The notes under the pieces are model-generated. The model did not search any database, was not told where the DNA came from, and worked only from the letters and a program-made list of their open reading frames with translations. Below, in pieces: positions 1 through 64,000 of a stretch of DNA of 64,000 nt. Source of the stretch: Candidatus Omnitrophota bacterium (GTDB taxonomy: Bacteria > Omnitrophota > Omnitrophia > Omnitrophales > Aquincolibacteriaceae); the NCBI GenBank assembly GCA_003140935.1, contig PLLJ01000042.1, positions 10,144-74,143 of the forward strand, read 5' to 3'. The position numbers were made by a program, and so were the translations under genes. Within the stretch, counting starts at the first letter, position 1. The number at the start of each line of letters is the position of its first letter.

Positions 1-150
1 CATACCAGCGATGGGAGTGGAGCAATTCTCATGTCTATCATGAGCACAAGGCGGTAATGGGGACCATCCTTGGCGGTTTTTGAAAGAAATAAAATAGTAG
101 ACAAGTACTATGGATTTTTGATTTAACCGTGGTAAAATGCCGTCAATACA

Positions 151-2178
151 ATGTTTATGAAAAAAATCTCTTACTGTCTCTTAGTATTTTTTAGTGCCGC
201 AGGGCTTTGCCTGTTCTCTTTCCAAGCGCAAGCCGCGGAGAGTTCCGTGCCGACGGCTGGTATTTCCACAGCTTCCAAGGATGGATCCATTTCTGACATG
301 GATTCTCCGAAGAAGTCATGGTGGAGTCGATCATTATCGGCGATCACCGGTCAGGATTCGCCGCCCCAACCTGCCCCGGTAGCGGCTCCTGTGACTTCCA
401 ATAAGTCTGCCCCGGTGGCGGTTCCCGTGACTTCCAATAAGTCTGCTCAGGCGCCCGACAGTGTCCAAGAGCCTGTCGCTGTTCGCAAAGATGCGCCCCC
501 CGCGAAGATCGAAATCGTGAATGAAAAAGAGAAGAATAAGCAGAACCCACGCGAAAAGACCGAAGAAAAGGCTCGTGCGGAGGCTCTGGAAAAGGCCGTT
601 GAGCAACAGGTAGAAGCGCTGCGGGCCGCGCGCATGCGGGAGATGCCTTATTTAGACAAAGTCTATATCCGGACGAGCATCACACCGCTCAAGATCCAGC
701 AGAAAGAGGAATTCTTGAGCGGCGGAAAAAAGGATCTCCAGGATCTCATCCTTCGCGCTCAATCCGTACACACCCAGGCCAAAGCCGCGCATGAGAATAT
801 TGAGCTCTACAACCGGCGTGTGCTTATGGCGCTGCGAAAACTTTTTCCGGAGGTGTCTTTAAACTACAATAATCGTGAAGGCCTGATCAACACCAATAAT
901 TTCGTGGGAGACGATTGGCATATCACGCTTCGCCAGCCCATCTTCAACGGAGGGATCCTTTGGAATACGCTCTTGCAGGAAAAGGCGAACCTGGAGGCTT
1001 CAAAAAAACAATTCGACAAAACCGTTGCCGATCTCATATTCGATCTTTCCCGTGCTTATTTCGAATACCAACGGACCTTGCAGACCGCCGAAGAACATCG
1101 TAATGCGGTAGAAAAGATGAAGCGCTTCGCAGAAATGTCGGAAGAGAAGTTCAACGAAAAGATCATTTCCGAGATCGAACATCTGAACGTACAGTCGCTT
1201 TACAGCCAGATGCAGTTCGATCTTGAGTCCGCGAATCAGGAGCTTGAGATCGCGAAGCTCGATCTTCAGAAATATCTCGATCTTTCCGTGGACGATCAGT
1301 TCACGCTTGCCAAGATCTACGATCTTGATGATGTAGTGCAAGGGCAAGCGATCCCTGCGGGAAGTGCGCCGGGGGGCAAGAACTTGCCTGATATTTTTAA
1401 AGGCGGAGATAAAGCGCCGGAACTTTCAAAATTGATCGACCTCTCGTATGAGCATCGTCCGGAACTCCAGGTCGAGGCCGCAAAGCTCCAGGTCATGCGA
1501 CTCGGTGAGCGCATTCGATGGGGCGAATTTTTACCCAAGGCCAATCTGACCTACCAGTACGGGGCGTTGGGCGAGGCTTATCTCAATCCGGGCTTTGTTT
1601 TTGCGGGTAGTGGTTTAAACGAAAAAAATGATCCGATTTTGAAAAGGGAGTGGCAGCTTATGCTCGAAATGAACTGGAATGTCGGCGGCAACAAAGTAAA
1701 TTATACTTATAGCCGAGATTACAAAGCGCCGTCCATCACGCAATTTGATCAGGCCTCGGGTTCTGCTCTCAGGAAGAACGGCCTGACCTTCGGGGTCCTG
1801 GACGGCCTGGATGCTTTTGTGAACGTGAAGCAGGCCGAGGTCGATAAGCTCAACCAGGTCGTGGAATTGGAAAAGGCCGAGAAGCAGGTGCTTCAGGACG
1901 TGAAACAGGCCTTTTACGATTATCAAAAGTCCGTGATCCAGGTGAATTCCACGGTCAAGCGTCTGGAATATCGCAAGCGTCTGCGCGAGTTTGCCGAGCA
2001 CCGGCTGAGCAAAAAAGAGATCGAGCTTTCCGAATATCTTCAGGCCGAATCCGATCTTGTGCGCGAAAGAGCGGAACTCCACAAGGCTCTCAAGGAATAT
2101 TTTACCGCCAAAGCGGCGCTTAATCACGCGGTGGGTATCCAGAATTTCTATAACATGGAGAGCCCTCAGAAGAAGTAA
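151..2178 (+). CDS. Outer-membrane efflux protein (TolC-like OMF) with an N-terminal signal peptide and a Pro/Ala/Val-rich low-complexity linker
   Basis: Signal peptide MFMKKISYCLLVFFSAAGLCLFSFQAQA. The C-terminal 450 aa are coiled-coil/beta-barrel repeats typical of the OEP family. First gene of the RND operon. Confidence 0.8.
   Translation: MFMKKISYCLLVFFSAAGLCLFSFQAQAAESSVPTAGISTASKDGSISDMDSPKKSWWSRSLSAITGQDSPPQPAPVAAPVTSNKSAPVAVPVTSNKSAQAPDSVQEPVAVRKDAPPAKIEIVNEKEKNKQNPREKTEEKARAEALEKAVEQQVEALRAARMREMPYLDKVYIRTSITPLKIQQKEEFLSGGKKDLQDLILRAQSVHTQAKAAHENIELYNRRVLMALRKLFPEVSLNYNNREGLINTNNFVGDDWHITLRQPIFNGGILWNTLLQEKANLEASKKQFDKTVADLIFDLSRAYFEYQRTLQTAEEHRNAVEKMKRFAEMSEEKFNEKIISEIEHLNVQSLYSQMQFDLESANQELEIAKLDLQKYLDLSVDDQFTLAKIYDLDDVVQGQAIPAGSAPGGKNLPDIFKGGDKAPELSKLIDLSYEHRPELQVEAAKLQVMRLGERIRWGEFLPKANLTYQYGALGEAYLNPGFVFAGSGLNEKNDPILKREWQLMLEMNWNVGGNKVNYTYSRDYKAPSITQFDQASGSALRKNGLTFGVLDGLDAFVNVKQAEVDKLNQVVELEKAEKQVLQDVKQAFYDYQKSVIQVNSTVKRLEYRKRLREFAEHRLSKKEIELSEYLQAESDLVRERAELHKALKEYFTAKAALNHAVGIQNFYNMESPQKK
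374..445 (+). repeat. Tandem 36-nt direct repeat (2 copies) inside the TolC-like gene, encoding PVAAPVTSNKSA / PVAVPVTSNKSA
   Basis: ccccggtagcggctcctgtgacttccaataagtctg is followed directly by ccccggtggcggttcccgtgacttccaataagtctg. Confidence 0.6.
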
Positions 2179-2237
2179 GGACGGTTCCGAGGGCGTCAAA
2201 AGATTTTTAAAAGGCAGGATTTCAAACGGAGTTTAAA

Positions 2238-3683
2238 ATGAACATGAAAAACGAAGAAAATCCCGGGGACAAGGGTTCTCCGTTCAAGATCAGAGCCCCC
2301 CTGCCGGAGGGGCCAGCCCAAACCCCGTTCCGGATCCCGGAAGAAAATAAGAACACATGGTTTGCTCAAAATAAAGTGCGTCTTATTATTATCGCGGTCG
2401 CCATCATAGGGTTGTTTTTTGTGGGCAAGATGGTGATAGGACGGTTTTTTAAGACTTCAAAGCCTTCTTTGAGCGAAATGATGAAACAACAGCAGCAGGC
2501 GGCTAAGGACGCGCCGGTGGCGGTCAAAGGTTTTAAGATCGGCCGGTTCAATTATGAGGATTCCATGAACGTGCTCGGGACGATCAAGGGGTCCATGGAA
2601 CTGAAGCTCAGCTTCGAGGTTCCGGGCGTGATCAGTTCGATCAATTACAAAGAAGGGGAACGTTACGAAGAAGGCGCTCTACTCGTCTCCTTGAAGCAGG
2701 ATGATATTCTCTTGCGATTGAAAAGGGCCCAAGCGGCTTTTAACAAAGCGGAGTCCCAAGCCAAAGTGACGGAGAACGAAGTCGCGGAAAATGAGAAGCT
2801 TCTAAAGATGGGGGCGATACCGCCGTCGACGGTAGAAAAAAAGAAATTGGAAATGGACGCTGCAAAATACGAGGCAGAAGCCCAGCGTCTTGAAATGAAG
2901 GCGAACGAAGCCATGCTCGAGAAGTCCAACCTTTACGCCCCTTCCTCCGGGATGCTGGGAGATCTGAACGTCGAGGAAGGGGAAAATGTCAGCCAAAGCA
3001 CGCTGATCGGGACCCATATCAGCACCGAGTATGTTTACGCCGAGTTCGGGATCGTCGAACGCGATGTTCAGAAGATCACGCTGGGACAGAAGGCCAAGGT
3101 CTTCGTGGACGCTTATCCGGATAAGACTTTTGAAGGCGTGATTGAGAATATTGCGCCGCAGATCTCGGGAACAAGCCGTACTTCGACGGCCAAAGTGCGC
3201 ATTGAAAATCCCGAAGGATTGCTGATGCCAGGGATGTTCGCCCGCGTCCGCATCATGCTTTACAGCAAAAAGGATGCTTTAGTGGTCCCGACGGATGCCA
3301 TCCAGGGCGGTGAAGGCGAGAAGTTCGTTTATGTCATTAAAGCAGCCGGGGGTTCGAGCCCCAAGGCCATAGAATCCAAGGTTGCAGGAGTGATGGGGGG
3401 AGGGCTTGGTGCGGTGGCTGCGTTAACCGGGGCCACGGGTCAGGAAAAGGCCGAGAAGAAGGGCGGAAAAGAAGCCGGAAAGGCGGCGGTCGAAAAGGAG
3501 TCTACCAAAATCGAGGAAGGCACTGCTGAAAAACGTCCTGTGACCGTGGGTTATACCCGCACGGACTATTCCCAGATCGACGCGGGTCTTACGGAAGGAG
3601 AAATTGTCGTTATGACCGGGTTCGAGAGATTGGAGGATGGAAAGAAGATCCGCTTGATCGAAACCCAAGAAGCCGAGCTTTAA
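2238..3683 (+). CDS. RND efflux periplasmic adaptor (membrane fusion protein, HlyD family) with a Gly/Ala/Lys-rich C-terminal extension
   Basis: N-terminal TM anchor, then coiled-coil, lipoyl-like and beta-barrel regions (VSLKQDDILLRLKRAQAAFNKAE...). Position between the OMF and RND genes; GGAG RBS upstream. Confidence 0.85.
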   Translation: MNMKNEENPGDKGSPFKIRAPLPEGPAQTPFRIPEENKNTWFAQNKVRLIIIAVAIIGLFFVGKMVIGRFFKTSKPSLSEMMKQQQQAAKDAPVAVKGFKIGRFNYEDSMNVLGTIKGSMELKLSFEVPGVISSINYKEGERYEEGALLVSLKQDDILLRLKRAQAAFNKAESQAKVTENEVAENEKLLKMGAIPPSTVEKKKLEMDAAKYEAEAQRLEMKANEAMLEKSNLYAPSSGMLGDLNVEEGENVSQSTLIGTHISTEYVYAEFGIVERDVQKITLGQKAKVFVDAYPDKTFEGVIENIAPQISGTSRTSTAKVRIENPEGLLMPGMFARVRIMLYSKKDALVVPTDAIQGGEGEKFVYVIKAAGGSSPKAIESKVAGVMGGGLGAVAALTGATGQEKAEKKGGKEAGKAAVEKESTKIEEGTAEKRPVTVGYTRTDYSQIDAGLTEGEIVVMTGFERLEDGKKIRLIETQEAEL

Positions 3684-3728
3684 CGTTATGCGGACGAGAA
3701 AAGATCTCCGCAGAATGATCCCTGCCCC

Positions 3729-6700
3729 ATGAGTCTTCCGGAATTTTCGATCAAGAAGAAGGTCACTATTTACATGATGACCGCTCTTCTTGTTCTTGTG
3801 GGGGTTATTGCTTTTAGTCGTCTTCCTCAGGAACTTTTCCCACCGATTTCTTTTCCTCAGATCACCGTTGTTACCGAATATGCCAACGCGGCTCCCGAAG
3901 AGATCGAGACACTTCTCACCCGCATCATCGAAGAAGCCATCGGTTCCGTGGCCGGTTTAAAGCGCATTGAGTCTGTTTCTCGCGAAGGACGGAGTACGAT
4001 CACGGTCTCATTTAATTGGGGACAGGACATTGACTTCGCGGCTTTGGCGGTTCGTGAAAAGATCGATCTTATCAAGGAGCGTCTTCCTAAGGACGCCTCA
4101 GACCCCGTCGTTCTAAAATTCGACCCTCTTGCCAAGCCCGTGCTTATTCTTTCCGTGACAGGACAGGACCTTCCCGCTGTTCGTCTCAAGCTTTTAACGG
4201 AAAAAATGCTGAAAGATCGCTTAGAGAAAATCGAGGGTGTTGCTTCCGTGACCATTTCGGGGGGTGTGAGCCGGGAGATCCTCGTGGATATCGACCAGCC
4301 GCGTCTTCAAGCGAACCATCTTTCGCTTCTGGAGGTTATCGATTCTCTTGATCAGGCCAATGTGTCCTATCCGGCCGGGAGCATCAAAAAAGGCCTTTAT
4401 GAATATTTGATCCGGACGGTCGGAGATTTCCGTTCGCCGACCGAGATTGGGTTTTCTGTGGTGGGCGTGGATAATGTTGAAAAGGTTCGTCGTGAAGAAG
4501 CCAGTTTTATCGAACGGGATATTTCCGAAGGCCCCCGCAAAACCATTGAAAGGGATCGAGAAGAGGTTGAGAAAAAAATGCTTGAAAAACGGCTCGTGAC
4601 CGTCAATGACATCGGGAAAGTCATTGATGGCCTCGCCGAGAAGACCAGTGTTTCCCGCTATAACGGGGAACCCAACATTTCGGTGGCTATTCAAAAGCAA
4701 TCCAATGCCAACACCATCAAGTTGGTGGATAGGCTGAAAAAAGAATTACGAGGACTTCAGGAGGATTTCGCCTCGCGAGGCATTCAGTACAAGATCATTT
4801 ACGATCATTCGATTTTTATCCGCGAAAGTCTTGAAAATTTGGCCCATGAAGGGATCATGGGAAGTCTGTTCGCCCTAGGTTCGCTCTTCGCTTTTCTGAG
4901 GAACCTAGCCATGTCCTTATTGGTTGTACTTTCAATTCCTACCACCATTCTTGGCGTTTTTTTACTGATGGCCATGTCGGGAGTTACGCTCAATATGATG
5001 TCCTTGGGCGGGTTGGCGCTTGCTCTCGGCATCATTACCGACACCAGCATTGTAGTTCTGGAGAATATTTTCAGGAGACGACAGGGAGGCGAATCTTCCG
5101 AACAAGGGGCTGTTAAAGGTGCGGATGAAGTGGTCTGGCCTGTGGTTTCTTCCAATCTGACGGGTATTGCCGTTTTCTTTCCCCTGATCGTTTTTGTGCC
5201 GGGTGTGGCGGGGCAATTTTTTAAGGACTTATCGTGGGCCATGGTTTTCGCCCACATCTTTTGTATTTTTCTTCCTCTGACGCTGATCACCTTGCTTTCC
5301 ATTTATATTCGCGTTGAGGAAAAGGAATACAAACCGCTCAGTTTGACGGGGGGCTTAGATAAACACATCATGAGTCTTCCGACCCATGAAGCGCAAAACA
5401 AGACCATGATTGGGATTGTGATCGCGGTCTTCCTGACTCTGGCGTCCTCTTTTCTGATCGTACCGACCATGGATCGAGAGGTTCTTCCCAAAATGGATCA
5501 GGGGCAGTTTTACGCCAAGGTGGATATGCCGCTTGGGACCCGGTTGGAGGTAACGGACGAGTTTTGTCAGAAATTGGAAAAAATCATTAAGAGTGAGCCG
5601 GAGGTTAGAGATATCGATGTCGCGATAGGGAGTGAAAAAAGCACCAAAGGAGAAATTAAGGTTGAAACGCTCCGCGCCTCACAGGCTATGATCCTGGTGA
5701 GTTTGCAAGACAAAAGAAAGCGCACTTCTCCCCAGATCATCACATCCATCGCCAAGAAGATGAAGTCGCTTGATCTTGAAAGAAAGAGCATTCGCGTGGA
5801 TATTCAACTTCAAGGGAGCGAATTCGCCGCGGTGGGTTCTTCCATAAAGCCGATCATCTTGGAAGTGAAAGGCTACGATTTTAACACCATGGAAATGCTC
5901 GTATCGCGCCTAAAAACGTGGCTTGCGAAGATCCCTGGGATTATCAATATTGATAGTGATATCGGAGAAAAGTCTCCGGAAACAAAACTTGTGATCAATA
6001 AAAAACGCGCCGCACTTTACGGTATTTCTGCCATGGATGTTTCGCTGACGGCCAAGGCCGCCATCGAGGGCGTTGTTGCTACCCAGTATCGTGAGGCGGG
6101 CCGTGAAGTTGATGTTCGGGTTCGTCTGAACGAAAAAGACCGGTCCAATATCAGCCATCTCGATGATCTTCTCCTCTACTCGAAGACTTTGGACATTCAT
6201 GTCCCGCTCAAAGAGACCGCGATCGTTCAGCAAGGGGTCGGACCCAGCGAGATCAAACGTGTGGACCAGGAGCGGACGGTCACTGTCGCCGCGGAGATTG
6301 ACAACAGCCGTAAGGATAAAGATGTTCTCGCAGACCTTCAGAAGTTCCTGGCGGGATTGAAAACGCCGAACGATATTCCCGAAGATTTCCAGGTTCGTCT
6401 TTCCGGAAAGGCGAAGGAACTCAAGGAAAATTTTTCCGGCGTTGTTTTTGCCTTTATTTTAGCCATCATGCTTGTCTATATGATCATGGCCGCGCAATTC
6501 GAGTCGTTTATCCAGCCGTTTATCATTATGGTGACCGTACCTCTGTCTTTCGGGGGTGCCGTGATCGCCTTGAAACTAACGGGAAATTCCCTGAACGTTA
6601 TTTCGCTTTTAGGGTTGGTCCTTCTGGGCGGTGTGGTGGTCTATAACGGGATCGTCTTGATGGAATATACCAACCAGCTCCGCGCGGAAGGTATCGAGCT

Positions 6701-6980
6701 GGTCAAGGCCGTGTGGGACGCGACCCGGACACGTACTCGTCCCGTTCTCATGTCTTCTACGACAACGATCATTGCGATGTTGCCTGTGGCTGTCGGGATC
6801 GGAGGGAAAGGCTCGGCTATTTTGTCGCCGCTCGCGGTGACGATCATGGGCGGACTTTTCTCTTCAACGATCTTGACGCTTATCGTTTTACCGTGTCTTA
6901 CCATCCTTATAACGCGTTTCTTCGAAAGCCATTTTGGCATCAGAGAAGAAACCACTGAGGAGGAAGCGCCCGCTTCCTAA
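3729..6980 (+). CDS. RND family efflux permease (AcrB/MdtB-like), first copy
   Basis: 1083 aa with 12-TM architecture. AcrB-family N-terminus MSLPEFSIKKKVTIYMMTALLVLVGVIAFSRLP and conserved TM4 and TM10-12 regions. Confidence 0.9.
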   Translation: MSLPEFSIKKKVTIYMMTALLVLVGVIAFSRLPQELFPPISFPQITVVTEYANAAPEEIETLLTRIIEEAIGSVAGLKRIESVSREGRSTITVSFNWGQDIDFAALAVREKIDLIKERLPKDASDPVVLKFDPLAKPVLILSVTGQDLPAVRLKLLTEKMLKDRLEKIEGVASVTISGGVSREILVDIDQPRLQANHLSLLEVIDSLDQANVSYPAGSIKKGLYEYLIRTVGDFRSPTEIGFSVVGVDNVEKVRREEASFIERDISEGPRKTIERDREEVEKKMLEKRLVTVNDIGKVIDGLAEKTSVSRYNGEPNISVAIQKQSNANTIKLVDRLKKELRGLQEDFASRGIQYKIIYDHSIFIRESLENLAHEGIMGSLFALGSLFAFLRNLAMSLLVVLSIPTTILGVFLLMAMSGVTLNMMSLGGLALALGIITDTSIVVLENIFRRRQGGESSEQGAVKGADEVVWPVVSSNLTGIAVFFPLIVFVPGVAGQFFKDLSWAMVFAHIFCIFLPLTLITLLSIYIRVEEKEYKPLSLTGGLDKHIMSLPTHEAQNKTMIGIVIAVFLTLASSFLIVPTMDREVLPKMDQGQFYAKVDMPLGTRLEVTDEFCQKLEKIIKSEPEVRDIDVAIGSEKSTKGEIKVETLRASQAMILVSLQDKRKRTSPQIITSIAKKMKSLDLERKSIRVDIQLQGSEFAAVGSSIKPIILEVKGYDFNTMEMLVSRLKTWLAKIPGIINIDSDIGEKSPETKLVINKKRAALYGISAMDVSLTAKAAIEGVVATQYREAGREVDVRVRLNEKDRSNISHLDDLLLYSKTLDIHVPLKETAIVQQGVGPSEIKRVDQERTVTVAAEIDNSRKDKDVLADLQKFLAGLKTPNDIPEDFQVRLSGKAKELKENFSGVVFAFILAIMLVYMIMAAQFESFIQPFIIMVTVPLSFGGAVIALKLTGNSLNVISLLGLVLLGGVVVYNGIVLMEYTNQLRAEGIELVKAVWDATRTRTRPVLMSSTTTIIAMLPVAVGIGGKGSAILSPLAVTIMGGLFSSTILTLIVLPCLTILITRFFESHFGIREETTEEEAPAS

Positions 6981-6984
6981 AAAC

Positions 6985-9900
6985 ATGGGGCTACCTAGTT
7001 TTTCCATCAAGCGGCCTGTTTTTACGATCATCATTTATGCCGCCGTTATCGTTATGGGACTCATTGCGCTGATGAGGCTCAAGGTCGAACTCTATCAAGG
7101 CCAAAGCCAAGGCATTATCAGTATCGTGGTCCGTGCGCGCGGGGGCCTCCCGTCCCAGGATGTTGAAAAAATGATCACAAAACCCATCGAAGAATCCGTG
7201 GGAACTGTTGCGCATATGAAGAGCCTTTATTCCAGCTCCCGCGAGGCAGAATCGCGTGTGACCATGGAATTTGAGCCGGGTACGAATATGAATTTTGCAT
7301 CCCTTGAGATCCGTGAAAAATTCGCCCGGGTCAAACCGCTCCTTCCAAAAGAGATCGAGAAACCGGTCATTGCTAATTACGATGACTCCCAGTCCGCGAT
7401 TATGGTCTTTGCCGTGAGCTCGGGAACCCTCGCGCCGGAACAGATCCGGGAAATCGTCGATTTAAAACTCAAACCGATTATCAGCCGTGTGGATGGTGTG
7501 GCGAGCGTGGAAGTGTACGGCGGCCGCGAGCGCAAGATCCTGGTAGAACTTGATCGCGACAAGATGGTGGCATACAACATTTCGATCGAACGCGTGATGG
7601 ATGTCCTCGGGCAGAGCAATATAAACCTCCTTGCGGGAAACGTCGGAGAAGGGAAGTATGAATTCGGGATCCGCAGCATGGGGGCGTTCCGCTCTGTGGA
7701 TGAGATCGGGGATATCGGCATCAAAGCGACCCGGCAAAGTTCCATCATCCCTCTCAAGGAGATTGCGACGATCAAGGATTCATACCTGGAGGCTACCGAC
7801 CAGGCCCGTTTGAATCTCGAGCAGAATGTCACGGTCTATGTGAAGAAGGCGAGTCTTGCGAACACGCTCGCAGTCGCCCGCAATTTGAACAAGGTGCTGG
7901 ACCTTTTTGAAGCGGAGCATAAAGAGAATCTCAAAATCGTACTTGTGAATGACCGGGCGGAGACCATTCGCCGCGCTATCGACGACGTAAAAGGGGCGCT
8001 TTATTTGGGGCTGATCCTGACGATGGGCGTCATTTATCTTTTTATCCGCAATTGGGTCCTTTCGGGCATCATTCTTATCGTGATCCCATGCTCTTTGATC
8101 GCGACGTTCATTTTTATGGCCGCTTGCGATATCAGCATTAATGTTATGACATTGAGTGGATTGTCCCTTGCCATCGGAATTCTCGTAGACACCGCCGTCG
8201 TGATCATGGAAAACATTTTTTCCAAGAAAGAGAAAGGCTGTAACGATACGCAGGCTATTCGTGACGGGAGTGAAGAGGTGTGGCTTCCGCTTCTCACATC
8301 GCTTCTGACGATGCTCGTGGTGTTCCTCCCCATCATTTTTATAGACAAGACCATTCAGTTGACCTACGGCGGATTTGCTTTCACGATCTGCATTTCTCTC
8401 ATTGCGTCTTTTTTTACCGCACTTATGTTGATCCCCATGCTCATCCGTCAGTTCGGGATCGCGTCGCTCAATCAGCATCGTCCGGACACCGCAAATAATT
8501 TCATTGATAAAACCCGCGCGAAATATGTAAACGCTATTCGCTGGTGCATCACACGACGATGGATGGTCATCCCGGCTGTTTTCGGTCTTTGTTTTTTTGC
8601 GCTCTTTATGCTGAGCAAGACGCCGATCGATTGGCCGTCTTCTTTCGAGGAAAATGAGTTTGCAGTCGTCACATTCCCGCTTGCGGGTGCGCGTCTGGAG
8701 TCAAACGATCAGGCCATGAAAAAGCTTGAAGAGATCCTCGCGAAGATCCCGGATATCACTCTCTTCTCAACGACGGTTTCTAAAGATGATCTGCGGCTTT
8801 TTGTTCGCTTGAAGCCCGCCCGCAAGCGCCAGTATTCCAAGGACGAGATCATGAAGATCATTGATGAACAGGGGAACGCCGCGGTCAAGGAGATCCACAG
8901 TGATTACAGCCTGATCGTGGACGAGGGCGCCGGTTCTTCCGAGACGAAAAAACTTGTGGTGAATATCTTTGGTCAGGATGGGGATGAACTTGAAAAAATC
9001 GCCAAGGAGTTTGCAAACAAGATGTCCAAAGTGCAAGGCCTGACCAATCTGGTTATGACGGACCTCCGCAAGCGTCCGGAGTATTCTCTCGTGGTCGATA
9101 AGGGAAAAGCCGCCATGTACGGGCTTAGCGTGAAGAGGGTTGCCGACAGCATGCATGCCCAGGTCCGCGGGATGAGGCCCACGCAATTTCATGAACTTTC
9201 CAAAGGCGAAGAGATCGAAACCATTACGCGTCTTCAGGCCATTTACCGCCAGAAGCTCGACGATCTGGGACAGATCTATGTCCAGACCAAGGAATCCAAG
9301 CAAATTCTTTTGAGTGAGATCGCGAACTTTTATCCGTCGACCGGTCCGCAAACCATCGATCGCAAAGAAAAGCACCGTTATGTGTTCGTCAAAGGGGATG
9401 TGAAGCGGCCGATCGAAAAGATCGCGATCGACGTCAAGAAAGCGGTGCAAGACGTGAAGCTTCCGGATGACTATTACTGGCGTTTCGGCGGCGGGTACGA
9501 AGAGCTTATGGAGAGCAAAACCCAGTTGGCGGTTGCTCTCCTGATCACGGTTTTTCTGGTCTATATGGTCATGGCCTGTCTTTTTGAAAATTATCTCTAT
9601 CCGTTCTTGATCATGATCAAGATCCTGCTTAATTTTATCGGGATTTGGGCGGCATTGGCCATCACGCGCAAGCCTCTCAGTACCCAGGTTTTTATCGGGA
9701 TGATCATGCTTGCCGGATACTCGGTCAACGCGGCGATCCTCCTGGTGGATCATGCCATCCATCTACCCGCGGAACAGAGCAAAAAAGAACGTTTTATCCA
9801 GGCCGGCGTAGACCGGTTACGGCCTATTCTGATGACGGCCATCGCGGCGATCCTTGGGTTTTTACCCATGGCGCTGAGTTTTGGCCAGGCGAGCGATCTC

Positions 9901-10083
9901 TGGTCGCCCCTGGCGGTGACCATTATCGGGGGACTCATCAGTTCGACCATCCTGATCCTTTTCGTTTTGCCGGCACTTGTGATGATCACGGATGATATTC
10001 GAGAAACTTTTAAAGCTTTTTTTTCGGGTGTGTCTGAAAGAATACACGCCTTGTCAGCGAACAAAGTGATCCAGAGCCCTTAA
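6985..10083 (+). CDS. RND family efflux permease (AcrB/MdtC-like), second tandem copy
   Basis: The start MGLPSFSIKRPVFTIII parallels the first copy, and the ATG lies 5 nt after the stop of copy 1. The track ORF extends upstream in frame, but 6985 fits the family N-terminus. Confidence 0.85.
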   Translation: MGLPSFSIKRPVFTIIIYAAVIVMGLIALMRLKVELYQGQSQGIISIVVRARGGLPSQDVEKMITKPIEESVGTVAHMKSLYSSSREAESRVTMEFEPGTNMNFASLEIREKFARVKPLLPKEIEKPVIANYDDSQSAIMVFAVSSGTLAPEQIREIVDLKLKPIISRVDGVASVEVYGGRERKILVELDRDKMVAYNISIERVMDVLGQSNINLLAGNVGEGKYEFGIRSMGAFRSVDEIGDIGIKATRQSSIIPLKEIATIKDSYLEATDQARLNLEQNVTVYVKKASLANTLAVARNLNKVLDLFEAEHKENLKIVLVNDRAETIRRAIDDVKGALYLGLILTMGVIYLFIRNWVLSGIILIVIPCSLIATFIFMAACDISINVMTLSGLSLAIGILVDTAVVIMENIFSKKEKGCNDTQAIRDGSEEVWLPLLTSLLTMLVVFLPIIFIDKTIQLTYGGFAFTICISLIASFFTALMLIPMLIRQFGIASLNQHRPDTANNFIDKTRAKYVNAIRWCITRRWMVIPAVFGLCFFALFMLSKTPIDWPSSFEENEFAVVTFPLAGARLESNDQAMKKLEEILAKIPDITLFSTTVSKDDLRLFVRLKPARKRQYSKDEIMKIIDEQGNAAVKEIHSDYSLIVDEGAGSSETKKLVVNIFGQDGDELEKIAKEFANKMSKVQGLTNLVMTDLRKRPEYSLVVDKGKAAMYGLSVKRVADSMHAQVRGMRPTQFHELSKGEEIETITRLQAIYRQKLDDLGQIYVQTKESKQILLSEIANFYPSTGPQTIDRKEKHRYVFVKGDVKRPIEKIAIDVKKAVQDVKLPDDYYWRFGGGYEELMESKTQLAVALLITVFLVYMVMACLFENYLYPFLIMIKILLNFIGIWAALAITRKPLSTQVFIGMIMLAGYSVNAAILLVDHAIHLPAEQSKKERFIQAGVDRLRPILMTAIAAILGFLPMALSFGQASDLWSPLAVTIIGGLISSTILILFVLPALVMITDDIRETFKAFFSGVSERIHALSANKVIQSP

Positions 10084-10138
10084 ATTTAACTAAAAAATAT
10101 TACTGCCGTCCTTCATGGGACGGACAAAGGAGATACTT

Positions 10139-10735
10139 ATGGAGACGAAGGCGAACGAGCATGCTAAGACCACAAACCACCATACCAACAAACGCCAGGC
10201 GAAGAATCTCATCATTCATCGTCCTATGCAGCGGGAATTTTCTTTCATGTTGATCGCCCTTTTCATGGTGGCCTCGGCGGCGGTAGCCTGGGTCATTCAT
10301 CAAACGATCCGTGATGCGGCCTTCGGAGGGAACTTTACTTTCGGGAAGGTCAATCCCTCCGAAATTCTCTATGATGTGAGTTATTCGATCATCATTCGCG
10401 TGACCCTGGTGCTGATCCTCACGCTGATCATTATTGGCGCTTATGGCGTGGTTTTTCTCCACCGGGTGGCCGGCCCGGTTTACCGGTTCCGCCAGATCTT
10501 GCTGAAAGTGAATCGCGGAGAAATGCCCCAGGATATCAAACTTCGCGAGGGGGATTTTTTCCACGATATGGCCCATGATATCAATGTCATTTTGAAGCGC
10601 CTTCGCTCGGAACAAAGCAAGATCTCCGAGCTTAAGATCAAAATAAATGATTTTCAGAAAAGCGCATTACCGGAGGATGTTCGTCAGAAGGCGGAAGACA
10701 TGAAGACGGTCTTGGACTCCTTTTCAAAACTTTAA
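10139..10735 (+). CDS. Small membrane protein with two TM helices and a HAMP-like amphipathic linker region
   Basis: AAGGAG RBS 7 nt upstream of the ATG at 10139. Two hydrophobic helices are followed by AGPVYRFRQILLKVNRGEMPQDIKLREGDFFHDMAHDINVIL, which looks HAMP-like. No output domain. Confidence 0.45.
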   Translation: METKANEHAKTTNHHTNKRQAKNLIIHRPMQREFSFMLIALFMVASAAVAWVIHQTIRDAAFGGNFTFGKVNPSEILYDVSYSIIIRVTLVLILTLIIIGAYGVVFLHRVAGPVYRFRQILLKVNRGEMPQDIKLREGDFFHDMAHDINVILKRLRSEQSKISELKIKINDFQKSALPEDVRQKAEDMKTVLDSFSKL

Positions 10736-10945
10736 GGCGGAGTTTCTGTAACTTATTTTGCAACAACAGGATACGACTTTTTTGCAAGAGATCTAAAGAT
10801 CCATGAGGATGGACCAGCCGTTCCGGAGAAATCCCACAAGCTTTAAACTTTTTTTTCGGACCCCTTGTCTTTATCTTTTTAAAAGGGTATACTCCCTGCC
10901 GACCCTCGCCATGCAGTATCATTCCACGAAAGGAGTAACAAAAAA

Positions 10946-11554
10946 ATGAAGAAGGTTAATAGCGGTATGACATTAGCGCTCGTTGCGTTGATGGTCGTCG
11001 GCTTTGGAGTTCCCGCTTTTGCGGCTGCTCCCGCGGCGAACGAGCTTGTGATCGCGGATTTTGATACCGGGGACAAGCCGAATAACATCGGTGGCGATTT
11101 CGGTGGATGGGACAAGGATCCGAACGATGAGTCCCAGGGATGCCAGATGTCTTTCGATACGGACGATAGCCAGGGGGATGCTGCCGGCTATTCGATTCGT
11201 CTCGATTACGATGTGGATTCTCCGAACCCGGCTTACAATGGTTTCTGGATGAAGCTGAACGGCGAGGATGCAACGGCTTACAACACTCTCAATTTCTACG
11301 TCAAGGGAGATGCCAAGGCCGGTTACACCAAGCGTTTCAAGATCGAGCTTAAGGACATGACGAACAAGCCTTCCGCTTATATCGTGAGCGGTGTCACGGA
11401 CCAGTGGCAAAAGATCTCGATCCCGTTCGAAAAGTTCCGTCGCATTGAAAACTGGAACTCTTTGAACGAGATTGTTTTTGTTTTCGACGATATCAACTCC
11501 AGTCCGAAGACCGGAAGCATTTTGATCGATCAGATCACGTTCTCGAAGCAATAA
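10946..11554 (+). CDS. Secreted protein with a CBM/CIA30-like beta-sandwich domain
   Basis: Strong RBS AAAGGAG. Signal peptide MKKVNSGMTLALVALMVVGFGVPAFAAAP. The downstream pattern (KIELKD...WQKISIPF...IVFVFDD...ILIDQITF) resembles carbohydrate-binding/CIA30-type beta-sandwich domains. Confidence 0.5.
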   Translation: MKKVNSGMTLALVALMVVGFGVPAFAAAPAANELVIADFDTGDKPNNIGGDFGGWDKDPNDESQGCQMSFDTDDSQGDAAGYSIRLDYDVDSPNPAYNGFWMKLNGEDATAYNTLNFYVKGDAKAGYTKRFKIELKDMTNKPSAYIVSGVTDQWQKISIPFEKFRRIENWNSLNEIVFVFDDINSSPKTGSILIDQITFSKQ

Positions 11555-11584
11555 TCGAGGCGTGTTGGAAGAAGTTGTTTCGAA

Positions 11585-11620
11585 GCAGCCCCGCTTTTAA
11601 AAGCGGGGCTGCTTTTTTTT
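11585..11620 (+). terminator. Rho-independent terminator
   Basis: gcagccccgc-ttttaaaa-gcggggctgc followed by tttttttt. Confidence 0.75.
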
Positions 11621-11865
11621 GTCCCGCATCCCTTTGAAGGCAGGATTTCAAGGACCTTCATGCGCGCCCTGAGACACCGGTGCGCATGCCTCCAACCCCG
11701 GGAGGGCTGGATGGGGGTGAAGTTCCCCGCGATCTCCGGGGTTAAAAGCCCGCGATTTCGGCCGATAATAAACGAGAGTGTCCTGACTTAGAATAGCTCT
11801 AGCACCTTGATGCTATTGATGTTAGGGTAGGTGCAGTACCTGGAGATGATAGAGGGGTATCCCCG

Positions 11866-13434
11866 ATGCAAAAGAACGACGGCATTTATGCCGTAAGTGT
11901 GAGCCGCGTATTGCCGGCCAAGCGTTGGCAGGTCCTGCGTCTGCTCACGCGCGTTCAGGATTTCCCGCGCTTTTTGCCCAGTATCCTGGAATGTAAGGTT
12001 CTTTCCCGGGAACGGAAACGCGTGATCAGTTCCTGGCTCGTAGAAATGGAAAAGATCCCGATCTCCTGGACAGAAGAAGAGATCCTGGATCTTCGCCATT
12101 TCATGATCCGTTTCCGGGCCCTGAAGGGTGACTTGGAGAGGTTCGAAGGCTTCTGGAAACTTGAGGAACATGCCTCCGGAGGCACCGAACTTTTTGTCGA
12201 AGCCACCCTCAAACTCGGCATTCCGGTATTCGAAGTGGTGGCGGGCGGGATCATCGCGGACAAGATCCGGAACTATTTTGATTCGCTCCTCAGGGCTTTT
12301 GAAGAGGAGTTATCCAAGCGCCGCTACCACAGGGTGAAAGACCGGCCCTCGCAACAGGTGGGCGGGTTCGCGGTAATCGGCCATCCTTACAATCTTCAAC
12401 ACCTCATTGATTTTTTCGAAGCCCACAAACAAGGCCGGACGATCCAGTCACCGGAATTTCTCGCCAAGATCTTTGAAGAGGCTCCTTCATTCGAAGCGGA
12501 CGCGATCCGGGAGTTTCGCAGTGCGAACGGCAAGACCGTCAATGGGTCCTTCATCGTCTGTAATATCATTCCCGATATGCTGGATATGGACATCGAGAAA
12601 GCGGTCCGTAAGGTCGTGGACGCCTGCAAACTCGCGGAGCGCTGCGGGTTCGGCATTGTCGCGCTGGGCGGTTTCACGTCGATCGCGGGCGAACGTTATG
12701 GGGACGAATTCCTTAAAAGGGTGCACATCCCCGTGACGACCGGCAACACGCTTACGGCCGCGCTCGCCGTCGAACAGGTGAAGAAGGCGGCGGCGCTCAT
12801 GGAGCTGGATCTTTCCCAGGCGAGCGTGACGATCCTGGGCGGGGCGGGTGATATCGGAAGCGCCTGCGCGCGCGGCCTGGCCGACAGGGTCCGGGAGATC
12901 ACGGTGACGAGCCGCACGGGAAAAAGTTTCGGCTGGATCAAGAAAGAGATCGCGAAAGCGGGAAAGGCCAAGGTCCGCACGAGTCTTAATAACCGCGCTG
13001 CCGTCAAGAATGCCGACATTGTAATCGCGGCCGCAAGTGCCCATAAATCGATCGTCGATGTTTCGGATTTCAAGCCCGGCGCCATCGTCTGCGACATCGG
13101 CTATCCGAAGAACATCTCCTATTCCAAAAGTGATCGTCAGGACATCCTGGTATTCTCAGGCGGCATTTGTGAGATCCCGTGCGAGTTCCGCACCTCGTTT
13201 GACCACAGTCTCCCCACACCGAAGGTCCTTTTCGGATGTTTTTCCGAGGCGATCGTGCTTGCGCTCGAGGAGCGCTACGAGCGTTTTTCTTGGGGGAAAG
13301 GAAACATCACCAAGGAAAAAATGGCGGAGATCCTCGGGTTAGCGGCCAAACACGGGTTCCATCCCGCTCCTTTCTTTTGGGGAGAACGGCTCTTATCGGA
13401 CGATGAAGTAAAAGCGATCAGGATCGAGGCATGA
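11866..13434 (+). CDS. Fusion protein: N-terminal SRPBCC (START/polyketide-cyclase-like) ligand-binding domain plus C-terminal acyl-ACP reductase (cyanobacterial AAR family) homologue
   Basis: The N-terminal 150 aa (YAVSVSRVLPAKRWQVLRLLTRVQDFPRFLP...) are SRPBCC-like. The C-terminal ~340 aa carry AAR hallmark motifs: FAVIGH, IVALGGFTSI, TTGNT, GGAGDIGSA, CDIGYPKN, FGCFSEAIVLALEERYERFSWGKGNITKEKMAEI, HGF. Confidence 0.75.
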   Translation: MQKNDGIYAVSVSRVLPAKRWQVLRLLTRVQDFPRFLPSILECKVLSRERKRVISSWLVEMEKIPISWTEEEILDLRHFMIRFRALKGDLERFEGFWKLEEHASGGTELFVEATLKLGIPVFEVVAGGIIADKIRNYFDSLLRAFEEELSKRRYHRVKDRPSQQVGGFAVIGHPYNLQHLIDFFEAHKQGRTIQSPEFLAKIFEEAPSFEADAIREFRSANGKTVNGSFIVCNIIPDMLDMDIEKAVRKVVDACKLAERCGFGIVALGGFTSIAGERYGDEFLKRVHIPVTTGNTLTAALAVEQVKKAAALMELDLSQASVTILGGAGDIGSACARGLADRVREITVTSRTGKSFGWIKKEIAKAGKAKVRTSLNNRAAVKNADIVIAAASAHKSIVDVSDFKPGAIVCDIGYPKNISYSKSDRQDILVFSGGICEIPCEFRTSFDHSLPTPKVLFGCFSEAIVLALEERYERFSWGKGNITKEKMAEILGLAAKHGFHPAPFFWGERLLSDDEVKAIRIEA

Positions 13435-13468
13435 GACTGGAGATCACAGACCCCAGGCTGAAGCGACC

Positions 13469-15778
13469 ATGCGTTCCCGTGCCTTCTTTTCGCCTCATGC
13501 CGGGAAAACCTTTTGGCTGCGGTCTTCAGTCTCCGGTCTTCAGTCTCCTCGGGTTCTTATGGGAACTTTAGCGCACGCTTTTCAATTCAACTGGTACGCG
13601 CTTCCCGTGGGAGGGATCGGCATCCTGATGTTCCTCACGGGATTCTTCATCTATCTCCAGAACCGCCGTTCCCCGGTGAACTTCTCTTTTTTCCTGATCT
13701 GTCTTTGCGGGATCCTTTGGCTCGTCGGGATCGCGGCGGTCTATGCGGCCTCCGATCCCAGTCTCGCGCTTTTGATCTACCGGCGCGTGAGTTTTCTCGG
13801 CGTGGCCTTCATATCTCCGTGTATCTATTGCTTTTCCGTGTTCTGGCTTGGCCGCTACAAGAAACAACGAGTACTGGTCTGGACCTTTTTCGCGACGAGC
13901 ACCGCGTTCTATCTGACAGGACTTGTTTCCGCCTCGAGTTTTCCGGGTATCTACCGCTATTTTTGGGGTTATTACCCGCAGTACGGTCCTGTGAACCGCT
14001 GGTTCCTCTTCTTTTTTCTTGTGGCCATTTTGACCGCGTTCTATAACTTTATCACCGCCTACCGGCGCGAATCCCCGGGTCTCCGCAAGAAACAGATCTC
14101 GTTCATCACGATGGCCTTCGTGGTCTCTTTCATCGGCATCTCGGATTTTGTTCCGAAACTGGTCTATAACCCCGTTTACCCGCTCGGATCCCTGTGCGTG
14201 TTTTTCTGGATGCTGGTCGTAGCTTACGCGATCATCCGCTATAAGGCGATGGATATCGAGACCGTTATCCACAAAACCCTTATGTGGCTGGCCACAACGA
14301 CCGCTGCGATCGTTCCGTTTGCCGCGCTTATTTACTGGACCCAGCGCTTCCGGGACCCCTCTTCTGCCTGGGGTTCGACGTTCTATTACCTTGCGGTCGC
14401 CATCGCATTCTATTTTTATTTCCGGTCGATCCAGCCCCGGCTCGACCATCTCTTCCAGCGTCAGAGGAGGAACCTGCTTGCGGTCATGACCCGGTTTTCC
14501 AGGGAACTGGTGCTTTTGAAGAATCTCCGTGATCTCCTGCAGAGTTTTGCCCGGATGCTCCGTCGCCAGCTTTATGTGCGCCGCCTTTCGGTCTTTCTGC
14601 TCGACGAAAAAAACGGCGAATATATTCCGGCCATCGCGAAAGGTCTGCGCAATCTTAAACCTTTCGCCAAGGACCATCCGTTCCTGGCCTGGCTTGAGAA
14701 AAAGGACGGGGTCGTGATGGGGGACCTTGTCAGTGCCGATCCTGAAGTCGAGACATTCAAAGGCGAGACCGAGGAATTTTTCCTTGCGACACAGGGGATG
14801 GTCGCGGTACCGCTCGTGCTGGGCGGGAAGCTTATCGGGGTGGTGAGTCTCGGCCGCAAGGCGAATCTGAAACCCTACCGGCCCAACGAGGTCCGGTTCC
14901 TTGCCGAGCTCAAGATCCCGGTGACGATCGCGTTCTCAAATTCCATGCAATATGAGAATATCAGCGAGCTTTATACCCAGGTCCGCGGGATGAGCGAGGA
15001 ACTCAAACGCTGGAATGTGGAACTGGAGCGTCGCGTGGGAGACCGGACACGGGAGCTCGTCAGGACCCAGGAGCAGTTGACCCAGGCCGAAAAGCTCGCG
15101 ACGCTGGGAACGCTCGCCGGCGGCGTAGCACATGAGATCAATAATCCGCTGACCGCGGTGCTGACGAACGCGCAGATCCTTAAGATGACCGCGGGCGAGG
15201 ACGTCAAGGAGTCGCTTGATCTCATCGAGGAAGGTGCGAAACGCTGCCAGGGGATCGTGCAGAAACTTATGAAATACGCCCGGAAAACCGCGGAAGAGGC
15301 GCCCCATAAGGACGTCGACTTGCGCGACGTGGTGAAAGGCACCTGCGCCCTTTTGGGTTTCCAGTTCCAGCAGGAGAATATCGTGATCGAGATGAAGCTC
15401 GGGGACGTGCAGGCCGTGAAGGGGATCGCGGGGGAGCTCGATCAAGTGCTTACGAACCTTCTCGTGAACGCCCGCGACGCCATTCAGGCTGCCCGGGTGA
15501 AAGGCAAGATCACGGTTGAAACGCGGGAGACTCCTGACGCGGTCGAGCTCATTGTGACAGACAATGGGATTGGCATCCCCAAGGAGAACCAGAAAAAGAT
15601 CTTTGATCCCTTCTTCACCACCAAGGACGTCGGCTCCGGCACCGGCCTCGGCCTTGCCGTCAGCTTCGGGATCTTGAAGCGCCACAACGCCGCCATCTCA
15701 GTTACCTCCGTCCCCGGCAAAGGCGCCACTTTTACTGTCCGGTTTCCTCTCGCCGTGCCCAAAAGCCTAAACACCTAA
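13469..15778 (+). CDS. Sensor histidine kinase: N-terminal 7TM-type membrane sensor domain, GAF, HisKA, HATPase_c
   Basis: Multiple TM helices end in the conserved YKAMDIETVIHKTL. A GAF-like region is followed by the H-box GGVAHEINNPL and by N, G1 (DNGIGIP) and G2 (GSGTGLGL) boxes. The start may instead be the ATG at 13559. Confidence 0.85.
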   Translation: MRSRAFFSPHAGKTFWLRSSVSGLQSPRVLMGTLAHAFQFNWYALPVGGIGILMFLTGFFIYLQNRRSPVNFSFFLICLCGILWLVGIAAVYAASDPSLALLIYRRVSFLGVAFISPCIYCFSVFWLGRYKKQRVLVWTFFATSTAFYLTGLVSASSFPGIYRYFWGYYPQYGPVNRWFLFFFLVAILTAFYNFITAYRRESPGLRKKQISFITMAFVVSFIGISDFVPKLVYNPVYPLGSLCVFFWMLVVAYAIIRYKAMDIETVIHKTLMWLATTTAAIVPFAALIYWTQRFRDPSSAWGSTFYYLAVAIAFYFYFRSIQPRLDHLFQRQRRNLLAVMTRFSRELVLLKNLRDLLQSFARMLRRQLYVRRLSVFLLDEKNGEYIPAIAKGLRNLKPFAKDHPFLAWLEKKDGVVMGDLVSADPEVETFKGETEEFFLATQGMVAVPLVLGGKLIGVVSLGRKANLKPYRPNEVRFLAELKIPVTIAFSNSMQYENISELYTQVRGMSEELKRWNVELERRVGDRTRELVRTQEQLTQAEKLATLGTLAGGVAHEINNPLTAVLTNAQILKMTAGEDVKESLDLIEEGAKRCQGIVQKLMKYARKTAEEAPHKDVDLRDVVKGTCALLGFQFQQENIVIEMKLGDVQAVKGIAGELDQVLTNLLVNARDAIQAARVKGKITVETRETPDAVELIVTDNGIGIPKENQKKIFDPFFTTKDVGSGTGLGLAVSFGILKRHNAAISVTSVPGKGATFTVRFPLAVPKSLNT

Positions 15779-15780
15779 AA

Positions 15781-17202
15781 ATGGATCCCTACAGTTTTTC
15801 AGCGCTTTGTTTTGTTTTTTGTTCGTTTTTTGTAGGCATTCTTGTATGGTTGAAACGCTTGGATCAAGTGGGAATGCTTTTCTTTTGGCATTCGATTTGT
15901 ATCTCCCTTTGGGGTGTTGGTTTCGCAATGGTGATTTCACCGGCAACTTCTTACGAAACAGCCCTATGGGCGGCTCGATCAGCTAATGGTGTAGTAGCAT
16001 TTATCCCCATAGCGTGGTTTCATTTTTCACTTACTTTGACAAATAAGTTGGAGCGTCGCAGAAGGGTTCTTTGGGTGCTTTATGGAGTTGCAATTATAAT
16101 TCTTTGTCTTTCATCAACCCCTTGGTTTATTCCTAATCTTTTTCCCATTTTAAATTTTAAGCACTATACACATGCAGGGCCTCTTTACACCCTTTTAACG
16201 TTAGTTTATTTTTTAACGGTACCTCTTGGCTTCTATGAATTGATTCAAAAAACTCGCGTAACTTCAGGAGAAGAAAAAAAACAGCTTCTCGGATTGCTCG
16301 TGGTTTCATTCCTGGGTTATTTGGGCGGTAGTTTAAGTTTTATACCAGTTTATGGCATTCCTTTCCCCCAGTATGGCTTATTTTTACTTCCCATCTTTCC
16401 TTTTGGGCTTGCTTTTGTCATGACTCGAACCAATCTTTTTGAAGTCGAACAATTGGCCCAAGCGGCGCACAGGGACAAACTCACAGCGATAGGCGTGCTT
16501 GCGGCGAGCATCAACCACGAGGTCAAGAATCCTCTTTTCATCATCAAAGGCCTTGCAGAAAATTGTTTGGAACGGCAGAAAGAAGGGATATTCCCGAGTA
16601 AGGAAAAAGCGCTTGAGAGCGCCAATGATGCCATGAAACGAAGCATGGAACAGGCCGATAGGGCCATGGATATCATCAAACGGCTTTCGCTTTTTGCCAA
16701 GGCTGGGATCGACAGCGAGATTAAATTCGAACCGGTCAAGGTCGCGCAGGTGATCGAGGATATTCTCCCGCTTGTTCGCTACGAGCTTGCGGCGTATGGT
16801 ATTGCACTCACGCGTGATTTACCGCCCGATCTTCCGGAGGTTCGTGCCGACCGGCGTTATCTTGAGGAGATCCTCTTTAACCTAATCGTGAATGCCTGCC
16901 AGGCGGTCAAAGAAACCGGTAAGCCGGGCGAGATCGTTATTCGCGCGGTATCTGAAGACGAAAAAGTTCGTGTAACCATTCAGGACAACGGCCCCGGAAT
17001 TCCCGCCGGCAAGCTCAAAGACGTCTTCCGCCCTTTTTACACGACGAAAGCCGAGGGCACCGGTCTCGGCCTTTACATTACCCAACAGCTCATTGAAAAG
17101 ATCCATGGCAGGATCGATGTCCGATCTGAAGTAGGGGTTAATACCGTTTTCTCCATTATTCTGGGGGCGAAGAATACCAGTTTGGAGAAAAATTTGAAGT
17201 AA
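15781..17202 (+). CDS. Sensor histidine kinase with 7TM-type sensor domain (no GAF), HisKA, HATPase_c
   Basis: Paralogous TM domain. H-box ASINHEVKNPL and G-boxes DNGPGIP / GTGLGL. Starts 3 nt after the HK1 stop. Lower GC than HK1. Confidence 0.8.
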   Translation: MDPYSFSALCFVFCSFFVGILVWLKRLDQVGMLFFWHSICISLWGVGFAMVISPATSYETALWAARSANGVVAFIPIAWFHFSLTLTNKLERRRRVLWVLYGVAIIILCLSSTPWFIPNLFPILNFKHYTHAGPLYTLLTLVYFLTVPLGFYELIQKTRVTSGEEKKQLLGLLVVSFLGYLGGSLSFIPVYGIPFPQYGLFLLPIFPFGLAFVMTRTNLFEVEQLAQAAHRDKLTAIGVLAASINHEVKNPLFIIKGLAENCLERQKEGIFPSKEKALESANDAMKRSMEQADRAMDIIKRLSLFAKAGIDSEIKFEPVKVAQVIEDILPLVRYELAAYGIALTRDLPPDLPEVRADRRYLEEILFNLIVNACQAVKETGKPGEIVIRAVSEDEKVRVTIQDNGPGIPAGKLKDVFRPFYTTKAEGTGLGLYITQQLIEKIHGRIDVRSEVGVNTVFSIILGAKNTSLEKNLK

Positions 17203-17271
17203 TTCATTCCATTACAGATGCACAAATATATACCGATACACTAAAGAGTAAAATTCAAACAAAGGTGGATT

Positions 17272-17640
17272 ATGCAAAAAAAGATACTTGTGGTAGATGA
17301 TGAGGAAATTTTAACTGCTACTTTTGTAAAGCTCCTTGAAACAGCGAGATACGATGTGTTGGTCGCATCTCGCGGTGAAGACGCCGTTGTTATGGCTGAG
17401 GAGGACGATTTTGATTTGATAATTTGTGATATCCGTATGCCTGGACAAGATGGAGTGAAAACCATCCAGCAGATTAGAAATCTTTGTGGGAAAAAAGAGA
17501 TTCCTGTGATTTTTATAACGGGCTATGCCGATGAAGTCTTGGAAAAAGAGGCTAATCGGCTTGGTCCCGTAGCGTATATTTACAAACCATTTGATGCTTT
17601 TAAGCTTTTAGATCTTATTAAGAGGGCAATTTCTAAATGA
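17272..17640 (+). CDS. Single-domain response regulator (CheY-like receiver, no output domain)
   Basis: ILVVDDE, an acidic pocket, a phospho-acceptor Asp in LIICDIRMPG, and a conserved T and K. RBS AGGTGG. Confidence 0.85.
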   Translation: MQKKILVVDDEEILTATFVKLLETARYDVLVASRGEDAVVMAEEDDFDLIICDIRMPGQDGVKTIQQIRNLCGKKEIPVIFITGYADEVLEKEANRLGPVAYIYKPFDAFKLLDLIKRAISK

Positions 17641-18659
17641 AAACGCTAGAACCGCCCAAAGTGTTTAACGCTTCTTTAAAGACACAGATACGTAAGTATC
17701 AAAAATATGCTAATGAAATTCGAGAAGAGCTTCAAAAAGCTCCTTTTGAGTGGGGACGGTATCAAAGCGTTTTTAACCAGGAAGTTAATATGGTCTTTTA
17801 TCGAATTATGGAATTTGAAAGGGATCAAATGAAGAGGGGGAGAGAAACAAGTGTTTATAAAATGAAGAAGCTTTTTTTGAATCATTTGCGCAAGGATTTT
17901 TTGTATGGCGATTATATCCGATGGAGTCTTGAAAAGCCCTACGGGTATGCGGGTGATTTCAAAATAATAGATGATATTTATAGGAATGCGCCACGGACAG
18001 AGGGTTTCGACCGTTTATATGACAATTATTTTCAAATGTCTTCCATTTCAGTCGCGGTCCGAAATCGTAAAGAAGATTTTAAAAAGCAAGTTCTGGAAAA
18101 TATCAATAATAAAAAAAATCAAAATATAAAAATTATGGATTTGGCATGTGGTCCGTGCGAGGAAGTCGTGGACATTTTTACATTTCCGTCTCAAATCGAT
18201 TTATCACGTGTCGAGTACCACTGTTACGATAACGACGAGCATGCAATCGAGTTTTCGAAAAAACGACTAGAAGGAATTTCGCAGGTCAAGTTCTTTAAAG
18301 AGAATGCTGTCCGACTTGCTCTCAAAAAAGATGTCGGCGCGTTTATTCCCCATCAATATGATGTGATTTATTCCACAGGTCTTTTTGATTATTTTGATTA
18401 CCGTATTTGCGTTCGCCTCGTCCAAAACTTAAAAAAACTGCTAAAGCCTGGTGGTTTTCTTGCAATTTCAGACGTGCGGGATAAATTTAGTAACCCCTCG
18501 GTTCATTTTATGGAATGGGTGGGGGATTGGAACTTAGTTTATCGCGATGATGAAAATTTTCGCCAAGTTTTTTTTGAGGCTGGGTTCAAAAAAGAAAATT
18601 TAAAAATCGGCTATGAACAGCAAGGGATTTTGCAATACATTTACGCTCGTAATCACTGA
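17637..18659 (+). CDS. Class I SAM-dependent methyltransferase with a ~150 aa N-terminal helical extension
   Basis: Motif I IMDLACGPCEE, the post-I acidic residue in YDND, DVIYSTGLFDYF, and LKPGGFLAISDV. Its start overlaps the stop of the receiver gene (ATGA). The DNA is very AT-rich. Confidence 0.75.
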   Translation: MKTLEPPKVFNASLKTQIRKYQKYANEIREELQKAPFEWGRYQSVFNQEVNMVFYRIMEFERDQMKRGRETSVYKMKKLFLNHLRKDFLYGDYIRWSLEKPYGYAGDFKIIDDIYRNAPRTEGFDRLYDNYFQMSSISVAVRNRKEDFKKQVLENINNKKNQNIKIMDLACGPCEEVVDIFTFPSQIDLSRVEYHCYDNDEHAIEFSKKRLEGISQVKFFKENAVRLALKKDVGAFIPHQYDVIYSTGLFDYFDYRICVRLVQNLKKLLKPGGFLAISDVRDKFSNPSVHFMEWVGDWNLVYRDDENFRQVFFEAGFKKENLKIGYEQQGILQYIYARNH

Positions 18660-18670
18660 GGAGATTTTCT

Positions 18671-20962
18671 TTGCCAGAAAGCCTTTTTGCGTATACCGGA
18701 CTCATTAATTTCATCACGAGTTTTGGACTAGGAATTTTTCTCTTAATAGCCAAGTATCGTTCTCACCTCTGCCAAGCTTTTGTCCTTTTTTGTTTCAGCG
18801 TGGCCTATTGGAGCATACATTATTTCTGGTGGCTCTCAGAAGCGAATTCTGAAATGGCATTGTATCTCATACGCCAAGCGATGATAGGTGCCATCTTTAT
18901 TCCCGCAACGTATACATATTTTACCTACCAACTAATTGAAAAAAAAGATTTCAAATGGGTCCATTCCCTCAATGTAGGGCTTGTAGTTATTTTTTTATTT
19001 TTTGCGATGTCCCCTTTTTTCATAGCTTCTCTGAAGCAACAACTTTTTTTTAAATTCTGGCCAGTTCCCGGTCCATTGTTTCATTTTGTATTAGCCTATT
19101 TTTCGATTAATGTTTTATATGCTCATCTGCTTTTGTGGAATGCATATAAAAAATCTTTTGGAATTAAGCGACTTCATGTGCTTTATGTCTTTTTAGGCAC
19201 AGCCGTTGGTTTTTTCGGTGGATCAACTAACTACTTCCTTTGGTATGGAATTCCCATTCCTCCATATTTGAATATTTTGGTTTGTATTTTTATAATTACA
19301 GTTGCTTATGCAATCGGCAAGTACAAGCTCATGGACATTCGACTCATTATTCGCCGCACCATTGTTTTTGCGGGATTATTCGGTGTGATCATGGCAGCAG
19401 TCGGAATTGTAACAGCTTTAACTCAAAGCTATGTCGGGCAGTTTTTTGGAATGGGGCCAACAGTACGGCAGCTTCTTAGCATTCTTATAGCGATTTTTCT
19501 TTTTGATCCGACTCGGAAATTGTTGACCAATCTCACCGACAAATATCTTTTTCAGAAGAAGTATGATTATCACAAATTGCTGAAGGATGCGTCGCGGGGG
19601 ATGTCGAATATTGAGTCGCTGGAGCGTCTCCTGGGGCTCGTGGTGCACTTTATCACCATGAAGATGCGGGTGAAGAATGCGGCGGTGCTGATGCGGGAGG
19701 GGACAAGCGACCAGTATCAGCTCGTTTACCAGCGGGGGTTTGACAAAAAGTTCCTGACGCTCACGCTTTATAAGAACGATCCCCTGATCCACTATCTCGA
19801 AAACCACCAGGAGGCAGTGGATATCGAGCGGATCAAGGAGCAGGTGGAGGTTGCATCGTACCGGCGGGACAAAAGCGAGAAGGCCTATGATTACGAGGCG
19901 ATCCGGGAGCGGATGAACCAGCTTCAGGCGAGTTGTTGCGTGCCGAGCTTTTTGGGGCGCGAGCTCCGGAACGTCCTTATGCTGGGAGAGAAAAAATCCG
20001 GCGAATATTATTCGAACGAGGACTTAAATCTCCTTTATACGCTCGCGCAGGAATCCTCGATCGCGATCGAGAACGCGCGGCTTTATGACGAGGCCCTCCG
20101 GAAGTCCCATGAGCTGGAGCATATCAACGAGCAGCTCGAATATTCCAAAGAGCTTCTCATGAAAGCCCTGCAGGAGGCCGAGGGGGCGAATAAACAGCTA
20201 CAGGACACGCAGGCCCAGCTCATTCACGAGCAGAAGATGGCGACCCTGGGCCGGCTGGCCGCGTCGGTGGGGCATGAAGTGAATAACCCGCTCACCATTC
20301 TTTCCATGAACGTGTCGCGCGTGATTCTGAAACACCGCAAAAACAAAGACATGAAAGTGACAGAGATCCTGGACGTCTTCGACAAGATGGAGAAGAATAT
20401 CGAACGTATCAAGGCGGTGGTGAACACGCTGACCGGTCTTTTGAAGAAATCGGAAAAAGGGAAGTTCGAGCCGCTGTCACTCAAGTTGATCCTGGAGGAG
20501 ACCTTGCCGCTCGTGCAGTTCCAGACTTATCTCGACAATCTCTCCGGGACAGAGGTCGATTTCAACGTGCCGGGGAACGTCCCGCTGATCCGTGGAGACC
20601 TGGAACGCCTGCAAGAGGTTTTCCTGAACCTTTTCATCAATGCGTATCACGCTATGGCCGGCAAGCGGCACCGCAAGATCGGGGTCCAGGCCGAGATCGA
20701 TCCCAAGGACCCGAACATGGTCGCGATCCATTTCAGGGACAACGGCTCGGGCATGACCGAGGACGTCATGAAGAAGGTTTTTAATTACGGGTTTACGACC
20801 AAAGCGCCCGGGAAAGGGTCGGGACTCGGGCTTTACATGTGCAAATACATCATCGAATTGCACGGCGGGACCATCACGGTCACAAGCAAGCTCGGGGAGG
20901 GGACAACCTTCACGCTGACGCTGCCCATTTATTCAGAGACGCCGGCATTAAAGCAGGCTTGA
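18671..20962 (+). CDS. Sensor histidine kinase: 7TM-type sensor domain, GAF, HisKA, HATPase_c (third paralogue)
   Basis: Probable TTG start after GGAGA. The TM region ends with YKLMDIRLIIRRTI. H-box SVGHEVNNPL and G-boxes DNGSGM / GSGLGL. The N-terminal half is AT-rich and the C-terminal half GC-rich. Confidence 0.8.
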   Translation: MPESLFAYTGLINFITSFGLGIFLLIAKYRSHLCQAFVLFCFSVAYWSIHYFWWLSEANSEMALYLIRQAMIGAIFIPATYTYFTYQLIEKKDFKWVHSLNVGLVVIFLFFAMSPFFIASLKQQLFFKFWPVPGPLFHFVLAYFSINVLYAHLLLWNAYKKSFGIKRLHVLYVFLGTAVGFFGGSTNYFLWYGIPIPPYLNILVCIFIITVAYAIGKYKLMDIRLIIRRTIVFAGLFGVIMAAVGIVTALTQSYVGQFFGMGPTVRQLLSILIAIFLFDPTRKLLTNLTDKYLFQKKYDYHKLLKDASRGMSNIESLERLLGLVVHFITMKMRVKNAAVLMREGTSDQYQLVYQRGFDKKFLTLTLYKNDPLIHYLENHQEAVDIERIKEQVEVASYRRDKSEKAYDYEAIRERMNQLQASCCVPSFLGRELRNVLMLGEKKSGEYYSNEDLNLLYTLAQESSIAIENARLYDEALRKSHELEHINEQLEYSKELLMKALQEAEGANKQLQDTQAQLIHEQKMATLGRLAASVGHEVNNPLTILSMNVSRVILKHRKNKDMKVTEILDVFDKMEKNIERIKAVVNTLTGLLKKSEKGKFEPLSLKLILEETLPLVQFQTYLDNLSGTEVDFNVPGNVPLIRGDLERLQEVFLNLFINAYHAMAGKRHRKIGVQAEIDPKDPNMVAIHFRDNGSGMTEDVMKKVFNYGFTTKAPGKGSGLGLYMCKYIIELHGGTITVTSKLGEGTTFTLTLPIYSETPALKQA

Positions 20963-21044
20963 GACTTAACTTGTTAGCAGTACAATAGAGCGTCAGAGTA
21001 TCAAAGTTTGAATGTGATGCGAGCACGGCAGGCCGAGGGCTCTT

Positions 21045-21404
21045 ATGCAAAAAAAGATTCTGATCGTCGATGACGAGGCCGGGATCGTCCAGGAGATCAA
21101 GGAGTTCCTGGAGGAGGAGGGCTACGAGGTCCGCACGGCGGACTCGGCCAAGGCGGGGATCGAACTGATCGAAGAGATCCGTCCGGATGTGGTTATGATC
21201 GACGTAAAATTGCCGGACGCCTCTGGAAACGAAGTGCTTCGCGCCTGCAAAGAAAAATCTCCCAAGACCAAGACCATCATGGTGACGGGATACGTGGACC
21301 AGCATGTGATGGACGAAGCGGAATTGATCGGCCGCGACACATTCCTCCAAAAACCTTTCAATCTCGAGAAGATCCTTGAAGAAATTAATAAGCTGCTGGC
21401 ATAA
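21045..21404 (+). CDS. Single-domain response regulator (receiver only)
   Basis: ILIVDDE ... VVMIDVKLPD ... TIMVTGY ... K. Confidence 0.85.
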   Translation: MQKKILIVDDEAGIVQEIKEFLEEEGYEVRTADSAKAGIELIEEIRPDVVMIDVKLPDASGNEVLRACKEKSPKTKTIMVTGYVDQHVMDEAELIGRDTFLQKPFNLEKILEEINKLLA

Positions 21405-21441
21405 ACGGCTGGGACTCGTTTCTCGGGATTCGATAAAACGC

Positions 21442-21463
21442 GGGACCAAGACGGGTCCCTTTT
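21442..21463 (+). terminator. Probable intrinsic terminator after the kinase/receiver cluster
   Basis: gggacc-aagacg-ggtccc followed by tttt. Confidence 0.5.
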
Positions 21464-21476
21464 AGGTGTTTAAAAT

Positions 21477-22019
21477 ATGAACTTCATGCGCACTGAAATT
21501 GACGGCGTGATCGTGATCGAGCCGAAGATCTTCGACGATGCCCGCGGTTTTTTTTATGAAAGCTATCAAAAAAAACGTTTCGTCCAAGAGGGCATCAAGG
21601 ACGATTTCGTCCAGGATAACATCAGCTCTTCCGTCAAAGGCGTTCTCCGGGGGTTGCACTTTCAGGCCGCGCCGCGCGCGCAGGCCAAACTCATGCGGGT
21701 GCTCCGCGGGTCCGTCTATGATGTGGTGGTGGATCTCCGGCCCCGTTTCAAAACGTTCGGGAAATTCTTCCCGATCCTGCTTTCCGCCGAGAACCGCAGG
21801 ATGCTTTATGTCCCCAAAGGTTTTGCCCACGGGTTCTGCGTGCTGGAAGAAGGAACGGAATTCATGTACAAAGTCTCGGATTATTATTCCCCCGAACATG
21901 AACGTGGTATTCTCTGGTCGGATCCCGACCTTGCGATCCCCTGGCCCAAGATCGATCGTCCGTTCATTCTTTCCGAAAAGGATACGAAGTTCCCGGTCTT
22001 GAAAGATCTGAAATTATAA
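21477..22019 (+). CDS. rfbC: dTDP-4-dehydrorhamnose 3,5-epimerase
   Basis: The RmlC cupin-family N-terminus (MNFMRTEIDGVIVIEPKIFDDARGFFYESY) plus conserved His/Lys/Tyr positions. Length 180 aa. Confidence 0.85.
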   Translation: MNFMRTEIDGVIVIEPKIFDDARGFFYESYQKKRFVQEGIKDDFVQDNISSSVKGVLRGLHFQAAPRAQAKLMRVLRGSVYDVVVDLRPRFKTFGKFFPILLSAENRRMLYVPKGFAHGFCVLEEGTEFMYKVSDYYSPEHERGILWSDPDLAIPWPKIDRPFILSEKDTKFPVLKDLKL

Positions 22020-22046
22020 TTATGAACTGAATGCCGGAGAAGCCCG

Positions 22047-22481
22047 ATGAGAAAATATATCTACGGAACGGTCCTCGTCGCAGTCGGTGCCGCGGTCGCG
22101 ATTTTCTTCTTCAGGCCTCCTGAGACCACCAACCGGCCGCCTCAGACGGTCCTCGCGATCACATTCCATTTTCCCCAGAATTATGAATTCACGGAAGGCG
22201 CTCCTTTTCTGCTTACCTGGCAGGCTGAAGGCCCGGAGGGGAAACTCTCGATCCCGGTCCCGGTTGAGCATTTCAACCCTCTCGCTTCTCCCTACAAACT
22301 GGCTTTCTCACCGGATCCAGGCTCCGCAGCCGTGGTCCTGAACGCCCGGCTTTATTATTGCCATACCCTAAGCCGCATGTGCTTCCAAGGCGATTTTAAG
22401 GCCCGCGTTCCGCTCATCGCCGGGAACACTTCTCCCATTTCCTACGTTTGGGAGATCACACCCAAAACAGGGAATGGATAA
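22047..22481 (+). CDS. Hypothetical membrane-anchored/exported protein
   Basis: N-terminal hydrophobic helix; no recognisable domain. Confidence 0.4.
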   Translation: MRKYIYGTVLVAVGAAVAIFFFRPPETTNRPPQTVLAITFHFPQNYEFTEGAPFLLTWQAEGPEGKLSIPVPVEHFNPLASPYKLAFSPDPGSAAVVLNARLYYCHTLSRMCFQGDFKARVPLIAGNTSPISYVWEITPKTGNG

Positions 22482-22538
22482 CGGAGAACGCGAAAGGTTT
22501 TATCGTTCGCCATACAACGTTTCTCTCGTGCCAACACT

Positions 22539-22769
22539 ATGAAATACACGATCAAGGTCAAAGCGAACGCCAAGGAAAACGCTGTTCTTGAAGGACTGGG
22601 AGGAGAGCTCCGGGTCTTGGTCAAGGCTCCGCCTCAAGAAGGCCGGGCGAACGAGGCCGTGATCGAGATCCTGGCCGCGCATTTCAAGATCCCCAAAAGC
22701 AGTGTCGCGATCGTGGGTGGGTTCAAGAGTAAGAATAAGATCGTGCGCATCGGCGTATGCCCCTGCTAG
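22539..22769 (+). CDS. DUF167 (YggU family) small protein
   Basis: KVKANAKENAVLEGLGGELRVLVKAPPQEGRANEAVIEILAAHFKIPKSSVAIVGGFKSKNKIV matches the YggU/DUF167 fold signature. Confidence 0.7.
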   Translation: MKYTIKVKANAKENAVLEGLGGELRVLVKAPPQEGRANEAVIEILAAHFKIPKSSVAIVGGFKSKNKIVRIGVCPC

Positions 22770-22801
22770 AAGCGGACCACGGGCCATGCTCCAAGGGCCA
22801 C

Positions 22802-22829
22802 GTGGTGCGTGGGTCGTGGAACGTGGCTC
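22802..22829 (+). promoter_or_regulatory. Four tandem heptads CGTGGnn (cgtggtg cgtgggt cgtggaa cgtggct) upstream of the MMPL gene
   Basis: Exact 7-nt periodicity is visible in the sequence. It lies about 50 nt upstream of a TAGAAT -10-like hexamer and of the ATG at 22881. Confidence 0.35.
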
Positions 22830-22880
22830 GATTTAACAAAAACGGTACGGCTTTTTTGATCTTTCAGCTAGAATAACGCC

Positions 22881-25232
22881 ATGTTTCGTTACCTCGCAGA
22901 GTTCATACAGCGTTTTCGCTGGCCAATCTTGCTGGTCATGATGGTCAGTGTCTACTACTTCGGGATCGCGGTCTCGAAGCTCTCGGTCGATCCTTCCATG
23001 GAAACGCTTTTTATCAAAAAATCTCCCGAATATCAGTATTATCAGCAGTATCGCATTAAATATGGCAGTGATCAGATGATCGCCGTCGCTATGTCGACAG
23101 AAAATCTTTTCACCCCCGCCAATCTCAAGACCCTCAAAAGCATCACCGACGGTATTGCCAGCTACACCCAGGTGGAACGTGTGATCAGTCTCACTAACGC
23201 GATGGACATCAAACATAAGATGCTCGGTGTGAAGACCGTGCCGGCGCTGGAGGGGGTGTTCGAAGGCGCGAGGTCGATCGAAGATGTCAAAAAAGAAGTG
23301 CTCCGGAATGAGCTCTACCTCAGCAATATTGTTTCCAAGGACGGGAAGATCGCTAATATTCTCGTTTATTTGAAGCCCGCCGAAAAAAACAGCGCTGCGG
23401 CCAATGGCGCGTTCATCGAGGCGTTGAAAAGTTACCTGGATGATTTTGAGCAGCCCGGTGTGAAGTTTTACATGGCCGGCGCGCCGGTCGAACAGTATGA
23501 GTTCATTGACCTGATCCATCGCGACCAAATGGTCTTCGTGCCGGTCATCACGGCCATTCTGATCTTGATGACGTACCTGATCTACCGCAGTTTTGCGTGC
23601 GTGGTCCTTTCCATGTCCATCGTTTTCACGACGCTTGTCTGGACGCTCGGAACGATCTCTCTTCTGGGGCAGGAGCTCAATCTCATGACCTCGCTTCTTG
23701 CCCCGGTGATCATGATCGTCTCGGTGATCAATTCAACGTACCTGATCAATCTCTTTTTTGAGATCCGGCCGCATCACAAGAGCCTTAAAGAGGCGGTAAA
23801 TGTGACGATCCAGCAACTCGGGATGCCGTGCTTTCTCACGCATTTTACGGCGGTCCTCGGATTTGGTTCGCTCGCGCTCTCCCCGATCCCGGCCATCCAG
23901 AGTTTCGGGATCTACGCGGCGCTTGGGACCTTTTATTCTTACATTGTCGAGCTCGTGATGACGACTCTGCTTCTTCCGATCCTGCCGTACCGGCCGGTGG
24001 ATCCCCTCGCTTCGAGTGAGTCGCATTTTTTCAACAAGGTCCTGCTGGGATTTCTCGAGAAACTTGAATTCCGCTGGAAATGGTGGATCCTGATCGTGAC
24101 GGGACTCGTCCTGATCCTTTCATTCCAAGGCGTCCAGAAGCTTGAGGTGGATACCAATATCGTGAAGCAGATGAAGCCGAACCTGCCGCTTGCGATCGCG
24201 ACCCGGTTCATCGACGAACATTTGACCGGCGTTTATTCGCTCGGGTTCGTGTTCCGCCGCAAGGACGGGGAGAGTATGGTGGACGCGAAGACGCTGGGCA
24301 TGCTGGACCAGTTCAAGACTTATCTGGAGAATGAGCCCGGGATCGCGAAGGTCAACAGCATCACAACGCTTGTCAAAAAGATCAATGAGGCGCGTAAAAA
24401 CGATCCCGAGGCTTACCGGATCCCGAGAAATCCCATGATGCTCAATCTCTATTTCAAAGGATTAGCCAGATCGAACGATCCGGAGCTTTGGAAACTGGTG
24501 TCGCATGATTTTAAGGAGGTGCGCATGGAGGCGCGTATGCGCGCGATCGGAACGACGAGGGGAGCGCTTTTGGAAGAAAGAGTCCGGGAGTATCTCCAGG
24601 AACATATGAGTGAATTTTTCGAATACAAACTGACGGGAAATGTGGTGCTTTTGGGAAAGATCGCAAAAAGCCTGGTTCATGAACAGGCCCAAAGTTTCGC
24701 CTTTGCGTTCATCTCCATCCTGATCGTGATCATCTTGATCTTCCGGTCCATTCCGCTCGGGCTTTTGGCCGCCATTCCCAACCTGATTCCGATCCTCGCG
24801 GTGTACGGGATCATGGGGTTCGCGGGGATCGAGCTTTCCACCGCGACCGCGATGATCGCGAGCATTGTGCTGGGCCTCGTGGTGGACGCCTCGATCCAGT
24901 TCCTTTACCGGTTCCGCAAAGAGTTCCAGAACCGCTCTCACTACATTCAGTCATTGCATCACACCTACCGCAACATGGGCCAATCGATGGTCGTCTCGAC
25001 CCTGATCCTGTGCATGGGATTCGCCTCGAGCGTATGCGCAAATTTCCGCATTACCGTGCATTTCGGGATGCTAACGAGCCTGACGATCTTCCTGGCGCTT
25101 ATTTGCTCGCTTCTGGTCATGCCGGCGATCCTGATCATGATGAAACCTTTCGGTCCCCAGCGCCTTTTCAAGCGCAAGGTCCAGGAAAATGATCCTTTGT
25201 ACAGATCTCAGGATCCCGTCAAGCACGTTTGA
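22881..25232 (+). CDS. MMPL/RND-superfamily exporter (HpnN-like, 12 TM with two large periplasmic loops)
   Basis: 783 aa with the duplicated 6-TM-plus-loop architecture of MMPL/SSD transporters. Confidence 0.8.
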   Translation: MFRYLAEFIQRFRWPILLVMMVSVYYFGIAVSKLSVDPSMETLFIKKSPEYQYYQQYRIKYGSDQMIAVAMSTENLFTPANLKTLKSITDGIASYTQVERVISLTNAMDIKHKMLGVKTVPALEGVFEGARSIEDVKKEVLRNELYLSNIVSKDGKIANILVYLKPAEKNSAAANGAFIEALKSYLDDFEQPGVKFYMAGAPVEQYEFIDLIHRDQMVFVPVITAILILMTYLIYRSFACVVLSMSIVFTTLVWTLGTISLLGQELNLMTSLLAPVIMIVSVINSTYLINLFFEIRPHHKSLKEAVNVTIQQLGMPCFLTHFTAVLGFGSLALSPIPAIQSFGIYAALGTFYSYIVELVMTTLLLPILPYRPVDPLASSESHFFNKVLLGFLEKLEFRWKWWILIVTGLVLILSFQGVQKLEVDTNIVKQMKPNLPLAIATRFIDEHLTGVYSLGFVFRRKDGESMVDAKTLGMLDQFKTYLENEPGIAKVNSITTLVKKINEARKNDPEAYRIPRNPMMLNLYFKGLARSNDPELWKLVSHDFKEVRMEARMRAIGTTRGALLEERVREYLQEHMSEFFEYKLTGNVVLLGKIAKSLVHEQAQSFAFAFISILIVIILIFRSIPLGLLAAIPNLIPILAVYGIMGFAGIELSTATAMIASIVLGLVVDASIQFLYRFRKEFQNRSHYIQSLHHTYRNMGQSMVVSTLILCMGFASSVCANFRITVHFGMLTSLTIFLALICSLLVMPAILIMMKPFGPQRLFKRKVQENDPLYRSQDPVKHV

Positions 25233-25363
25233 AAGATGTTTGTCGCGAATCTTCCGGCGTGAAGAGAAACAGACCGGATGTGCCCGCAGATCTTTTTAAT
25301 GGTGCCAGGACGTTTCAAAATCGCTATACTAGGCGCCACCTTTAACAACACTTACGGAGTCCC

Positions 25364-26899
25364 ATGGGGAGTTTTAAACCAAAGATCGCGGCATGGATCG
25401 TTCCGGCGCTCGTGCTGGGAATGACCGTCTTGCTTCCGGGTTGTTCCACGTCCCGTCCGTCTACAGGCGTCCGAGAAATCACGACCACCACGACTCGTGA
25501 CGGGATGCTTCGCGGGACTTTGGATCTTTCCTCCGGGGTGAATAATGAAGGCGCCATTTTTGTTGAAAAGGTCATGCCTTCCAAGGTCACGGTCGGGAAA
25601 CCTTTCGAATATACTCTCCATATCACCAACCGCACCGGTTGTCACTTTGGCAACGTGTTGGTCAGTGAAAAATTCCCGGAAAAATATGAAATGTTAAAAG
25701 CGACTCCGGAGCCGGCAAAAGTTTCCGGGAGTGCGGCCGAGTGGACGATCGGGGAGTTTGGCCCGAAAGAGACCAGGATCCTTACGATCCGCGGAACCGT
25801 TCAGGAGATCAGTCCGGTGCTCGCCTGTACGCGGGTGACTTATATTCCCATGCTTTGCCTCGGGCCTGAGACCACGGTTTCCGGGTTAAAACTCACGCTG
25901 ACAGCTCCGGGACAGGCCCTGTTGTGCGATGGGATCACCGGAAAGATCAAGATCGAAAATACCGGGGCCGATCTTATGGAAGATATCATTATCTCCGAGG
26001 CTTTGCCCGAAGGTTTAACGACTACGGAAGGCAAGAATTCTTTGGAGATCCGCGCGGGTAAGCTCGCGGGCCATGAGACGAAAACATTCGATATGAAGTT
26101 GAAGGTACAGAAGGCCGGAAGCTATATCCACAAAATCAGGGCCGTAGCTTCGAACGGGTTATCCATCTCAGCCGCTCCTGTGACGACGGTCGTGAAACAG
26201 CCGGCGCTTAAGATCGCCATGAGCGGTCCGGAAAAAGTTTTTATGACCCGGGACGCGGATTTTAAGATCACGGTCGAAAATACGGGAAATGCGGATTCCG
26301 CGAACACAATGGTGAACGCCAAAATCCCGGCCGGAATGAAATTCGCTTCAGCCAGTAACGGCGGCACTCTTTCAGGGGATCATGTGGCCTGGGTCCTTGG
26401 CGTTCTTGCCGCCCCCAAGCCTGTGGTTCTTAGCCTGACTTGTAAAAGCGTCGTCAGCGGCCCTGCGCAGATGGTCGCTACGGCCAAGGGCGTTTGTTGC
26501 CAGGAAATTTCCACGACGGCGAAGATCGATGTTCAAGGCATTCCGGCGATCCTTCTGGAGGAGGTCGACACGGAAGATCCCATCAAGGTCGGAGGCGTGG
26601 AGAAGTTTCGCGTCACCGTGACCAACCAGGGTTCCGCGCCGGATGCGCATATTGTTCTCAAGGTAGATCTAGAAAAAAACTTTGATTATGTTTCCTCTTC
26701 AGGTCCCACCCAGGCGAAGGCCGAGAGCGCCAAGTCCATTGAGTTTGCCCCGCTCGCGTCTCTAGCGCCGGGGCAAAAAGTGACATGGGAGATCCTCGCG
26801 AAGGCCGTGGAAGAAGGCGACCATCGCGCTTCTTTCCATATCAAAAGCGATGCCCTCGATCGCTCAGTCGAAAAGGTCGAATCGACCCGGGTTTACTAA
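25364..26899 (+). CDS. Cell-surface lipoprotein with repeated DUF11 (conserved repeat) domains
   Basis: Lipobox LLPGCSTS. At least three Ig-like repeats of the form KVT.G.PFEYTL.I.N.G / LKLTLTAP...GKIKIENTG. Confidence 0.65.
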   Translation: MGSFKPKIAAWIVPALVLGMTVLLPGCSTSRPSTGVREITTTTTRDGMLRGTLDLSSGVNNEGAIFVEKVMPSKVTVGKPFEYTLHITNRTGCHFGNVLVSEKFPEKYEMLKATPEPAKVSGSAAEWTIGEFGPKETRILTIRGTVQEISPVLACTRVTYIPMLCLGPETTVSGLKLTLTAPGQALLCDGITGKIKIENTGADLMEDIIISEALPEGLTTTEGKNSLEIRAGKLAGHETKTFDMKLKVQKAGSYIHKIRAVASNGLSISAAPVTTVVKQPALKIAMSGPEKVFMTRDADFKITVENTGNADSANTMVNAKIPAGMKFASASNGGTLSGDHVAWVLGVLAAPKPVVLSLTCKSVVSGPAQMVATAKGVCCQEISTTAKIDVQGIPAILLEEVDTEDPIKVGGVEKFRVTVTNQGSAPDAHIVLKVDLEKNFDYVSSSGPTQAKAESAKSIEFAPLASLAPGQKVTWEILAKAVEEGDHRASFHIKSDALDRSVEKVESTRVY

Positions 26900-27017
26900 G
26901 GGCGTGTCCATTTTAAATTTAAAGGAATACCGTCCTAACGCTTTCGTAATAGGATCTCGAGTTAGATTCGGCGTTTTTTAGTCCTTAACAACCGTTCCAT
27001 CACCGGAGGAAGGACGC

Positions 27018-27191
27018 ATGAACACACTTCTTGGCTTAGTAGTTCTGGTTTTGGATATCTTTGCCATTGCGGATTGTCTGAAAAGTGACGCGACCACGGG
27101 GAAGAAACTTCTTTGGATCCTTTTGGTCCTGATCCTGCCGGTCCTCGGTATGATCTTGTATTTTCTCTTGGGCAAGAAAAAAGCCGCCTAA
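27018..27191 (+). CDS. Small membrane protein of the PLD-nuclease N-terminal (PLDc_N) family, 57 aa; not in the supplied ORF track
   Basis: RBS GGAGGAAGG. MNTLLGLVVLVLDIFAIADCLKSDATTGKKLLWILLVLILPVLGMILYFLLGKKKAA: two TM helices and a charged tail, typical of PLDc_N mini-proteins. Confidence 0.6.
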   Translation: MNTLLGLVVLVLDIFAIADCLKSDATTGKKLLWILLVLILPVLGMILYFLLGKKKAA

Positions 27192-27292
27192 GATCTTTTG
27201 CGCAGCCAAAGGCTCGATCCAAAAGGTCGGGCCTTTTTATTTTCCGGGGTTGCTTTATTTTTCCTATTCTTTCTAGTACAATGTCGCACCTT

Positions 27293-27365
27293 GCTGGTGT
27301 AGCTCAGGGGTAGAGCAGCTGTTTTGTAAACAGCGGGTCGGGGGTTCAAATCCCTCCACCAGCTC
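27293..27365 (+). tRNA. tRNA-Thr (anticodon UGU)
   Basis: Hand-folded cloverleaf: acceptor GCTGGTG/CACCAGC, D-arm GCTC-AGGGGTA-GAGC, anticodon stem GCTGT/ACAGC with loop TTTGTAA, T-arm GGGGG-TTCAAAT-CCCTC. Confidence 0.8.
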
Positions 27366-27373
27366 GTTTTTGG

Positions 27374-27454
27374 GCTGGAGTGGGGAACCTGAAGCGAAGG
27401 TCGTCAAGACCAAGCGGAATGTCGAAAGCATTGGGCTTTCGACCTCCACCAGCT
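27374..27454 (+). ncRNA. tRNA-like element or tRNA remnant; 81 nt; its last 12 nt (cctccaccagct) match the 3' end of the tRNA-Thr
   Basis: An acceptor-like 5' end GCTGGAG pairs imperfectly with CACCAGC. There are internal hairpins GGTC-gtcaa-GACC and GTCGAAAGC-attgg-GCTTTCGAC, but no canonical cloverleaf by hand. Confidence 0.25.
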
Positions 27455-27475
27455 GATTTTAGTTTGATTTTTGAT

Positions 27476-27559
27476 GGGGAGTTGCCCGAGCGGCCAAAGG
27501 GGACAGACTGTAAATCTGTTGGCTTATAGCCTTCAATGGTTCGAATCCATTACTCCCCA
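27476..27559 (+). tRNA. tRNA-Tyr (anticodon GUA), class II with a long variable arm
   Basis: Acceptor GGGGAGT/ACTCCCC. Anticodon stem ACAGA/TCTGT with loop CTGTAAA. Variable arm GGCTTATAGCC. T-arm AATGG-TTCGAAT-CCATT. Discriminator A. Confidence 0.75.
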
Positions 27560-27924
27560 TTTTTTCCGTCTTATGATTTCGCTAAGGACCCATTCTTTTT
27601 ATTACTTCCGGTTCGCCGCGATATTTTCTTATTTTTTGTACGAGTTGAAATCAATTACATCATTTTGATTCAATAAAATACTATAGCTACTATTTAAGCA
27701 ATATGAATAACAATAGCTATCATTTGTATTAATTTGTAGCATTACTATATATTTCTTATCAATATAAGCTAAATTACAATAAAAAATTTAATATCTTTGA
27801 AATACTATCCTAATTTCTTGAATAACTTAATTATTGTGTTACAATAGCAAAGAAGGTGAGATAATATAAAATATTGATTTATTGCTATAAGAAGATAATT
27901 CTGAAAGGGTGAATAACGGCAAAT
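27560..27924. other. Non-coding island of about 25% GC (genome about 55%) between the tRNA locus and the GGDEF/EAL regulator gene
   Basis: Visible from composition. It contains repeated short motifs (tgaataac x3, acaatagc x2, ttacaata x2, aatactat x2) and a GGCAAATA tandem repeat spanning the downstream start codon. Confidence 0.5.
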
Positions 27925-30081
27925 ATGACGGCAAATAATGGGCTCAAAGTTTTGGTTATTGAGGATGATCCCAACTATTTTATCTTGCTGAATGAACGCC
28001 TGTCCCAAAACAAAGATCCCTCCTTCGAACTTGTACGCAGCAAGCACATGCAATCCGGTCTTGAGCGCCTTCGGGAAAGCGACATTGATGTGGTGCTTCT
28101 GGATCTGACGCTTCCCGATAGCGAGGGGCTCAATAGTTTCGTTTCGGTCCACACGGCATTTCCTTTGGTCCCCATTATCATTCTTACCGCCATCAACGAT
28201 GATGATCTAGCCGCGCAAGCGATCGCATTTGGAGCTCAGGACTTTTTGACGAAGGGGAGTTTCGATCGCCAGCTTTTGGTCAAAAGTATCTGCTACGCCG
28301 TCAGCCGCAATAAGAGTCAGGCCCAGCTGCAAAAGTATTATCAGGAGAACGAACGCTCCAAACGGGCGCTTCTGGAACGGGACGAAAGGTTCCGAAGCCT
28401 CGTTTCGAACATTCCTGGCGCGGTCTATCGTTATACTCTGTCCGTGGCGAAGGAATGGGAAATAGACTTTATCAGTGATGTGATCAAGGACATTGCCGGC
28501 TATCCTGCCGACAACTTCATAGGAAAGAATATCTCCGATTATTTTGAAAAAGTGTTGCCTCAAGACCTTCCGCTTTTGAAGGATGCGTTCGAGAAGGCGG
28601 TTCAGCACGGGAATTTATTTGCCGTGGATTACCGTGTCCGCCATATGAACGGGGATTTCCGGTGGGTCCATGATCGTGGGCGAGCCGTTCGGGACGTGGC
28701 GGGGAGAGTGACACACGTGGACGGCGTTATTTCGGATACCACGGAACGGACCAAAGAGAAAGAACGTTTTAACCAGCTGGTTTATTATGATGCCTTGACG
28801 AATTTACCGAACCGGGAGCTTTTTGTCGACCGTCTGGATCAGGCGATCCAGCAGGCCCGTCGCAAGAAGGAGACGGGGGCGGTGTTAGCTTTAGACCTGG
28901 ATCATTTCAAACGCATTAACGACACGCTGGGGCATCCCATCGGAGACCAATTGATCAAGGCGGTTTCCGTGCGGCTTCTGAAGTTGCTTTTTGACTCCGA
29001 TACCATCACCCGCATCAGCGGAGGAGCTTTCATCATTCTTCTGTCGCGGGTGGCAAAAAGCGAAGACGCGGAGAACGTCGCCACGAAGCTTCTGACGGCT
29101 TTCAAGGCGCCTTTTCTTATTAACGAGCACGAACTTTTCACAAGCTGCAGTATCGGGATCGCGCTTTTTCCAAACGATGGAGAAACAAGCGATATCCTGA
29201 TCAAGAACGCCGATGCGGCCATGCACATCTCCAAAGAACGGGGCAAAGACCGGTACCAGCTTTTTTCCTCCTCGATCGCCAATAGTAGTTTTGAACGGCT
29301 TGTTCTTGAGAGCAGTCTTCGTCGTGCCATGGAACGCAAGGAGTTCCAGCTTTTTTATCAGCCTCAGCTGGATCTTCGTACCGGGAAAGCGATCGGCGCC
29401 GAGGCGCTGATCCGCTGGAAGCATCCGGATCTCGGATTCATTCCTCCGATGGAATTCATTCCGATCGCGGAGGAAACGGGGCTGATCCATCCGATCGGAG
29501 AATGGGTCCTGAAGACGGCCTGCGAGCAGAAAAAACTTTGGGACCGGCAAGGCTTCGAATCTTTTCGAGTGTCCGTGAATCTTTCGGCCCGTCAATTCCA
29601 TTACGCCAATCTTGTGGATATGGTCGGAGACACCATTCGGAAAAGCGGCATCGATCCAAAGTGCCTGGACCTTGAACTGACGGAAAGTACGATCATGGAC
29701 CGTTTGGAAGAGACCACCCTGACCTTGAAAAGGCTCAAGAACATGGGGGCGCGTATTTCGATCGACGATTTTGGGACCGGCTATTCCTCCCTGATGTACC
29801 TGAAGACATTTCCCATCGACTGCGTGAAGATCGACAAGTCTTTCGTCAACGATGTGACCACCGATCCTGATGACCAAGCCATTACCCACGCGATCATTTC
29901 CATGGCGCATAGTTTGAAACTGGAAGTCGTTGCGGAAGGGGTGGAGACCAAGGAACAGCTTGAACTCTTGAAGTCTCAGAACTGCGATGTCATTCAAGGC
30001 TATCTTTTTAGCAAGCCTATCCCTGTCGACGATGTCTCGACATTTCTCTTGAGTGATGCCGCCAAAAAGATCCTCTCTTAA
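27925..30081 (+). CDS. Response regulator with REC, PAS, GGDEF (degenerate) and EAL domains
   Basis: REC: VLVIEDD, DVVLLDLTLPD. PAS/PAC region. GGDEF domain with the active-site motif replaced by SGGAF. EAL domain with an intact EALIRW, DDFGTGYSSL and QGYLFSKP. Confidence 0.85.
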   Translation: MTANNGLKVLVIEDDPNYFILLNERLSQNKDPSFELVRSKHMQSGLERLRESDIDVVLLDLTLPDSEGLNSFVSVHTAFPLVPIIILTAINDDDLAAQAIAFGAQDFLTKGSFDRQLLVKSICYAVSRNKSQAQLQKYYQENERSKRALLERDERFRSLVSNIPGAVYRYTLSVAKEWEIDFISDVIKDIAGYPADNFIGKNISDYFEKVLPQDLPLLKDAFEKAVQHGNLFAVDYRVRHMNGDFRWVHDRGRAVRDVAGRVTHVDGVISDTTERTKEKERFNQLVYYDALTNLPNRELFVDRLDQAIQQARRKKETGAVLALDLDHFKRINDTLGHPIGDQLIKAVSVRLLKLLFDSDTITRISGGAFIILLSRVAKSEDAENVATKLLTAFKAPFLINEHELFTSCSIGIALFPNDGETSDILIKNADAAMHISKERGKDRYQLFSSSIANSSFERLVLESSLRRAMERKEFQLFYQPQLDLRTGKAIGAEALIRWKHPDLGFIPPMEFIPIAEETGLIHPIGEWVLKTACEQKKLWDRQGFESFRVSVNLSARQFHYANLVDMVGDTIRKSGIDPKCLDLELTESTIMDRLEETTLTLKRLKNMGARISIDDFGTGYSSLMYLKTFPIDCVKIDKSFVNDVTTDPDDQAITHAIISMAHSLKLEVVAEGVETKEQLELLKSQNCDVIQGYLFSKPIPVDDVSTFLLSDAAKKILS

Positions 30082-30092
30082 AGCGGTGTGAT

Positions 30093-30119
30093 AGTAAGTG
30101 GTATGTCATATGACTTACT
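30093..30119. repeat. Inverted repeat AGTAAGT-N13-ACTTACT with an embedded GTCATATGAC palindrome, just after the stop of the GGDEF/EAL gene
   Basis: Read directly; no T-tract follows. Confidence 0.3.
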
Positions 30120-30251
30120 GCGACGTACGGCCTGCCATGCACGTACACGATCTCATGTTTCCCATGCTTGGGGTGCTCCGCATGCCTTTCTCCATAATCG
30201 TTTCATAAAGGAAAGCGGCTGGGGGACCGATAATTGTTGCGTGGAATCTCA

Positions 30252-31739
30252 TGGGAAGGAGTTATGAAAAAACATCCGCAGCTTCTTGAGTTGAATGCCT
30301 TCTTTTTTATCTCCAGAATGTCCAAGAAATACGGACACCGTCTGACGCTTGGGACAGTTCCGGTTGCGGAATGGAAGCTGTTCGCAACGCAGGGGTTCGA
30401 TCATCTCTGGCTCATGGGGGTTTGGACCCGCAGTCCCGGTTCTGCCGCTCACGCTGCCAAGGAGCCCGGTCTTTGCCGTGCCTACGACCTGATCCTTCCG
30501 GACTGGACACGAGAAGATGTGACGGGTTCTCCCTACGCCATCTGCGGTTATGAATTGGATCCTTATCTGGGCAGACCGGAGGAATTGCTTCAGCTTAAAA
30601 TGAAACTGAACGGACTGGGCCTCGGTCTTGTCCTGGATTTTGTGCCCAACCATCTTGCTTTCGACCATCCCTGGACCCTGGAACACCCCGAACTCTTCGT
30701 GTCCTGCCGTCCGGAGACTTTACGCGCCCATCCGGAATGGTCCTTCATGACAGCCGAGGGTAAAAAACTCGCGCATGGCCGTGATCCCTATTTTGCTCCC
30801 TGGATCGATACCGTGCAGATCAATTTTTGGTCTCACAAGGCGCGCGAAGTCTGGCTCGGAGAACTTCTCAAGATCGCGAAGGTCGCCGACGGGGTGCGCT
30901 GTGACATGGCCATGCTGGGGATGAACGATGTTTTTCAAAAGGTCTGGGGAGAACATATCACGGAGACGCGGCCCTACACGGAATTCTGGGAGGAGGTGAT
31001 CCCGGAGGTGAAGAAATTTGCTCCGAATTTTATTTTTATCGCGGAAGTTTATTGGGACATGGACTGGCCGCTTCAACAGATCGGATTTGATTTTACCTAC
31101 GACAAACGTCTCTATGACCGGATGTTCTTTGATTCCTCGATCTCGGTAGGCGAGCATTTAAATGCGGAGCCGGCCTATCGCGATAAATGCCTTCGCTTCA
31201 TCGAGAACCATGACGAGGAGCGGGCCCCGGTGACTTTTGGAAAACAAAAATCCAGGGCGGCGGGGATCATCGCGGCGACGGTTCCCGGGCTCCGGTTCTT
31301 CCATGACGGACAGCTTGAAGGACGAAGAATACGGACTCCTATTCACTTACGGCGCGAGCCTGAAGAGCTTGCGGATCCCGTGACGGTCGAGATCTATCGC
31401 CGGCTTTTACGGTATATCAAGGATTCTCCGACCCATGACGGGGAATGGACGCTCTTGGAGACCCGGCCGGCATGGGAAAAAAACGGGACCTGTCGGGCGA
31501 TCCTTGCCTGGCTTTGGGGATGCGGCCAGGATTGGAAACTTATCGTTGTCAATTATTCCGTGATCCGCGCGCAGGCCGCTGTCTGGCTTCCGGAATTCCT
31601 GGGCCGGAAATATTTCATCCATTTCCGGGATGCGCTGACGGACAAGTCTTACGACAGGACAGGGGAAGAACTTTTCAGAAAAGGACTTTATGTGGACCTC
31701 CAACCTTGGCAGGCCCACTTGTTTGATTTTAAAGCCTGA
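30252..31739 (+). CDS. Glycoside hydrolase family 13 (alpha-amylase superfamily) enzyme
   Basis: RBS GGAAGGAG. GH13 regions I (LDFVPNHLA), II (GVRCDMA), III (FIAEVYWD) and IV (IENHDEER). Confidence 0.7.
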   Translation, partial: WEGVMKKHPQLLELNAFFFISRMSKKYGHRLTLGTVPVAEWKLFATQGFDHLWLMGVWTRSPGSAAHAAKEPGLCRAYDLILPDWTREDVTGSPYAICGYELDPYLGRPEELLQLKMKLNGLGLGLVLDFVPNHLAFDHPWTLEHPELFVSCRPETLRAHPEWSFMTAEGKKLAHGRDPYFAPWIDTVQINFWSHKAREVWLGELLKIAKVADGVRCDMAMLGMNDVFQKVWGEHITETRPYTEFWEEVIPEVKKFAPNFIFIAEVYWDMDWPLQQIGFDFTYDKRLYDRMFFDSSISVGEHLNAEPAYRDKCLRFIENHDEERAPVTFGKQKSRAAGIIAATVPGLRFFHDGQLEGRRIRTPIHLRREPEELADPVTVEIYRRLLRYIKDSPTHDGEWTLLETRPAWEKNGTCRAILAWLWGCGQDWKLIVVNYSVIRAQAAVWLPEFLGRKYFIHFRDALTDKSYDRTGEELFRKGLYVDLQPWQAHLFDFKA

Positions 31740-31924
31740 TAAACCTTCCAAGCTTCACATCCCGCGGCAATCGCCCCCCTTCGATGGACGATGAGCGGTT
31801 TCCATGCGGCGCGGCATGCCTGTAAGCGGGGGTGGATCTTAAAACCGAGCTTGGAGTGTGGCGCGTTGTTTGTTAGACTATCAAACCAGCAAGTGCAGAC
31901 ACACAACTTTTTCCAGGAGCTCAA

Positions 31925-34423
31925 ATGCCAGGTGCAAAAAAAATGGACGAAAAGAAAGAGAGCCGGGAACTTTGGCACTTAGAACACAAGGATATGACCA
32001 AAGATGGGATCAAGGAATCCTTTAGCGCCAGTCTTCAATATGGTCTCGCCAAGGATCGGTTCACCGCAACGTCTCACGATAACTTCATGGCTCTCGGAAT
32101 GTCGCTTCGCGACCGTTTGGTGGAGCGTTGGATCCAGACGCAGCAACGCTATCACAAAAAGAATCTCAAGCGCGTTTATTATCTTTCTCTGGAATTCCTG
32201 ATCGGACGGCTTCTCGGAAATTATATTCTGAACCTTGGACTTTGGGACCAGACGCAAAAAGCCCTTGAGGAGTTCGGACTCGATCTTGAAGAGGTCCGCA
32301 ATGAAGAGGTCGATGCGGGACTCGGGAATGGCGGCTTGGGACGTTTGGCCGCATGTTTCCTTGATTCCATGGCGACGCTCGGGATCCCGGCGCATGGTTA
32401 TGGGATCCGCTATGACTACGGGATCTTCAACCAGAAGATCATCAACGGCTATCAAGTGGAATCGCCGGATGAATGGCTCAAGCACGGGAACCCCTGGGAA
32501 TTCGCCCGTCCGGAATATGCGCAAAAAATAAAATTTTACGGCACGACGAACATGTACCATGATAAAAAGGGACGGCTCTCCGTCGAGTGGGTGAATACCC
32601 AGAATGTGCTTGCGATGCCCTACGATACCCCGATTCCCGGGTATAAAAATAACGTCGTAAACACCCTGCGCCTCTGGTCCGCGAGAAGTTCCGAAGAGTT
32701 CGATCTCGAGTATTTCAATGACGGGGATTATGAGCACGCGGTCTATGACAAAATGTTCTCGGAAAATATCTCCAAAGTGCTTTACCCTAATGACGCGACC
32801 TCGATGGGCAGAGAGCTCCGGCTCAAGCAGGAGTATTTCTTTACCGCGGCTTCGATCGCGGACGTTATCCGCCGTTTCAAGGAAGATAACGCGGTCTTCA
32901 AAAGCTTTCCCGGCAAGGCCGCGATCCAGCTCAACGACACCCATCCATCGCTTGCGATCGTCGAATTCATGCGCATTCTTTTGGATGAGGAACAGGTGGA
33001 TTGGGACACGGCCTGGGACCTTACGGTCCGGACTTTTGCCTACACCAACCACACCGTGATGCCCGAGGCGCTTGAATGCTGGCCCGTGCCGATTTTCGAA
33101 AAACTTTTGCCTCGCCACATGCAGATCATCTATGAGATCAACGGCCGTTTTCTGAAAGAGCTCGCGTCCGAATATCCCGGTGATCCGGACCTTTTAGGCC
33201 GGATGTCCATCATCGAAGAGGGGCATCCGAAAAAGATCCGTATGGCCTACCTGGCGATCATCGGGTCCCATTCCGTCAACGGAGTCTCCGAATTACACTC
33301 GAAGCTTCTGAAAGAACAGCTTTTCAGGGATTTTTACGCGGTTTTTCCTGAAAAGTTCAACAACAAAACGAATGGGATCTCCCATCGCCGGTGGTTGATG
33401 AAAGCCAACCGGCCGCTTTCCGGGCTTATTACGGAAGCGATCGGGAAAGATTGGGAAAAGGACCTTCACGAGCTCGAGAAATTGATCCCGCTTAGGAATG
33501 ATCGTCTTCTTAAGAAAAAATGGCAACAAGTGAAAAAGGAAAATAAGAAGTTTCTTGCCGGTCTCATTTATGCGGAAACAGGGACCGTGGTCAATCCCGA
33601 TTCCATGTTCGACGTCCAGGTTAAACGCATCCATGAGTACAAGAGACAAACCCTCTTCATTCTTTATGTGATCTCCCAATACCTGAAGCTCCGGGAGAAT
33701 CCGGGAGCCTCCATCACGCCCAGGACGTTCATTTTTTCGGGGAAAGCCGCCCCGAGCTATTTTCTCGCGAAACTTATCATCAAGTTCGTCAATAACGTCG
33801 CGAACGTGATCAATCACGACAAGGTGATCAAAGATAAACTGAAAGTCGTGTTCCTTCAAAATTACCGTGTTTCTCTGGCCGAGAAGATCTTTCCGGCGAG
33901 CGATCTGTCGGAACAGATCTCGACAGCGGGGACAGAAGCTTCCGGGACCGGGTGCATGAAATTCATGATGAACGGAGCCCTGACCGTGGGGACTTACGAT
34001 GGGGCCAATATCGAGATCGCCGAAGAGGTGGGGAACGAGAATATTTACATGTTCGGCCTCAAGGCTCAGGAGGCCTTGAAAATAAAGAGCGAAGGTTATG
34101 ATCCCCAGAAATTCATCCACAAGTCGCCCTGTCTAAGCCAGATCTTTCAGATGATCCAGAACAATTTCTTCTCACCGATGGAACCCGGCATTTTCGATCC
34201 GCTGGTTCACAACCTGAGCGTGGTCGATCCCTTCATGGTTTGCGCGGATTTTGACGCCTATGGTGCCGTTCAGGACCGTGTTTCGGAGGAGTATCAGGAT
34301 CAGGACACGTGGATTGAAAAATCCATTCTGAATGTTGCCAAATCGGGAAAATTCTCAAGCGACCGCACCATTACCGAGTATGCCAAAAATATCTGGGATA
34401 TCCCGCTTGATCTTCCGAAATAA
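31925..34423 (+). CDS. glgP: Glycogen/alpha-glucan phosphorylase (GT35)
   Basis: 832 aa. The pyridoxal-phosphate site EASGTGCMKFMMNGALTVGTYDGANIE and the glucan phosphorylase N-terminal region. RBS AGGAG. Confidence 0.9.
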   Translation: MPGAKKMDEKKESRELWHLEHKDMTKDGIKESFSASLQYGLAKDRFTATSHDNFMALGMSLRDRLVERWIQTQQRYHKKNLKRVYYLSLEFLIGRLLGNYILNLGLWDQTQKALEEFGLDLEEVRNEEVDAGLGNGGLGRLAACFLDSMATLGIPAHGYGIRYDYGIFNQKIINGYQVESPDEWLKHGNPWEFARPEYAQKIKFYGTTNMYHDKKGRLSVEWVNTQNVLAMPYDTPIPGYKNNVVNTLRLWSARSSEEFDLEYFNDGDYEHAVYDKMFSENISKVLYPNDATSMGRELRLKQEYFFTAASIADVIRRFKEDNAVFKSFPGKAAIQLNDTHPSLAIVEFMRILLDEEQVDWDTAWDLTVRTFAYTNHTVMPEALECWPVPIFEKLLPRHMQIIYEINGRFLKELASEYPGDPDLLGRMSIIEEGHPKKIRMAYLAIIGSHSVNGVSELHSKLLKEQLFRDFYAVFPEKFNNKTNGISHRRWLMKANRPLSGLITEAIGKDWEKDLHELEKLIPLRNDRLLKKKWQQVKKENKKFLAGLIYAETGTVVNPDSMFDVQVKRIHEYKRQTLFILYVISQYLKLRENPGASITPRTFIFSGKAAPSYFLAKLIIKFVNNVANVINHDKVIKDKLKVVFLQNYRVSLAEKIFPASDLSEQISTAGTEASGTGCMKFMMNGALTVGTYDGANIEIAEEVGNENIYMFGLKAQEALKIKSEGYDPQKFIHKSPCLSQIFQMIQNNFFSPMEPGIFDPLVHNLSVVDPFMVCADFDAYGAVQDRVSEEYQDQDTWIEKSILNVAKSGKFSSDRTITEYAKNIWDIPLDLPK

Positions 34424-34548
34424 CTCCTCGCCGTCAGTTTTCACGCGCTACCGCCCATCTCTTCGTTGAAGTGATACCGAGGGTACACCGCAGTTGATTC
34501 CTAGCTCGAGGAAGGCGAAATATCAGGCGCTCTGCATCCAGTACCGGA

Positions 34549-35916
34549 TCAGTCTTTCCAGGGGGATCGCTTCAGGAAGGAAAGAAGACTCCAGTCCCTT
34601 CCTTTTTCCAAAAAGGGGCGTATGCCCACCACGCTGAAAAAAAGTTCCACGCTCGAGATCTTCTGAGCTGATGGTCTCACCTCATGAAAGTGGCGCGAGA
34701 GCAGGAAATGCGAGAGAAAACGCAGGGCGGCTGAGATCACAAAAAGCGTGAGGATCCGCGAACCGTTCAGCGTGGGAAGCCGTTCCGCGAGATAGCCCCC
34801 CAGTCCCGCCCCCACGAACGTGGCCACGCCGTTGATGAAGCCGAAATAACCGAGGCAGCGCGTCCGTTTCCCCGGGCTTACGGCATCATAGATGAAGTTC
34901 AGGGAGCATAAGTTGAAACCTCCCCATACGAATCCCGAAAAGATCTCCATCGTGAAAAGATACACGGGGTTGGACGAAAAAAGCCAAACGATCGGGATCA
35001 GAGGGATGAGAAGGCTCGTGGTCTTAAGCACTTTGGCGTTCCCGATCTTGTCGGCGTGCTTTCCCCAGATGGGGAATGAAACCAGGCTTGCCACGATGGA
35101 GCCCATATGAACAAACATATAAGTCAAATAGCTAAAGTGGATGTCCCGGAGCATGTAGACGCTAAAATAGGGGGCGGCAAGCGTGGTGGCGAAGGTGATA
35201 CTGGCGACATAAAAAACGAATTTCACGAAATTGCTTTCCCGGAAGCGACGCAGAAACATGAAAAAAGTGAACATGTCTTTCGGATTTTTTTGTGCCGGGA
35301 CATCCTGCATCCGGGCCATGAGACCGGAGGAAATGAAGCGGGTGCTTACCGCAGCCCCGAAAAGGATACAAAATCCGGCGGCTGTCGAAAACGATTTGAA
35401 AGCGTTCAATAGGACCCCGCCGAGGATTGTTGTGATCATTCCGGCCATCCCCGTGATGCGCGATCTCCAGCCGAAATACTTGCCGCGCTCCTCAGGGACG
35501 AGATAATCGCTTGCGAGACCTCCCCATACCGTGGCGATCAGATTTGCGAGGATCCTGAATAGGGCGACAAAGAAAATAAGCGCCAGGATCCGCGACGGGA
35601 AGAAAAAGAAAGGAAAGACCGCCAGCGGCAGCAGGAAAAGCGCTTGGAGAAATGAGGCGCGCACCAGAAATCGCAGCCGGCTTCCGAAGAGCTCGACGGC
35701 CTTGATCGCAAAGAATTGCGAAAGAGAGCCCAAAAGGTGCGGGATGGCTACCAGGAAACCGATGTCCATCGGGGTCGCTCCGAGGAAAAGCCCGAGCGGG
35801 ATCAGGTATTCGTCCGTGGCGGCCTGCATCACGCTTGCGGCGATGCCTTCTTTCCATGAGATATCCAGGCTTTTCCGGAAGGGGTTCTGGGAGAGGAAGT
35901 CCTGAAGCTTGAACAT
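34549..35916 (-). CDS. MFS-type transporter (12 TM)
   Basis: Hydrophobicity pattern. Only long minus-strand ORF with a coherent membrane topology. Divergent from the PAS kinase gene. Confidence 0.75.
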   Translation of the reverse strand: MFKLQDFLSQNPFRKSLDISWKEGIAASVMQAATDEYLIPLGLFLGATPMDIGFLVAIPHLLGSLSQFFAIKAVELFGSRLRFLVRASFLQALFLLPLAVFPFFFFPSRILALIFFVALFRILANLIATVWGGLASDYLVPEERGKYFGWRSRITGMAGMITTILGGVLLNAFKSFSTAAGFCILFGAAVSTRFISSGLMARMQDVPAQKNPKDMFTFFMFLRRFRESNFVKFVFYVASITFATTLAAPYFSVYMLRDIHFSYLTYMFVHMGSIVASLVSFPIWGKHADKIGNAKVLKTTSLLIPLIPIVWLFSSNPVYLFTMEIFSGFVWGGFNLCSLNFIYDAVSPGKRTRCLGYFGFINGVATFVGAGLGGYLAERLPTLNGSRILTLFVISAALRFLSHFLLSRHFHEVRPSAQKISSVELFFSVVGIRPFLEKGRDWSLLSFLKRSPWKD

Positions 35917-35998
35917 AAATTGTGCTGGCCCTATTTTTATTCTAAACTTTTATGAAACAATCAGGTTATAATACCACATCGCTATTCGGAGAGAAAAG

Positions 35999-38900
35999 AT
36001 GAGTCCTCGTCGCACCCAAAAGAGAATCAAGCGCGCCCGACAGATGCCCAGCCATTCCGGAGCAGCCTCCCTTCAAGCCTCGAAAAAGGTCCCTCAAAAA
36101 TTTCAATGGCGAACCCTCCGTCAGCAACGAACAAAGGGCATCCCTCTGGAAAGCGGGCTGGGCTGGAGAACTATTTTTGAGAATTCCCATGATGGTATTT
36201 TAATCGCGGATCTAGCCCGAAAAAAATTCTTGGATTGCAACAAAAAGATCACAAAGATGTTGAAATACTCCAAAGCGGAGATCCTCTCTTTATCCGTCAA
36301 AGACCTTCATCCGGCGAAGGGATTGAAACGTGCTCTGAAGGGGTTCCATCACTTGGCGAAGGGGCTGGCGTCGGTCGTGGTTGATATCCCGATGAAACGC
36401 AAGGACGGGAGTTCCTTTTACGCGGACATCAGCTGCGCGCGCGTGGAATTTTCCGGCCGTAAATATTTAGTCGGCTTTTTCCGCGATGTCAGCGAACGCA
36501 AAGGATCCGAAGAAGCGCTGATGGAAAGCGAGGAAATGTTCAGGACGTTCACGGAGCGGTCGCCTAACATGATCTTCATCAATCAGGGCGGAAAGGTCGT
36601 TTATGCGAATCCCAAGTGCGAAGAGATCATGGGATATAAACGCGAAGAATTCTATTCGCCGCGGTTCAGTTTTTTGACCCTTATGCACCCGGACGACGTT
36701 CCCGCGGTCCGGCGCAGTTTTTTCACGCACCAGAAAGGCAAAGAAGTCCCTCCCTACGAATACAAAATGCTCACCAAGGGCGGGAAACTGATCCGGGGTA
36801 TTTTGACGTCCAAACTTATCCACTATCGCGGTGCTCCGGCCATTTTGGGGATCATCACGGATATTTCCGATCGCAAAAAGGCGGAGGATGCGCTGCGCGA
36901 AAGTGAAAATCGTTTCCGGAAAATCATCGAACATTCGCCGATCGCGATGGCCATTGTCAGTACGGAGGGCGTGATCGAGTATATTAATCAGAAGGCCATC
37001 AAGGTTTTTGGCTACTTGCCTAAAGAGATCCCGACCATGGAAAGGTGGTGGGTTCAGGCTTATCCGGACAGAGATTACCGTAAGGAAGTTATTGCCGATT
37101 GGATGGGGCGCGTTCAACGGGGCATCGCGTCAGGCGGCGAAATCAAAGGTTCTGAATATCGGGTGACCTGCAAGGATCGCACTGTGAAGACGATGTTCAT
37201 CTCAGGGGCCTATATCGCCGGAAAGATATTCGTTTTGTTCGACGACATCACCGAGCGCTGGGAGGCAGCGGAGGCGCTGCGCGAAAGCGAGAAAAAATAC
37301 AAGCACCTGATCGAAACGACGGGGACGGGCTACGTGGCCCTCGATGAGTGGAGCCGGGTGACCGATGCCAACCCGGAATACGTACGGATGACCGGTCGTA
37401 AAAAGTTGAGCGAGATCTTGGGTCACAAGGTGCAGGAATGGACCGCTCCGTACGATCGCGAACGGAACAAACTTGAAGTGAAAAAATGTTTCAAGCGGGG
37501 TTTCGTGCGCAACCTTGAGGTCGACTACCAAACACCCGCCGGCCAGATTATCCCCATTGAGATCAACGCCACCGTGATCCGTGACGCCGGTCCTGTCCGG
37601 ATCGTGACGATATGCCGCGACATCACCAAGCGCAAGCGGGCGGAAACATCCTTGGCTCAACGTGAAGCCCATATTTCTGGCATCATCGAGAATCAGCCCG
37701 GGATGGTGTGGCTGAAGGATACGCATAGCCGGTTTCTTGTCGTCAATCAGAAATTTTCCGATGTCGCCGGAGGTAAAAACCCCACAAAAATGATCGGAAA
37801 AACGGATTTCGATTTTTGGCCGAAAGACCTTGCCCGAAGGTATCGGGCGGATGATAAAAGGGCCATGAGGACCGGAAAGTCACTCGTGGTGGAGGAACCT
37901 ATTTTAGACAGGGGCGTCCGGAAATGGCATGAGACTTTCAAGACACCGGTCGTGAATGAAAAGGGGCGTATCATCGGAACGACCGGTTATGCCCGGGACA
38001 TCACAGAGCGTAAGAGGACAGAAGCGGTGCTCAAGGAGAGCGAAGAAAAATTCCGCGCCATGTTCGAAACTTCTCCGAGCGGCATGGCTCTGTGCGAAAT
38101 GGATGGGACGCTAGTCCAGGTGAACCAGGCCTATCTGGACATCATCGGGTATACCCGTAAAGAAGCGTTAAAGCTGACTTACTGGGATCTGACGCCGAAG
38201 GAATATGCCGCGGGGGAAGCCCAACAGCTTCGTTCCATGGGAAAAACCGGGCGGTACGGTCCCTACGAGAAGGAATACATCCGTAAAACGGGGGAGCGGG
38301 TCCCGGTTTTGCTCAATGGAGCGGTCGTGACAGGGGTCGATGGCAAGAAACGTATCTGGTCGGTCGTTTTTGATATCACCGAACGCAAACGGGCGGAAGA
38401 AGCACTGAAACAATCTCTTTCTCTCCAAAACGCCACTTTGGAATCGACCGCGGACGGGATCCTTGTCGTGGATCGGGAGGGTAAGGTCGCGGATTTCAAC
38501 GAAAGATTCAAATACTTGTGGCGCATTCCCAAAAAGGTTCTTGCAACGCGTGATGACAAGAAACTGTTGCAGCTGGTTTTAAAACAATTGAAGACCTCCC
38601 CTCGTTTTCTTGCCCGCGTTCAGTGGTACTATGCCCATCCGCGGAAAAGTGGTTTTGATGTCCTGGAATTCAAGGACGGGAGGGTTTTTGAACGGGAAAC
38701 GCATCCGCAATGGGTGGAGAATAAACCCGTGGGGCGCGTGTGGAGCTTTCGCGATGTGACCGAGCGTAAGAAATCAGAAGAACTGCTCCGGAATACCGCC
38801 AAGGAGTGGCGTACCACGTTCAATGCGGTCGGCGATGCCGTGTGGCTCCTCAGTCTGGATGGGCGGATCCTTCAAACCAACAAAGCGGCTTCCAAAATGT

Positions 38901-40984
38901 TGGGAAAAAATACTGCTAGGATCCTCGGGCAATATTGCTGCGAAGTCATGCATAGTTCTAAAACGCCTCCTCCCGGATGTCCCCTGCGGCGTTTGCGGAA
39001 AAGCCTTCATCGCGAATCCTGGGAGACGTCGTTCTTGAACCGTTGGTTCCGGATCACGGTGGATCCCGTCTTGAACGAGCGGGGCGCCTTGATCGGGATT
39101 GTTCATATTGTCAGCGATATCACGGACCGTAAACGGGCGGACGAGGCGGTGATGAAGATCACCCGGTTCAACGAATCGATCATTAGCAGTTTGCCCGGCA
39201 TTTTTTATATTTTTAACAATCAAGGAAAATTTTTACGGGTCAATGAAAGGTTTTTGGAAGTCACGAAATACTCCCTGAAGCAGGTGTATAAAATGCATCC
39301 GTTTGATTTTTTCACCCAAAACGAAAAGGCGAAGGTCAAAGATACGATCGAGAAGGTCTTTGAAAAAGGCGAATCCTTTATCGAGGCCGATCTTTTGGGC
39401 AAAGATGGAAAAAAGACGCCTTTTTATTTCACGGGAGTCCGGGTTGTGATAGACGGGATTCCTCTCTTGGTGGGAGTGGGGATCGACGTTACCGAACGAA
39501 GAAGAGCGAAAGAAGCCGTCGTGGCCAGCGAACGCCGTCTTGCCCATTTGATGGCCGATCTTCCGGGCATGGTCTACCGGTGCAGGAACGAGCGGGATTG
39601 GCCCATATTTTTCGTCAGCGAAGGCTGTTTGCCGCTGACGGGGCACAGAAAAAAGGATTTTGAGTCCCACCGGGTCTTCTATAACGATCTCATCCACCGC
39701 GATGACCAGGAGCGTGTCTGGAACGCCGTGCAGGAAGCCCTAGCAGTAAAAAAATATTTCGAATTAACTTACCGGATCTGGACAAAAAAACACGAGGAAA
39801 AATGGGTTTGGGAACGCGGCCACGGTGTTTGGAACGATTCCGGTGAATTTATGTATCTTGACGGGTTCATCACCGACATCACCGCTCGCAAGCGAGCTGA
39901 GGACTTTCTCAGGGAACACCGGCATCAGTTACTCCAGGTCATTGATACGGTGCCGCATATGATATTCGCCGAGGATGGAAAAGGCCGGTTCTTGCTCGTG
40001 AATCGCGCGGTGGCCCAAGCGTACGGAAAGGAACCCAGAGACCTCATCGGGGTTCTGAGGCAGGACATGCATAAAGTTCGCGAAGAGGCCGAACATTTTT
40101 CGGCAAACGACAAGGAGGTTCTGGAGAGCGGTAAATCCAAGATCATTCCGGGGGAGATTTTCACGGACGTTCATGGGCGGAAGCATGTTCTCCAGACGAT
40201 CAAGATCCCGTTTAGGTTGGTGGGGGCAAAAGAGGATTGTATTTTGGGGGTGTCGGTGGACGTGACGGAGCAAAAAAAAGTCGAAGATTTCCGCAATGAG
40301 ATCATAAGGACCGTTTCCCATGAGCTCCGCACGCCGCTTTCGATCCAAAAAGAGGGTATCAGTCTACTTATGGATGAGATGGTAGGACCCATAAGTGTCG
40401 GACAAAAGGAGATCCTCGAAGCGGTCATGCGGAGCATCGATCGTTTGGCCCGCATGATCTCGAATCTTCTGGATGTTTCGAGTATCGAAACCCGAAAGAT
40501 CAAGTTCTTCCAAAAGATGACGAATTTGGAAGATCTTATAAAGGATGTGTTGCTCGAGTTTAAAAAGCGGGCATTCGAGAAGCATATCGATCTTAGCATG
40601 AAACCGTTGGGGAGCCCGGTCCGGGTTCTTATCGATCCGGACAAAATCACACAGGTTCTGAGCAATCTGGTGGATAATGCTATCAAGTTCACCCCGGAGG
40701 GAGGGACCGTGAAGATCTCTCTCGCTGTGCTAGAGAATGAATTGGAGTGCGAGGTCCGGGATAGCGGGATCGGGATCACTCCTGAGAATCTCGGCAAGGC
40801 GTTTGAAAAATTCCAACAATTTTCGCGGACGGACGGGCCGGGAGAAAAAGGGTTCGGGCTTGGGCTTTCGATCGCGAAGGGGATCATCGAATTGCATGGA
40901 GGCCGGATCTGGATAAAAAGCGAATTCGGCAAAGGGACGTGTGTGATGTTCTCATTACCGCTTTACCAAGGAAGACAGGGCTAA
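35999..40984 (+). CDS. Cytoplasmic multi-PAS sensor histidine kinase (about 10-11 tandem PAS/PAC domains, HisKA, HATPase_c), 1661 aa
   Basis: Repeated PAS cores followed by PAC boxes (ITERK / ITDRK / VTERK recur about 10 times). H-box VSHELRTPLS; N-box LVDNAIKFT; G-boxes DSGIGIT and GFGLGLSIAKG. No TM helices. Confidence 0.85.
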   Translation: MSPRRTQKRIKRARQMPSHSGAASLQASKKVPQKFQWRTLRQQRTKGIPLESGLGWRTIFENSHDGILIADLARKKFLDCNKKITKMLKYSKAEILSLSVKDLHPAKGLKRALKGFHHLAKGLASVVVDIPMKRKDGSSFYADISCARVEFSGRKYLVGFFRDVSERKGSEEALMESEEMFRTFTERSPNMIFINQGGKVVYANPKCEEIMGYKREEFYSPRFSFLTLMHPDDVPAVRRSFFTHQKGKEVPPYEYKMLTKGGKLIRGILTSKLIHYRGAPAILGIITDISDRKKAEDALRESENRFRKIIEHSPIAMAIVSTEGVIEYINQKAIKVFGYLPKEIPTMERWWVQAYPDRDYRKEVIADWMGRVQRGIASGGEIKGSEYRVTCKDRTVKTMFISGAYIAGKIFVLFDDITERWEAAEALRESEKKYKHLIETTGTGYVALDEWSRVTDANPEYVRMTGRKKLSEILGHKVQEWTAPYDRERNKLEVKKCFKRGFVRNLEVDYQTPAGQIIPIEINATVIRDAGPVRIVTICRDITKRKRAETSLAQREAHISGIIENQPGMVWLKDTHSRFLVVNQKFSDVAGGKNPTKMIGKTDFDFWPKDLARRYRADDKRAMRTGKSLVVEEPILDRGVRKWHETFKTPVVNEKGRIIGTTGYARDITERKRTEAVLKESEEKFRAMFETSPSGMALCEMDGTLVQVNQAYLDIIGYTRKEALKLTYWDLTPKEYAAGEAQQLRSMGKTGRYGPYEKEYIRKTGERVPVLLNGAVVTGVDGKKRIWSVVFDITERKRAEEALKQSLSLQNATLESTADGILVVDREGKVADFNERFKYLWRIPKKVLATRDDKKLLQLVLKQLKTSPRFLARVQWYYAHPRKSGFDVLEFKDGRVFERETHPQWVENKPVGRVWSFRDVTERKKSEELLRNTAKEWRTTFNAVGDAVWLLSLDGRILQTNKAASKMLGKNTARILGQYCCEVMHSSKTPPPGCPLRRLRKSLHRESWETSFLNRWFRITVDPVLNERGALIGIVHIVSDITDRKRADEAVMKITRFNESIISSLPGIFYIFNNQGKFLRVNERFLEVTKYSLKQVYKMHPFDFFTQNEKAKVKDTIEKVFEKGESFIEADLLGKDGKKTPFYFTGVRVVIDGIPLLVGVGIDVTERRRAKEAVVASERRLAHLMADLPGMVYRCRNERDWPIFFVSEGCLPLTGHRKKDFESHRVFYNDLIHRDDQERVWNAVQEALAVKKYFELTYRIWTKKHEEKWVWERGHGVWNDSGEFMYLDGFITDITARKRAEDFLREHRHQLLQVIDTVPHMIFAEDGKGRFLLVNRAVAQAYGKEPRDLIGVLRQDMHKVREEAEHFSANDKEVLESGKSKIIPGEIFTDVHGRKHVLQTIKIPFRLVGAKEDCILGVSVDVTEQKKVEDFRNEIIRTVSHELRTPLSIQKEGISLLMDEMVGPISVGQKEILEAVMRSIDRLARMISNLLDVSSIETRKIKFFQKMTNLEDLIKDVLLEFKKRAFEKHIDLSMKPLGSPVRVLIDPDKITQVLSNLVDNAIKFTPEGGTVKISLAVLENELECEVRDSGIGITPENLGKAFEKFQQFSRTDGPGEKGFGLGLSIAKGIIELHGGRIWIKSEFGKGTCVMFSLPLYQGRQG

Positions 40985-40988
40985 GGCC

Positions 40989-41366
40989 ATGCCTGAGGAA
41001 AAAAGAAAGATCCTTTTTGTCGATGATGAACCGGACCAGATCCTGATGATCTCCCTCAGGCTGCAGAAAAGCGGTTATGCGGTCGTCTCCGCCGCGGATG
41101 GAGAAGAGGGTTTGAAGAAAGCCTTTGAAGAAAAGCCCGCTCTTATTCTGTTGGACATGCTCATGCCAGGCATAGACGGTTTTGAGGTTTGTCGCCGGCT
41201 TCGTAAAAATCCCGTCACAAAAAACATTCCGGTCATCGCCACCACGGCGGCGGGCGTCGACGACATCGAATTCCAGTGCCGTGCGGCCGGGGCCGACGAT
41301 TGCATCCGGAAACCCTACGATTCCGCAGACCTTCTCACGAAAATCCGCCAACTGCTTAAGGCATGA
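40989..41366 (+). CDS. Single-domain response regulator (receiver only)
   Basis: ILFVDDEPD ... LILLDMLMPGIDG ... VIATTA ... K. Starts 5 nt after the kinase stop. Confidence 0.85.
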   Translation: MPEEKRKILFVDDEPDQILMISLRLQKSGYAVVSAADGEEGLKKAFEEKPALILLDMLMPGIDGFEVCRRLRKNPVTKNIPVIATTAAGVDDIEFQCRAAGADDCIRKPYDSADLLTKIRQLLKA

Positions 41367-41403
41367 CCCCACAAATCATGATCAAAGGGAAAGGCATCCT
41401 TCT

Positions 41404-42120
41404 GTGAGATCGTTGAACAGCAAACAGATCATTGATGCCTTGACTAAGATCAGCGATGCGGTCATTTCGGACCTGTATTTGGAAGAGATCCTTAAATTGA
41501 TCGTGACGGTGACCGCAGAGGTCATGCATTCCAAGATATGTTCCCTCATGCTCCTGGAAAAGTCCACCAATGAGCTAGTCGTCAAAGCGACCCAATCCGT
41601 CAGTGAGTTCTATAACAAAAAACCCAACGCAAAGCTCGGGGAAGGCATCGCCGGAAGGGCGGCCCAGCTTGGAGAACCGATCACCGTTCTTGATGTGCGG
41701 AAGGACAAACGCTATCTCAATCAAGCGATCGCCAAAAAAGAGAACCTTTGTTCTCTCTTAAGCATGCCGCTTATTTACAAGGGAAATGTCATCGGAGTGC
41801 TGAACTGTTATACGGCCAAGCCGCGTCCCTTTAGCCCAAACGAGATACGCGTCATCAAATCGATCGCGAACCAGGCCGCGATCGTCATTGAGAACTTCCG
41901 GTTGGTCGTAGAATCGCAAGTGATCCAGGAAGAACTGGAATCAAGGAAGGCGATTGAGCGCGCCAAAGGCATTTTGATGAAAAGGGAGAACTTAAGCGAA
42001 CAGGGGGCTTATAAGCTCATCCGTAAGTACAGCATGGATAAACGGAAGAGCATGAGGGAGGTCTCGGAGGCCATCCTTTTAAGCGCGGAGATGCAGAGAT
42101 TTTCATCCGGCAAAGAATGA
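41404..42120 (+). CDS. GAF-ANTAR protein (RNA-binding antiterminator with a GAF sensor domain); probable GTG start
   Basis: The GAF region (IVTVTAEVMHSKICSLMLLEK...NCYTAKPRPFSPNEIRVIKSIANQAAIVIEN) is followed by an ANTAR signature (ESRKAIERAKGILMKRENLSEQGAYKLIRKYSMDKRKSMREVSEAIL). The track ORF starts further upstream, inside the receiver gene in a different frame; GTG at 41404 follows a GGGAAAGG RBS. Confidence 0.75.
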   Translation: MRSLNSKQIIDALTKISDAVISDLYLEEILKLIVTVTAEVMHSKICSLMLLEKSTNELVVKATQSVSEFYNKKPNAKLGEGIAGRAAQLGEPITVLDVRKDKRYLNQAIAKKENLCSLLSMPLIYKGNVIGVLNCYTAKPRPFSPNEIRVIKSIANQAAIVIENFRLVVESQVIQEELESRKAIERAKGILMKRENLSEQGAYKLIRKYSMDKRKSMREVSEAILLSAEMQRFSSGKE

Positions 42121-42128
42121 GATTAGGA

Positions 42129-42156
42129 TTGGCAATCAGAATTTCCGTGCTATAAT
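42129..42156 (+). promoter_or_regulatory. Sigma-70-like promoter TTGGCA-N16-TATAAT for the gdhA leader
   Basis: Hexamers read directly, with 16-nt spacing. Confidence 0.45.
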
Positions 42157-42166
42157 CCCACTGCTG

Positions 42167-42209
42167 AACACAAAGTGAGTGTTTGGTGGAAAGAAAGCGA
42201 AGCGGCGCT
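42167..42209 (+). promoter_or_regulatory. Candidate ANTAR dual-hairpin target: P1 AACAC-[AAAGTGA]-GTGTT and P2 AGCG-[AAGCGG]-CGCT, with P2 overlapping the 5' arm of the leader terminator
   Basis: Two small stem-loops 12 nt apart with A-initiated loops. The 3' half of P2 (GCGCT) lies inside the terminator stem GGCGCTC. Confidence 0.45.
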
Positions 42210-42230
42210 CTGAGAAGAGCGCCTTTTTTG
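42204..42230 (+). terminator. Intrinsic terminator within the gdhA 5' leader (attenuator)
   Basis: ggcgctc-tgagaa-gagcgcc followed by ttttttg, about 150 nt upstream of the gdhA start. Confidence 0.6.
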
Positions 42231-42377
42231 TTTCAGTCCAGCAACACAGGATAAAGACGTCCTTCTTGGCAGGAGTTTTTGCCGGGAAGGATTTTTTTTT
42301 GGCAAAAGTGCTTTAGCACCGTAAACCAGGGGCGGGGACATTTGGGTCCTCAAAACATCAAAAAAGGGGTGAAAACA

Positions 42378-43742
42378 ATGGCAAAAACAGGGGAAAGTTC
42401 AGCGGAAAAAGAGATCAACGCGTTCATGAAAAAAGTGAGTGCCAGAAATCCCGGTGAAAAGGAATTTCTTCAAGCGGTCCGGGAAGTGGTGGATTCCGTA
42501 ACGCCTTTTATCGAAAAACACCCCAGGTATAGAAATGCGAAGATCCTGGAAAGAATGGTCGAGCCGGAGCGTGTGATCATGTTCCGGGTTCCCTGGCTTG
42601 ATGACAAGGGAGAGATCCAGATCAATCGTGGTTTCCGTATTCAGATGAACAGCGCGATCGGTCCCTACAAGGGCGGTATTCGCCTTCACCCGAGTGTCAA
42701 TCTCGGCATCCTGAAGTTTTTAGCGTTCGAACAAGTGTTCAAGAACAGCCTCACCACGCTGCCCATGGGCGGGGCGAAGGGCGGTTCAGATTTTGATCCC
42801 AAAGGGAAATCCGATAACGAGGTCATGAAGTTCTGTCAGAGTTTCATGCTGGAGCTCTCCCGTCATATCGGACCGGATACGGACGTTCCGGCCGGCGATA
42901 TCGGCGTGGGTGGCCGCGAGATCGGTTTTATGTTCGGCCAGTACAAGAGAATCCGTAATGAATTCACCGGCGTTCTGACCGGAAAGGCCCTGAGTTGGGG
43001 TGGCAGTCTTATCCGTCCCGAGGCCACCGGCTATGGCTGCGTTTATTTCGTCGAAGAAATGATGAAGACGAGAAAAATGTCCCTGGCAGGGAAGACCTGC
43101 GTTGTTTCCGGTTCGGGGAACGTCGCGCAGTATACCGTGGAAAAACTTAATGAGCTTGGCGCCAAAGTCGTCACCTTGTCGGATTCGGACGGTTACATCT
43201 ATGACAAAAAAGGCATTGACGCGAAAAAATTGCAGTTCGTCATGGAGCTCAAAAACGTAAAGCGCGGACGCATCAAGGAGTATGCGGACGAATTCGGCTG
43301 CGAATATGTGGCCGGTCAAAGACCGTGGAAAGTCGAGTGCGATGTGGCTTTTCCGAGCGCCACGCAGAACGAGATCAGCGGGAACGACGCAAAGGCCCTC
43401 GTCAAGAACGGTTGTATCGCGATCGGCGAAGGCGCCAACATGCCGACCACGCCGGAAGGCATCGAAGTATTCCAGAAGGCAAAGATCCTCTATGCCCCCG
43501 GCAAGGCGGCGAATGCCGGCGGGGTAGCGACTTCGGGTCTGGAAATGAGCCAGAACAGCATGAGGCTTCGCTGGTCCCGCAAGGAAGTCGATGAAAAACT
43601 GCACGGGATCATGGTCTCGATCCACGAGAGCTGCGTGAAATACGGCAAGGAAGACGCGAAGTATATCAACTACGTCAACGGCGCCAACATCGCGGGGTTC
43701 GTGAAAGTTGCGGATGCCATGATTGATCAAGGCTTGGTCTAG
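42378..43742 (+). CDS. gdhA: NADP-specific glutamate dehydrogenase
   Basis: The Glu/Leu/Phe/Val dehydrogenase active-site region (LPMGGAKGGSDFDPKGKSDNEV) and a Rossmann GSGNVAQY. RBS GGGGTGA before the ATG at 42378. The track ORF begins earlier, in the leader. Confidence 0.9.
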   Translation: MAKTGESSAEKEINAFMKKVSARNPGEKEFLQAVREVVDSVTPFIEKHPRYRNAKILERMVEPERVIMFRVPWLDDKGEIQINRGFRIQMNSAIGPYKGGIRLHPSVNLGILKFLAFEQVFKNSLTTLPMGGAKGGSDFDPKGKSDNEVMKFCQSFMLELSRHIGPDTDVPAGDIGVGGREIGFMFGQYKRIRNEFTGVLTGKALSWGGSLIRPEATGYGCVYFVEEMMKTRKMSLAGKTCVVSGSGNVAQYTVEKLNELGAKVVTLSDSDGYIYDKKGIDAKKLQFVMELKNVKRGRIKEYADEFGCEYVAGQRPWKVECDVAFPSATQNEISGNDAKALVKNGCIAIGEGANMPTTPEGIEVFQKAKILYAPGKAANAGGVATSGLEMSQNSMRLRWSRKEVDEKLHGIMVSIHESCVKYGKEDAKYINYVNGANIAGFVKVADAMIDQGLV

Positions 43743-43764
43743 GACCGGGACGTAGTTCTAAGGG

Positions 43765-43793
43765 CAGGGCCCCTTTTGGGGCCCTGTTTTTTT
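43765..43793 (+). terminator. Rho-independent terminator after gdhA
   Basis: cagggcccc-tttt-ggggccctg followed by ttttttt. Confidence 0.75.
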
Positions 43794-43796
43794 AGG

Positions 43797-43825
43797 TTGA
43801 CAAATGATACAAGAACGGTATCATT
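43797..43825 (+). promoter_or_regulatory. TTGACA -35 hexamer followed by the perfect inverted repeat AATGATAC-N7-GTATCATT (which contains TATCAT), immediately upstream of the Rrf2 gene; a candidate autoregulatory operator
   Basis: An 8-bp perfect palindrome arm read directly. The -10-like TATCAT sits 6-7 nt from the ATG at 43831, implying a leaderless or very short-leader transcript. Confidence 0.4.
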
Positions 43826-43830
43826 ACGCG

Positions 43831-44292
43831 ATGAAACTTATCACACGCAACACCGATTACGCGATGCGCGCCCTTTGTTATATCGCAGGACAGAGTAAAA
43901 CGTCCGTGTCTGCCGAAGAAATGGTAACGCGACTCAAGATCCCGAGGCCTTTTTTAAGGAAGATCCTCCAGATTTTAAGCGGCGAAGGTTTATTGAAGTC
44001 CACCAAAGGACAGGGAGGCGGGTTCTCTTTAGCTTGTTCCAAGGAGAAAGTTCTTCTGACGGACTTGATACGGATCTTTCAAAATACGATCCAATTGAAC
44101 GAATGTGTTTTCAAGAAAAAAACATGTCCCAACCGGAGCACCTGTATGTTGAAGAAGAAAATCGATTCCATCGAGCGAGACGTATTCAAAAGGCTTCGCG
44201 GGATATCGATCGCCTCTTTGATACATGACGGGAACGGTTCGCGTTCGCATCCGAAGGGAAAATGTCATGGCCATTCTGCAAGCCGCCACTGA
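43831..44292 (+). CDS. Rrf2-family transcriptional regulator (NsrR/IscR-like)
   Basis: An N-terminal winged-helix region (MKLITRNTDYAMRALCYIAGQ...) typical of Rrf2, and Cys residues in the C-terminal half. 154 aa. Confidence 0.75.
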   Translation: MKLITRNTDYAMRALCYIAGQSKTSVSAEEMVTRLKIPRPFLRKILQILSGEGLLKSTKGQGGGFSLACSKEKVLLTDLIRIFQNTIQLNECVFKKKTCPNRSTCMLKKKIDSIERDVFKRLRGISIASLIHDGNGSRSHPKGKCHGHSASRH

Positions 44293-46006
44293 AACGAGGT
44301 TCAAAGGGTTGCCGCTCAGTCCCGGGGTCGCGGTGGCGCGGGTGTGTCTTTTTAATGAAAAGCGCCATACGAGTCTTTCCGTCACGAATGTTACGGACAA
44401 AGAGGTTCGGAGTGAAGGCGAACGTTTCAGAAAAGCCTTGTCTTTCGTCCGGGAAAAGCTGACCCAGCTTATCAGGGAGGTAAAAGAACGCGTCGGGAAG
44501 GCTGAGGCCGAGATCTTTACGGCACAAAAAATGATCCTCGAAGATCCTGCGCTGATCCAAAGGGTGGCCGACCATATCCGCAGCAAGAACTTTAACGCCG
44601 AAAAGGCCGTGATCAGCTCGCTCGACTTTTTTGAGGAACAGCTGGCCGAGAAGGATAATGCTTATGTCCGGGAACGCGCGGCGGACATCAGTGAAGTGAA
44701 ACGCCGGCTGCTCGATGCGCTTGCCAATCTGAATCCTTCATTCCAATGTGAAAGTGATTCTTTCTGTCAAAAGGGGAAGAATCGGATCGTGATCGCCCAG
44801 GAGCTTACTCCGAGCTTGACCATGGAACTCAATACCGATTCTATCCGAGGATTTGTGACCGACCGCGGGGGCGTGGCTTCGCATGCTGCGATCCTGGCAC
44901 GTGCTCTCGGGATTCCGGCCGTAAGCGGTATTCCGGGGATCCACGATATGATCTTCTGCGGGACGGAGGTACTTGTCAACGGGGGTACCGGAGAGGTCGT
45001 GATATGGCCGAATAAAAATACGCTTGCGGAATATCCGGATCTTCAACGGGGGATCGCAGAAGAAATTCCCGTCGTGGAACCCGTCACCGGACTTAAGGTG
45101 TTCGCCAACTTGAGTCTCGCGAAAAAAGTGAAGGAGGCCGTGGATCATAAAGCGGAAGGGATCGGACTTTACCGGACGGAGTTTGAATTTTTTGCGGCAG
45201 GGAAGGTTCTCTGTGAAATGGAACAATACGATCTTTATCGCGAGGTCCTGAAAGCCATGAAAGACAAACCGGTCTATTTCAGAATGCTCGACCTGGGCGG
45301 TGACAAGACCGCGGATTTTTTTAAATTTCCAAAGGAACAAAATCCCGCGCTGGGCCTCCGCGGAAGTCGTCTCCTCTTGGGACATCCCGAACTTTTCAGG
45401 AATCAGGCACGGGCCTTGGCCCGTGCATCCCGGTACGGCCGCGTTCATGTGATGTATCCCATGGTGATCGATATTGAGCAATTCCGGAGACTGAAAAAGG
45501 CCTTCGGGGAAGCGAGCGCGGATATCCCGCAGGGCGAGATCAAGCATGGACTCATGTTTGAAGTCCCGTCGGCATGTCTCGATGCGGAAGAGATCCTGAA
45601 AGAGGCGGATTTTGGCAGTGTTGGCACGAACGATCTGATCCAGTATCTGTTCGCCGTGGATCGTGATAATGAATTCGTCGCATACGACCATCATCCGGAC
45701 CGCAAGATCTTCTGGCACCTTATTCACCATGTCGCGCATGCTGCCAAAAAACACCGCAAGCCGCTTTCGGTCTGCGGAGAATTGGCGGCCAATCCTGTGT
45801 ATGCGAGAAAATTGATCGCAGAGGGGATCCGCGCGGTCAGTGTGGCACCGCGGGCCATTACGGGCTTGAGGATCGCGATCAAGAACAAACCGAAGCTCGC
45901 CAAGAAAAGGGCTTTGAAGCTGTTCAACGGGAAAAAGAAGCGAACCGTGAACGCGGATCCTTCATTGAAAAATAGAAATAAAAAAACAACAAAAAGGAGA
46001 AAATAA
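44267..46006 (+). CDS. ptsI: PEP-utilising Enzyme I homologue (phosphoenolpyruvate-protein phosphotransferase-like) with a Lys-rich C-terminal tail
   Basis: The phospho-His region (GGVASHAAILARALGIPAVSG) and the PEP-binding TIM-barrel motifs GLYRTEFEFF and GTNDLIQY. No HPr or EII genes nearby. The tail is ...KKRALKLFNGKKKRTVNADPSLKNRNKKTTKRRK. Confidence 0.75.
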   Translation: MAILQAATETRFKGLPLSPGVAVARVCLFNEKRHTSLSVTNVTDKEVRSEGERFRKALSFVREKLTQLIREVKERVGKAEAEIFTAQKMILEDPALIQRVADHIRSKNFNAEKAVISSLDFFEEQLAEKDNAYVRERAADISEVKRRLLDALANLNPSFQCESDSFCQKGKNRIVIAQELTPSLTMELNTDSIRGFVTDRGGVASHAAILARALGIPAVSGIPGIHDMIFCGTEVLVNGGTGEVVIWPNKNTLAEYPDLQRGIAEEIPVVEPVTGLKVFANLSLAKKVKEAVDHKAEGIGLYRTEFEFFAAGKVLCEMEQYDLYREVLKAMKDKPVYFRMLDLGGDKTADFFKFPKEQNPALGLRGSRLLLGHPELFRNQARALARASRYGRVHVMYPMVIDIEQFRRLKKAFGEASADIPQGEIKHGLMFEVPSACLDAEEILKEADFGSVGTNDLIQYLFAVDRDNEFVAYDHHPDRKIFWHLIHHVAHAAKKHRKPLSVCGELAANPVYARKLIAEGIRAVSVAPRAITGLRIAIKNKPKLAKKRALKLFNGKKKRTVNADPSLKNRNKKTTKRRK

Positions 46007-46007
46007 A

Positions 46008-47684
46008 ATGGGCATGTTTTGCTATCAGTGCGAACAGACAGCCAAAGGAAAAGGCTGCGATGTGAAGGGTGTATGCGGTAAAACGCCGGAGGTGGCGGCG
46101 CTTCAGGATCTCTTGGTCCATGTGGCAAAAGGGATCGCGATCTATGGGCAAAGGATCCGCGAGATGGGTCTGAAGGATAACGAAGCGGATCTCTTTTTGA
46201 TCGAGGCGCTTTTTACCACGGTCACGAATGTGGATTTTGATCCTGAAAGGATCCAGGAGGCGTTGCTCCGGGGTTTTAAGATTAAAGAGAAGATCAGAAA
46301 TCTTTTCCATAATATCTATAAGAAAAAAAATCGCCGCGATTTTGACGGTGAACTTCCGGCGGCGGCCTACTGGATGCCCGCGGCCAATTTGGCGGGTCTT
46401 GTGGAACAAGGGAGCAAAGTCGGCATTCTCTCCGATAAAACTCTCAATGAGGACATCCGGAGCCTTCGCGAACTTCTGCTCTACGGGCTCAAGGGAATGG
46501 CGGCTTATGCGGATCATGCGCATGTGCTGGGCAGGCAGGATGAGGAGGTGACCGCGTTCTTCTACAAAGGTTTGTGCGCGCTCACGGACCATCGTCTGAC
46601 TGTGAACGATCTTGTGGACCTGAACATGAAGTTCGGGATGGTCAATCTCAAATGCCTGGAACTTTTGGATAAGGCGCACACGGATCATTTTGGGCATCCG
46701 GTGCCGACGCGCGTGTCGCTCGGAGTGAAAAAAGGTCCCGCGATCCTCGTGTCCGGCCATGATCTTCTGGACCTGGAACAACTTCTTCAGCAGACGGAAG
46801 GTCAAGGGATCAATATTTACACGCATGGCGAGATGTTGCCGGCGCACGGGTATCCGGGGCTTAAAAAATACGAGCACCTTGTCGCGAATTACGGCGGCGC
46901 GTGGCAGGATCAAGCCAAGGAATTCGACGTTTTTCCGGGAGCGATCCTGATGACCACCAATTGCATTCAGCAGCCGCGCGAAAGTTACAAGAGCCGGATC
47001 TTCACGACGGGTCTTGTGGCGTGGTCGGGAGTGCAACACATTGGACAGCTCAATGGACGAAAAGATTTTTCCCCCGTCATCGCGAAAGCGATCGAGACCG
47101 GCGGTTTTCTGCAGGATATCCCCGCGAAGAATATCGTGGTGGGGTTTGGCCACAACGCGGTGCTGGGTGTCGCGGACAAGGTCATCGACGCGGTGAAAGC
47201 CGGAAAGATCAAACATTTGTTCCTCGTGGGAGGATGTGATGGCGCGAAGCCCGGAAGGAACTACTACACGGATTTTGCCACGGAGGCGCCTAAGGATACG
47301 GTCATCCTGACACTTGCTTGCGGCAAATACCGGTTCAACAAACTCGAGTTCGGGGATATCGGCGGCATTCCGAGACTTCTCGATATGGGGCAGTGCAATG
47401 ATGCTTACTCCGCGATCCGGGTAGCCGTCGCTCTTGCGAAGGCTCTCGAGTGCGGCGTGAACGATCTGCCGCTTTCGATGATCCTTTCTTGGTACGAACA
47501 AAAGGCGGTCTGTATCCTCTTGACGCTTTTGGCGCTGAGGATCCAGAACATCCGCATTGGCCCCTCACTTCCCGCTTTTGTGAGTCCCAACGTGTTGAAC
47601 GTGCTTGTCTCAAAGTTCAATATCAAGCCCGTGACCACGGCCAAAGAGGACCTTGCTGCGATCCTCGGGACCGTGAAAGTCTGA
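46008..47684 (+). CDS. hcp: Hydroxylamine reductase / hybrid-cluster protein
   Basis: N-terminal Cys cluster MFCYQCEQTAKGKGCDVKGVCGK. 558 aa with conserved hybrid-cluster ligands. The ATG is 1 nt after the Enzyme I stop. Confidence 0.9.
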   Translation: MGMFCYQCEQTAKGKGCDVKGVCGKTPEVAALQDLLVHVAKGIAIYGQRIREMGLKDNEADLFLIEALFTTVTNVDFDPERIQEALLRGFKIKEKIRNLFHNIYKKKNRRDFDGELPAAAYWMPAANLAGLVEQGSKVGILSDKTLNEDIRSLRELLLYGLKGMAAYADHAHVLGRQDEEVTAFFYKGLCALTDHRLTVNDLVDLNMKFGMVNLKCLELLDKAHTDHFGHPVPTRVSLGVKKGPAILVSGHDLLDLEQLLQQTEGQGINIYTHGEMLPAHGYPGLKKYEHLVANYGGAWQDQAKEFDVFPGAILMTTNCIQQPRESYKSRIFTTGLVAWSGVQHIGQLNGRKDFSPVIAKAIETGGFLQDIPAKNIVVGFGHNAVLGVADKVIDAVKAGKIKHLFLVGGCDGAKPGRNYYTDFATEAPKDTVILTLACGKYRFNKLEFGDIGGIPRLLDMGQCNDAYSAIRVAVALAKALECGVNDLPLSMILSWYEQKAVCILLTLLALRIQNIRIGPSLPAFVSPNVLNVLVSKFNIKPVTTAKEDLAAILGTVKV

Positions 47685-47699
47685 TCCCGTTCGGCACCC

Positions 47700-47731
47700 G
47701 ATAGACGGTCTCAGACCCGGGACCGTCTATC
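47700..47731. repeat. Perfect 11-bp inverted repeat GATAGACGGTC-N10-GACCGTCTATC, 16 nt after the hcp stop
   Basis: Read directly. No T-tract follows. Confidence 0.4.
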
Positions 47732-47862
47732 TCAGGGGGCGGTCAAAGCATCTCGGGAATCCGTTTGATATAAGAGGGATTCCATGGTGTAATATGCCAG
47801 TTCGATAAAATCCCCCCGGAGAAATGTCGCGAGAATTTTTCTCTGTCAAATGAAGGGTGAAA

Positions 47863-48660
47863 ATGGAACAACCGAAATACAAATACATTTACGGGCCCGT
47901 TTCTTCCTGGAGGCTGGGTCGTTCTTTGGGGATTGATCCGATCTCCTCATTCCAGAAGACCTGCACATTCGATTGCGTATATTGCCAGTCGGGGAGGACC
48001 GAAGTCTTCTCGGATCGGCGTGAAGTTTATGTTCCGACCGAAGCCTTGATCCATGAATTGAACTCCTTGCCCGAAGTTTCCGTCGACTATGTCACTTTTG
48101 CCGGGCACGGCGAGCCTACGCTCGCGAAAAATCTTGGAGGAATGATCCGCGCGGTTAAAATGATCCGGAAAGAGAAAGTCGCGGTGATCACGAACTCCTC
48201 GCTGATCGACCGCAAGGATGTCGTGGAGGACCTGCTTCTCGCGGATCTCGTGGAAGCAAAACTTGATGCGTCCTCTTCCGAATCCTTCAAAGTGATCAAT
48301 CGGCCCATGCCGGAGATCCTCTGGGAAGATATGGTGGGAGGATTGAAGACTTTCCGGAAGGTTTTTAAAGGATATTTGGCCTTGCAGGTCATGTTTATGG
48401 CGAGTAATAAGGCTTGTGCTGCCGCTATCGCGCAAATTGCGCACCAGATCACTCCCAACGAGGTCGAGATCAATACACCTCTCCGGGCTTGTGCCGTGAA
48501 GCCGTTGTCGATAGAGGAAATAGAGGAAATAACGGCGATCTTTCGCGGGGTTTGCGGTGCTGAGAGTAAGGTGCGAAACGTGTATGAAGTGAAACGTGAA
48601 AAGATACAGCCGTTCTGCCAGCCATCGACGGAACGGCGACGGGGGAAAGAGAATTCGTAA
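47863..48660 (+). CDS. Radical SAM protein of unknown specificity
   Basis: The CTFDCVYCQSG (CxxxCxxC) motif follows the YGPVSSWRLGRSLGIDP N-terminal motif. The ATG at 47863 is preceded by AAGGG; the track start at 47857 is a GTG. Confidence 0.7.
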   Translation: MEQPKYKYIYGPVSSWRLGRSLGIDPISSFQKTCTFDCVYCQSGRTEVFSDRREVYVPTEALIHELNSLPEVSVDYVTFAGHGEPTLAKNLGGMIRAVKMIRKEKVAVITNSSLIDRKDVVEDLLLADLVEAKLDASSSESFKVINRPMPEILWEDMVGGLKTFRKVFKGYLALQVMFMASNKACAAAIAQIAHQITPNEVEINTPLRACAVKPLSIEEIEEITAIFRGVCGAESKVRNVYEVKREKIQPFCQPSTERRRGKENS

Positions 48661-48661
48661 A

Positions 48662-49630
48662 ATGAAAGACATTTCAAACGACGCACTCGCGCAGGAACTT
48701 CTGGGGCAGATCGCCCGTCTTAAAAAAGAACGGGAGGCCGTGATCCTGGCGCATAATTACCAGCCGCCGGAGATCCAGGACCTTGCCGATTTTACCGGTG
48801 ATTCGCTCGAACTGAGCCGCATGGCGGCCAAAACGCCTGCCAAAGTGATCGTTTTTTGCGGTGTTCAGTTCATGGGAGAGACTGCGGCGATCCTTTCTCC
48901 GGATAAGACCGTGCTCCTGCCCGTTCTGGAGGCCGGCTGCACCCTTGCCGATTATGCGACTGCGGAGAGACTTCGCGAGGCGAAAGAAAAAAATCCGGAC
49001 GCTGTGGTGGTGACCTATGTAAACAGTTCCGCGGAGGTGAAAGCGGAAAGCGACATCTGTTGCACCTCCGCCAACGCCGTCCAGATCGTCCAGGCGATCG
49101 ACCGAAACCGGCCGATCCTCTTTGTCCCGGACTATAATTTGGGGCATTATGCGGCGAAGATGGCGCAACGTGAGATCATCCTGTGGGACGGCTGCTGTCC
49201 AACGCACGCTCTCCTATCGACTTTTGCGATAGCGGAGGCGAGAAAGAAATGGCCGGGGGCGCAGGTGATCATGCATCCGGAGTGCAAACCCGAGACCCTG
49301 GAACTTGCCGATTTTATAGGGAGCACTTCGGGGATGCTCAGCTATGTCAAAACGCAACCGGCAGGGACGTCCTTTATCGTCGGGACTGAGGTGGGGTTGC
49401 TCCACCGCATGCAGAAGGAAAATCCGGGCAAGACATTTCATGTTGCCTCGGATTATCTGATCTGTCCGATGATGAAGATGACGACCTTGAAGGATGTGAA
49501 AGACTCACTTGAAAAGATGCGTTATGCCGTCAAGGTCGAAGCATCCGTTCGTTTGCGCGCGAAGGCCGCGGTGGATGCCATGCTCCAATACACCGGTACG
49601 GTTGTGCACAAATCGCAAAAGATGAAATGA
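48662..49630 (+). CDS. nadA: Quinolinate synthase
   Basis: The NadA N-terminus (ELLGQIARLKKEREAVILAHNYQPPEIQDLADFTGDSLELS) and three-fold repeat with conserved Cys ligands. The start at 48662 is in frame within the longer track ORF. Confidence 0.9.
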   Translation: MKDISNDALAQELLGQIARLKKEREAVILAHNYQPPEIQDLADFTGDSLELSRMAAKTPAKVIVFCGVQFMGETAAILSPDKTVLLPVLEAGCTLADYATAERLREAKEKNPDAVVVTYVNSSAEVKAESDICCTSANAVQIVQAIDRNRPILFVPDYNLGHYAAKMAQREIILWDGCCPTHALLSTFAIAEARKKWPGAQVIMHPECKPETLELADFIGSTSGMLSYVKTQPAGTSFIVGTEVGLLHRMQKENPGKTFHVASDYLICPMMKMTTLKDVKDSLEKMRYAVKVEASVRLRAKAAVDAMLQYTGTVVHKSQKMK

Positions 49631-49641
49631 AAGGAACGAAA

Positions 49642-51408
49642 ATGAAAAAAGCTGTGAATCCCGGGATTGAAGCGATCCAAAAACACGGAAGCCGGGTGGT
49701 GGGCGAGGGCATGCACATGCTGCCGGCTGCGGGACTGATGGTGGCCGCGGGTGTTTTAGGAGAGGTGGCCGACCGGAAGAAAAAATTTGTGACCGTCATT
49801 AATTCCTACACGACTCATATCCCGGGTCATGTTCATTTGAATGTCCTGGGGGAGAAGCTTGTGACCGCGCTTAAGACCAAAGGCTATAACGTCTGGTACG
49901 CGAATATCGGGGCGGCCATTTGCGACGGCATCGCGATGGGCCATTTCGGGATGAAATACTCGCTCCCTTCCCGCGAGCTGATCACGGACCAGATCGAAAG
50001 CATCGTGGGGGCTCATCCCTGCGACGGTTGGATCGGAATCGGCAATTGCGACAAGATCGTTCCGGGGATGTTGAATGCCATGGTGCGCCTGAATATCCCT
50101 TCGGTCTATGTGAGCGGCGGGCCGATGCTTGCGGGCGCAAAGAATACCGATCTCATTACGATCTTTGAGGGTGTGGGGAGCGAAGCGGCCGGCAAGATGT
50201 CTCCGGGCCACCTTGAAGATCTTGCCAATACCGCGTGCCGCACCTGCGGAAGCTGCGCGGGAATGTTCACGGCCAATTCCATGAATTGTCTGGCCGAGGC
50301 GATCGGATTGGCGCAGCCGGGGAACGGCACGATCCCTGCGGCGGTGTGGACCGATGCGAAAAAAACATCTTGGGCGATCAATCCTGAGCGTATCAGGCTG
50401 GTCGAACAGGCGGCGGACACTTTAGAGAACGCGCTTCTCAACAATATCCGTCCGCTCGATATTGTGACCAAGGCGTCGATCGATAATGCTTTTATTCTCG
50501 ACCTGGCCATGGGCGGTTCGAGTAACACGGTCCTTCACACGCTGGCGCTGGCGTGCGAGGCCGGTATTGCTTATTCCATCAAACGGATCAATCAGCTCGC
50601 TAAACTGACGCCCACGGTCTGTAAAGTGTCGCCGTCGCGTCCTGAAATCCATCTCGAAGATGTTCATCGTAAAGGCGGGATCGCGACGATCTTGAAATCA
50701 GTTTCTCAAGATGGCCGGGCGCCGCTCGATCTTGACCTCAAGACATGCGTAGGAAGTTTGCGGAACATGGTGGAAAAAGCACCGGATCCCGATGGCGATG
50801 TGATCCGTTCCGGAGAGAAAGTTTTTTCGAAAGAAGGCGGACTCGCGGTCCTGTATGGAAATATCGCGCCGGAAGGTGCGGTAGTAAAGACGGCCGGCGT
50901 GGATAAAGACATGATGCAATTCACCGGACGCGCGAAGTGCTACGATTCGCAGGAAAGCGCGCTTGAAGCAATCCTGAAGGGCAAGGTCGTGGACGGTGAT
51001 GTCGTGGTGATCCGCTATGAAGGACCCAAGGGCGGGCCGGGAATGCAGGAAATGCTCTCACCGACCTCGGCCCTGAAAGGCCGGGAGATCAAGGCGGCGC
51101 TGATCACGGACGGACGTTTCTCCGGTGGGACGCGCGGACTTTGTATCGGGCATATTTCGCCGGAAGCCGCCGCGGGAGGACCAATCGCGATCATTAAAAA
51201 TGGTGATACGATCAGAATCGATGCCACAAAAAGGACGATGGATGTCGACCTTCCGGCCCAAGAGATCAAAAAGCGGCTCTCCCAACTCAAACCCTTTACA
51301 CCCAAAGTCACGGGGGGATGGTTGGGCCGGTATGCCCGTCACGTCTTGAGTGCTCATACGGGCGCCGTGATGGATAACGTTGTTTTATTTTTGGGCCGGA
51401 GGAAGTAA
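49642..51408 (+). CDS. ilvD: Dihydroxy-acid dehydratase family enzyme (IlvD/Edd)
   Basis: CDGIAMGHFGMKYSLPSRELITDQIES, the Cys cluster PCDGW...GNCDK, and the C-terminal ITDGRFSGGTRGLCIGHISPEAAAGGPIA. RBS AAGGAA; the ATG is 12 nt after the nadA stop. Confidence 0.8.
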   Translation: MKKAVNPGIEAIQKHGSRVVGEGMHMLPAAGLMVAAGVLGEVADRKKKFVTVINSYTTHIPGHVHLNVLGEKLVTALKTKGYNVWYANIGAAICDGIAMGHFGMKYSLPSRELITDQIESIVGAHPCDGWIGIGNCDKIVPGMLNAMVRLNIPSVYVSGGPMLAGAKNTDLITIFEGVGSEAAGKMSPGHLEDLANTACRTCGSCAGMFTANSMNCLAEAIGLAQPGNGTIPAAVWTDAKKTSWAINPERIRLVEQAADTLENALLNNIRPLDIVTKASIDNAFILDLAMGGSSNTVLHTLALACEAGIAYSIKRINQLAKLTPTVCKVSPSRPEIHLEDVHRKGGIATILKSVSQDGRAPLDLDLKTCVGSLRNMVEKAPDPDGDVIRSGEKVFSKEGGLAVLYGNIAPEGAVVKTAGVDKDMMQFTGRAKCYDSQESALEAILKGKVVDGDVVVIRYEGPKGGPGMQEMLSPTSALKGREIKAALITDGRFSGGTRGLCIGHISPEAAAGGPIAIIKNGDTIRIDATKRTMDVDLPAQEIKKRLSQLKPFTPKVTGGWLGRYARHVLSAHTGAVMDNVVLFLGRRK

Positions 51409-51421
51409 GAAGGATTTTCCG

Positions 51422-52609
51422 ATGAAGGCTATTCCGATAGCGAAAAATATCTGGTGGGTCGGAGCGATCGATTGGAATGCTCATCATTTTCACGGGCAGA
51501 CTTTTACCACGAAGCGCGGCACGACCTATAACGCCTATCTGATCCTCGATGAAAAAGTTACGCTGATCGATACGGTCTACGGCCCCTTCACGGAAGAGAT
51601 GCTCCAGAGGATCCGGACCGTGCTTCCGCCCGAAAAGATCGATACCATCATCGTCAATCACATCGAACCCGATCATTCCGGAGCGTTACCCGCCCTCGTC
51701 AAGCTTTGTCCCAAAGCCAGGATCTACGGGAGCGCGCGTGCAGGGCAGGGGCTTGAGCGTTATTACCAGCAGAAGCTCGATTTTCACTCCGTGAAGACCG
51801 GCGACCGGCTGAGTCTCGGGAAAAGGACGCTTCAATTCATCGAGATTCCGATGATCCATTGGCCGGACAGCATGATGAGCTATATGATCGAAGACCAAAT
51901 CCTTTTCTCCAACGACGCGTTCGGTCAGCACTATGCCACGAGCGAGCGCTTTGATGACGAGGTGCCGCAAGAAACCCTCATGGAAGAGGCCGGAAAATAT
52001 TATGCCGGTATTCTTTGGCCGTTCAGCCAATTGATCACCCAACGGCTCGCGGAGATCGAGAAGATGGCCATTCCCATCAAGATGATCGCCACATCCCACG
52101 GACTCAGTTGGCGGAAAGATCCGGGAAAGATCCTTCAAGCCTATCAACGCTGGGCCTCAAATGAAACAAAACCCAAGATCGTCGTGGTTTATGAAACGAT
52201 GTGGGGTTCCACCGCGAAAATGGCGCAAAAGATCGTGGAGGGCATCCATGACGCGGGGGTGAAATTCGAGCTTTATGATATGGCTCAATCGGACCGCACG
52301 GAGGTGATCCACGACATGCTTGATGCCAAGGCCTTCATCGTGGGTTCTTCGAACCATGACAGCGGGATCCTGCCGAACATGACTTCTTTTATGGAATGCC
52401 TCAAGGGACTGCATCCGAAAAAGCGTATCGGTTGTGCATTTGGTTCCTACGGTTGGTCCGGGATCGCGATCCAATCGCTTCAAAATACACTTGCGGCGGC
52501 AGGGGTTGAGGTCGTCCAGCCTTTGCTTTCGGTGGTTTATGCTCCGGATGAAGGGCAGCTTGCCGCCTGCTATGAACTCGGTAAAAAAATGGCGGCACTT
52601 GTCAAATGA
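51422..52609 (+). CDS. fprA: Flavodiiron protein (FprA / flavorubredoxin-like NO/O2 reductase): metallo-beta-lactamase domain plus flavodoxin domain
   Basis: The di-iron motif in NHIEPDHSG and the N-terminus MKAIPIAKNIWWVGAIDWN. A C-terminal flavodoxin fold (IVVVYETMWGSTAKMA). Confidence 0.85.
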   Translation: MKAIPIAKNIWWVGAIDWNAHHFHGQTFTTKRGTTYNAYLILDEKVTLIDTVYGPFTEEMLQRIRTVLPPEKIDTIIVNHIEPDHSGALPALVKLCPKARIYGSARAGQGLERYYQQKLDFHSVKTGDRLSLGKRTLQFIEIPMIHWPDSMMSYMIEDQILFSNDAFGQHYATSERFDDEVPQETLMEEAGKYYAGILWPFSQLITQRLAEIEKMAIPIKMIATSHGLSWRKDPGKILQAYQRWASNETKPKIVVVYETMWGSTAKMAQKIVEGIHDAGVKFELYDMAQSDRTEVIHDMLDAKAFIVGSSNHDSGILPNMTSFMECLKGLHPKKRIGCAFGSYGWSGIAIQSLQNTLAAAGVEVVQPLLSVVYAPDEGQLAACYELGKKMAALVK

Positions 52610-52726
52610 CCGCATCATCTTGCGGGACGCAAGTTGCTGCGGGGATTTTCCGCCACACTGCCTTGGACGGATCCGTCCTTTGGCGGAGATCCGCCGTTTT
52701 GGACAGATAGAAAGGGGGGGAGGACC

Positions 52727-53221
52727 GTGGAAACCTTGGATGCCCTTGCGAAGCGCGCCAGCGTTCGCGATTATATGAACCAGCCAGTTCCGAAGGACAT
52801 GCTGGAAAAGCTCGTGGATGCGGGACGGCGTGCGCCGAGCGCCCGGGCGGTCGAGCCGTGGGAATTCGTGGTGATCATCGGCCGTGCGATGCTCGATAAG
52901 CTCGCCGGGATCATCAGCACGGGGGTGTTCCTCAAACAAGCGACGGCCTGCATTGTGGTTTTTTGCCAGGATACAAAATATTATCTCGAGGACGGCTCCG
53001 CGGCGACCGAGAACATTCTCCTCGCGGCAACGGACCTGGGGCTCGGCACTTGTTGGGTCGCGGGTGATAAAAAAGAGTATTGTGAAGAAGTCTCGAGGCT
53101 TCTCGGAGCGCCGGAACACTTAAAACTCATCAGTCTGATCTCGGTCGGATGGGCCGTACGTGAACCTAAACAACACAAACGCCGCACCCTCTCTGAAGTT
53201 CTGCACTGGGAAAAGATTTAA
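52727..53221 (+). CDS. Nitroreductase-family flavoprotein; GTG start assumed after GGAGG
   Basis: The LDALAKRASVRDY N-terminal motif, the nitroreductase fold, and C-terminal ...LISVGWAV. The upstream part of the track ORF has no homology signal. Confidence 0.65.
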   Translation: METLDALAKRASVRDYMNQPVPKDMLEKLVDAGRRAPSARAVEPWEFVVIIGRAMLDKLAGIISTGVFLKQATACIVVFCQDTKYYLEDGSAATENILLAATDLGLGTCWVAGDKKEYCEEVSRLLGAPEHLKLISLISVGWAVREPKQHKRRTLSEVLHWEKI

Positions 53222-53243
53222 CCGTGATGACCCTGGTTGCCGT

Positions 53244-54452
53244 ATGAACATTGATCTTGTAAGAAAAATCGACCTCTGGTTCGGGGTTCCCCTCTGTTTT
53301 TTAGTAAGTGTCTTTAACCGCATCGTGATTTTTTTTCGCCGTACCCGCCCGGCCCCTCGGCCTATCCGCAATATCCTTTTCATCAAGTTCTCCGAATTAG
53401 GAGCCATTATTTTATCGTTTCCACTCATGGCCCGTTTAAAGCGGGAATATCCCGATGCTCAGTTCTATTTTTTGACTTTCAAGAAAAATCAAGAAATTTT
53501 CCGTTTTATGGAAGGGATCATTCCTGAAAAAAATTTATACGTGATTCGCGAAAGTCCTTTGGGATTTGTCTTCGATATTTTGACGGCGATCATTCGGTTG
53601 CGCCACGAGGATATGGATTTCATTTTTGACCTCGAATTTTTTTCCCGTATTTCCGCGCTTTTAACGTATTTCATCCACGCGCCGAAACGGATAGGATTTG
53701 ACCGTTATACGTTTGAGGGGCTCTATCGCGGGAGTCTTATGACCCACAGGGTGTCCTACAACCCTTTGCTCCATGTCACCAAGAACTTTTTAGCTCTCTG
53801 CCAAGACATTCAAAAACCGGCGAAGACAAGTCCCGAACTTTTTTTTCCGACAAACCCTAAGGACCTTGTTTTTCCGAGGTACACTCCCGACAAAGAGGTG
53901 CGTGAAAGGCTTCTTCGCAAGCTCAAAGAACAGAAAAAAATTATTTTGTGGGAGAAAGTATTTCTTATTAATCCCGGCGAGGGAATGCTTCCTTTAAGAG
54001 AATGGCCTCTCGAGCGTTTTATCGAATTGACCCGGTTGATCCTCCAGGACACGTTGGCATGTGTGATCCTTGTCGGAGTGGACGGTGTAGCAGGGAAAGC
54101 CGACCGGATGGTCGAGGCCGTTGCCGACCCGCGATGCTTCAGTCTCACGGGTCAAACTTCGTTGGAAGAGTTATTAGAGCTTTTTTCGATGTCTCACGTT
54201 CTCATCTCCAATGATTGCGGTCTCGCTCATATAGCGATGCTTACCTCCCTCAAAATCATCACTCTTTTCGGACCCGAGAGCCCGAAGATCTTTGGCCCCC
54301 TGACAGAGTGTAGTCATGTGGTCTACGCCGACTGGCCTTGTTCACCTTGTTTGTCCGCTTTGAATCATCGCGACTCCGCTTGTCGTGACAACATGTGCCT
54401 TAAATCCATTACCGTGGCTGATATCCTTCAGCTGATTCCAGGAAGATCTTAA
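53244..54452 (+). CDS. Glycosyltransferase family 9 (heptosyltransferase-like)
   Basis: The GT9 C-terminal pattern: a GxxxG Rossmann region, VISNDCGLAHIAMLTSLKIITLFGPESP, then CSPC. About 400 aa. Confidence 0.7.
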   Translation: MNIDLVRKIDLWFGVPLCFLVSVFNRIVIFFRRTRPAPRPIRNILFIKFSELGAIILSFPLMARLKREYPDAQFYFLTFKKNQEIFRFMEGIIPEKNLYVIRESPLGFVFDILTAIIRLRHEDMDFIFDLEFFSRISALLTYFIHAPKRIGFDRYTFEGLYRGSLMTHRVSYNPLLHVTKNFLALCQDIQKPAKTSPELFFPTNPKDLVFPRYTPDKEVRERLLRKLKEQKKIILWEKVFLINPGEGMLPLREWPLERFIELTRLILQDTLACVILVGVDGVAGKADRMVEAVADPRCFSLTGQTSLEELLELFSMSHVLISNDCGLAHIAMLTSLKIITLFGPESPKIFGPLTECSHVVYADWPCSPCLSALNHRDSACRDNMCLKSITVADILQLIPGRS

Positions 54453-54453
54453 G

Positions 54454-56160
54454 GTGTCCATTTTAAATAAAGCCTCCCTCGCTCCTAGTATCCCTGTTCT
54501 TGTAGCTTTGCTAGTCCTGATCCCGGCCCTGGTGTACATGGGTTCGCTTCAAAATGGGTTTATTTGGGATGACGATTTAGTGATCACGCATAACGACTTT
54601 GTGAAGTCCTGGAAAAATTTCCCTATGATTTTCACCAAAGCCTACCTGAGTCCTTTTAGTCCGCTCGAAGAGGGAGTCTATCCCGGTTCTGGCGAAACAA
54701 CCTACCGTCCCGTCGTAACCATGTCTTATTTTTTGGACTATGCGATATGGAAAATGAACCCTTTTGGATACCATCTCACCAACTTGGCATGGCATTTATT
54801 GAATGTTTTGCTTTTATTTTTCTTTGCGGGGCTGTTGTTAAAAAAGTGGTGGGGCGCCTTTTGGGTTGCATTGCTTTTTGCCGTTCATCCGGTCAATTCA
54901 GAGGCCGTTAGCGTCATATCCTTTCGGGAAGATCTTCTTGTTTTTTTCTTTTACATCGGAACATGGATCCTCTTCATCCTCAAAGATCGCGCCCCAGGCA
55001 AGCAACAAGGGGTCTTCTCCCTTGCATCAGCAAGCTGTTTCTTTCTCGCGCTTTTTTCCAAAGAAATGGCCATTACCTTGCCGATCACCCTGATCGCGTA
55101 TGACTACTTTTTCACATTCGGTCAAAAGTGGAAAGAACTCGTTTCGCAAGCCCGGTCGCGATACGGTCTTTATTTTCTGATCGTTTTTCTTTACCTGGGA
55201 GTGTGGTTTTATTTTAAGCAGGAAGGGCTCACAGCGTCTTATCCGTATCCGGGCGGGAGCTTCTATACGAACTTCCTGACCATGGCAAAAGTATTTGCTG
55301 TGTATCTCCAGTGGATCCTTTTCCCTTTTCGCGTTCATCCGACCTTGCAATCGACGTTTCCCCCTATCATGGCTCATTCCATTCTGGAACCGAAAGTGCT
55401 GTTTTCGATCGGAGTGATTTTCGCGTACGCTCTCACTGTCCTTATGTTAAGAAAGAAGAAAAGAGAAATATCTTTCGCGCTCTTATGGTTTTGCGTGGCC
55501 CTTTTGCCGGTCAGCAATCTCATCCCGATCGCATCGATCATAGCGAGCCGTTATTTGTATTTACCCCTCGCAGGTTTTTCGATGGCGATCGCGCTGTTTT
55601 TTTTGGAGATTTTCGAGCTTCGCGTTCCCCTGATTTCTGAAGCCTTTTGGAAAAGACTTGTCCTGGATTTTTCCATTATCGTATTAGCGCTCTTGAGTAT
55701 GATCACAGTACTTATGCATCCCATCTGGAAGAACAATATCTCTTTGTGGACAAAAATAAGTTCTGAGTATCCTCGCGATCCGGACTCGCATTTGAACCTG
55801 GCCTATTTTTGGGGAGAGCTCGGACGATTGGATCAGGCGATCCGTGAATATGAAATGGCGATACAACTGTATCCGGTATATCCTGTTGCGTACAACAAAT
55901 ATGGCGCCACACTCGGAAGTTTTGGGCATTATCAAAAAGCGTTAAAGCTTTTCAAGGAAGCGATCCGTCTCGATCCTCAGTCTGTTTGCGCCTATAACAA
56001 TCTCGGGGCAACTTATGCTAATCTGAAAAATTGGGGGGAGGCGGAGAAAGCGTGGCGACAGGCATTGGTGCTGAATCCCAACAACGGCGACGTGCAAAGA
56101 AATCTCAAAAAGCTCGAGGAGTTTTCCCCTTATCGAAAAAATGACGCAAAGATGCGATAA
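54454..56160 (+). CDS. Integral membrane GT39/PMT_2-like protein with C-terminal TPR repeats
   Basis: About 11 TM helices, then TPR-like repeats (AYFWGELGRLDQAIREYEMAIQLYP...AYNNLGATYANLKNWGEAEKAWRQALVLNP). GTG start 1 nt after the GT9 stop. Confidence 0.6.
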   Translation: MSILNKASLAPSIPVLVALLVLIPALVYMGSLQNGFIWDDDLVITHNDFVKSWKNFPMIFTKAYLSPFSPLEEGVYPGSGETTYRPVVTMSYFLDYAIWKMNPFGYHLTNLAWHLLNVLLLFFFAGLLLKKWWGAFWVALLFAVHPVNSEAVSVISFREDLLVFFFYIGTWILFILKDRAPGKQQGVFSLASASCFFLALFSKEMAITLPITLIAYDYFFTFGQKWKELVSQARSRYGLYFLIVFLYLGVWFYFKQEGLTASYPYPGGSFYTNFLTMAKVFAVYLQWILFPFRVHPTLQSTFPPIMAHSILEPKVLFSIGVIFAYALTVLMLRKKKREISFALLWFCVALLPVSNLIPIASIIASRYLYLPLAGFSMAIALFFLEIFELRVPLISEAFWKRLVLDFSIIVLALLSMITVLMHPIWKNNISLWTKISSEYPRDPDSHLNLAYFWGELGRLDQAIREYEMAIQLYPVYPVAYNKYGATLGSFGHYQKALKLFKEAIRLDPQSVCAYNNLGATYANLKNWGEAEKAWRQALVLNPNNGDVQRNLKKLEEFSPYRKNDAKMR

Positions 56161-56345
56161 GATATAAAATGCTATTTGCCTCAATGCGGCAGCATCCTTA
56201 AAAGCGGTCCTCCTTATAAAAAACTCATCCGAAATAAGATGCAAGATAGAATAATTTGACGTATAGTACGGCATCAAAAATGACGTTCTCCTCTGGGGCG
56301 CTTTGTCCCGGAGGGCGCGCAACATAACGAAGGAGATTCACCGTA

Positions 56346-56546
56346 ATGGCAAAAGGTAAAGTCAAGTGGTTCAATAATCAAAAAGGTTATGGATTCATCA
56401 CGCCTGAGAATGGCGCCGATGTGTTTGTCCATCACACTGCGATCCAGGGCGAAGGCTACAAGTCTTTGGAAGAAGGCCAGGCTGTGGAGTTTGAGATCAC
56501 CCAAGGTCCTAAGGGCGATCAGGCAGTCAACGTCGTCAAGATCTAA
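56346..56546 (+). CDS. Cold-shock protein (CspA family)
   Basis: [34 protein letters not shown] carries the RNP1 and RNP2 motifs. 66 aa. RBS AAGGAG. Confidence 0.9.
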
Positions 56547-56559
56547 AGGTCCGTAAAGT

Positions 56560-56596
56560 CCGGGGCCCGGTCTTAAAGCCGGGCCCCGGTTTTTTA
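56560..56596 (+). terminator. Rho-independent terminator after the csp gene
   Basis: An 11-bp perfect stem ccggggcccgg-tcttaaag-ccgggccccgg followed by tttttt. Confidence 0.8.
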
Positions 56597-56749
56597 GCAC
56601 CGTTTCACATTTGATTTTTAGGGGTAAACGGTGCAATACTGTTAACCCATGAAATCAAATGGAGAACAGTATTAGAGTCCAAGCTCTTCTTTTTATCCCG
56701 CCTGTAAGGTCGTGAGACTCCGTTTGTCGTTCCTTTGCCAACAGGCAAA
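56597..56749 (+). other. Structured RNA region upstream of typA. It has two hairpins with 9-bp stems (56597-56634 and 56635-56673) whose loops are complementary over 10 nt, and a third small hairpin (56734-56749).
   Basis: GCACCGTTT/AAACGGTGC and AATACTGTT/AACAGTATT. Loop 1 CATTTGATTT is the reverse complement of loop 2 AAATCAAATG. TTTGCC-aaca-GGCAAA. Confidence 0.35.
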
Positions 56750-56778
56750 CGTATGGGGGAAAATTTCACTGAGGATTT

Positions 56779-58632
56779 ATGCCGATCCAAAAAAGACGTA
56801 AAGATGTCCGGAATGTCGCTATTGTCGCTCACGTCGACCACGGAAAGACCACGCTCGTTGACGCCCTTTTAAAACAGAGCGGTGCCTACAAGTTCGAGGC
56901 TGGAGAATCTACCATTATGGATTCCAACGATCTGGAGCGCGAGCGCGGGATCACCATCTTTTCAAAGAACGCCTCGTTCCGTTATAAGGACGTGCAATTC
57001 AATATCGTGGACACACCCGGCCACGCCGATTTCGGAAGCGAAGTCGAGCGGATCCTCAAGATGGTCGACGGGGTCCTGCTCTTGGTCGATGCCTATGACG
57101 GGCCGATGCCTCAGACCAAATTTGTTTTAAAAAAATCCCTTGCCTTACATCTGAAACCGATCCTCGTGGTCAATAAAATAGACCGTCCGAATTGCCGGCC
57201 CCACGAAGTGATGGACATGACGTTCGATCTTTTTTGTGAGTTGAATGCCACGGACGAACAGCTGGATTTTCCCGTGGTGTATGCCTCGGGCCGGGAGGGA
57301 TGGGCTGCGCTGGACCTTGAAGACGAGCGGAAGGATATGACTCCGCTCCTTGAGACTATTTTGCATCGTGTCCTGCCGCCGATCGCGGATCCCGAACAGC
57401 CGTTCCAGATGCTTGTGACCATGCTTGATTATGATAATTATGTGGGGCGCATTGCGATCGGACGCATTGCCCACGGACAGATCCGTTACGGCGATCCCAT
57501 GGTCGTGGTGAAGCTTAACGGCGAGGTGATCCGCGGCAAAGTGACCAAGATCCTGAAGTACCAGGGGCTCCAGCGGGTCGAAGCTCAGGACGCGATGGCC
57601 GGGGATATTATTTCCATCAGCGGGATCGACGATGTAAAAGTGGGAGAAACGCTGGCTTCTCCGGACAAACCTGAGGCATTGCCGACCTTAAAGATCGACG
57701 AGCCTACGATCTCCATGAATTTCTCCCATAATACCAGCCCGCTTGCAGGTAAGGACGGCGGCCGGTTCCTGACCTCCCGTCATATCCGTGAACGGCTCAC
57801 GCATGAAGCAATGATGAATGTCGGGGTCAAAGTGGAAGAGGTGGAAGGCGGGGAACGTTTCAAGGTCTCCGGCCGCGGGGAACTGCATCTTGCGATCCTG
57901 ATCGAGACGATGCGCCGCGAAGGTTACGAACTGGAGGTTTCGCCGCCGAAAGTGATCTTGAAGACGGTCGAAGGAGAACTTTATGAGCCCGTGGAAGAAG
58001 TCACCATCGAAGTGGACCCCGGCTATCAGGGCTGGGTGATTGAAGCTTTGGGGAAGCGCCGGGCCGAGATGAAGCACATGAACATGAGTGCGGTGGGCGG
58101 GACGGTCCGCATGGAATTCCTTGTCGCGTCGCGAGCGCTCCTGGGTTTTCGCAATGAATTCATGGTCATGACGCGCGGGACGGGTATGATGTACCAGAAT
58201 TTTTTTGAATACCAGCCGTTCAAAGGCGATATGCCCGAGCGTCAGTCCGGCGTGCAGATATCCCAATTGGACGGAAAAGCGGTGGCCTATTCGCTTTGGG
58301 GCCTTCAGGAGCGCGGAGAGATCTTTGTCCAGCCGGGCTGTATCCTTTACGAAGGGATGATCATCGGCGTGAACAATAAGGGGCATGATCTTGTCGTGAA
58401 CGCGATCCGTGAAAAAAAGCAGACCAATATGCGTTCCTCCGGAGCCGATGAGGCGATCCAGCTGATCACGCCCCGGGAAATGACTCTAGAGTTTGCGCTG
58501 GAGTTCATCGAAGAGGACGAACTTGTGGAGATCACCCCGAAGAATATCCGGTTGCGGAAAAGGTATTTGACTGAAAACGAGCGTAAGGCTATGGGGCGGG
58601 TGGCCGTGGGCAAAAGGCTGGGTTCCTCCTAG
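56779..58632 (+). CDS. typA: Translational GTPase TypA/BipA
   Basis: G-domain RNVAIVAHVDHGKTTLVDALL, DTPGHADF, NKIDR. 617 aa with domain order matching BipA. RBS GAGGA. Confidence 0.9.
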   Translation: MPIQKRRKDVRNVAIVAHVDHGKTTLVDALLKQSGAYKFEAGESTIMDSNDLERERGITIFSKNASFRYKDVQFNIVDTPGHADFGSEVERILKMVDGVLLLVDAYDGPMPQTKFVLKKSLALHLKPILVVNKIDRPNCRPHEVMDMTFDLFCELNATDEQLDFPVVYASGREGWAALDLEDERKDMTPLLETILHRVLPPIADPEQPFQMLVTMLDYDNYVGRIAIGRIAHGQIRYGDPMVVVKLNGEVIRGKVTKILKYQGLQRVEAQDAMAGDIISISGIDDVKVGETLASPDKPEALPTLKIDEPTISMNFSHNTSPLAGKDGGRFLTSRHIRERLTHEAMMNVGVKVEEVEGGERFKVSGRGELHLAILIETMRREGYELEVSPPKVILKTVEGELYEPVEEVTIEVDPGYQGWVIEALGKRRAEMKHMNMSAVGGTVRMEFLVASRALLGFRNEFMVMTRGTGMMYQNFFEYQPFKGDMPERQSGVQISQLDGKAVAYSLWGLQERGEIFVQPGCILYEGMIIGVNNKGHDLVVNAIREKKQTNMRSSGADEAIQLITPREMTLEFALEFIEEDELVEITPKNIRLRKRYLTENERKAMGRVAVGKRLGSS

Positions 58633-58720
58633 CGCAGTTTGACGGGGCTTTGTGGCAGGAGCAAGATTTTATGTATCATCAAGGCAGTATAAAAACCCAA
58701 ACTCACCGAAAGGAGTCACC

Positions 58721-59377
58721 ATGAAAAAATGGTTTTTACTTTCTTATTGTCTTCTTCTCGCAGGATGCGCAGGGCAAACGTCGGTAACCACGGCGTCCTC
58801 CCAAAACGCATCGCGCACCGGATCGCCGACCGCTGTCCCGGAAACGCAAACCGTAGCGCCCGTTCCGACCCCCGTTCCTTCCACCCCAACCCCCGAAACA
58901 GCAAAGGATAACACTATTGTGAAGATCAAGATCGAGACTACGATGGGAGATATTTACGCGGATCTGTATCAAGCGGAAGTGCCGAAGACCGTCGAGAATT
59001 TCGTGACGCTCGCCAAAAAAGGTTTTTATGACGGGATCATTTTCCACCGCGTGATTCCGGGCTTCATGATCCAGACCGGCGATCCGACGGGCACCGGTAT
59101 GGGCGGACCGGGATACCAGTTCGCGGACGAATTTTCGAAGAAACTGCGTCATGACAAACCGGGCGTACTCGCCATGGCGAATTCCGGGCCGAACACCAAC
59201 GGCAGTCAGTTCTTCATCACCGAGGTCCCGACCCCGTGGCTGGATGACCGTCATTCCGTTTTCGGGCAGGTGACCGGAGGCATGGATGTGGTGCTCGCGA
59301 TCGCCCAGGCGCCCCGGGACCGTCAGGATAAGCCGGTCCAGAAGATCGCCATGAATAAAGTCGTCGTTCTTTCCTAA
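58721..59377 (+). CDS. Cyclophilin-type peptidyl-prolyl cis-trans isomerase lipoprotein with a Pro/Thr-rich linker
   Basis: RBS AGGAG. Lipobox LLAGCAG. PT-rich linker. Cyclophilin core [25 protein letters not shown]...GSQFFIT. Confidence 0.85.
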
Positions 59378-59405
59378 TCATTCAGGAAGAGATTCTTACC
59401 CCGCA

Positions 59406-59429
59406 GCGCCGGTGTAAAAACACCGGCGC
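59406..59429 (+). repeat. Hairpin GCGCCGGTG-taaaaa-CACCGGCGC between the PPIase and flavoprotein genes
   Basis: Read directly. No T-tract, so it may act as a terminator or stabiliser. Confidence 0.3.
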
Positions 59430-59444
59430 CGTGCGGAGGCACCG

Positions 59445-60689
59445 ATGCAGCCAACTTCATGGGACGTGATCATTATAGGGGCGGGACCGGCGGGGCTCAT
59501 GGCCGCGATTCCCTGCGCCGAAAGCGGACTTCGGACTCTCGTTCTTGATTCCCAAGGAACGATCGGGGCCAAGCTTCTTCTCTCCGGCGGCGGTCGTTGC
59601 AATGTGACCAACCTTAAGGTCAGCGAAAAGGATTATCAGACCGGCGAGCCCCGGACCGTACGCAATATTCTTCGGTCTTTTCCTCCCGAGCGCACTCTGG
59701 CATTTTTCAAAGAACTCGGTGTGGAGATGGTCCTGGAGGAAGGGACGAAATATTTTCCTGAGCGGCAGTCCGCGAAAGTCGTGCTTCAAGCTTTACTCCG
59801 GGCTTCCCAGCATGCCGGTGTAATAATTCAAACAGGGAAAAAAGTCAAAACCGTTTCCAAAGAGCGCAAAAATTTCTGTGTTAGGGGAGAAGATTTCGAG
59901 TGTTCCGCCGAAACGCTTGTGATCGCGACCGGTGGCCTGTCGTACCCGGGGACCGGAAGCGACGGCTCAGGCTATCTTTTGGCGAAGTCTTTGGGGCACA
60001 GGATCGTTCCGACAACACCCGCGCTCGCGCCTCTCATTACGGACGAACCCGATTGGAAAACTCTTGCGGGCATTACGCTGCCGGTCAGGCTTTCCGTGAT
60101 CGCTGAAGGGAAAAAGATCGCCGGGAGCGAAGGGGCGCTGCTTTTTACGCATCTTGGTTTCAGCGGACCCGCGGCACTCGATATCAGCGGGTCGTGGCTC
60201 CGCTGTCAGACAGCACAAAAAAATCTGGTCGTAAATTTTCTCCCAGCTCGCCGGGAGGCAGATCTTTTGGCGGAATGGGCGCGCGGGGTCGCGGAACATC
60301 CCGATCGGAGTTGGAAACGCTCCCTCACGCAATATCTTCCCGAAAGGCTCGCGGAAGTCCTTCTCAGAAAAAGCGGGATCGATCCAAGATCACGGCTCGA
60401 TCAGATCTCCAAAAAAGGAAGAGCATCTTTCATCCGTGCTCTTCTTCATTGTCCGATCGGAGTGAGCGGTTCGCAAGGGTATGAAAAAGCCGAGGTCACT
60501 GCGGGCGGGGTGGACCTCGGGGAGGTCGACCCGAAGACCTTGGCGTCAAATTTGTGCCCCCGTCTTTTCTTTGCGGGAGAGGTCCTGGACGTGGACGGCC
60601 GTATCGGCGGGTTCAATTTCCAGTGGGCTTGGTCAAGCGGGGCCGTGGTCGGGCAGGCGATCATGCGCGAGCTGAGTCTTCAAGCTTGA
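59445..60689 (+). CDS. NAD(P)/FAD-dependent oxidoreductase of the HI0933/BaiN family
   Basis: Dinucleotide fold DVIIIGAGPAGLMAA...GGGRCNVTN and the family C-terminal GEVLDVDGRIGGFNFQWAWSSG. Confidence 0.75.
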   Translation: MQPTSWDVIIIGAGPAGLMAAIPCAESGLRTLVLDSQGTIGAKLLLSGGGRCNVTNLKVSEKDYQTGEPRTVRNILRSFPPERTLAFFKELGVEMVLEEGTKYFPERQSAKVVLQALLRASQHAGVIIQTGKKVKTVSKERKNFCVRGEDFECSAETLVIATGGLSYPGTGSDGSGYLLAKSLGHRIVPTTPALAPLITDEPDWKTLAGITLPVRLSVIAEGKKIAGSEGALLFTHLGFSGPAALDISGSWLRCQTAQKNLVVNFLPARREADLLAEWARGVAEHPDRSWKRSLTQYLPERLAEVLLRKSGIDPRSRLDQISKKGRASFIRALLHCPIGVSGSQGYEKAEVTAGGVDLGEVDPKTLASNLCPRLFFAGEVLDVDGRIGGFNFQWAWSSGAVVGQAIMRELSLQA

Positions 60690-60806
60690 CCCTGTTTATG
60701 CCGTTACAAAACAAACGAATTTCATGGTCACAAACAGTTTTTATGGGTAGATTATGCAAGGTTTCCTTCCGCATTTACATTTAACAGCATAGAACGGGGT
60801 TCCTTC

Positions 60807-62180
60807 ATGAAAAGAAGTGTTTTATTCTTGCTCGCGTTTCTCTTTATTTTTTCGATGGCCTATGCCGAAGAGGAGCTTCCGCCGCTTCCTAAGGGTCCGA
60901 TGATCCTCACGAGCGCTACTCCCGCGATGCAGTCACCGGAATACTGGATCAAACGCATTCCGGGAGCGGAAAAACCCATCAAGACCATGGATCAAATGAA
61001 ACATTTCAATGAAGAGATCAAGCACATGGTGCCTGAGAACATCGACGTCCTTAAGCTCGACAAGACACGTCCCGGAAAGGCGGTCATCGACCAACTTCAA
61101 TTAGAGTACGACACGCTCAAGAACCGCAAGCTTTTCGATGAAAACGACAAAGTCGTTCCCCAAAGTTTTTTTGAGGAAAAGGTCAAGCCCCTCATGCAGA
61201 TCGACCAAGTGCCCTCCAAGATCAAAGTGAAGTGGGGTGTGGCGACACAAGCCACCTCGGTGCGCGCGGTCCCGACGATGGTAAAAATGATCGAGGGAAA
61301 AGGGGACGTCGAGTTTGATCAGCTGCAATACACTTTGATCAAGCTTTGGACGCCGGTGGCGATCTATCACAAGTCCAGCGATGAAAAATGGTTCTATATT
61401 CAAGCGCCGTATATCCGGGGATGGGTCAAGGCGAAAGATATCGTGATCTTCGAAGGACGCGACGAGCTTAAGACGCGCCTTAAGTCCGGCAGTTTTCTTG
61501 TGGTCACGGGTGAAAGTGTCCGCGTGTTCCGCGACGCGACTTTGAAAGATGTTTTTCAGCGGCCGAGCATGGGAACGGTGATCCCCATGGCGACTTCCAA
61601 GTCTTCCGAAGGGGCTTATCCCGTGTGGATACCCTATCGCAAAGAGAGCGGGGCCGTGGGGCTAACGAAATGTTACATCAGCCGCAAAAGCGATGTGACC
61701 AAGGGTTTCCCGGTGTACAGTCAGGCGAATGTGATCCGCCAGGCGTTCAAACTCTTGGGCGCACGCTATGGCTGGGGCGGGCAATACAACGGTCGCGACT
61801 GTTCTGGATTTACGCATGACGTTTTCTTGAGCATGGGTGTGGATCTGCCGCGCGATTCCAAACAGCAAGCCATGGTCGGAACGCAGCTTGGATATTTTGA
61901 ACCTTTCCGGGATGACGCGCAAAGAAAAGCAACCTTAAGGGCCTCAAGACCCGGGATCACGCTCCTCAAGATGCCGCATCACGAGATGATCTATCTCGGG
62001 ACCGTGAACGATCAGTTCTATGTGATCCATTCGACCTGGGCCGAGCGTACCGGCGACGACCCAGTGGCGGATGAGAAGAACCGGATCAACCAGGTGGTCG
62101 TTTCCGATCTGGAACTGAACGGCCGTTCCTATATCGGGTCGCTTTTTGACCGCATCCTTTCTATCAACGAGGTCGATTAG
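60807..62180 (+). CDS. Secreted NlpC/P60 (C40) cell-wall peptidase with N-terminal SH3-like domains
   Basis: Signal peptide MKRSVLFLLAFLFIFSMAYA. Catalytic Cys in NGRDCSGFTHDVF and His in YLGTVNDQFYVIHS. Confidence 0.75.
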   Translation: MKRSVLFLLAFLFIFSMAYAEEELPPLPKGPMILTSATPAMQSPEYWIKRIPGAEKPIKTMDQMKHFNEEIKHMVPENIDVLKLDKTRPGKAVIDQLQLEYDTLKNRKLFDENDKVVPQSFFEEKVKPLMQIDQVPSKIKVKWGVATQATSVRAVPTMVKMIEGKGDVEFDQLQYTLIKLWTPVAIYHKSSDEKWFYIQAPYIRGWVKAKDIVIFEGRDELKTRLKSGSFLVVTGESVRVFRDATLKDVFQRPSMGTVIPMATSKSSEGAYPVWIPYRKESGAVGLTKCYISRKSDVTKGFPVYSQANVIRQAFKLLGARYGWGGQYNGRDCSGFTHDVFLSMGVDLPRDSKQQAMVGTQLGYFEPFRDDAQRKATLRASRPGITLLKMPHHEMIYLGTVNDQFYVIHSTWAERTGDDPVADEKNRINQVVVSDLELNGRSYIGSLFDRILSINEVD

Positions 62181-62181
62181 A

Positions 62182-62733
62182 TTGTTACGCAGGACGTTCG
62201 TCCTCTCAATTATTTTGTTTTTCATGGTTCCCGCCTGCTTTCTCCACGCGGAGAAAATGGAAGTCCCGTCGAAAGGATTATCGATCGAACCTTCGCAGGA
62301 TTGGATCGAACTGCCACCTCCGTTCCAGGGCGTGGTGGTTTCCTACGGGAAGAAGGGGACTTTGGCTACCTTCCATATCACCGAAAGAACTCTCGATGAG
62401 GTTAAAAACATTGACCAGTTGAAGTGGGAAGACCTCTTCAGTCCGGAATTCGGATCGATCGATATCCGGACGCAGAACGTTACTTTTGTCGGCGGGGAAA
62501 AAGCGAAGTTTTGCGTTTATACGCTGAAGCCGGGTGAGTTTAAAAGAACCATGGAAGGCAAGCTTCCCGCCAAATATATCAATTATGTCCTGATCCACCA
62601 AGGCAAACTCTTTTCCATCACGTTCGCGGATAAAGAGGATGGATTTGCAGTGACCTATCCGTCGTTCCTTGCCGTTATTCGTACGCTCCGGTTCGATGCG
62701 ACGAAGCCAGTCCCTCCGCGGAAACCGGTATGA
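62182..62733 (+). CDS. Hypothetical exported protein (probable TTG start)
   Basis: LLRRTFVLSIILFFMVPACFLHA looks like a signal peptide. No recognisable domain. The start is inferred. Confidence 0.35.
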   Translation: MLRRTFVLSIILFFMVPACFLHAEKMEVPSKGLSIEPSQDWIELPPPFQGVVVSYGKKGTLATFHITERTLDEVKNIDQLKWEDLFSPEFGSIDIRTQNVTFVGGEKAKFCVYTLKPGEFKRTMEGKLPAKYINYVLIHQGKLFSITFADKEDGFAVTYPSFLAVIRTLRFDATKPVPPRKPV

Positions 62734-63077
62734 CATTCCGGGATTTTCTTGCCGAGCTCCAGACCCTCAAAATCGAAGAATTACGCGCTCAAAGCGAGGA
62801 ATATTTTGAAGCCGTGATCTCCAGGACCCATCTTGATCCTCTGCATAAGATCCTGACGGCTTATTTTGGTCCGCCGCTCAAGCCCGAAGGTCAGTCGCCT
62901 TCCGGAGAGGCGAACCAACGCGCCAAACCCCACGGAGGGATACGCAAGGATCAGACGATGTATTTTCGCCAAGACGGGGATCATGCCGAGTGCGCGCTTC
63001 TTTGGCCTTGGGGAAATGGCATTTGCATTACGGTCAAGATCATTCAGTCCCAAAGCTCCGTTCCGGCAGGCGGTTGA
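62730..63077 (+). CDS. Hypothetical protein, 115 aa
   Basis: The ORF overlaps the previous stop by 4 nt (ATGA). No domain recognised. Weak. Confidence 0.3.
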   Translation: MTFRDFLAELQTLKIEELRAQSEEYFEAVISRTHLDPLHKILTAYFGPPLKPEGQSPSGEANQRAKPHGGIRKDQTMYFRQDGDHAECALLWPWGNGICITVKIIQSQSSVPAGG

Positions 63078-63272
63078 AAGAGTTTTCTGGAAAGTCTCCT
63101 TTTTTGCAAGTCCTGAGGATTATCCCAACGCATTGATCCCAAGCCAGTTAGAGAGATTGTTTAGAAGGTTCTTGAACTGGACAGAAACAGTCTGGTTTGT
63201 TATAATTTCGTATAAGAGTAAAGTGACAAGGTAAAGAATGCCTGTCCACTCGGCAGTGAAGAAAGGAAGGAT

Positions 63273-63737
63273 ATGCGGTATACCACGAAGACAGAGTACG
63301 GTGTCATTTGCCTCGCGCACATGGCCAAGAAGCTTTGGCCGGGGGCAAGTACGGCCAAGGAGATCGCCGTGCACGAAGGATTTTCTGTGACCTTTACGGA
63401 GAAGATCCTGCAGGGGCTGAGGCGGGCCGGCATTACGACTTCCCAACAGGGAAACCGGGGCGGGTGGGCCTTGACCCGGCCGTCTGCCGAGATCACCCTC
63501 AAAGAGATCATCGAGGCTTTGGAAGGAAGCACCTTCGAGGCTTTTTGTGATATCAAGCACCGGAAGAGCATTGTTTGCACTCATTTTTCATTGTGCACAT
63601 TAAAACCAATTTGGTACAAGACGCAAAAAACCCTGGATGAACTTTATCAGACCATCACGCTCAAGATGATCGCCGAAGATGTGATGGGCCCGGCACAAGA
63701 ACCGGAACTTGCAGTTACTTCGAGGAAGAAGCCATGA
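63273..63737 (+). CDS. Rrf2-family regulator (IscR/SufR-like) upstream of sufB
   Basis: MRYTTKTEYGVICLAHMAK... is an Rrf2 N-terminal HTH. Cys residues in EAFCDIKHRKSIVCTHFSLC could ligate an Fe-S cluster. Confidence 0.75.
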   Translation: MRYTTKTEYGVICLAHMAKKLWPGASTAKEIAVHEGFSVTFTEKILQGLRRAGITTSQQGNRGGWALTRPSAEITLKEIIEALEGSTFEAFCDIKHRKSIVCTHFSLCTLKPIWYKTQKTLDELYQTITLKMIAEDVMGPAQEPELAVTSRKKP

Positions 63738-64000
63738 CCGACGCGGGATCTTTTTTGCCTGAGGATTATGCTTATGGGTTCGTGACGCCGGTCGAGTCCG
63801 ACGCCGCGCCGCGAGGCCTGAGCGAGGATACGATCCGTTTCATTTCTAAAAAGAAGAACGAACCCGCCTTCATGCTCGAGTGGCGGCTCGCCGCTTACCG
63901 CGAATGGCTCAAGATGAAAGAGCCTGATTGGTCGAGCGTCCGTTATCCCAAGATCGATTATCAGGACATCATCTATTACTCCGCGCCGAGGCAAAAAAAG
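63734..64000 (+). CDS. sufB: Fe-S cluster assembly protein SufB (N-terminal fragment; continues beyond the window)
   Basis: YAYGFVTPVESD...LSEDTIRFISKKKNEPAFMLEWRLAAYREWLKMKEP matches the SufB N-terminus. The start overlaps the Rrf2 stop (ATGA). Confidence 0.75.
   Translation, partial: MTDAGSFLPEDYAYGFVTPVESDAAPRGLSEDTIRFISKKKNEPAFMLEWRLAAYREWLKMKEPDWSSVRYPKIDYQDIIYYSAPRQKK

Follow-up and report, generated by a model that had tools for sequence, protein, structure and literature searches.

A candidate lipid-type signal-and-receptor operon of Omnitrophota with a PhcB-superfamily methyltransferase and three 7TM sensor kinases

Positions 11866–21404 on the plus strand of the window (the whole stretch of DNA that was analysed, 64,000 nucleotides) can, with middling confidence, be read as a single operon and as the local copy of a signalling cluster that spans Omnitrophota, a phylum of uncultivated bacteria, and is laid out like the Ralstonia phcBSRQ operon. 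Most likely it encodes a lipid-type signal-and-receptor circuit, previously undescribed. In the scheme which we propose, and for which we see about equal grounds for belief and for doubt, a methyltransferase (MT) would produce a signal that is methylated and hydrophobic, the 7TM-GAF kinase of the neighbouring gene (HK3) would sense it, and a receiver (REC1) would gate the synthase. The features involved are listed in Table 1.

Table 1. Features of the cluster and its flanks, with positions in the window
Feature	Coordinates	Strand	Description	Basis
Upstream hairpin	11582..11615	+	Strong, terminator-like, 15-bp stem and T-run; ends the gene before it and sets the 5' boundary of the putative operon	
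Reductase-like gene	11866..13434	+	SRPBCC (Polyketide_cyc) lipid-binding domain fused to acyl-ACP-reductase-like NAD(P) domain	Pfam
HK1	13469..15778	+	7TM(+2TM)-GAF-HisKA-HATPase kinase, class U	Pfam (bits: HisKA_7TM 49.2, GAF 30.8, HisKA 53.6, HATPase_c 91.5); 7TM-domain NJ tree
HK2	15781..17202	+	7TM-HisKA-HATPase kinase without GAF, class M	Pfam (bits: HisKA_7TM 49.6, HisKA 31.6, HATPase_c 86.1; GAF none); 7TM-domain NJ tree
Low-GC3 island 1	15781..16440	+	Coincides exactly with the HK2 membrane sensor module	
REC1	17272..17640	+	Single-domain receiver, proposed MT regulator	Pfam (Response_reg only, 91 bits)
Low-GC3 island 2	17272..19510	+	REC1, MT and the HK3 membrane module up to about residue 280	
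MT	17637..18659	+	PhcB-superfamily class I SAM methyltransferase, proposed signal synthase	Pfam, hhalign, AF2
HK3	18671..20962	+	7TM(+2TM)-GAF-HisKA-HATPase kinase, class D, proposed receptor	Pfam (bits: HisKA_7TM 33.2, HATPase_c 84.4); synteny; class D clade
REC2	21045..21404	+	Single-domain receiver 3' of HK3	Pfam (Response_reg only, 94 bits)
Downstream hairpin	21442..21459	+	Hairpin followed by T-run; probable operon end	

All six genes that a sequence-only reading had described between 13469 and 21404 were found at their coordinates on the plus strand (translations and Pfam), and the make-up it gave is borne out: three HisKA_7TM histidine kinases, two receiver-only proteins and one class I SAM methyltransferase. 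The true operon start lies 5' of that span, at the SRPBCC-acyl-ACP-reductase-like gene. The upstream hairpin is the sole inverted self-match found in the region by self-comparison. Promoter-like matches across the cluster, including any for a separate MT promoter, do not exceed chance level, and intergenic spacing is 2–82 bp; a recent insertion of MT with a promoter of its own is thus not supported.

Since dozens of species share this gene arrangement, it goes far beyond what chance would give. Among 51 evaluable species-representative loci, nearly all from Omnitrophota, a HisKA_7TM gene with either a kinase or an HD-GYP output stands directly 3' of MT in 45, and a single-domain receiver stands directly 5' in 35; the REC-MT junction measures −4 to +9 bp in 30 of 39 loci. 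This comparison of neighbourhoods speaks to the suggestion that homologues of the REC-MT pair might never co-occur with such kinases: they nearly always do, and MT is an integral, conserved member of the signalling cluster. The reported ATGA overlap of the REC1 end with the MT start, indicating translational coupling, is confirmed by direct reading. MT followed by a sensor kinase is the order throughout the superfamily, with differing sensor domains: a PhcB-like MT precedes a MASE8-like histidine kinase, a cNMP-MT precedes a MASE8 histidine kinase, a PilZ-MT precedes HisKA_7TM, and a PilZ-PilZ-MT has GAF histidine kinases on both flanks. In many Omnitrophota loci, a GAF-HD-GYP or 7TM-GAF-HD-GYP protein takes the equivalent position.

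MT scores above the Pfam cut-offs for Methyltransf_31/12/25. Its helical N-terminal extension of ~150 residues, noted earlier, is reproduced by an AF2 model (pLDDT 89), in which residues 14–158 are all-helical ahead of the Rossmann core; this extension is conserved. PhcB is the Ralstonia/Cupriavidus synthase of a 3-hydroxy-fatty-acid methyl-ester quorum-sensing signal. Profile comparison shows the MT family and PhcB to be homologues: in hhalign, at probability 99.5% and E 9.2e-23, the family profile aligns with a 468-aa MT encoded in a Paraburkholderia operon of the order MT-HK-RR-RR, and the two have motifs outside the SAM core in common (KPxGYAGD, RNR, GLFDY and NP..ME..W.L.YR). Homologues 65–92% identical to the Paraburkholderia protein occur in Paraburkholderia, Cupriavidus and Massilia under the names 'extracellular factor 3-hydroxypalmitic acid methyl ester biosynthesis protein' or 'Regulatory protein', and the JGI name of one Omnitrophota MT-family member is also one of these. 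Identity of MT to PhcB-family proteins is merely ~24–26% over 220 columns, and the ~200-residue N-terminus of PhcB is missing. Small-molecule chemistry is suggested by the fold, and PKS-embedded MT domains are also among the tblastn matches. The nearest relatives of MT that are not of 340-aa length are PilZ-MT fusions, and sister MT proteins carry PilZ or cNMP-binding domains in cis, instead of the REC1 in trans found here. PDB 3ocj, an uncharacterised 'putative exported protein' of Bordetella parapertussis, is 18% identical to MT and was not retrieved by the sequence profile. No substrate, product or ligand is on record for any MT-family member or any HisKA_7TM domain.

HK1, HK2 and HK3 each fall into a separate orthologous class, namely U (the class adjoining the reductase gene), M, and D (the class always directly 3' of MT). 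By their 7TM domains, HK1 clusters with the upstream kinases of loci L017 and L040, and HK2 with the 7TM-KIN genes of L040, L038 and L053. The three kinases had been described as paralogues; they are indeed related, but at 25–31% identity they are distant and not recent duplicates, and sequence comparison identifies them as ancient paralogues. The Y-K-x-MDI motif ascribed to all three is present in HK1 (RYKAMDIETVIHKT) and HK3 (KYKLMDIRLIIRRT), but HK2 has only a degenerate version (TRTNLFEVEQLAQ). The H-box of HK1 is HEINNPL at residue 555; in HK2, where the sensor is fused straight onto the kinase, it lies at residue 246. HK3 has the start codon TTG and the ribosome-binding site GAGGAG. Its HisKA (23.5) and GAF_3 (23.2) scores fall under the Pfam cut-offs, both domains being backed by orthologues, and aromatic, Pro, Asn and Gly residues of its membrane module are invariant.

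In both receivers the canonical DD/D/T/K residues are intact (translations), and REC1 has the ribosome-binding site AGGTGGA. Receivers directly 5' of MT are of the REC1 class in 34 of 34 cases, and those 3' of class-D kinases are of the REC2 class in 27 of 32. REC2 is likely the phosphoacceptor of HK3.

GC3 falls to 0.23–0.45 in island 1, versus 0.55–0.70 in the kinase part of HK2, and to ~0.35 in island 2, versus 0.75–0.78 in the GAF/kinase part of HK3; the dip of island 2 is repeated in the relatives L065, L067 and L064. Between the window and L067, identity is 92% for the cytoplasmic part of the kinase, 69% for MT and 69.5% for the membrane module. Over 37 loci, and in correlations which include shared phylogeny, MT distances follow those of the adjacent 7TM domains (r 0.60, partial r 0.54) and, more weakly, those of the kinase cores (r 0.43, partial r 0.30). 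Mean distances across the phylum are 0.47 for MT, 0.59 for 7TM and 0.66 for the kinase core. MT is thus unusually conserved, which a housekeeping-type metabolite would explain no less well than a private signal that diversifies.

Based on these data, we hypothesize that MT would use SAM to methylate a hydrophobic acceptor, probably fatty-acyl-derived, and so yield a membrane-permeant signal, which may act between cells or within the producer only. The HK3 membrane module (7TM+2TM, then GAF) may bind this product and thereby set the kinase activity, with phosphate presumably passing to the receiver-only REC2 and/or REC1. REC1 would bind MT and tune its activity, a feedback on signal production for which the PilZ or cNMP-binding domains fused to sister MTs would be the cis equivalent. 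The reductase-like enzyme, HK1 and HK2 may together make up an accessory branch for lipids that has sensors of its own. Besides the PhcB homology, this scheme is favoured by the conserved gene order, by MT distances tracking 7TM distances better than those of the kinase cores, and by a lipid context that comprises the reductase-like gene, FadL/TodX channels, split-PigE-like reductases and a REC-HMG-CoA reductase fusion. Given the homology to PhcB, the methylated product more probably serves as input ligand for the sensor encoded just 3' of MT than as the end point of the pathway. The earlier idea that MT is the real output of the array therefore stands in part: the fusions in its sisters support an enzyme under the control of signalling proteins, but a terminal output is less likely than an input ligand.

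The Phc system of Ralstonia/Cupriavidus (phcB-phcS-phcR-phcQ) likewise combines a PhcB-superfamily MT gene, a membrane sensor kinase gene immediately 3' and then receivers without DNA-binding domains, and like the present cluster it encodes no DNA-binding regulator (PMC11960443). PhcB and PhcS co-diverge by signal type (PMC11960443), and the PhcQ receiver is suspected of modulating PhcB (PMC6989110). The kinase cores belong to the same HisKA subtype, with 28% identity between that of HK2 and a PhcS-like kinase. Apart from the low identity and shorter N-terminus of MT, the present cluster differs in its HisKA_7TM(+GAF) sensor, which has no detectable relation to the PhcS-like sensor (hhalign probability 0.3%), in the dedicated receiver gene translationally coupled 5' of MT, in two extra 7TM kinases and the acyl-ACP-reductase-like gene, and in its host phylum (Omnitrophota, versus Betaproteobacteria for Phc); a PhcA-type regulator was not seen here. 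Another fatty-acid-derived signal system to which the cluster may be likened is DSF/Rpf of Xanthomonas, with the synthase RpfF, the hybrid kinase RpfC and the REC-HD-GYP protein RpfG. The RpfC receiver domain binds and restrains RpfF, as cited in PMC6989110. The Rpf output is an HD-GYP c-di-GMP phosphodiesterase, which recalls the HD-GYP proteins of many Omnitrophota loci, whereas the operon in the window has no HD-GYP gene; moreover, RpfF is a crotonase-family enzyme and not a methyltransferase, and the sensors are without homology.

Instead of serving cell-cell signalling, the cluster might maintain lipid or envelope homeostasis, MT being a terminal effector that methylates a membrane lipid or precursor, and the 7TM kinases monitoring membrane or lipid state in an intracellular feedback; MT would then be switched by REC1~P, or by c-di-GMP/cNMP in the fusion proteins. 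The strong phylum-wide conservation of MT fits this view, as do the regulatory-domain fusions, which mark a controlled output enzyme, and a lipid context of the acyl-ACP-reductase-like gene, a REC-HMG-CoA reductase fusion and nearby MMPL/sterol-sensing transporters. We consider it unlikely, though a serious contender: PhcB, the sole characterised relative, makes a secreted signal; FadL/TodX outer-membrane channel genes directly 5' of MT in three loci (L016, L049, L054) suggest a hydrophobic molecule traversing the outer membrane; and a single genome can hold more than one paralogous circuit (L023/L028, L026/L045), which is more typical of signal-receptor pairs.

Receptor adaptation appears distinctly improbable. 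MT, controlled by REC1 or PilZ, would here have the neighbouring 7TM-GAF receptor, or else a receiver, as its methylation substrate, analogous to CheR or to c-di-GMP-MapZ-CheR1, and MT does adjoin a 7TM-GAF protein regardless of output domain. In Pseudomonas aeruginosa chemoreceptor methylation, the second-messenger-binding PilZ protein MapZ regulates the SAM methyltransferase CheR1 via direct binding (bioRxiv 10.1101/814665), which resembles the PilZ-MT fusions; as a protein-methylation precedent for PilZ control of a methyltransferase, it was counted against reading MT as a signal synthase. However, MT lies outside the CheR family, its weak similarity to the CheR SAM domain staying below threshold (Pfam 16.6 bits, cut-off 27), and its specific homology is to PhcB, a small-molecule MT. 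The cluster lacks chemotaxis proteins, and no demethylase, deamidase, MCP, CheA or CheW was found in any locus compared; the CheR-like adaptation role raised by the sequence-only reading is not supported. Since the downstream sensors come, superfamily-wide, from unrelated families (MASE8, 7TM, GAF hybrids), a shared protein substrate is also less parsimonious. There is very little probability that MT is a functionally unrelated passenger within the kinase array. The deviant GC3 of REC1, MT and the sensor segments (~0.35 versus 0.6–0.8) could suggest a foreign origin, but the low-GC3 island spans the kinase sensor modules too and recurs in relatives, start and stop codons overlap, and the REC-MT-7TM order is kept in dozens of species. 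The synteny data effectively refute this explanation.

The reductase-like gene, placed by the proposed signal circuit in an accessory branch, opens the cluster in its conserved long form; it adjoins the class-U kinase on the 5' side in ~12 other species and is present in merely ~12 of ~30 loci having enough upstream sequence. Its product scores 173 bits against TIGR04058 AcACP_reductase, under the equivalog cut-off of 449.7, and 170 bits against the PigE N-terminal domain. Residues 170–501 match the cyanobacterial acyl-ACP reductase (AAR, PDB 6jzq) end to end (E 6.9e-41), and FGCFSEA lines up with FACFAEA of 6jzq in a Cys-containing FxCFxEA stretch. Unlike AAR and the PigE reductase domain (prodigiosin MAP branch), with both of which it aligns, this product has an N-terminal SRPBCC fusion and is encoded inside a two-component operon; the aldehyde-deformylating oxygenase partner of AAR is absent here. 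The product of an acyl-ACP reductase is an aldehyde, which is no obvious MT substrate. Some loci carry a split-PigE-like reductase with an aminotransferase and a GNAT, the PigE-like aminotransferase scoring 481 bits, and in one paralogous locus the REC-HMG-CoA reductase fusion lies 3' of MT. The MMPL/sterol-sensing transporters are found close to the cluster in the window, in L065 and in L072.

Between 11.8 and 21.5 kb of the window lie seven tightly packed genes on the plus strand (see table), encoding an SRPBCC-reductase protein, three histidine kinases (HK1, HK2, HK3), two receivers (REC1, REC2) and a class I SAM methyltransferase (MT). All three kinases score above the gathering cut-off of HisKA_7TM (Pfam PF16927, 28.6 bits) and continue with HisKA/HATPase_c after the 7TM module, which identifies them as HisKA_7TM kinases. 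This agrees with the sequence-only reading, which had described three kinases with a 7TM sensor, two of them with GAF domains (by Pfam, HK1 has GAF, HK3 a region resembling it, and HK2 no GAF). The Y-K-x-M-D-I motif that it had assigned to all three is present in HK1 and HK3, and HK2 displays only a degenerate form. REC1 and REC2 are single-domain CheY-like receivers in which Pfam finds Response_reg and no further domain, confirming that they carry no DNA-binding output; their phospho-residues, as read from the translations, are intact (D9/D10, D53, T83/T81 and K105/K103). The stop codon of REC1 overlaps the start of MT in the sequence ATGA, and MT residues 14-158 are all-helical ahead of the Rossmann core (AlphaFold model, pLDDT 89); both the overlap and the helical N-terminal region of this methyltransferase had been recognized correctly. 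HK3 starts with TTG, six bases past a GAGGAG site and 11 bp behind the MT stop. A 3-sequence structure prediction of its membrane module (pLDDT 56) was too poor for a fold search.

Features of the cluster and placed methyltransferase fusions in related loci (L070, L071, L072, L075)
Feature	Position	Strand	Remarks
Terminator	11582-11615		15-bp stem; upstream bracket of the seven genes
SRPBCC-reductase gene	11866-13434	+	N-terminal SRPBCC lipid-binding domain and reductase-like part
HK1	13469-15778	+	HisKA_7TM 49.2 bits; GAF present
HK2	15781-17202	+	HisKA_7TM 49.6 bits; without GAF
REC1	17272-17640	+	Response_reg only, 91.4 bits
MT	17637-18659	+	Class I SAM methyltransferase (Pfam)
HK3	18671-20962	+	HisKA_7TM 33.2 bits; GAF-like region
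REC2	21045-21404	+	Response_reg only, 93.6 bits
Hairpin and T-run	21442-21459		Downstream bracket of the seven genes
P0242 (PilZ-MT)	L071 8001-9368		PilZ-MT fusion
P0243 (PilZ-MT)	L070 307-1653		PilZ-MT fusion
P0328 (cNMP-MT)	L072 6001-7536		N-terminal cNMP-binding domain
P0285 (PilZ-PilZ-MT)	L075 6001-7947		N-terminal PilZ domains

Promoter-like matches in the region were no commoner than chance, hence the operon boundaries rest on gene spacing and the two hairpins. Rfam and tRNA scans of the window returned only two tRNAs at 27.3-27.6 kb, unrelated to the cluster: tRNA-Thr(TGT) and tRNA-Tyr(GTA), located in a low-GC intergenic stretch (27293-27560). Pairwise identity is 25-31% among the three kinases and 30% between the two receivers. 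Recent paralogy or gene conversion among the kinases was rejected on the basis of this low identity, the lack of DNA self-similarity, and their placement in separate orthologous clades.

Full-length MT homologues (55-60% identical) number in the hundreds, and many residues are invariant both in the core and in the helical extension. A species-level scan (one genome per species, loci annotated with the window's own domains) found 56 MT loci, nearly all in Omnitrophota MAGs. A HisKA_7TM gene starts within 50 bp of the MT stop in 45 of the 51 loci with enough downstream sequence, and a single-domain receiver ends at the MT start in 35 of the 51 with enough upstream sequence, in line with the expectation that the receiver-methyltransferase pair accompanies such kinases in other genomes. 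The REC-MT junction measures -4 to +9 bp in 30 of 39 cases, 13 of which show the 4-bp overlap. That MT is a passenger gene in a kinase array is effectively excluded. The output of the 7TM-GAF protein after MT is usually a kinase and in some loci an HD-GYP domain; hence what stays constant next to MT is the membrane sensor rather than the output. In a neighbour-joining tree, the 7TM modules form three classes, U (adjoining the reductase, as HK1), M (without GAF, as HK2) and D (after MT, as HK3). Receivers upstream of MT are REC1-like without exception (34/34), and those following the class-D kinase are REC2-like in 27 of 32 cases. About 12 loci share with the window a long form of the cluster that is extended upstream by the SRPBCC-reductase gene and another 7TM-GAF kinase; one of them (L040) has an architecture identical to that of the window, including the extra GAF-less kinase and rmlC.

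As a reference for the PhcB family, which provides the methyl-ester signal synthase of Ralstonia and Cupriavidus, we used a Paraburkholderia graminis homologue rather than Ralstonia PhcB itself, and checked the family via named homologues. A translated plasmid search yielded an operon encoding a methyltransferase (468 aa), a kinase (445 aa), a receiver (134 aa) and a receiver protein (344 aa). In Paraburkholderia, Cupriavidus, Massilia and relatives, homologues of this methyltransferase (65-92% identical) bear the name 'extracellular factor (EF) 3-hydroxypalmitic acid methyl ester biosynthesis protein' or 'Regulatory protein'; JGI annotated an Omnitrophota family member with the same EF biosynthesis-protein name. 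The Omnitrophota MT family aligns with the P. graminis protein over 220 columns (hhalign probability 99.5%, E 9.2e-23), and motifs outside the SAM-binding core are common to both (KPxGYAGD, RNR, GLFDY and NP..ME..W.L.YR). Judged from sequence, this clearly argues for homology of MT and PhcB, if only at the level of the superfamily (about 24% identity). Searched against PDB sequences, the MT profile gave nothing significant.

Among 1.84 billion representative proteins, MT has 5085 relatives at E <= 1e-3 and 585 at E <= 1e-30. The closest relatives of different length are PilZ-MT fusions (E 1e-139 and 1e-133) which keep all family motifs; remoter ones are PilZ-PilZ-MT and cNMP-binding-MT proteins. 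In both placed cases (2/2) the PilZ-MT gene is followed by a HisKA_7TM gene after 6-24 bp, after the cNMP-MT gene comes a MASE8-type hybrid kinase, and the PilZ-PilZ-MT gene lies between two GAF hybrid kinases. From these domains and neighbours, two rules hold superfamily-wide: a signal-receiving domain (REC, PilZ or cNMP) precedes MT or is fused to it, and a membrane sensor kinase of variable sensor family comes after MT.

To our knowledge, quorum sensing of the methyl-ester (Phc) type has been described only in Ralstonia and its near kin within the Burkholderiales. In the searchable literature (on HisKA_7TM, PF12147 and Omnitrophota quorum sensing) we found no description of the cluster, no HisKA_7TM ligand, and no PhcB relatives outside Burkholderiales. 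The synthase of the Phc system is a PhcB-family SAM methyltransferase, to which MT is related at the level of the superfamily; MT lacks the N-terminal ~200 aa of PhcB. In Phc the sensor kinase gene directly follows the methyltransferase, as it does in the window (11-bp gap) and in the phc-like operon of Paraburkholderia (1 bp). The sensors, however, differ: comparison of the class-D 7TM profile with the N-terminal 236 residues of the PhcS-like protein gives an hhalign probability of 0.3%, the latter showing only a weak match to MASE8. The kinase cores are 28% identical. Receivers without a DNA-binding domain are likewise common to both systems, namely REC1 and REC2 here and PhcR, PhcQ and ChpA in Phc (PMC11960443). 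PhcB and PhcS have diverged together according to the type of signal (PMC11960443); for PhcQ, an action on PhcB is suspected, and the receiver of RpfC binds the synthase RpfF (PMC6989110). The Phc signal is a 3-hydroxy fatty acid methyl ester with output via the LysR regulator PhcA, and no LysR-type gene was seen among the scanned ORFs of the window. Overall, the cluster shares with Phc the synthase superfamily and the operon logic, but differs in the receptor domain, in the proposed gating of the synthase by its own receiver or by a second messenger, in the added lipid enzymes, and in the phylum.

A Phc-like circuit is the most economical reading of the cluster, and we consider it about equally likely to hold or to fail. 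MT would make a methylated hydrophobic molecule, the membrane module encoded by the next gene (HK3) would sense this product, and phosphate would flow to the receiver-only proteins, with REC1 (or PilZ/cNMP in cis) setting the activity of MT. Over 37 loci, the distances of MT follow those of the adjoining 7TM modules (r 0.60; with the kinase core controlled for, partial r 0.54) more closely than those of the kinase cores (r 0.43, partial r 0.30). Window and L067, the most module-divergent close relative, are 92% identical in the cytoplasmic part of HK3, as compared to 69% in MT, 69.5% in the membrane module, and 75% in REC1. Such co-variation of MT with the 7TM module may be taken as supporting but non-decisive evidence for the Phc-like circuit. 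The main rival, a loop of intracellular lipid homeostasis, draws support from the strong conservation of MT, and from the lipid and MMPL context of the cluster; we regard it as unlikely. Methylation of a receptor in the style of CheR or MapZ-CheR1 is possible but poorly supported, and in our view distinctly improbable. The adaptation role analogous to CheR that had been considered for MT finds no support: MT does not belong to the CheR family by fold or sequence, and MCP, CheA/CheW or CheB/CheD partners were found neither in the window cluster nor among the recurrent neighbours of the 56 loci.

Third-position GC (GC3) drops to about 0.35 in two islands of the cluster, 15781-16440 (HK2 sensor module) and 17272-19510 (REC1, MT and the HK3 membrane module), compared with 0.55-0.9 in the kinase portions of these genes and over the remainder of the window. 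The transitions are abrupt and coincide with domain junctions. The dip recurs in the independent relatives L065, L067 and L064 (much weaker in L001), hence an assembly chimera or other artefact of this contig was rejected; synonymous sites between these loci are saturated. Amino acid composition of membrane domains was likewise dismissed, as the 7TM module of HK1 has a GC3 of 0.68, and low values extend to MT and REC1, which are soluble. Either selection or recurrent exchange of the REC-MT-sensor module would maintain the dip.

The window itself belongs to an Omnitrophota genome, its TypA protein having its best named matches (77-81% identity) solely in Candidatus Omnitrophica/Omnitrophota. 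Omnitrophota are mostly ultra-small, possibly host-dependent bacteria. A wider proposal, which we advance tentatively and hold to be somewhat doubtful, is a phylum-wide autoinducer system in which a PhcB-like MT would produce a methylated lipid signal for a new class of 7TM-GAF receptors. Control of the synthase would be post-translational, through a phospho-receiver of its own (c-di-GMP or cNMP in the fusions), and the REC-synthase-sensor module would evolve and be exchanged as one specificity unit, marked by the conserved low-GC3 island. If true, Phc-type signalling chemistry would extend to a distant, uncultivated phylum, and further still via the PilZ/cNMP-MT superfamily, whose members always adjoin sensor kinases. 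The HisKA_7TM sensor domain would gain its first candidate ligand source, and a signal synthase gated by a receiver or second messenger, so far only suspected for PhcQ and PhcB, would gain a concrete case. The parts of the cluster are small, soluble or expressible, which opens the hypothesis to heterologous expression without cultivation.

Residues 170-501 of the SRPBCC-reductase product align with cyanobacterial acyl-ACP reductase (AAR; PDB 6jzq, E 6.9e-41), including an FxCFxEA stretch, which in AAR holds the catalytic cysteine, and also with the reductase domain of PigE. The TIGR04058 match of 173 bits stays below the equivalog cut-off of 449.7. In contrast to the cyanobacterial alkane pathway with its aldehyde-deformylating oxygenase (ADO), the window contains no ADO gene, and the reductase is fused to SRPBCC. 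In three loci (L004 1614-4101, L006 1608-4108, L023 3587-6100) a PigE-like class III aminotransferase (481 bits) and a 375-379-aa GNAT protein are encoded after the SRPBCC-reductase gene and before that of a 1160-aa hybrid 7TM kinase. This arrangement matches a split-PigE logic from thioester via aldehyde to amine, and the inserted genes hint at an amine or N-acyl version of the chemistry.

Other genes recur near MT. FadL/TodX outer-membrane channels occur in 6 loci, directly upstream of MT in L016, L049 and L054; a double receiver and a GAF-HD-GYP protein are further recurrent neighbours. A divergently transcribed XRE-type HTH-cupin regulator recurs in 12 loci and closes the cluster in 12 species (e.g. 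L050 14466-15104, minus strand); it is a candidate for the transcriptional output, with no counterpart seen in the window. L028, the second MT locus of the Omnitrophota genome JAUYMS01 that also contains L023, has a receiver-HMG-CoA reductase fusion (10980-12572; Response_reg 93.5 bits, HMG-CoA_red 287 bits) after MT instead of a 7TM kinase, which would put an isoprenoid enzyme under phosphorylation control. In L067, a GIY-YIG nuclease gene (4564-4875) lies between the class-D kinase and REC2, an insertion that could be related to recombination at the locus.

Directly upstream of the window cluster is an RND efflux operon (151-10083) encoding an outer-membrane factor, an HlyD-type adaptor and two tandem AcrB-family pumps, possibly tied to export of a hydrophobic signal. 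Downstream, an MMPL transporter with sterol-sensing domain (HpnN-like) is found both in the window (22881-25232) and in L065 (6222-8573), and another such transporter lies near the cNMP-MT locus (L072 1-789). Farther along the window, a 1661-aa kinase with at least 6 PAS domains, a single-domain receiver (40989-41366) and a GAF-ANTAR protein (together 35999-42120) appear to form a two-component system of their own, whose output would be an RNA-binding antiterminator. A REC-PAS-GGDEF-EAL protein (27925-30081), located 6.5 kb downstream of the cluster, may provide a link to c-di-GMP, given the HD-GYP and PilZ variants elsewhere.

Follow-up and report, generated by a model that had tools for sequence, protein, structure and literature searches.

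An 81-nt structured element with a tRNA-derived 3′ end between the tRNA-Thr and tRNA-Tyr genes of an Omnitrophota bacterium

What occupies the space between the only two tRNA genes of a 64-kb stretch of a Candidatus Omnitrophota contig (hereafter the window), and why does it end in a copy of the 3′ end of the preceding tRNA? ARAGORN and Rfam placed tRNA-Thr(UGU) at 27293–27364 (end 27364/5; plus strand, 70.6 bits with the Rfam tRNA model), CCA being unencoded in the gene, and tRNA-Tyr(GUA) at 27476–27559 (27475/6–27559/60; plus strand, 56.7 bits). Between them, on the same strand, lies an element of 81 nt at 27374–27454, which we call ME-A. A sequence-only reading of this DNA had located these parts correctly within 1–2 nt and had taken the element, together with an AT-rich island downstream, for the remnant of one integrated element that had lost its cargo. 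The locus is bordered by genes for a PLDc_N protein and an RR-GGDEF-EAL protein; contigs that encode the identical 57-aa neighboring protein matched the locus at 100% and were uninformative.

The layout suggests a single transcription unit. A conserved block at 27250–27282 (plus strand, TTGCTTTATTTTT...TAGTACAAT), ending about 10 nt 5′ of tRNA-Thr, is the putative promoter of the Thr–ME–Tyr operon. The block GGTTGCTTTATTTTT...TTTCTAGTACAATG is kept upstream of the operon in L058, L060, L063, L010, L053, and other relatives; the simple consensus promoter scan left it uncalled. ME-A starts 9 nt after tRNA-Thr (8–9 nt), behind a U-rich linker, CGTTTTTGG (27365–27373, plus strand), the final G of which is able to pair with the last U of ME-A; similar linkers (TGTTTTTA, TGTTTTGG, TGTTCTTTAA, GTCTTTTA, and TATTTTTA) stand 5′ of every ME type in the relatives. 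The U-rich trailer and spacer that follow ME-A, GATTTTAGTTTGATTTTTGAT (27455–27475, plus strand), resemble the tRNA-Thr trailer of element-free relatives, in which GATT... or GATC... comes immediately 3′ of the tRNA; the trailer directly 3′ of the duplicated tRNA end reads GATTTTAG.

The predicted fold of ME-A is Y-shaped. Its closing helix pairs 27374–27385 with 27444–27453, with a 2-nt bulge, and encloses two hairpins at 27399–27411 and 27421–27443. The minimum free energy is −34.1 kcal/mol (z = −3.0 in comparison with shuffles), but the reverse strand folds with nearly equal energy, so that energy is indecisive for strand assignment; the G–U pairs of ME-A and of its sister family ME-B all fall on the tRNA-sense strand. 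The last 12 nt (27443–27454, plus strand), CCTCCACCAGCT, repeat 27353–27364 exactly, as had been noticed from the letters alone, and comprise the 3′ strand of the T stem, the 3′ strand of the acceptor stem, and the discriminator of tRNA-Thr. As the 3′ strand of the closing helix, this copy pairs with the 5′ strand of ME-A, whose beginning, GCTGGAGT, is similar to the tRNA-Thr 5′ end, GCTGGTGT. Only 78 nt separate the two repeats, and their likeness reaches 16/18 when the U-rich trailer is included. By simple arithmetic, a given 12-mer recurs within about 600 nt with a chance of about 600/4^12 = 4e-5; a 14-mer search allowing two or fewer mismatches gave four matches in the window in comparison with 0.31 expected.

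The element is not a tRNA. Neither ARAGORN nor the Rfam tRNA clan matched 27366–27474, in line with the lack of a clean cloverleaf that the sequence-only reading had noted. Rfam at E ≤ 10 found no tRNA, tRNA-Sec, or other family in the same interval, contrary to the fallback idea of a very divergent tRNA or tRNA-Sec-like RNA, and at permissive thresholds the tRNAs were the only matches above noise in the window, L060, and L011. The mascRNA model matched only the genuine tRNA-Thr at the locus, and a protein search with a spurious antisense ORF overlapping ME-A yielded one irrelevant match. Unusual tRNAs, such as tRNA-Sec and the 8/4 or 9/3 allo-tRNAs (PMC5389517), share with ME-A an acceptor-like helix with a discriminator, a length of about 80 nt, and a place in a tRNA cluster, but ME-A has no D arm, no T arm, and no match to ARAGORN or the tRNA clan. 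It also has no 7-nt anticodon loop, because both of its hairpin loops are 5 nt long and unconserved between homologs (GUCAA vs. UUCGG and AUUGG vs. GUUGG).

The AT-rich stretch proved to be a separate matter. Its GC content (0.25 across 27561–27924) and its short repeats, a 23-nt pair at 74% identity and recurring ATAGC(T/A) motifs, are as the sequence-only reading had them, although the background is 0.51 for the whole window rather than about 55%. The first part, 27561–27699, is a lineage-specific junction from the tRNA-Tyr trailer to the upstream region of a regulator and is unalignable to the upstream regions of the orthologs; at this position, relatives hold a 326-aa gene or an isochorismatase gene. 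The 326-aa gene, which lies between tRNA-Tyr and the island, is conserved in those relatives and missing in the window; as a candidate integrase it was rejected, having no Pfam domain. The second part, 27700–27924 (plus strand), is predicted from ortholog conservation to hold the AT-rich promoter and 5′ leader of a 718-aa response regulator–PAS–GGDEF–EAL gene at 27925–30081 (plus strand; ORF, with Pfam domains on an identical JGI gene), orthologs of which show 65–92% identity across Omnitrophota. In blastn, it was 73–76% identical over about 212 nt to L064 and L065, and the orthologous upstream regions (about 310 nt; L064, L065/L066, and L067) all have a GC content of 0.25–0.27. A predicted sigma-70-like site, TTGAAT-16-TACAAT with TG (27818–27845), has ATAGC(A/T) repeats upstream of it, and the pattern TTGAAT-N16/17-TG-TAyAmT is kept in four lineages. 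The stretch is thus best read, from its conservation, as the promoter, operator, and leader of the downstream c-di-GMP signaling gene and as unrelated to ME-A, much as the other fallback, a heavily regulated promoter, had proposed. The data do not support a joint decayed insert: L058 carries the same ME-A without the island, and the orthologous AT-rich regions in L064, L065/L066, and L067 adjoin other genes, with no tRNA directly abutting.

ME-A itself recurs in relatives. We found homologs in a close relative (L058:470–550, 98% identity) and in a distant one (L011:5390–5470, 83% identity), both scoring 104–110 bits with a covariance model, and no further copies of ME-A in the 304 kb searched with that model, the whole 64-kb window included. 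While ME-A is 83% identical between the window and L011, the spacer that follows is 33% identical and effectively unalignable, and the 100 nt upstream are 49% identical; the neighboring CLIPPER gene shows 61% nucleotide and 52% amino-acid identity, and the tRNA-Thr sequence is 100% identical among the window, L011, and L058. A metagenome scan with a DNA pattern returned only two loci from a collection that is a subset, as the window's own JGI contigs were not returned.

A sister family of the same layout, ME-B, has ends that match whichever tRNA stands upstream. Two copies are present in L010 and one in L059, and one copy in L007, located after tRNA-Tyr, has the tail of that tRNA at its end in place of the tRNA-Thr tail. 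The tRNA-end repeat of ME-B spans 18 nt, T-loop through discriminator; the 5′ strand of the element pairs with T-loop nucleotides, and its fold energies reach z = −4.6 to −4.8 in comparison with shuffles. In both families substitutions tend to keep the pairing, although the covariation, drawn from three distinct ME-A and three distinct ME-B sequences, is a count of a few pairs and not a statistical result: in ME-A, we observed G–C to A–U in hairpin 1, A–U to U–A in hairpin 2, and one G–U change, and in ME-B, 8 pairs with compensatory changes. The latter include a change from U–A to C–G in the closing helix of L007, whose 3′ strand is the tRNA-Tyr tail in place of the tRNA-Thr tail. The L007 copy lies after the last tRNA, and its cotranscription with the tRNAs is not assured because a terminator-like hairpin intervenes between tRNA-Tyr and ME-B.

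Across the relatives, the spacers between tRNA-Thr and tRNA-Tyr range from 12 to 336 nt, being 12, 22, or 28 nt when empty and 109–336 nt when occupied, which is indel polymorphism at exactly this site and not an identical arrangement inherited from an ancestor. Modules are gained, lost, duplicated, and decayed, and three element types occur at one site. The ME elements are dispensable: they are absent from the close relatives L053, L056, and L063, truncated to half an ME-B in L065, and degenerate in L061 (ME-C). In the 304 kb, which consists of genome fragments, covariance models placed ME copies only beside tRNA-Thr or tRNA-Tyr; a MITE or IS-derived miniature element was rejected, no dispersed copies away from tRNAs being seen in these fragments. 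L053, L056, and L007 have the tRNA pair in inverted orientation. Together, the indel polymorphism, an integrase element in one relative, and the missing 326-aa gene mark the locus as a recombination hot spot.

On balance, we consider it probable that ME-A belongs to a previously undescribed group of structured spacers in the Thr–Tyr tRNA operon of one Omnitrophota clade, which would be cotranscribed with the tRNAs, excised, and exchanged. ME-A would be transcribed together with both tRNAs from the single upstream promoter. Its ends appear to imitate a tRNA acceptor/T helix, a discriminator, and a U-rich trailer, and because of this imitation the tRNA maturation enzymes could release it as a small stable RNA, by analogy with RttR of Escherichia coli. 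The shared tRNA-derived repeats, in turn, may drive duplication and deletion of the modules and their exchange between lineages.

The foremost alternative keeps the integration half of the sequence-only reading: a tyrosine integrase inserted an element into the 3′ part of tRNA-Thr, duplicating the tRNA end as attL and attR, and later deletion removed nearly all of it, the hairpins being element borne and the patchy distribution reflecting independent integrations. Direct repeats of the tRNA end do flank the insert, and site-specific recombination would likewise leave a 3′ strand exactly identical to the tRNA. The 18-nt repeat of ME-B is, moreover, the same block that bounds a genuine integrase element of about 7.7 kb at tRNA-Tyr in RA.bin90 (L044, L013), where the copy of the tRNA-Tyr end measures 17 nt (the L010 homolog gave Phage_integrase at E = 9e-33). 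Presence and absence that are incongruent with relatedness, the three types at one site, the tandem copies, and the inverted tRNA pair in L053, L056, and L007 fit such a history as well. Against it, the window carries neither an integrase, whole or in part, nor cargo at the locus, and the tRNA-Tyr end occurs in it only once; the AT-rich island belongs to the neighboring gene, and, at 90 nt, the unit would be too short for excision as a double-stranded circle. No ME-like sequence adjoins attR of the genuine element in L044/L013, a comparison that covers one intact element and very few Omnitrophota elements in all. Five scans of IMG/VR with tRNA-end and interior motifs produced either no matches or only matches that were due to chance, lay in coding sequence, or were tRNA genes from unrelated taxa, and blastn of ME-A and ME-B found no match in phage records. 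The 5′ strand covaries so as to stay paired to the tRNA-end copy, something not required of an att site, and ME-A keeps its sequence and pairing in a distant lineage, with compensatory changes, next to a spacer that does not, which argues against a neutral scar. The element is therefore probably not an integration scar, and we regard this history as unlikely. The duplicated tRNA end may nevertheless have arisen by recombination, given the gain, loss, duplication, and decay of modules and the genuine integrase element in a relative.

We find it improbable that ME-A is a decaying tandem duplicate of tRNA-Thr, a pseudo-tRNA reduced to its acceptor ends and without independent function. Such an origin would suit the first 5 bp of the closing helix and the discriminator, which are identical to the tRNA-Thr acceptor stem, the U-rich linker, which is similar to a normal trailer, and the degenerate or truncated forms (ME-C in L061 and the half ME-B in L065). 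The interior of ME-A, however, aligns to that of tRNA-Thr no better than dinucleotide shuffles do (z = 0.15–0.42, not significant), for which reason colinear descent was dropped; the tRNA covariance model gives no match at E ≤ 10, the 5′ strand of ME-B pairs with T-loop nucleotides as no tRNA 5′ end does, and the compensatory changes keep hairpins that are not those of a tRNA. Very improbable is a purely cis-acting device, in which the strong closing helix and the GAUUUUAGUUU after it partly terminate or pause transcription between the two tRNAs or block 3′ exonucleases and so set the Thr:Tyr ratio, with no free RNA of importance: U-rich tracts do follow the helix at all three ME-A loci and the promoter scan found no promoter-like site between ME-A and tRNA-Tyr in the window, but the terminator scan made no call on ME-A, the U-run begins 2–3 nt past a branched structure and not past a simple hairpin, relatives function with spacers of 12–28 nt, and ME-B of L007 lies after the last tRNA and a separate terminator-like hairpin.

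The closest known parallel to the structured-spacer reading is the RtT element of E. coli. The literature describes rtT RNA as the product of one repeat unit of the tyrT operon. In our scan with RF00391, four RtT copies (133–137 bits) flanked tyrT and tyrV. The final 19 nt of each reproduce the tRNA-Tyr 3′ end, T-loop through CCA, and GGGGAAGGAU pairs with AUCCUUCCCC to close the RttR fold. By annotation, the stable RNA begins a few nucleotides 3′ of the tRNA and stops at the tRNA-end copy. Like ME, RtT is part of a tRNA operon, immediately follows a tRNA, lies also between two tRNAs, ends in an exact copy of the upstream tRNA 3′ end (19 nt in E. coli, 12–18 nt here), has a 5′ segment that pairs with this copy and closes a multibranched fold (predicted for ME), and occurs in tandem copies of varying number. 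It differs in its 178-nt unit (the 178-bp repeats of the tyrT locus), compared with 90–120 nt for ME, and we saw no similarity between the interior sequences; ME, for its part, belongs to another phylum, is attached to tRNA-Thr (once tRNA-Tyr), does not encode CCA, and has no tpr-like ORF. As neither the window nor L060 nor L011 gave an RF00391 match at E ≤ 10, the likeness is architectural and not demonstrated homology.

Other known systems share less. A T-loop sublocation class of tRNA integration sites is reported (Williams 2002), and we compared att scars and CIME-like, cargo-less remnants at tRNA genes with ME. Both have direct repeats of the tRNA 3′ end beginning in the T-loop or T stem and a presence that varies among relatives, one of which carries the genuine element at tRNA-Tyr, but ME, unlike att scars, is about 90 nt long, has no integrase or cargo, and has a conserved paired interior with a 5′ strand that covaries with the copy. 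RNAs released by tRNA processing include 3′ETS-leuZ and the ITS sponges of E. coli, mascRNA from MALAT1, and tRNA-Other of Bacillus cereus. These are non-tRNA RNAs that depend on tRNA transcription and maturation, as ME would, and some use a tRNA-like helix as processing signal; mascRNA and tRNA-Other are cloverleaf-like, whereas ME-A is not. To our knowledge, none of them has an exact copy of a neighboring tRNA 3′ end paired to a dedicated complementary strand.

The RtT elements of E. coli have been known for decades and treated as a local curiosity. A design like theirs now appears in an unrelated, uncultivated phylum, on a different tRNA, in several families, and with compensatory evolution, which suggests that tRNA operons acquire passenger RNAs in general or that a functional solution recurs. 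The ME families offer a comparative basis for determining the role of RtT-like elements. As a practical caution, duplicated tRNA 3′ ends need not always be integration scars, and annotation pipelines working on tRNA flanks would miss or misread elements such as ME. A broader view, which we offer tentatively and hold to be rather unlikely, is that ME-A and ME-B, together with the leader and spacer modules LE, FE, and SE, are exchangeable cassettes in tRNA operons that mimic tRNA ends, are excised by the maturation machinery, and pass from one species to another when recombination spans the invariant tRNA genes, with E. coli RtT being one instance of a widespread and functionally important class and not an enterobacterial oddity. 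If so, such cassettes might serve, for example, as decoys or sensors for factors recognizing a specific tRNA acceptor/T-arm.

The closest named homologs of both the CLIPPER-domain protein (25364-26899) and the RR-PAS-GGDEF-EAL regulator (27925-30081, forward strand) all fall in Candidatus Omnitrophota. ARAGORN and Rfam call two tRNAs in the 64 kb, tRNA-Thr(UGU) at 27293-27364 and tRNA-Tyr(GUA) at 27476-27559, and the 109-nt spacer between them gave no match to tRNA, tRNA-Sec or any other Rfam family (E<=10). The 12-mer CCTCCACCAGCT, the 3' end of tRNA-Thr through the discriminator, recurs exactly at 27443-27454, and the GC content of 27561-27924 is 0.25 in comparison with 0.51 for the whole window. 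The sequence-only reading was correct in reporting an element with no clean cloverleaf between the two genes, a duplicated 12-nt tRNA-Thr 3' end and a low-GC stretch.

The 81-nt element ending in this copy, ME-A (27374-27454), has a Y-shaped predicted fold with an MFE of -34.1 kcal/mol (z = -3.0 against dinucleotide shuffles). In the predicted closing helix, the tRNA-end copy CUCCA-CCAGC pairs with the 5' strand GCUGG-(AG bulge)-UGGGG; the tRNA-Thr acceptor stem has the same first five pairs and discriminator, and U-rich sequence lies 3' of both tRNA-Thr and ME-A. The helix encloses a short hairpin 1, GGUC-GUCAA-GACC, and a 9-bp hairpin 2, GUCGAAAGC-AUUGG-GCUUUCGAC, which stacks directly on it. 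By energy relative to shuffles the opposite strand folds well too; the G-U pairs of ME-A and of its sister type in relatives, ME-B, are both on the tRNA-sense strand. A test for colinear descent of ME-A from tRNA-Thr was negative.

Six metagenome contigs with an identical neighbour protein showed no difference from the window across the locus. More diverged relatives, whose loci carry L-numbers, were found via homologs of the CLIPPER protein and the regulator and one DNA-pattern scan. In many of them the Thr-Tyr pair adjoins the CLIPPER and PLDc_N genes and the spacer varies: 12 nt in L056, 22 in L017, 28 in L012, 78 in L053, 79 in L018, 85 in L044, 86 in L063, 109 in both the window and L058, 144 in L011, 154 in L065, 160 in L061, 208 in L060, 216 in L059 and 336 in L010. 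ME-A is present at two further loci. The copy of the close relative L058 is 98% identical to that of the window, differing by one bulge change and by an A to G substitution through which a U-A pair becomes U-G. The other, L011, is distant (its CLIPPER protein is 52% identical at the amino-acid level), and there ME-A retains 83% identity, as compared with 100% for tRNA-Thr, 96% for tRNA-Tyr, 61% for the CLIPPER gene at the nucleotide level, 49% for the 100 nt upstream of tRNA-Thr and 33% for the spacer 3' of ME-A. The changes between the window and L011 include compensatory ones: a G-C pair of hairpin 1 is replaced by A-U, and an A-U pair of hairpin 2 by U-A. When the 304 kb of the window and loci were searched with a covariance model of the three ME-A sequences, no further copies were found.

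ME-B, an element of 111-112 nt, occupies the same position in L010, L059 and L060, with a layout like that of ME-A and an unlike interior. Its 5' strand, GCU(G/A)GG..GGGAUUUG, is followed by two hairpins, and its 3' strand, CAAAUCCCUCCACCAGCU, duplicates 18 nt of tRNA-Thr, T-loop through discriminator. The copy number differs within a species, L010 having two copies in tandem and L059 one. The ME-B model found another copy downstream of tRNA-Tyr at L007:5536-5659 (-) (69.6 bits), which terminates in CGAAUCCAUUACUCCCCA, the 18-nt 3' end of tRNA-Tyr, and has GGGAUUCG in place of GGGAUUUG, such that pairing with the tRNA-Tyr copy is retained; the ends thus match the tRNA lying upstream. A terminator-like hairpin separates this copy from tRNA-Tyr, the convergent CLIPPER gene has its stop codon right next to the element, and the PLDc_N gene is missing at this locus. 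Among three distinct sequences, the same number as for ME-A, 8 ME-B pairs are maintained via two-sided changes. Degenerate or incomplete forms are ME-C in L061, a shorter degenerate relative with two A to G changes in its 3' copy, and the 5' half of an ME-B only in L065.

The E. coli tyrT locus, checked directly, has the same design. Rfam places four RtT elements (RF00391) there, of which one separates tyrT from tyrV and the others lie beyond tyrV; each of the four terminates in AATCCTTCCCCCACCACCA, the 19-nt tRNA-Tyr 3' end from T-loop to CCA. The annotated small RNA RttR begins 7 nt 3' of tyrV and stops at the tRNA-end copy, and its predicted fold is closed by GGGGAAGGAU pairing with AUCCUUCCCC within that copy. 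Published work reports RttR as an RNA product from one operon repeat unit and tentatively suggests that it acts in processing of the tyrT transcript and in the stringent response. As the RtT covariance model matched neither ME-A nor ME-B, we class them as a new variant of the RtT kind: they resemble RtT architecturally and are not members of RF00391.

The tRNA locus is a site of active recombination. Relative to the CLIPPER and PLDc_N genes, the Thr-Tyr pair has the opposite orientation in L053, L054, L056 and L007, and the genes 3' of tRNA-Tyr differ in almost all lineages. In a comparison of these four with the window, L060 and L063, the inverted orientation was seen in relatives with 73-80% protein identity, and that of the window in one 82% relative and several 50% relatives. 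One genome, RA.bin90, has a textbook integrated element of ~7.7 kb at tRNA-Tyr (contig JAKLIQ010000001.1; L044:1-3052 (-) and L013:5848 (-)): in L044 a tyrosine-integrase gene begins ~120 nt 3' of the tRNA, and an orphan GAATCCACTACTCCCCA, a 17-nt tRNA-Tyr-end copy, lies ~7.7 kb away in L013, with the ancestral terminator and PLDc_N gene after it. L010 and L059 have the same integrase beside tRNA-Tyr. The RA.bin90 element duplicates the T-loop-to-end block that is also copied in ME-B, so it is plausible that the duplicated ends arose by recombination. That shared block and the rearrangements around the tRNA pair would also fit the elements being integration scars or miniature elements, a reading that we nevertheless consider improbable: the unit is 90 nt in size and has no integrase remnant, its 5' strand co-varies with the tRNA-end copy, its conservation pattern speaks against it, and ME-like sequence is absent from the genuine attR in L013. 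We argue that the elements are kept as folded molecules and not as neutral scars. Many contigs of relatives end inside the tRNA locus or no more than ~60-260 nt past the CLIPPER gene (L007, L008, L009, L051, L052, L055, L057), which suggests that assemblies break at the tRNA operon owing to repeats or strain heterogeneity.

Other modules surround the tRNA pair in relatives. A conserved leader element of ~80 nt, LE, separates the putative operon promoter from tRNA-Thr in several (L058:312-389; L060:4889-4968; L053:5393-5475 (-); L011:5227-5309) and is lacking in the window; it begins GCTG like the tRNA, terminates ...AATGAGAATCA(G/A)T, and its hairpin has 4 compensatory pairs. L011 has LE in tandem duplicate, the second, upstream copy being partial. 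The FE module (L060:4969-5059; L044:3210-3331 (-); tail at L065:1-18) opens by repeating the first 12 nt of tRNA-Thr exactly (GCTGGTGTAGCT), continues as a multi-hairpin fold to ...CAGGGGTT and has the real tRNA-Thr directly downstream; FE thus copies the tRNA 5' end as ME copies the 3' end. A two-hairpin spacer, SE (...GCACTTGCGCTTCATGCGCAAGTGC...CGGCGGGAA.TTGA.ATTCCCGTCCGACAC), is found immediately 5' of tRNA-Tyr in three lineages (L044; L060:5253-5339; L063:4976-5061), the window being without it.

The low-GC island had been read as part of the likely remnant of an integrated element, which is not supported, as it is conserved upstream of regulator orthologs independently of the tRNA and ME-A. 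Orthologs of 85-91% identity (L064, L065/L066, L067) have upstream regions of ~310 nt with a GC content of 0.25-0.27 (L064:3692-4000; L065:1385-1694; L067:3691-4000), aligning to window 27700-27912 at 73-76% identity; only 27561-27699 is lineage-specific. Common to all are a promoter-like site, TTGAAT-N16/17-TG-TAyAmT (27818-27845 in the window), and, upstream of it, ATAGC(A/T) repeats (window 27660-27780). Motifs of this type are ~10-20 nt apart and hold most of the G/C of the region. A conserved ~75-nt leader, GAAGGTGAGA.AAT..AAAATATTG....TTGCTATAAGAAGAT, follows the promoter, and neither region nor leader matched a riboswitch or other Rfam family. The gene upstream varies (TPR genes in L064; in L065 and L067, a conserved hypothetical gene of 326/329 aa), the island has no tRNA right next to it in L064, L065 or L067, and L058 has ME-A and no island; the island hence travels with the regulator gene. 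From this conservation of site, repeats and leader we regard it as the putative promoter and operator region of that gene, as the alternative of a regulated promoter had proposed. In relatives, tRNA-Tyr and the island are separated by an isochorismatase gene or by the 326-aa gene. The 326/329-aa gene is divergent from the regulator gene (L065:404-1384 (-) and L067:2701-3690 (-), 69% identity); the 326-aa protein has no Pfam domain. Its absence from the entire window leaves tRNA-Tyr adjoining the AT-rich region. A tandem 12-nt near-repeat, ATAACGGCAAAT / ATGACGGCAAAT, spans the regulator start codon (27913-27936).

The ME would be co-transcribed with the tRNAs from a conserved putative promoter at ~27250-27282. 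As its closing helix, discriminator and U-rich trailer mimic those of a tRNA, it would probably be cut out by RNase P together with the enzymes that process tRNA 3' ends; any folded passenger within a tRNA operon has to be removable, as otherwise maturation of the upstream tRNA would be blocked. Such modules may be gained, lost and exchanged by way of the short repeats derived from tRNAs and of the tRNA genes on either side, which are invariant.

Follow-up and report, generated by a model that had tools for sequence, protein, structure and literature searches.

ANTAR antiterminators are widespread, and the GAF-ANTAR architecture is very common; to our knowledge, neither a ligand nor an RNA target is known for it. 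In Klebsiella oxytoca, the one-component sensor-ANTAR protein NasR serves the nasF leader, a promoter-proximal element that combines a pair of small hairpins with an intrinsic terminator and has a nitrogen assimilation gene as its target. The eut attenuators of Enterococcus faecalis, served by EutV/EutW, feature dual A1/G4 hairpins, the second of which (P2) overlaps the 5' arm of the terminator, with one regulator serving several attenuators. Of the ANTAR proteins with a fused sensor, only NasR, which senses nitrate, and PAL, which senses light, are reported as characterised (PMC7496416, 2020), and our literature search returned no characterised GAF-ANTAR protein, no ANTAR control of gdhA and no later sensor-fused example. 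Ramesh et al. (2012) reported ANTAR hairpin-terminator units before glutamine synthetase, glutamate synthase, PII and ammonium transporter genes (PMC3369931); glutamate dehydrogenase is absent from the supplementary tables of ANTAR targets in that study.

We analysed a 64,000-nt stretch of DNA (the window), in which the gene for a GAF-ANTAR protein is followed by gdhA. The host is an uncultured Omnitrophota bacterium, and the leader between the two genes is known here from sequence alone. Comparison with related loci makes control of gdhA by ANTAR-type antitermination from the neighbouring GAF-ANTAR gene a well-supported prediction, and we put at roughly three in four the probability that the leader is a tandem ANTAR-type transcription attenuator operated by the adjacent protein. 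Its elements and flanking genes are the following:

41404..42120, forward strand: gene for the GAF-ANTAR one-component regulator (238 aa, GTG start)
42129..42156, forward strand: sigma-70-type promoter (-35 TTGGCA at 42129-42134, -10 TATAAT at 42151-42156)
42161..42189, forward strand: hairpin P1 (8-bp core 42164-42171 / 42179-42186, 7-nt loop AAAGUGA at 42172-42178)
42196..42209, forward strand: hairpin P2a, AGCG-AAGCGG-CGCU (-3.3 kcal/mol)
42204..42229, forward strand: T1, first intrinsic terminator (stem 42204-42223, U6 at 42224-42229, -15.0 kcal/mol)
42249..42262, forward strand: P2, canonical ANTAR-type hexaloop hairpin, GGAU-AAAGAC-GUCC (-2.0 kcal/mol)
42259..42300, forward strand: T2, second intrinsic terminator (stem 42259-42292, T9 at 42292-42300, -20.8 kcal/mol)
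42364..42371, forward strand: ribosome-binding site AAGGGGUG, 6 nt 5' of the gdhA ATG (direct reading)
42378..43742, forward strand: gdhA, NADP-specific glutamate dehydrogenase (454 aa)

The GAF-ANTAR reading frame ends at 42120 and the gdhA ATG lies at 42378, leaving the 257-nt gap given in the first-pass annotation of this DNA; public gene calls, made independently, agree with these boundaries, and the same 238-aa GAF-ANTAR product is called on public contigs. The gdhA product features the Pfam domains ELFV_dehydrog_N and ELFV_dehydrog and scores 783 bits against NCBIfam NF006929 (NADP-specific GDH; cut-off 536). Genes for a histidine kinase and a receiver-only protein are found just 5' of the GAF-ANTAR gene. 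The TTGGCA-N16-TATAAT promoter, also named in the first-pass annotation, is present at 42129-42156 and matches 11 of 12 consensus positions in a consensus scan, with a TG extension in the 16-nt spacer; from its position, transcription is predicted to start at about 42162-42165. Our close comparison set comprises 20 leaders, that of the window and those of 19 related Omnitrophota loci sharing its gene order. Each of the 20 aligned leaders carries an equivalent promoter, TTGnnA-16/17-(TG)nTAnAAT, including where an insertion of about 120 nt precedes it, and a ribosome-binding site of the AAGGGGUG type is kept in most relatives. The promoter, P1, P2 and T2 are conserved in 20/20 leaders, and P2a and T1 are eroded or absent in most. 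The promoter-leader-gdhA arrangement is kept in 19/19 close syntenic loci. The complete leader of the window folds more stably than shuffled sequence (z = -4.2).

Hairpin P1 can be drawn in a short form, AACAC-AAAGTGA-GTGTT at 42167-42183, or extended to 11 bp over 42161-42189 (-10.3 kcal/mol). The short form is where a first hairpin had already been placed; the position stands, but the loop counts 7 nt in all 20 close leaders versus 6 nt in the dual-hairpin ANTAR target definition. Loops of 6 nt do occur at P1 in some distant relatives (L028, L035, L041 and L049). The closing CAC/GUG pairs and the AAAG start of the loop fit the published P1 consensus SYAC-AAHGRH-GUDB, bar one additional loop nucleotide, with G4 (42175 in the window) present in 20/20 leaders and A1 in 17/20. 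P1 is part of the RNAalifold consensus of the relatives' leaders, in which 90% of its cells are paired and compensatory double changes are seen at 6 pairs.

The better-conserved part of the leader is found 40-70 nt downstream of P2a and T1, where P2 and T2 are joined by the P2 3' arm, GUCC (42259-42262), which is also the first 4 nt of T2. P2 is the only exact match to the ANTAR hairpin pattern in the 64-kb window, is separated by a single loop base from its counterpart in K. oxytoca nasF (GGAUAAAGGCGUCC), and gives a partial match of 5.1 bits to a covariance model of published targets. Its stem is kept in 20/20 leaders; the sole change, from U.G to U-A, occurs in L003 and L009 and leaves the corresponding T2 pair intact. 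The P2 loop carries G4 in all 20 and A1 in 16, the other 4 having G, as in published GAUGAA loops. Because the stem is invariant it never covaries, and the support for P2 is therefore sequence conservation and not covariation; as the invariant 5' half lies outside T2, the hairpin needs a role other than termination. T2 itself, with a 15-pair stem and a U9 run in a terminator scan, is part of the RNAalifold consensus and is paired in 99% of cells across relatives, with compensatory changes and with insertions restricted to the apical loop (L009, L011). P1 and T2 are 92.6-95% paired; sliding the partners lowers this to 37-49%, and values as high as those observed occur in 0/500 shuffles. Upon folding with P2 forced, the leftover T2 stem stops 4 nt short of the U tract. 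The distance between P1 and P2 is about 59 nt, with the T1 hairpin in between, and 17 nt in L010 and L017, where T1 is missing. Just 5' of P2, a partner hairpin comparable to UCUUUC-AGAGUUA-GAAAGA in L022 has no conserved equivalent in the window's lineage. A sigma-54 promoter within T2 (TGGCA...TTGCC versus TGGCAC-N5-TTGC, one base off in spacing in the window) was considered and rejected, because relatives differ in their TGGCA...TTGC spacing by 0 to more than 20 nt.

The first-pass annotation had described two stem-loops 12 nt apart, the second overlapping the 5' arm of a terminator about 150 nt before gdhA, and had proposed antitermination of gdhA by the GAF-ANTAR protein. Each of these elements is where it should be: the stem-loops at 42167-42183 and 42196-42209, and T1 ending 149 nt 5' of the gdhA ATG and lying 84 nt 3' of the GAF-ANTAR stop, its 5' arm overlapped by P2a over 6 nt (GGCGCT, 42204-42209). 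They constitute the weaker half of the leader, however, and P2 and T2 had been missed, so that the general idea holds up on comparison with relatives while the anatomy was incomplete. T1 (GGCGCTC-TGAGAA-GAGCGCC-TTTTTT) features an 8-bp stem with 6 G-C pairs followed by T6, and is enclosed by a GAAA/UUUC helix (42193-42196 / 42231-42234) that is 93% paired across relatives. P2a begins 12 nt after the short P1 stem and 6 nt after the extended one, a linker within the 5-12 nt range of the eut targets. As had been recognised, the loops match the A1/G4 hexaloop consensus in part: that of P1 has 7 nt, and that of P2a has 6 nt with A1 present and C instead of G at position 4. We rejected P2a as a canonical ANTAR hexaloop, since it lacks G4 and is weakly conserved, with 82% of cells paired across the 20 leaders and the inner pair kept in just 10/17. 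In distant relatives, P2a is homologous to GAAC-AAAGUAGC-GUUC (A1, G4) and T1 to the first terminator of tandem leaders. Because MAFFT misaligned the T1 3' arms, RNAalifold on the mixed alignment of module 1 (P2a and T1) yielded P1 alone, and T1 was judged sequence by sequence: it is 72% paired across relatives, and of the 20 leaders just two, those of the window and L011, carry a strong T1, while 5 have a moderate one and 13 a weak one or none. L010 and L017 have no module 1 and yet retain P1, P2 and T2.

These features bear directly on an alternative in which P1, the 12-nt linker and P2a over T1 would by themselves constitute the switch, with T2 a constitutive terminator or insulator and the GGAUAAAGACGUCC hairpin incidental. 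We consider this unlikely. Although the geometry of P1, linker and P2a lies within the canonical 5-12 nt and is aligned by the published-target model, and although module 1 has a clear first attenuator as its homologue in distant relatives, G4 is missing from the poorly conserved P2a and 13/20 close leaders have a weak T1 or none, whereas P2, almost identical to the NasR target, is invariant, T2 is 99% paired, and two leaders do with P1, P2 and T2 without module 1. Furthermore, a constitutive 15-bp/U9 terminator before gdhA would silence the gene.

Covariance model R1, built solely from published ANTAR targets (28 published hits and nasF), was applied to the window and to its relatives. Comparison with such a model had been suggested as a check, and its outcome is mixed: P1 and P2a rank first in the window (42168-42210, 10.6 bits), but the score is weak, with E 0.81 over 64 kb and E 0.003 when the leader alone is searched. 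The model has no second credible site in the 64-kb window, and further copies of the motif are likewise missing there, a near-match at 6314 sitting inside a long ORF. On relatives, R1 scores reach 24-30 bits (E 7e-5 to 3e-3 over 560 kb), with significant matches directly after orthologous GAF-ANTAR genes (L028, 30 bits; L035, 29 bits; L070; L076) and matches in the leaders of divergent gdhA genes beside GAF-ANTAR (L049, L052 and L057, 24-27 bits). Across 77 loci, P1-type and P2-type patterns are enriched 44-fold and 25-fold, respectively, within the first 400 nt 3' of the GAF-ANTAR stop codon, and 38/38 of the P2-type hairpins after such stops in relatives overlap a terminator. Canonical leaders with dual hexaloops and a terminator precede gdhA beside orthologous GAF-ANTAR genes in other lineages, and the motif adjoins this clade across several phyla in three arrangements, in which gdhA lies downstream, gdhA is divergent, or the downstream genes are nitrogen genes of other kinds. 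Another check proposed at the outset was a search for the same module elsewhere in this genome, for example upstream of other nitrogen genes; in relatives, the hairpins also precede glnA, gltB-like, amtB and PII genes, which fits the nitrogen theme of ANTAR regulons (PMC3369931).

The GAF-ANTAR protein combines a Pfam GAF_2 domain (residues 26-163, E 8e-23) with a complete C-terminal ANTAR domain (PF03861, residues 174-225, E 2.7e-21, profile positions 3-54 of 54), and the ANTAR region shows sequence matches to EutV (6wsh), Rv1626 (1s8n) and NasR (4akk). The AlphaFold monomer (pLDDT 85) features a GAF fold and one continuous helix, 145-195, that runs into the ANTAR helices, followed towards the C terminus by two more helices (199-213 and 217-234). 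No other ANTAR domain is encoded in the 64-kb window, which weighs against a second alternative, namely that the attenuator is served by another ANTAR protein, such as a receiver-ANTAR response regulator, whose gene lies elsewhere, with the GAF-ANTAR protein a bystander. Such cross-recognition is conceivable insofar as a shared motif is recognised by ANTAR domains and several ANTAR genes per genome are possible (PMC3369931, PMC7496416), a histidine kinase and a receiver-only protein are encoded next to it, and our view is limited to 64 kb of the genome. The motif, however, adjoins this particular GAF-ANTAR clade in all three arrangements, in several phyla and with 25- to 44-fold enrichment, and we hold a bystander role for the protein to be improbable.

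By both sequence and fold, the nearest relatives of the GAF domain are those of PtsP (EI-Ntr; 3trc, 3ci6, NF008283), followed by NifA-type ones (TIGR01817), and the EI-Ntr GAF binds glutamine (PMC4848567). On the basis of this proximity, 2-oxoglutarate and glutamine are plausible predicted ligands. At 22-27% identity to PtsP and NifA GAFs, the ligand is not assigned with confidence, and neither fold nor sequence similarity singles one out: PtsP GAFs come first in the fold search, and a cAMP-binding GAF and others score almost equally.

Two readings without a role for an antiterminator protein fare worse against the same evidence. Terminators 3' of a stop codon are ordinary, and T1 and T2, at 84 and 139 nt from the GAF-ANTAR stop, could simply end the upstream kinase/receiver/GAF-ANTAR operon, with the gdhA promoter further downstream and the small hairpins arising by chance. 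This is very unlikely: in 20/20 leaders the terminators are preceded by a near-consensus promoter located 3' of the stop codon; a consensus scan found no promoter-like site between T2 and gdhA, and the sigma-54-like TGGCA...TTGC is variable in spacing; the P1 stem covaries and the P2 5' arm is invariant outside T2; and divergent gdhA genes carry the same leader type, to which operon termination is inapplicable because gdhA is there divergently transcribed. That the leader is instead a metabolite-binding riboswitch or a leader-peptide attenuator we regard as most improbable. A structured 5' leader with terminators before an amino-acid metabolism gene would suit either, but Rfam 15 gives no gathering-score matches in the full window except two tRNAs and nothing better than E 1.2, and no relevant family, in a permissive scan of 42050-42450 (E up to 10), what is conserved is a pair of tiny hairpins along with bases of their loops and not a ligand pocket, and the only leader ORFs, of 23 and 45 aa, have non-ATG starts inside P1 and no obvious ribosome-binding site, upon which a leader peptide was rejected.

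For the tandem attenuator we propose the following model. Transcription would start from the sigma-70 promoter a few bases 5' of P1, and the RNA would by default fold into T1, while any transcript escaping T1 would fold into T2, which is very stable, leaving little gdhA mRNA. A GAF-ANTAR dimer in its RNA-binding state would hold P1 together with the small hairpin that overlaps the 5' arm of the respective terminator, which is P2a at T1 and the canonical hexaloop P2 at T2. Once P2 is bound in this way, T2 would lose four basal pairs and, as a result, its stem would fall short of the U tract, allowing the polymerase to read through into gdhA. The energetics (-2.0 kcal/mol for P2 versus -20.8 kcal/mol for T2) fit a default-off switch. 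The GAF domain would most likely sense a metabolite of nitrogen status, glutamine and/or 2-oxoglutarate. Within this model, we infer the protein-RNA binding, the partner hairpin of P2, termination at T1, and the ligand with its on/off effect. Some observations sit uneasily with a tandem arrangement: few transcripts would reach P2 and T2 if T1 were efficient, P2a is a poor ANTAR hairpin, and the distance of about 59 nt between P1 and P2 exceeds the 5-12 nt tolerated by EutV.

A broader and more tentative view, which we find possible but would not favour, is that this GAF-ANTAR clade constitutes a self-contained nitrogen switch, independent of PII or NtrBC, in which the GAF domain reads glutamine and/or 2-oxoglutarate and the protein acts on tandem attenuators. 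A PtsP/NifA-type GAF would then directly gate RNA binding, the regulon would span gdhA, glnA, gltB-like, amtB and glnB genes in Omnitrophota and other anaerobes, and one recruitment hairpin with a 7-nt loop would serve two successive terminators across an intervening hairpin. Were this true, a ligand-RNA pair would for the first time be defined for the large, uncharacterised GAF-ANTAR subclass, and the spacing between hairpins would prove less strict than the rule drawn from EutV. More generally, the locus and its relatives offer a predicted cognate set in which a single regulator gene is matched with a single conserved leader and a single enzyme gene, as well as a short list of candidate ligands, and are therefore directly testable in vitro despite the uncultured host. 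Glutamate dehydrogenase would join the genes predicted to be under ANTAR control, and the 7-nt P1 loop, the tandem terminators and the long P1-P2 spacing would represent natural variation in ANTAR RNA targets.

Set beside the known systems, the locus resembles NasR/nasF in its one-component regulator, the promoter-proximal position and make-up of its leader and its nitrogen-related target, and the nasF P2, GGAU-AAAGGC-GUCC, is identical to the P2 of L002 and L026 and one loop base away from that of the window. NasR, however, carries a NIT sensor domain that binds nitrate/nitrite instead of a GAF domain and acts on the nas operon instead of gdhA, and nasF has just one attenuator, whose two hairpins both carry hexaloops and are joined by a 9-nt linker, in contrast to the two terminators, 7-nt P1 loop and long P1-P2 distance found here. 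The eut P1 consensus, xCAC-AAnGnn-GUGx, resembles the window's ACAC-AAAGUGA-GUGU; in turn, EutV is a receiver-ANTAR protein activated by kinase phosphorylation and not by a fused ligand sensor, its targets belong to ethanolamine utilisation, and its 5-12 nt linker is strict, with 20 added nucleotides abolishing antitermination. The predicted ANTAR nitrogen regulons (e.g. of Desulfotomaculum and Pelobacter) and Geobacter GnfK/GnfR sometimes feature several units per transcription unit, and relatives of the window locus show the same set of nitrogen genes as the predicted regulons, although the regulators discussed there are receiver-ANTAR proteins and Geobacter gdhA is under GnfM and sigma-54, not antitermination. 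Finally, the GAF domains of PtsP (EI-Ntr) and NifA, the nearest relatives of the regulator's own, point to a nitrogen-status sensor, since the EI-Ntr GAF senses glutamine, but they are coupled to a phosphotransferase or an AAA+ activator as output, in place of the RNA-binding domain found here.

The leader between the GAF-ANTAR gene and gdhA is probably, judging from folding and sequence comparison, an ANTAR-type tandem attenuator on gdhA worked by the adjacent GAF-ANTAR protein. The window is from a Candidatus Omnitrophota genome, as judged from how public sources name its closest homologues and from related contigs. Identical contigs in public databases carry independently made gene calls with the same 238-aa and 454-aa products, 257 nt apart. 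The locus has the following features.

Features around gdhA (window positions, strand)
35999-40984, +: PAS-rich histidine kinase, 1661 aa, with many PAS-family domain matches
40989-41366, +: receiver-only protein
41404-42120, +: GAF-ANTAR protein, 238 aa
42129-42156, +: promoter TTGGCA-16-TATAAT, 11/12 consensus positions, TG extension
42167-42183, extendable to 42161-42189, +: hairpin 1 (P1)
42196-42209, +: hairpin 2, AGCG-AAGCGG-CGCT
42204-42223 plus T6, +: terminator T1, overlapping hairpin 2
42249-42262, +: hairpin P2, GGAU-AAAGAC-GUCC, directly before T2
42259-42292, then nine T, +: terminator T2, 15-pair stem
42378-43742, +: gdhA, NADP-type glutamate dehydrogenase, 454 aa
43804-44292, +: Rrf2 regulator, next after gdhA
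44225-46006, +: PtsI/PtsP-like enzyme I, second gene after gdhA
46008-47684, +: hybrid-cluster protein (HCP), after the PtsI-like gene

The first-pass annotation had described a promoter, two hairpins and a terminator overlapping the second of them, and each of these is present where it was placed; what was overlooked is the second terminator, T2, with its hairpin P2, whose 3' arm supplies the four bases at the start of T2. Compared with shuffled sequence, the leader has a more stable fold (z = -4.2), and as T2 and T1 (estimated free energies of -20.8 and -15.0 kcal/mol) are far more stable than P2 and hairpin 2 (-2.0 and -3.3 kcal/mol), termination is predicted by default. When P2 is enforced during folding, the residual T2 stem stops four bases short of the U tract, the same loss of the terminator base by which ANTAR proteins are established to defeat terminators.

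The kinase and receiver-only genes lie directly upstream of the GAF-ANTAR gene, with no predicted terminator in the 37-nt gap before its start, and this trio is kept in the closest relatives and not in more distant ones. On the other side, a terminator-like hairpin (43755-43782), continued by a T run, lies 3' of gdhA and is directly followed by a near-consensus promoter, TTGACA-16-TATCAT (43797-43824), before the Rrf2 gene; the Rrf2 and PtsI-like reading frames overlap by 68 nt, and the gene order Rrf2-PtsI-like (or Rrf2-HCP) is seen again among close relatives. Two tRNA genes (27293-27364 and 27476-27559) are the sole Rfam gathering-score matches in the window.

A regulator-profile search of species-representative genomes recovered 80 relatives' loci (L-numbers below), with gdhA downstream of the regulator on the same strand in 22, upstream on the opposite strand in L049, L052 and L057, and upstream on the same strand in L022. 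We aligned the window's leader with those of 19 close relatives that share the gene order and have regulators of 75-92% identity. The promoter is kept in 20/20, including L011, L016 and L017, which carry some 115-120 extra nucleotides between the regulator stop codon and the -35 box. In L011 (2418-2540) and L016 (4718-4840) the inserted stretch, some 120 nt between the stop codon and the gdhA promoter, is nearly the same in sequence; it contains inverted repeats rich in GC (CCCGCCG-GGCGGG, CGCCC...GGGCG) and resembles a small mobile element or repeat.

In the RNAalifold consensus of the 20 leaders, P1 (8 bp) and T2 (13 bp) are the only helices. Paired cells amount to 90% for P1, with six pairs showing compensatory double changes, and to 99% for T2, with insertions confined to its apical loop, compared with 82% for hairpin 2 (inner pair kept in 10/17) and 72% for T1. 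In 500 column shuffles, neither the pairing nor the covariation seen in the alignment was ever reached, and pairing fell to 37-49% when the 3' partners were slid. The seven-base P1 loop has G at position 4 in 20/20 and A at position 1 in 17/20; in the P2 loop, G4 is kept in 20/20 and A1 in 16/20, and the P2 stem is invariant except for a U.G to U-A change in L003 and L009 that also keeps the corresponding T2 pair. Extra GC-rich hairpins sit exactly in the T2 apical loop in L009 (4871-4900) and L011 (2700-2725), the T2 stem being intact. Scanned sequence by sequence, T1 is strong only in the window and L011, moderate in five leaders and weak or absent in 13; L010 and L017 are without the whole segment, P1 and P2 being joined by 17 nt. 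A GAAA/UUUC helix around the T1 segment is 93% paired, so that the segment, where present, forms a folded unit of its own separating P1 from P2.

The more distant loci L020-L023, L045, L048 and L077 have a promoter, then P1 with a 7-nt loop, then a hairpin GAAC-AAAGUAGC-GUUC overlapping a first terminator; next comes GGAU-AAAGAC-GUCC overlapping a second terminator, the second hairpin in L077 being GGAC-AAUGGC-GUUC. A third attenuator unit is sometimes present in such relatives. As P1, hairpin 2 and T1 of the window line up with the first unit, and P2 and T2 with the second, the leader is read as a tandem attenuator, whose first unit, the one originally annotated, appears from these alignments to be decaying in the window's lineage, the second being under strong constraint. 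In L020 (1838-1852) and L023 (4702-4716) the second-terminator apical loop forms an ANTAR-like hairpin of its own, UAGC-AAAGUCU-GCUA (A1 and G4 present), which could be the upstream partner for a third unit. The gene behind the attenuator leader at L020:1864-, L021:4898- and L022:5098- encodes a further GAF-ANTAR paralogue, sharing about 60% identity with the first, which suggests autoregulation or a regulator cascade.

ANTAR-like hairpins also precede glutamine synthetase (L041), glutamate-synthase-like genes (L036, L062, L070), an ammonium transporter (L048) and PII (L039), which fits the reported nitrogen theme of ANTAR regulons. Attenuators of the same type stand before a small NuoE-like gene in L024, L028, L037 (after the regulator) and L053 (6074), its product identified by eye as a thioredoxin-fold [2Fe-2S] protein.

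Ramesh et al. 2012 (seed and hit alignments, Figures S1, S2) give the consensus SYAC-AAHGRH-GUDB for P1 and RRGY-AAHGDV-GCYY for P2. The window P1, ACAC-AAAGUGA-GUGU, agrees in its closing pairs and first four loop bases and has one loop nucleotide more. A covariance model of published ANTAR targets (28 hits plus nasF) found its best match in the whole window, filters off, at P1 and hairpin 2 (42168-42210; 10.6 bits, E 0.81, not significant window-wide); on the leader alone this match has E 0.003, with a P2-only partial match at 42248-42262. Across the 80 loci, significant matches lie directly after the regulator in L028 (30.4 bits), L035 (29.0), L076 and L070, and in the leaders of the divergent gdhA genes of L049 (Desulfuromonadales), L052 and L057 (24-27 bits), each followed by a terminator overlapping P2. 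As simple patterns, P1-type hairpins are 44-fold and P2-type 25-fold enriched in the 400 nt after the regulator stop codon, where 38/38 P2-type hairpins overlap a terminator.

Several points weigh against this reading. EutV needs an inter-hairpin linker of 5-12 nt and loses antitermination when 20 nt are added, whereas the distance from P1 to P2 is about 59 nt in the window and 17 nt in the two T1-less relatives; P2 may therefore act together with P1 over the folded T1 domain, have a different partner or act by itself. Hairpin 2 is a poor ANTAR site, and if T1 is efficient in the window's genome, most transcripts stop before P2. These weak points leave the comparative signal standing, yet hold our confidence in ANTAR-type tandem attenuation at about 0.75.

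The regulator is modelled as a GAF fold, a long helix and ANTAR helices (pLDDT 85). Its GAF is nearest that of PtsP (EI-Ntr), by sequence (3trc, 3ci6, NF008283) and by fold, NifA-type GAFs ranking next. The EI-Ntr GAF binds glutamine (PMC4848567), and a nitrogen-status metabolite may gate RNA binding by the GAF-ANTAR protein. The window's PtsI-like enzyme aligns to PtsP only from residue 158 onward and so lacks the N-terminal GAF that defines EI-Ntr; the most PtsP-like GAF sits on the ANTAR protein.

That ANTAR proteins act by antitermination, and that this is linked to nitrogen genes, is already known. A literature search, full text included, yielded no GAF-ANTAR protein that has been characterised; Ramesh et al. 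2012 described these proteins as then without a characterised member, and a 2020 paper names NasR and PAL as the only characterised one-component ANTAR proteins. Glutamate dehydrogenase is absent among reported ANTAR targets, and in Geobacter the control of gdhA lies with GnfM and sigma-54, in place of the ANTAR-type control proposed here. The locus would represent ANTAR-type control with some variant RNA features, and would give a sensor class so far unstudied a clean, testable set of regulator, RNA and enzyme. In hairpin sequence, the K. oxytoca nasF P2, GGAU-AAAGGC-GUCC (Ramesh et al. 2012 alignments), is identical to P2 of L002 and L026 and one loop base off that of the window.
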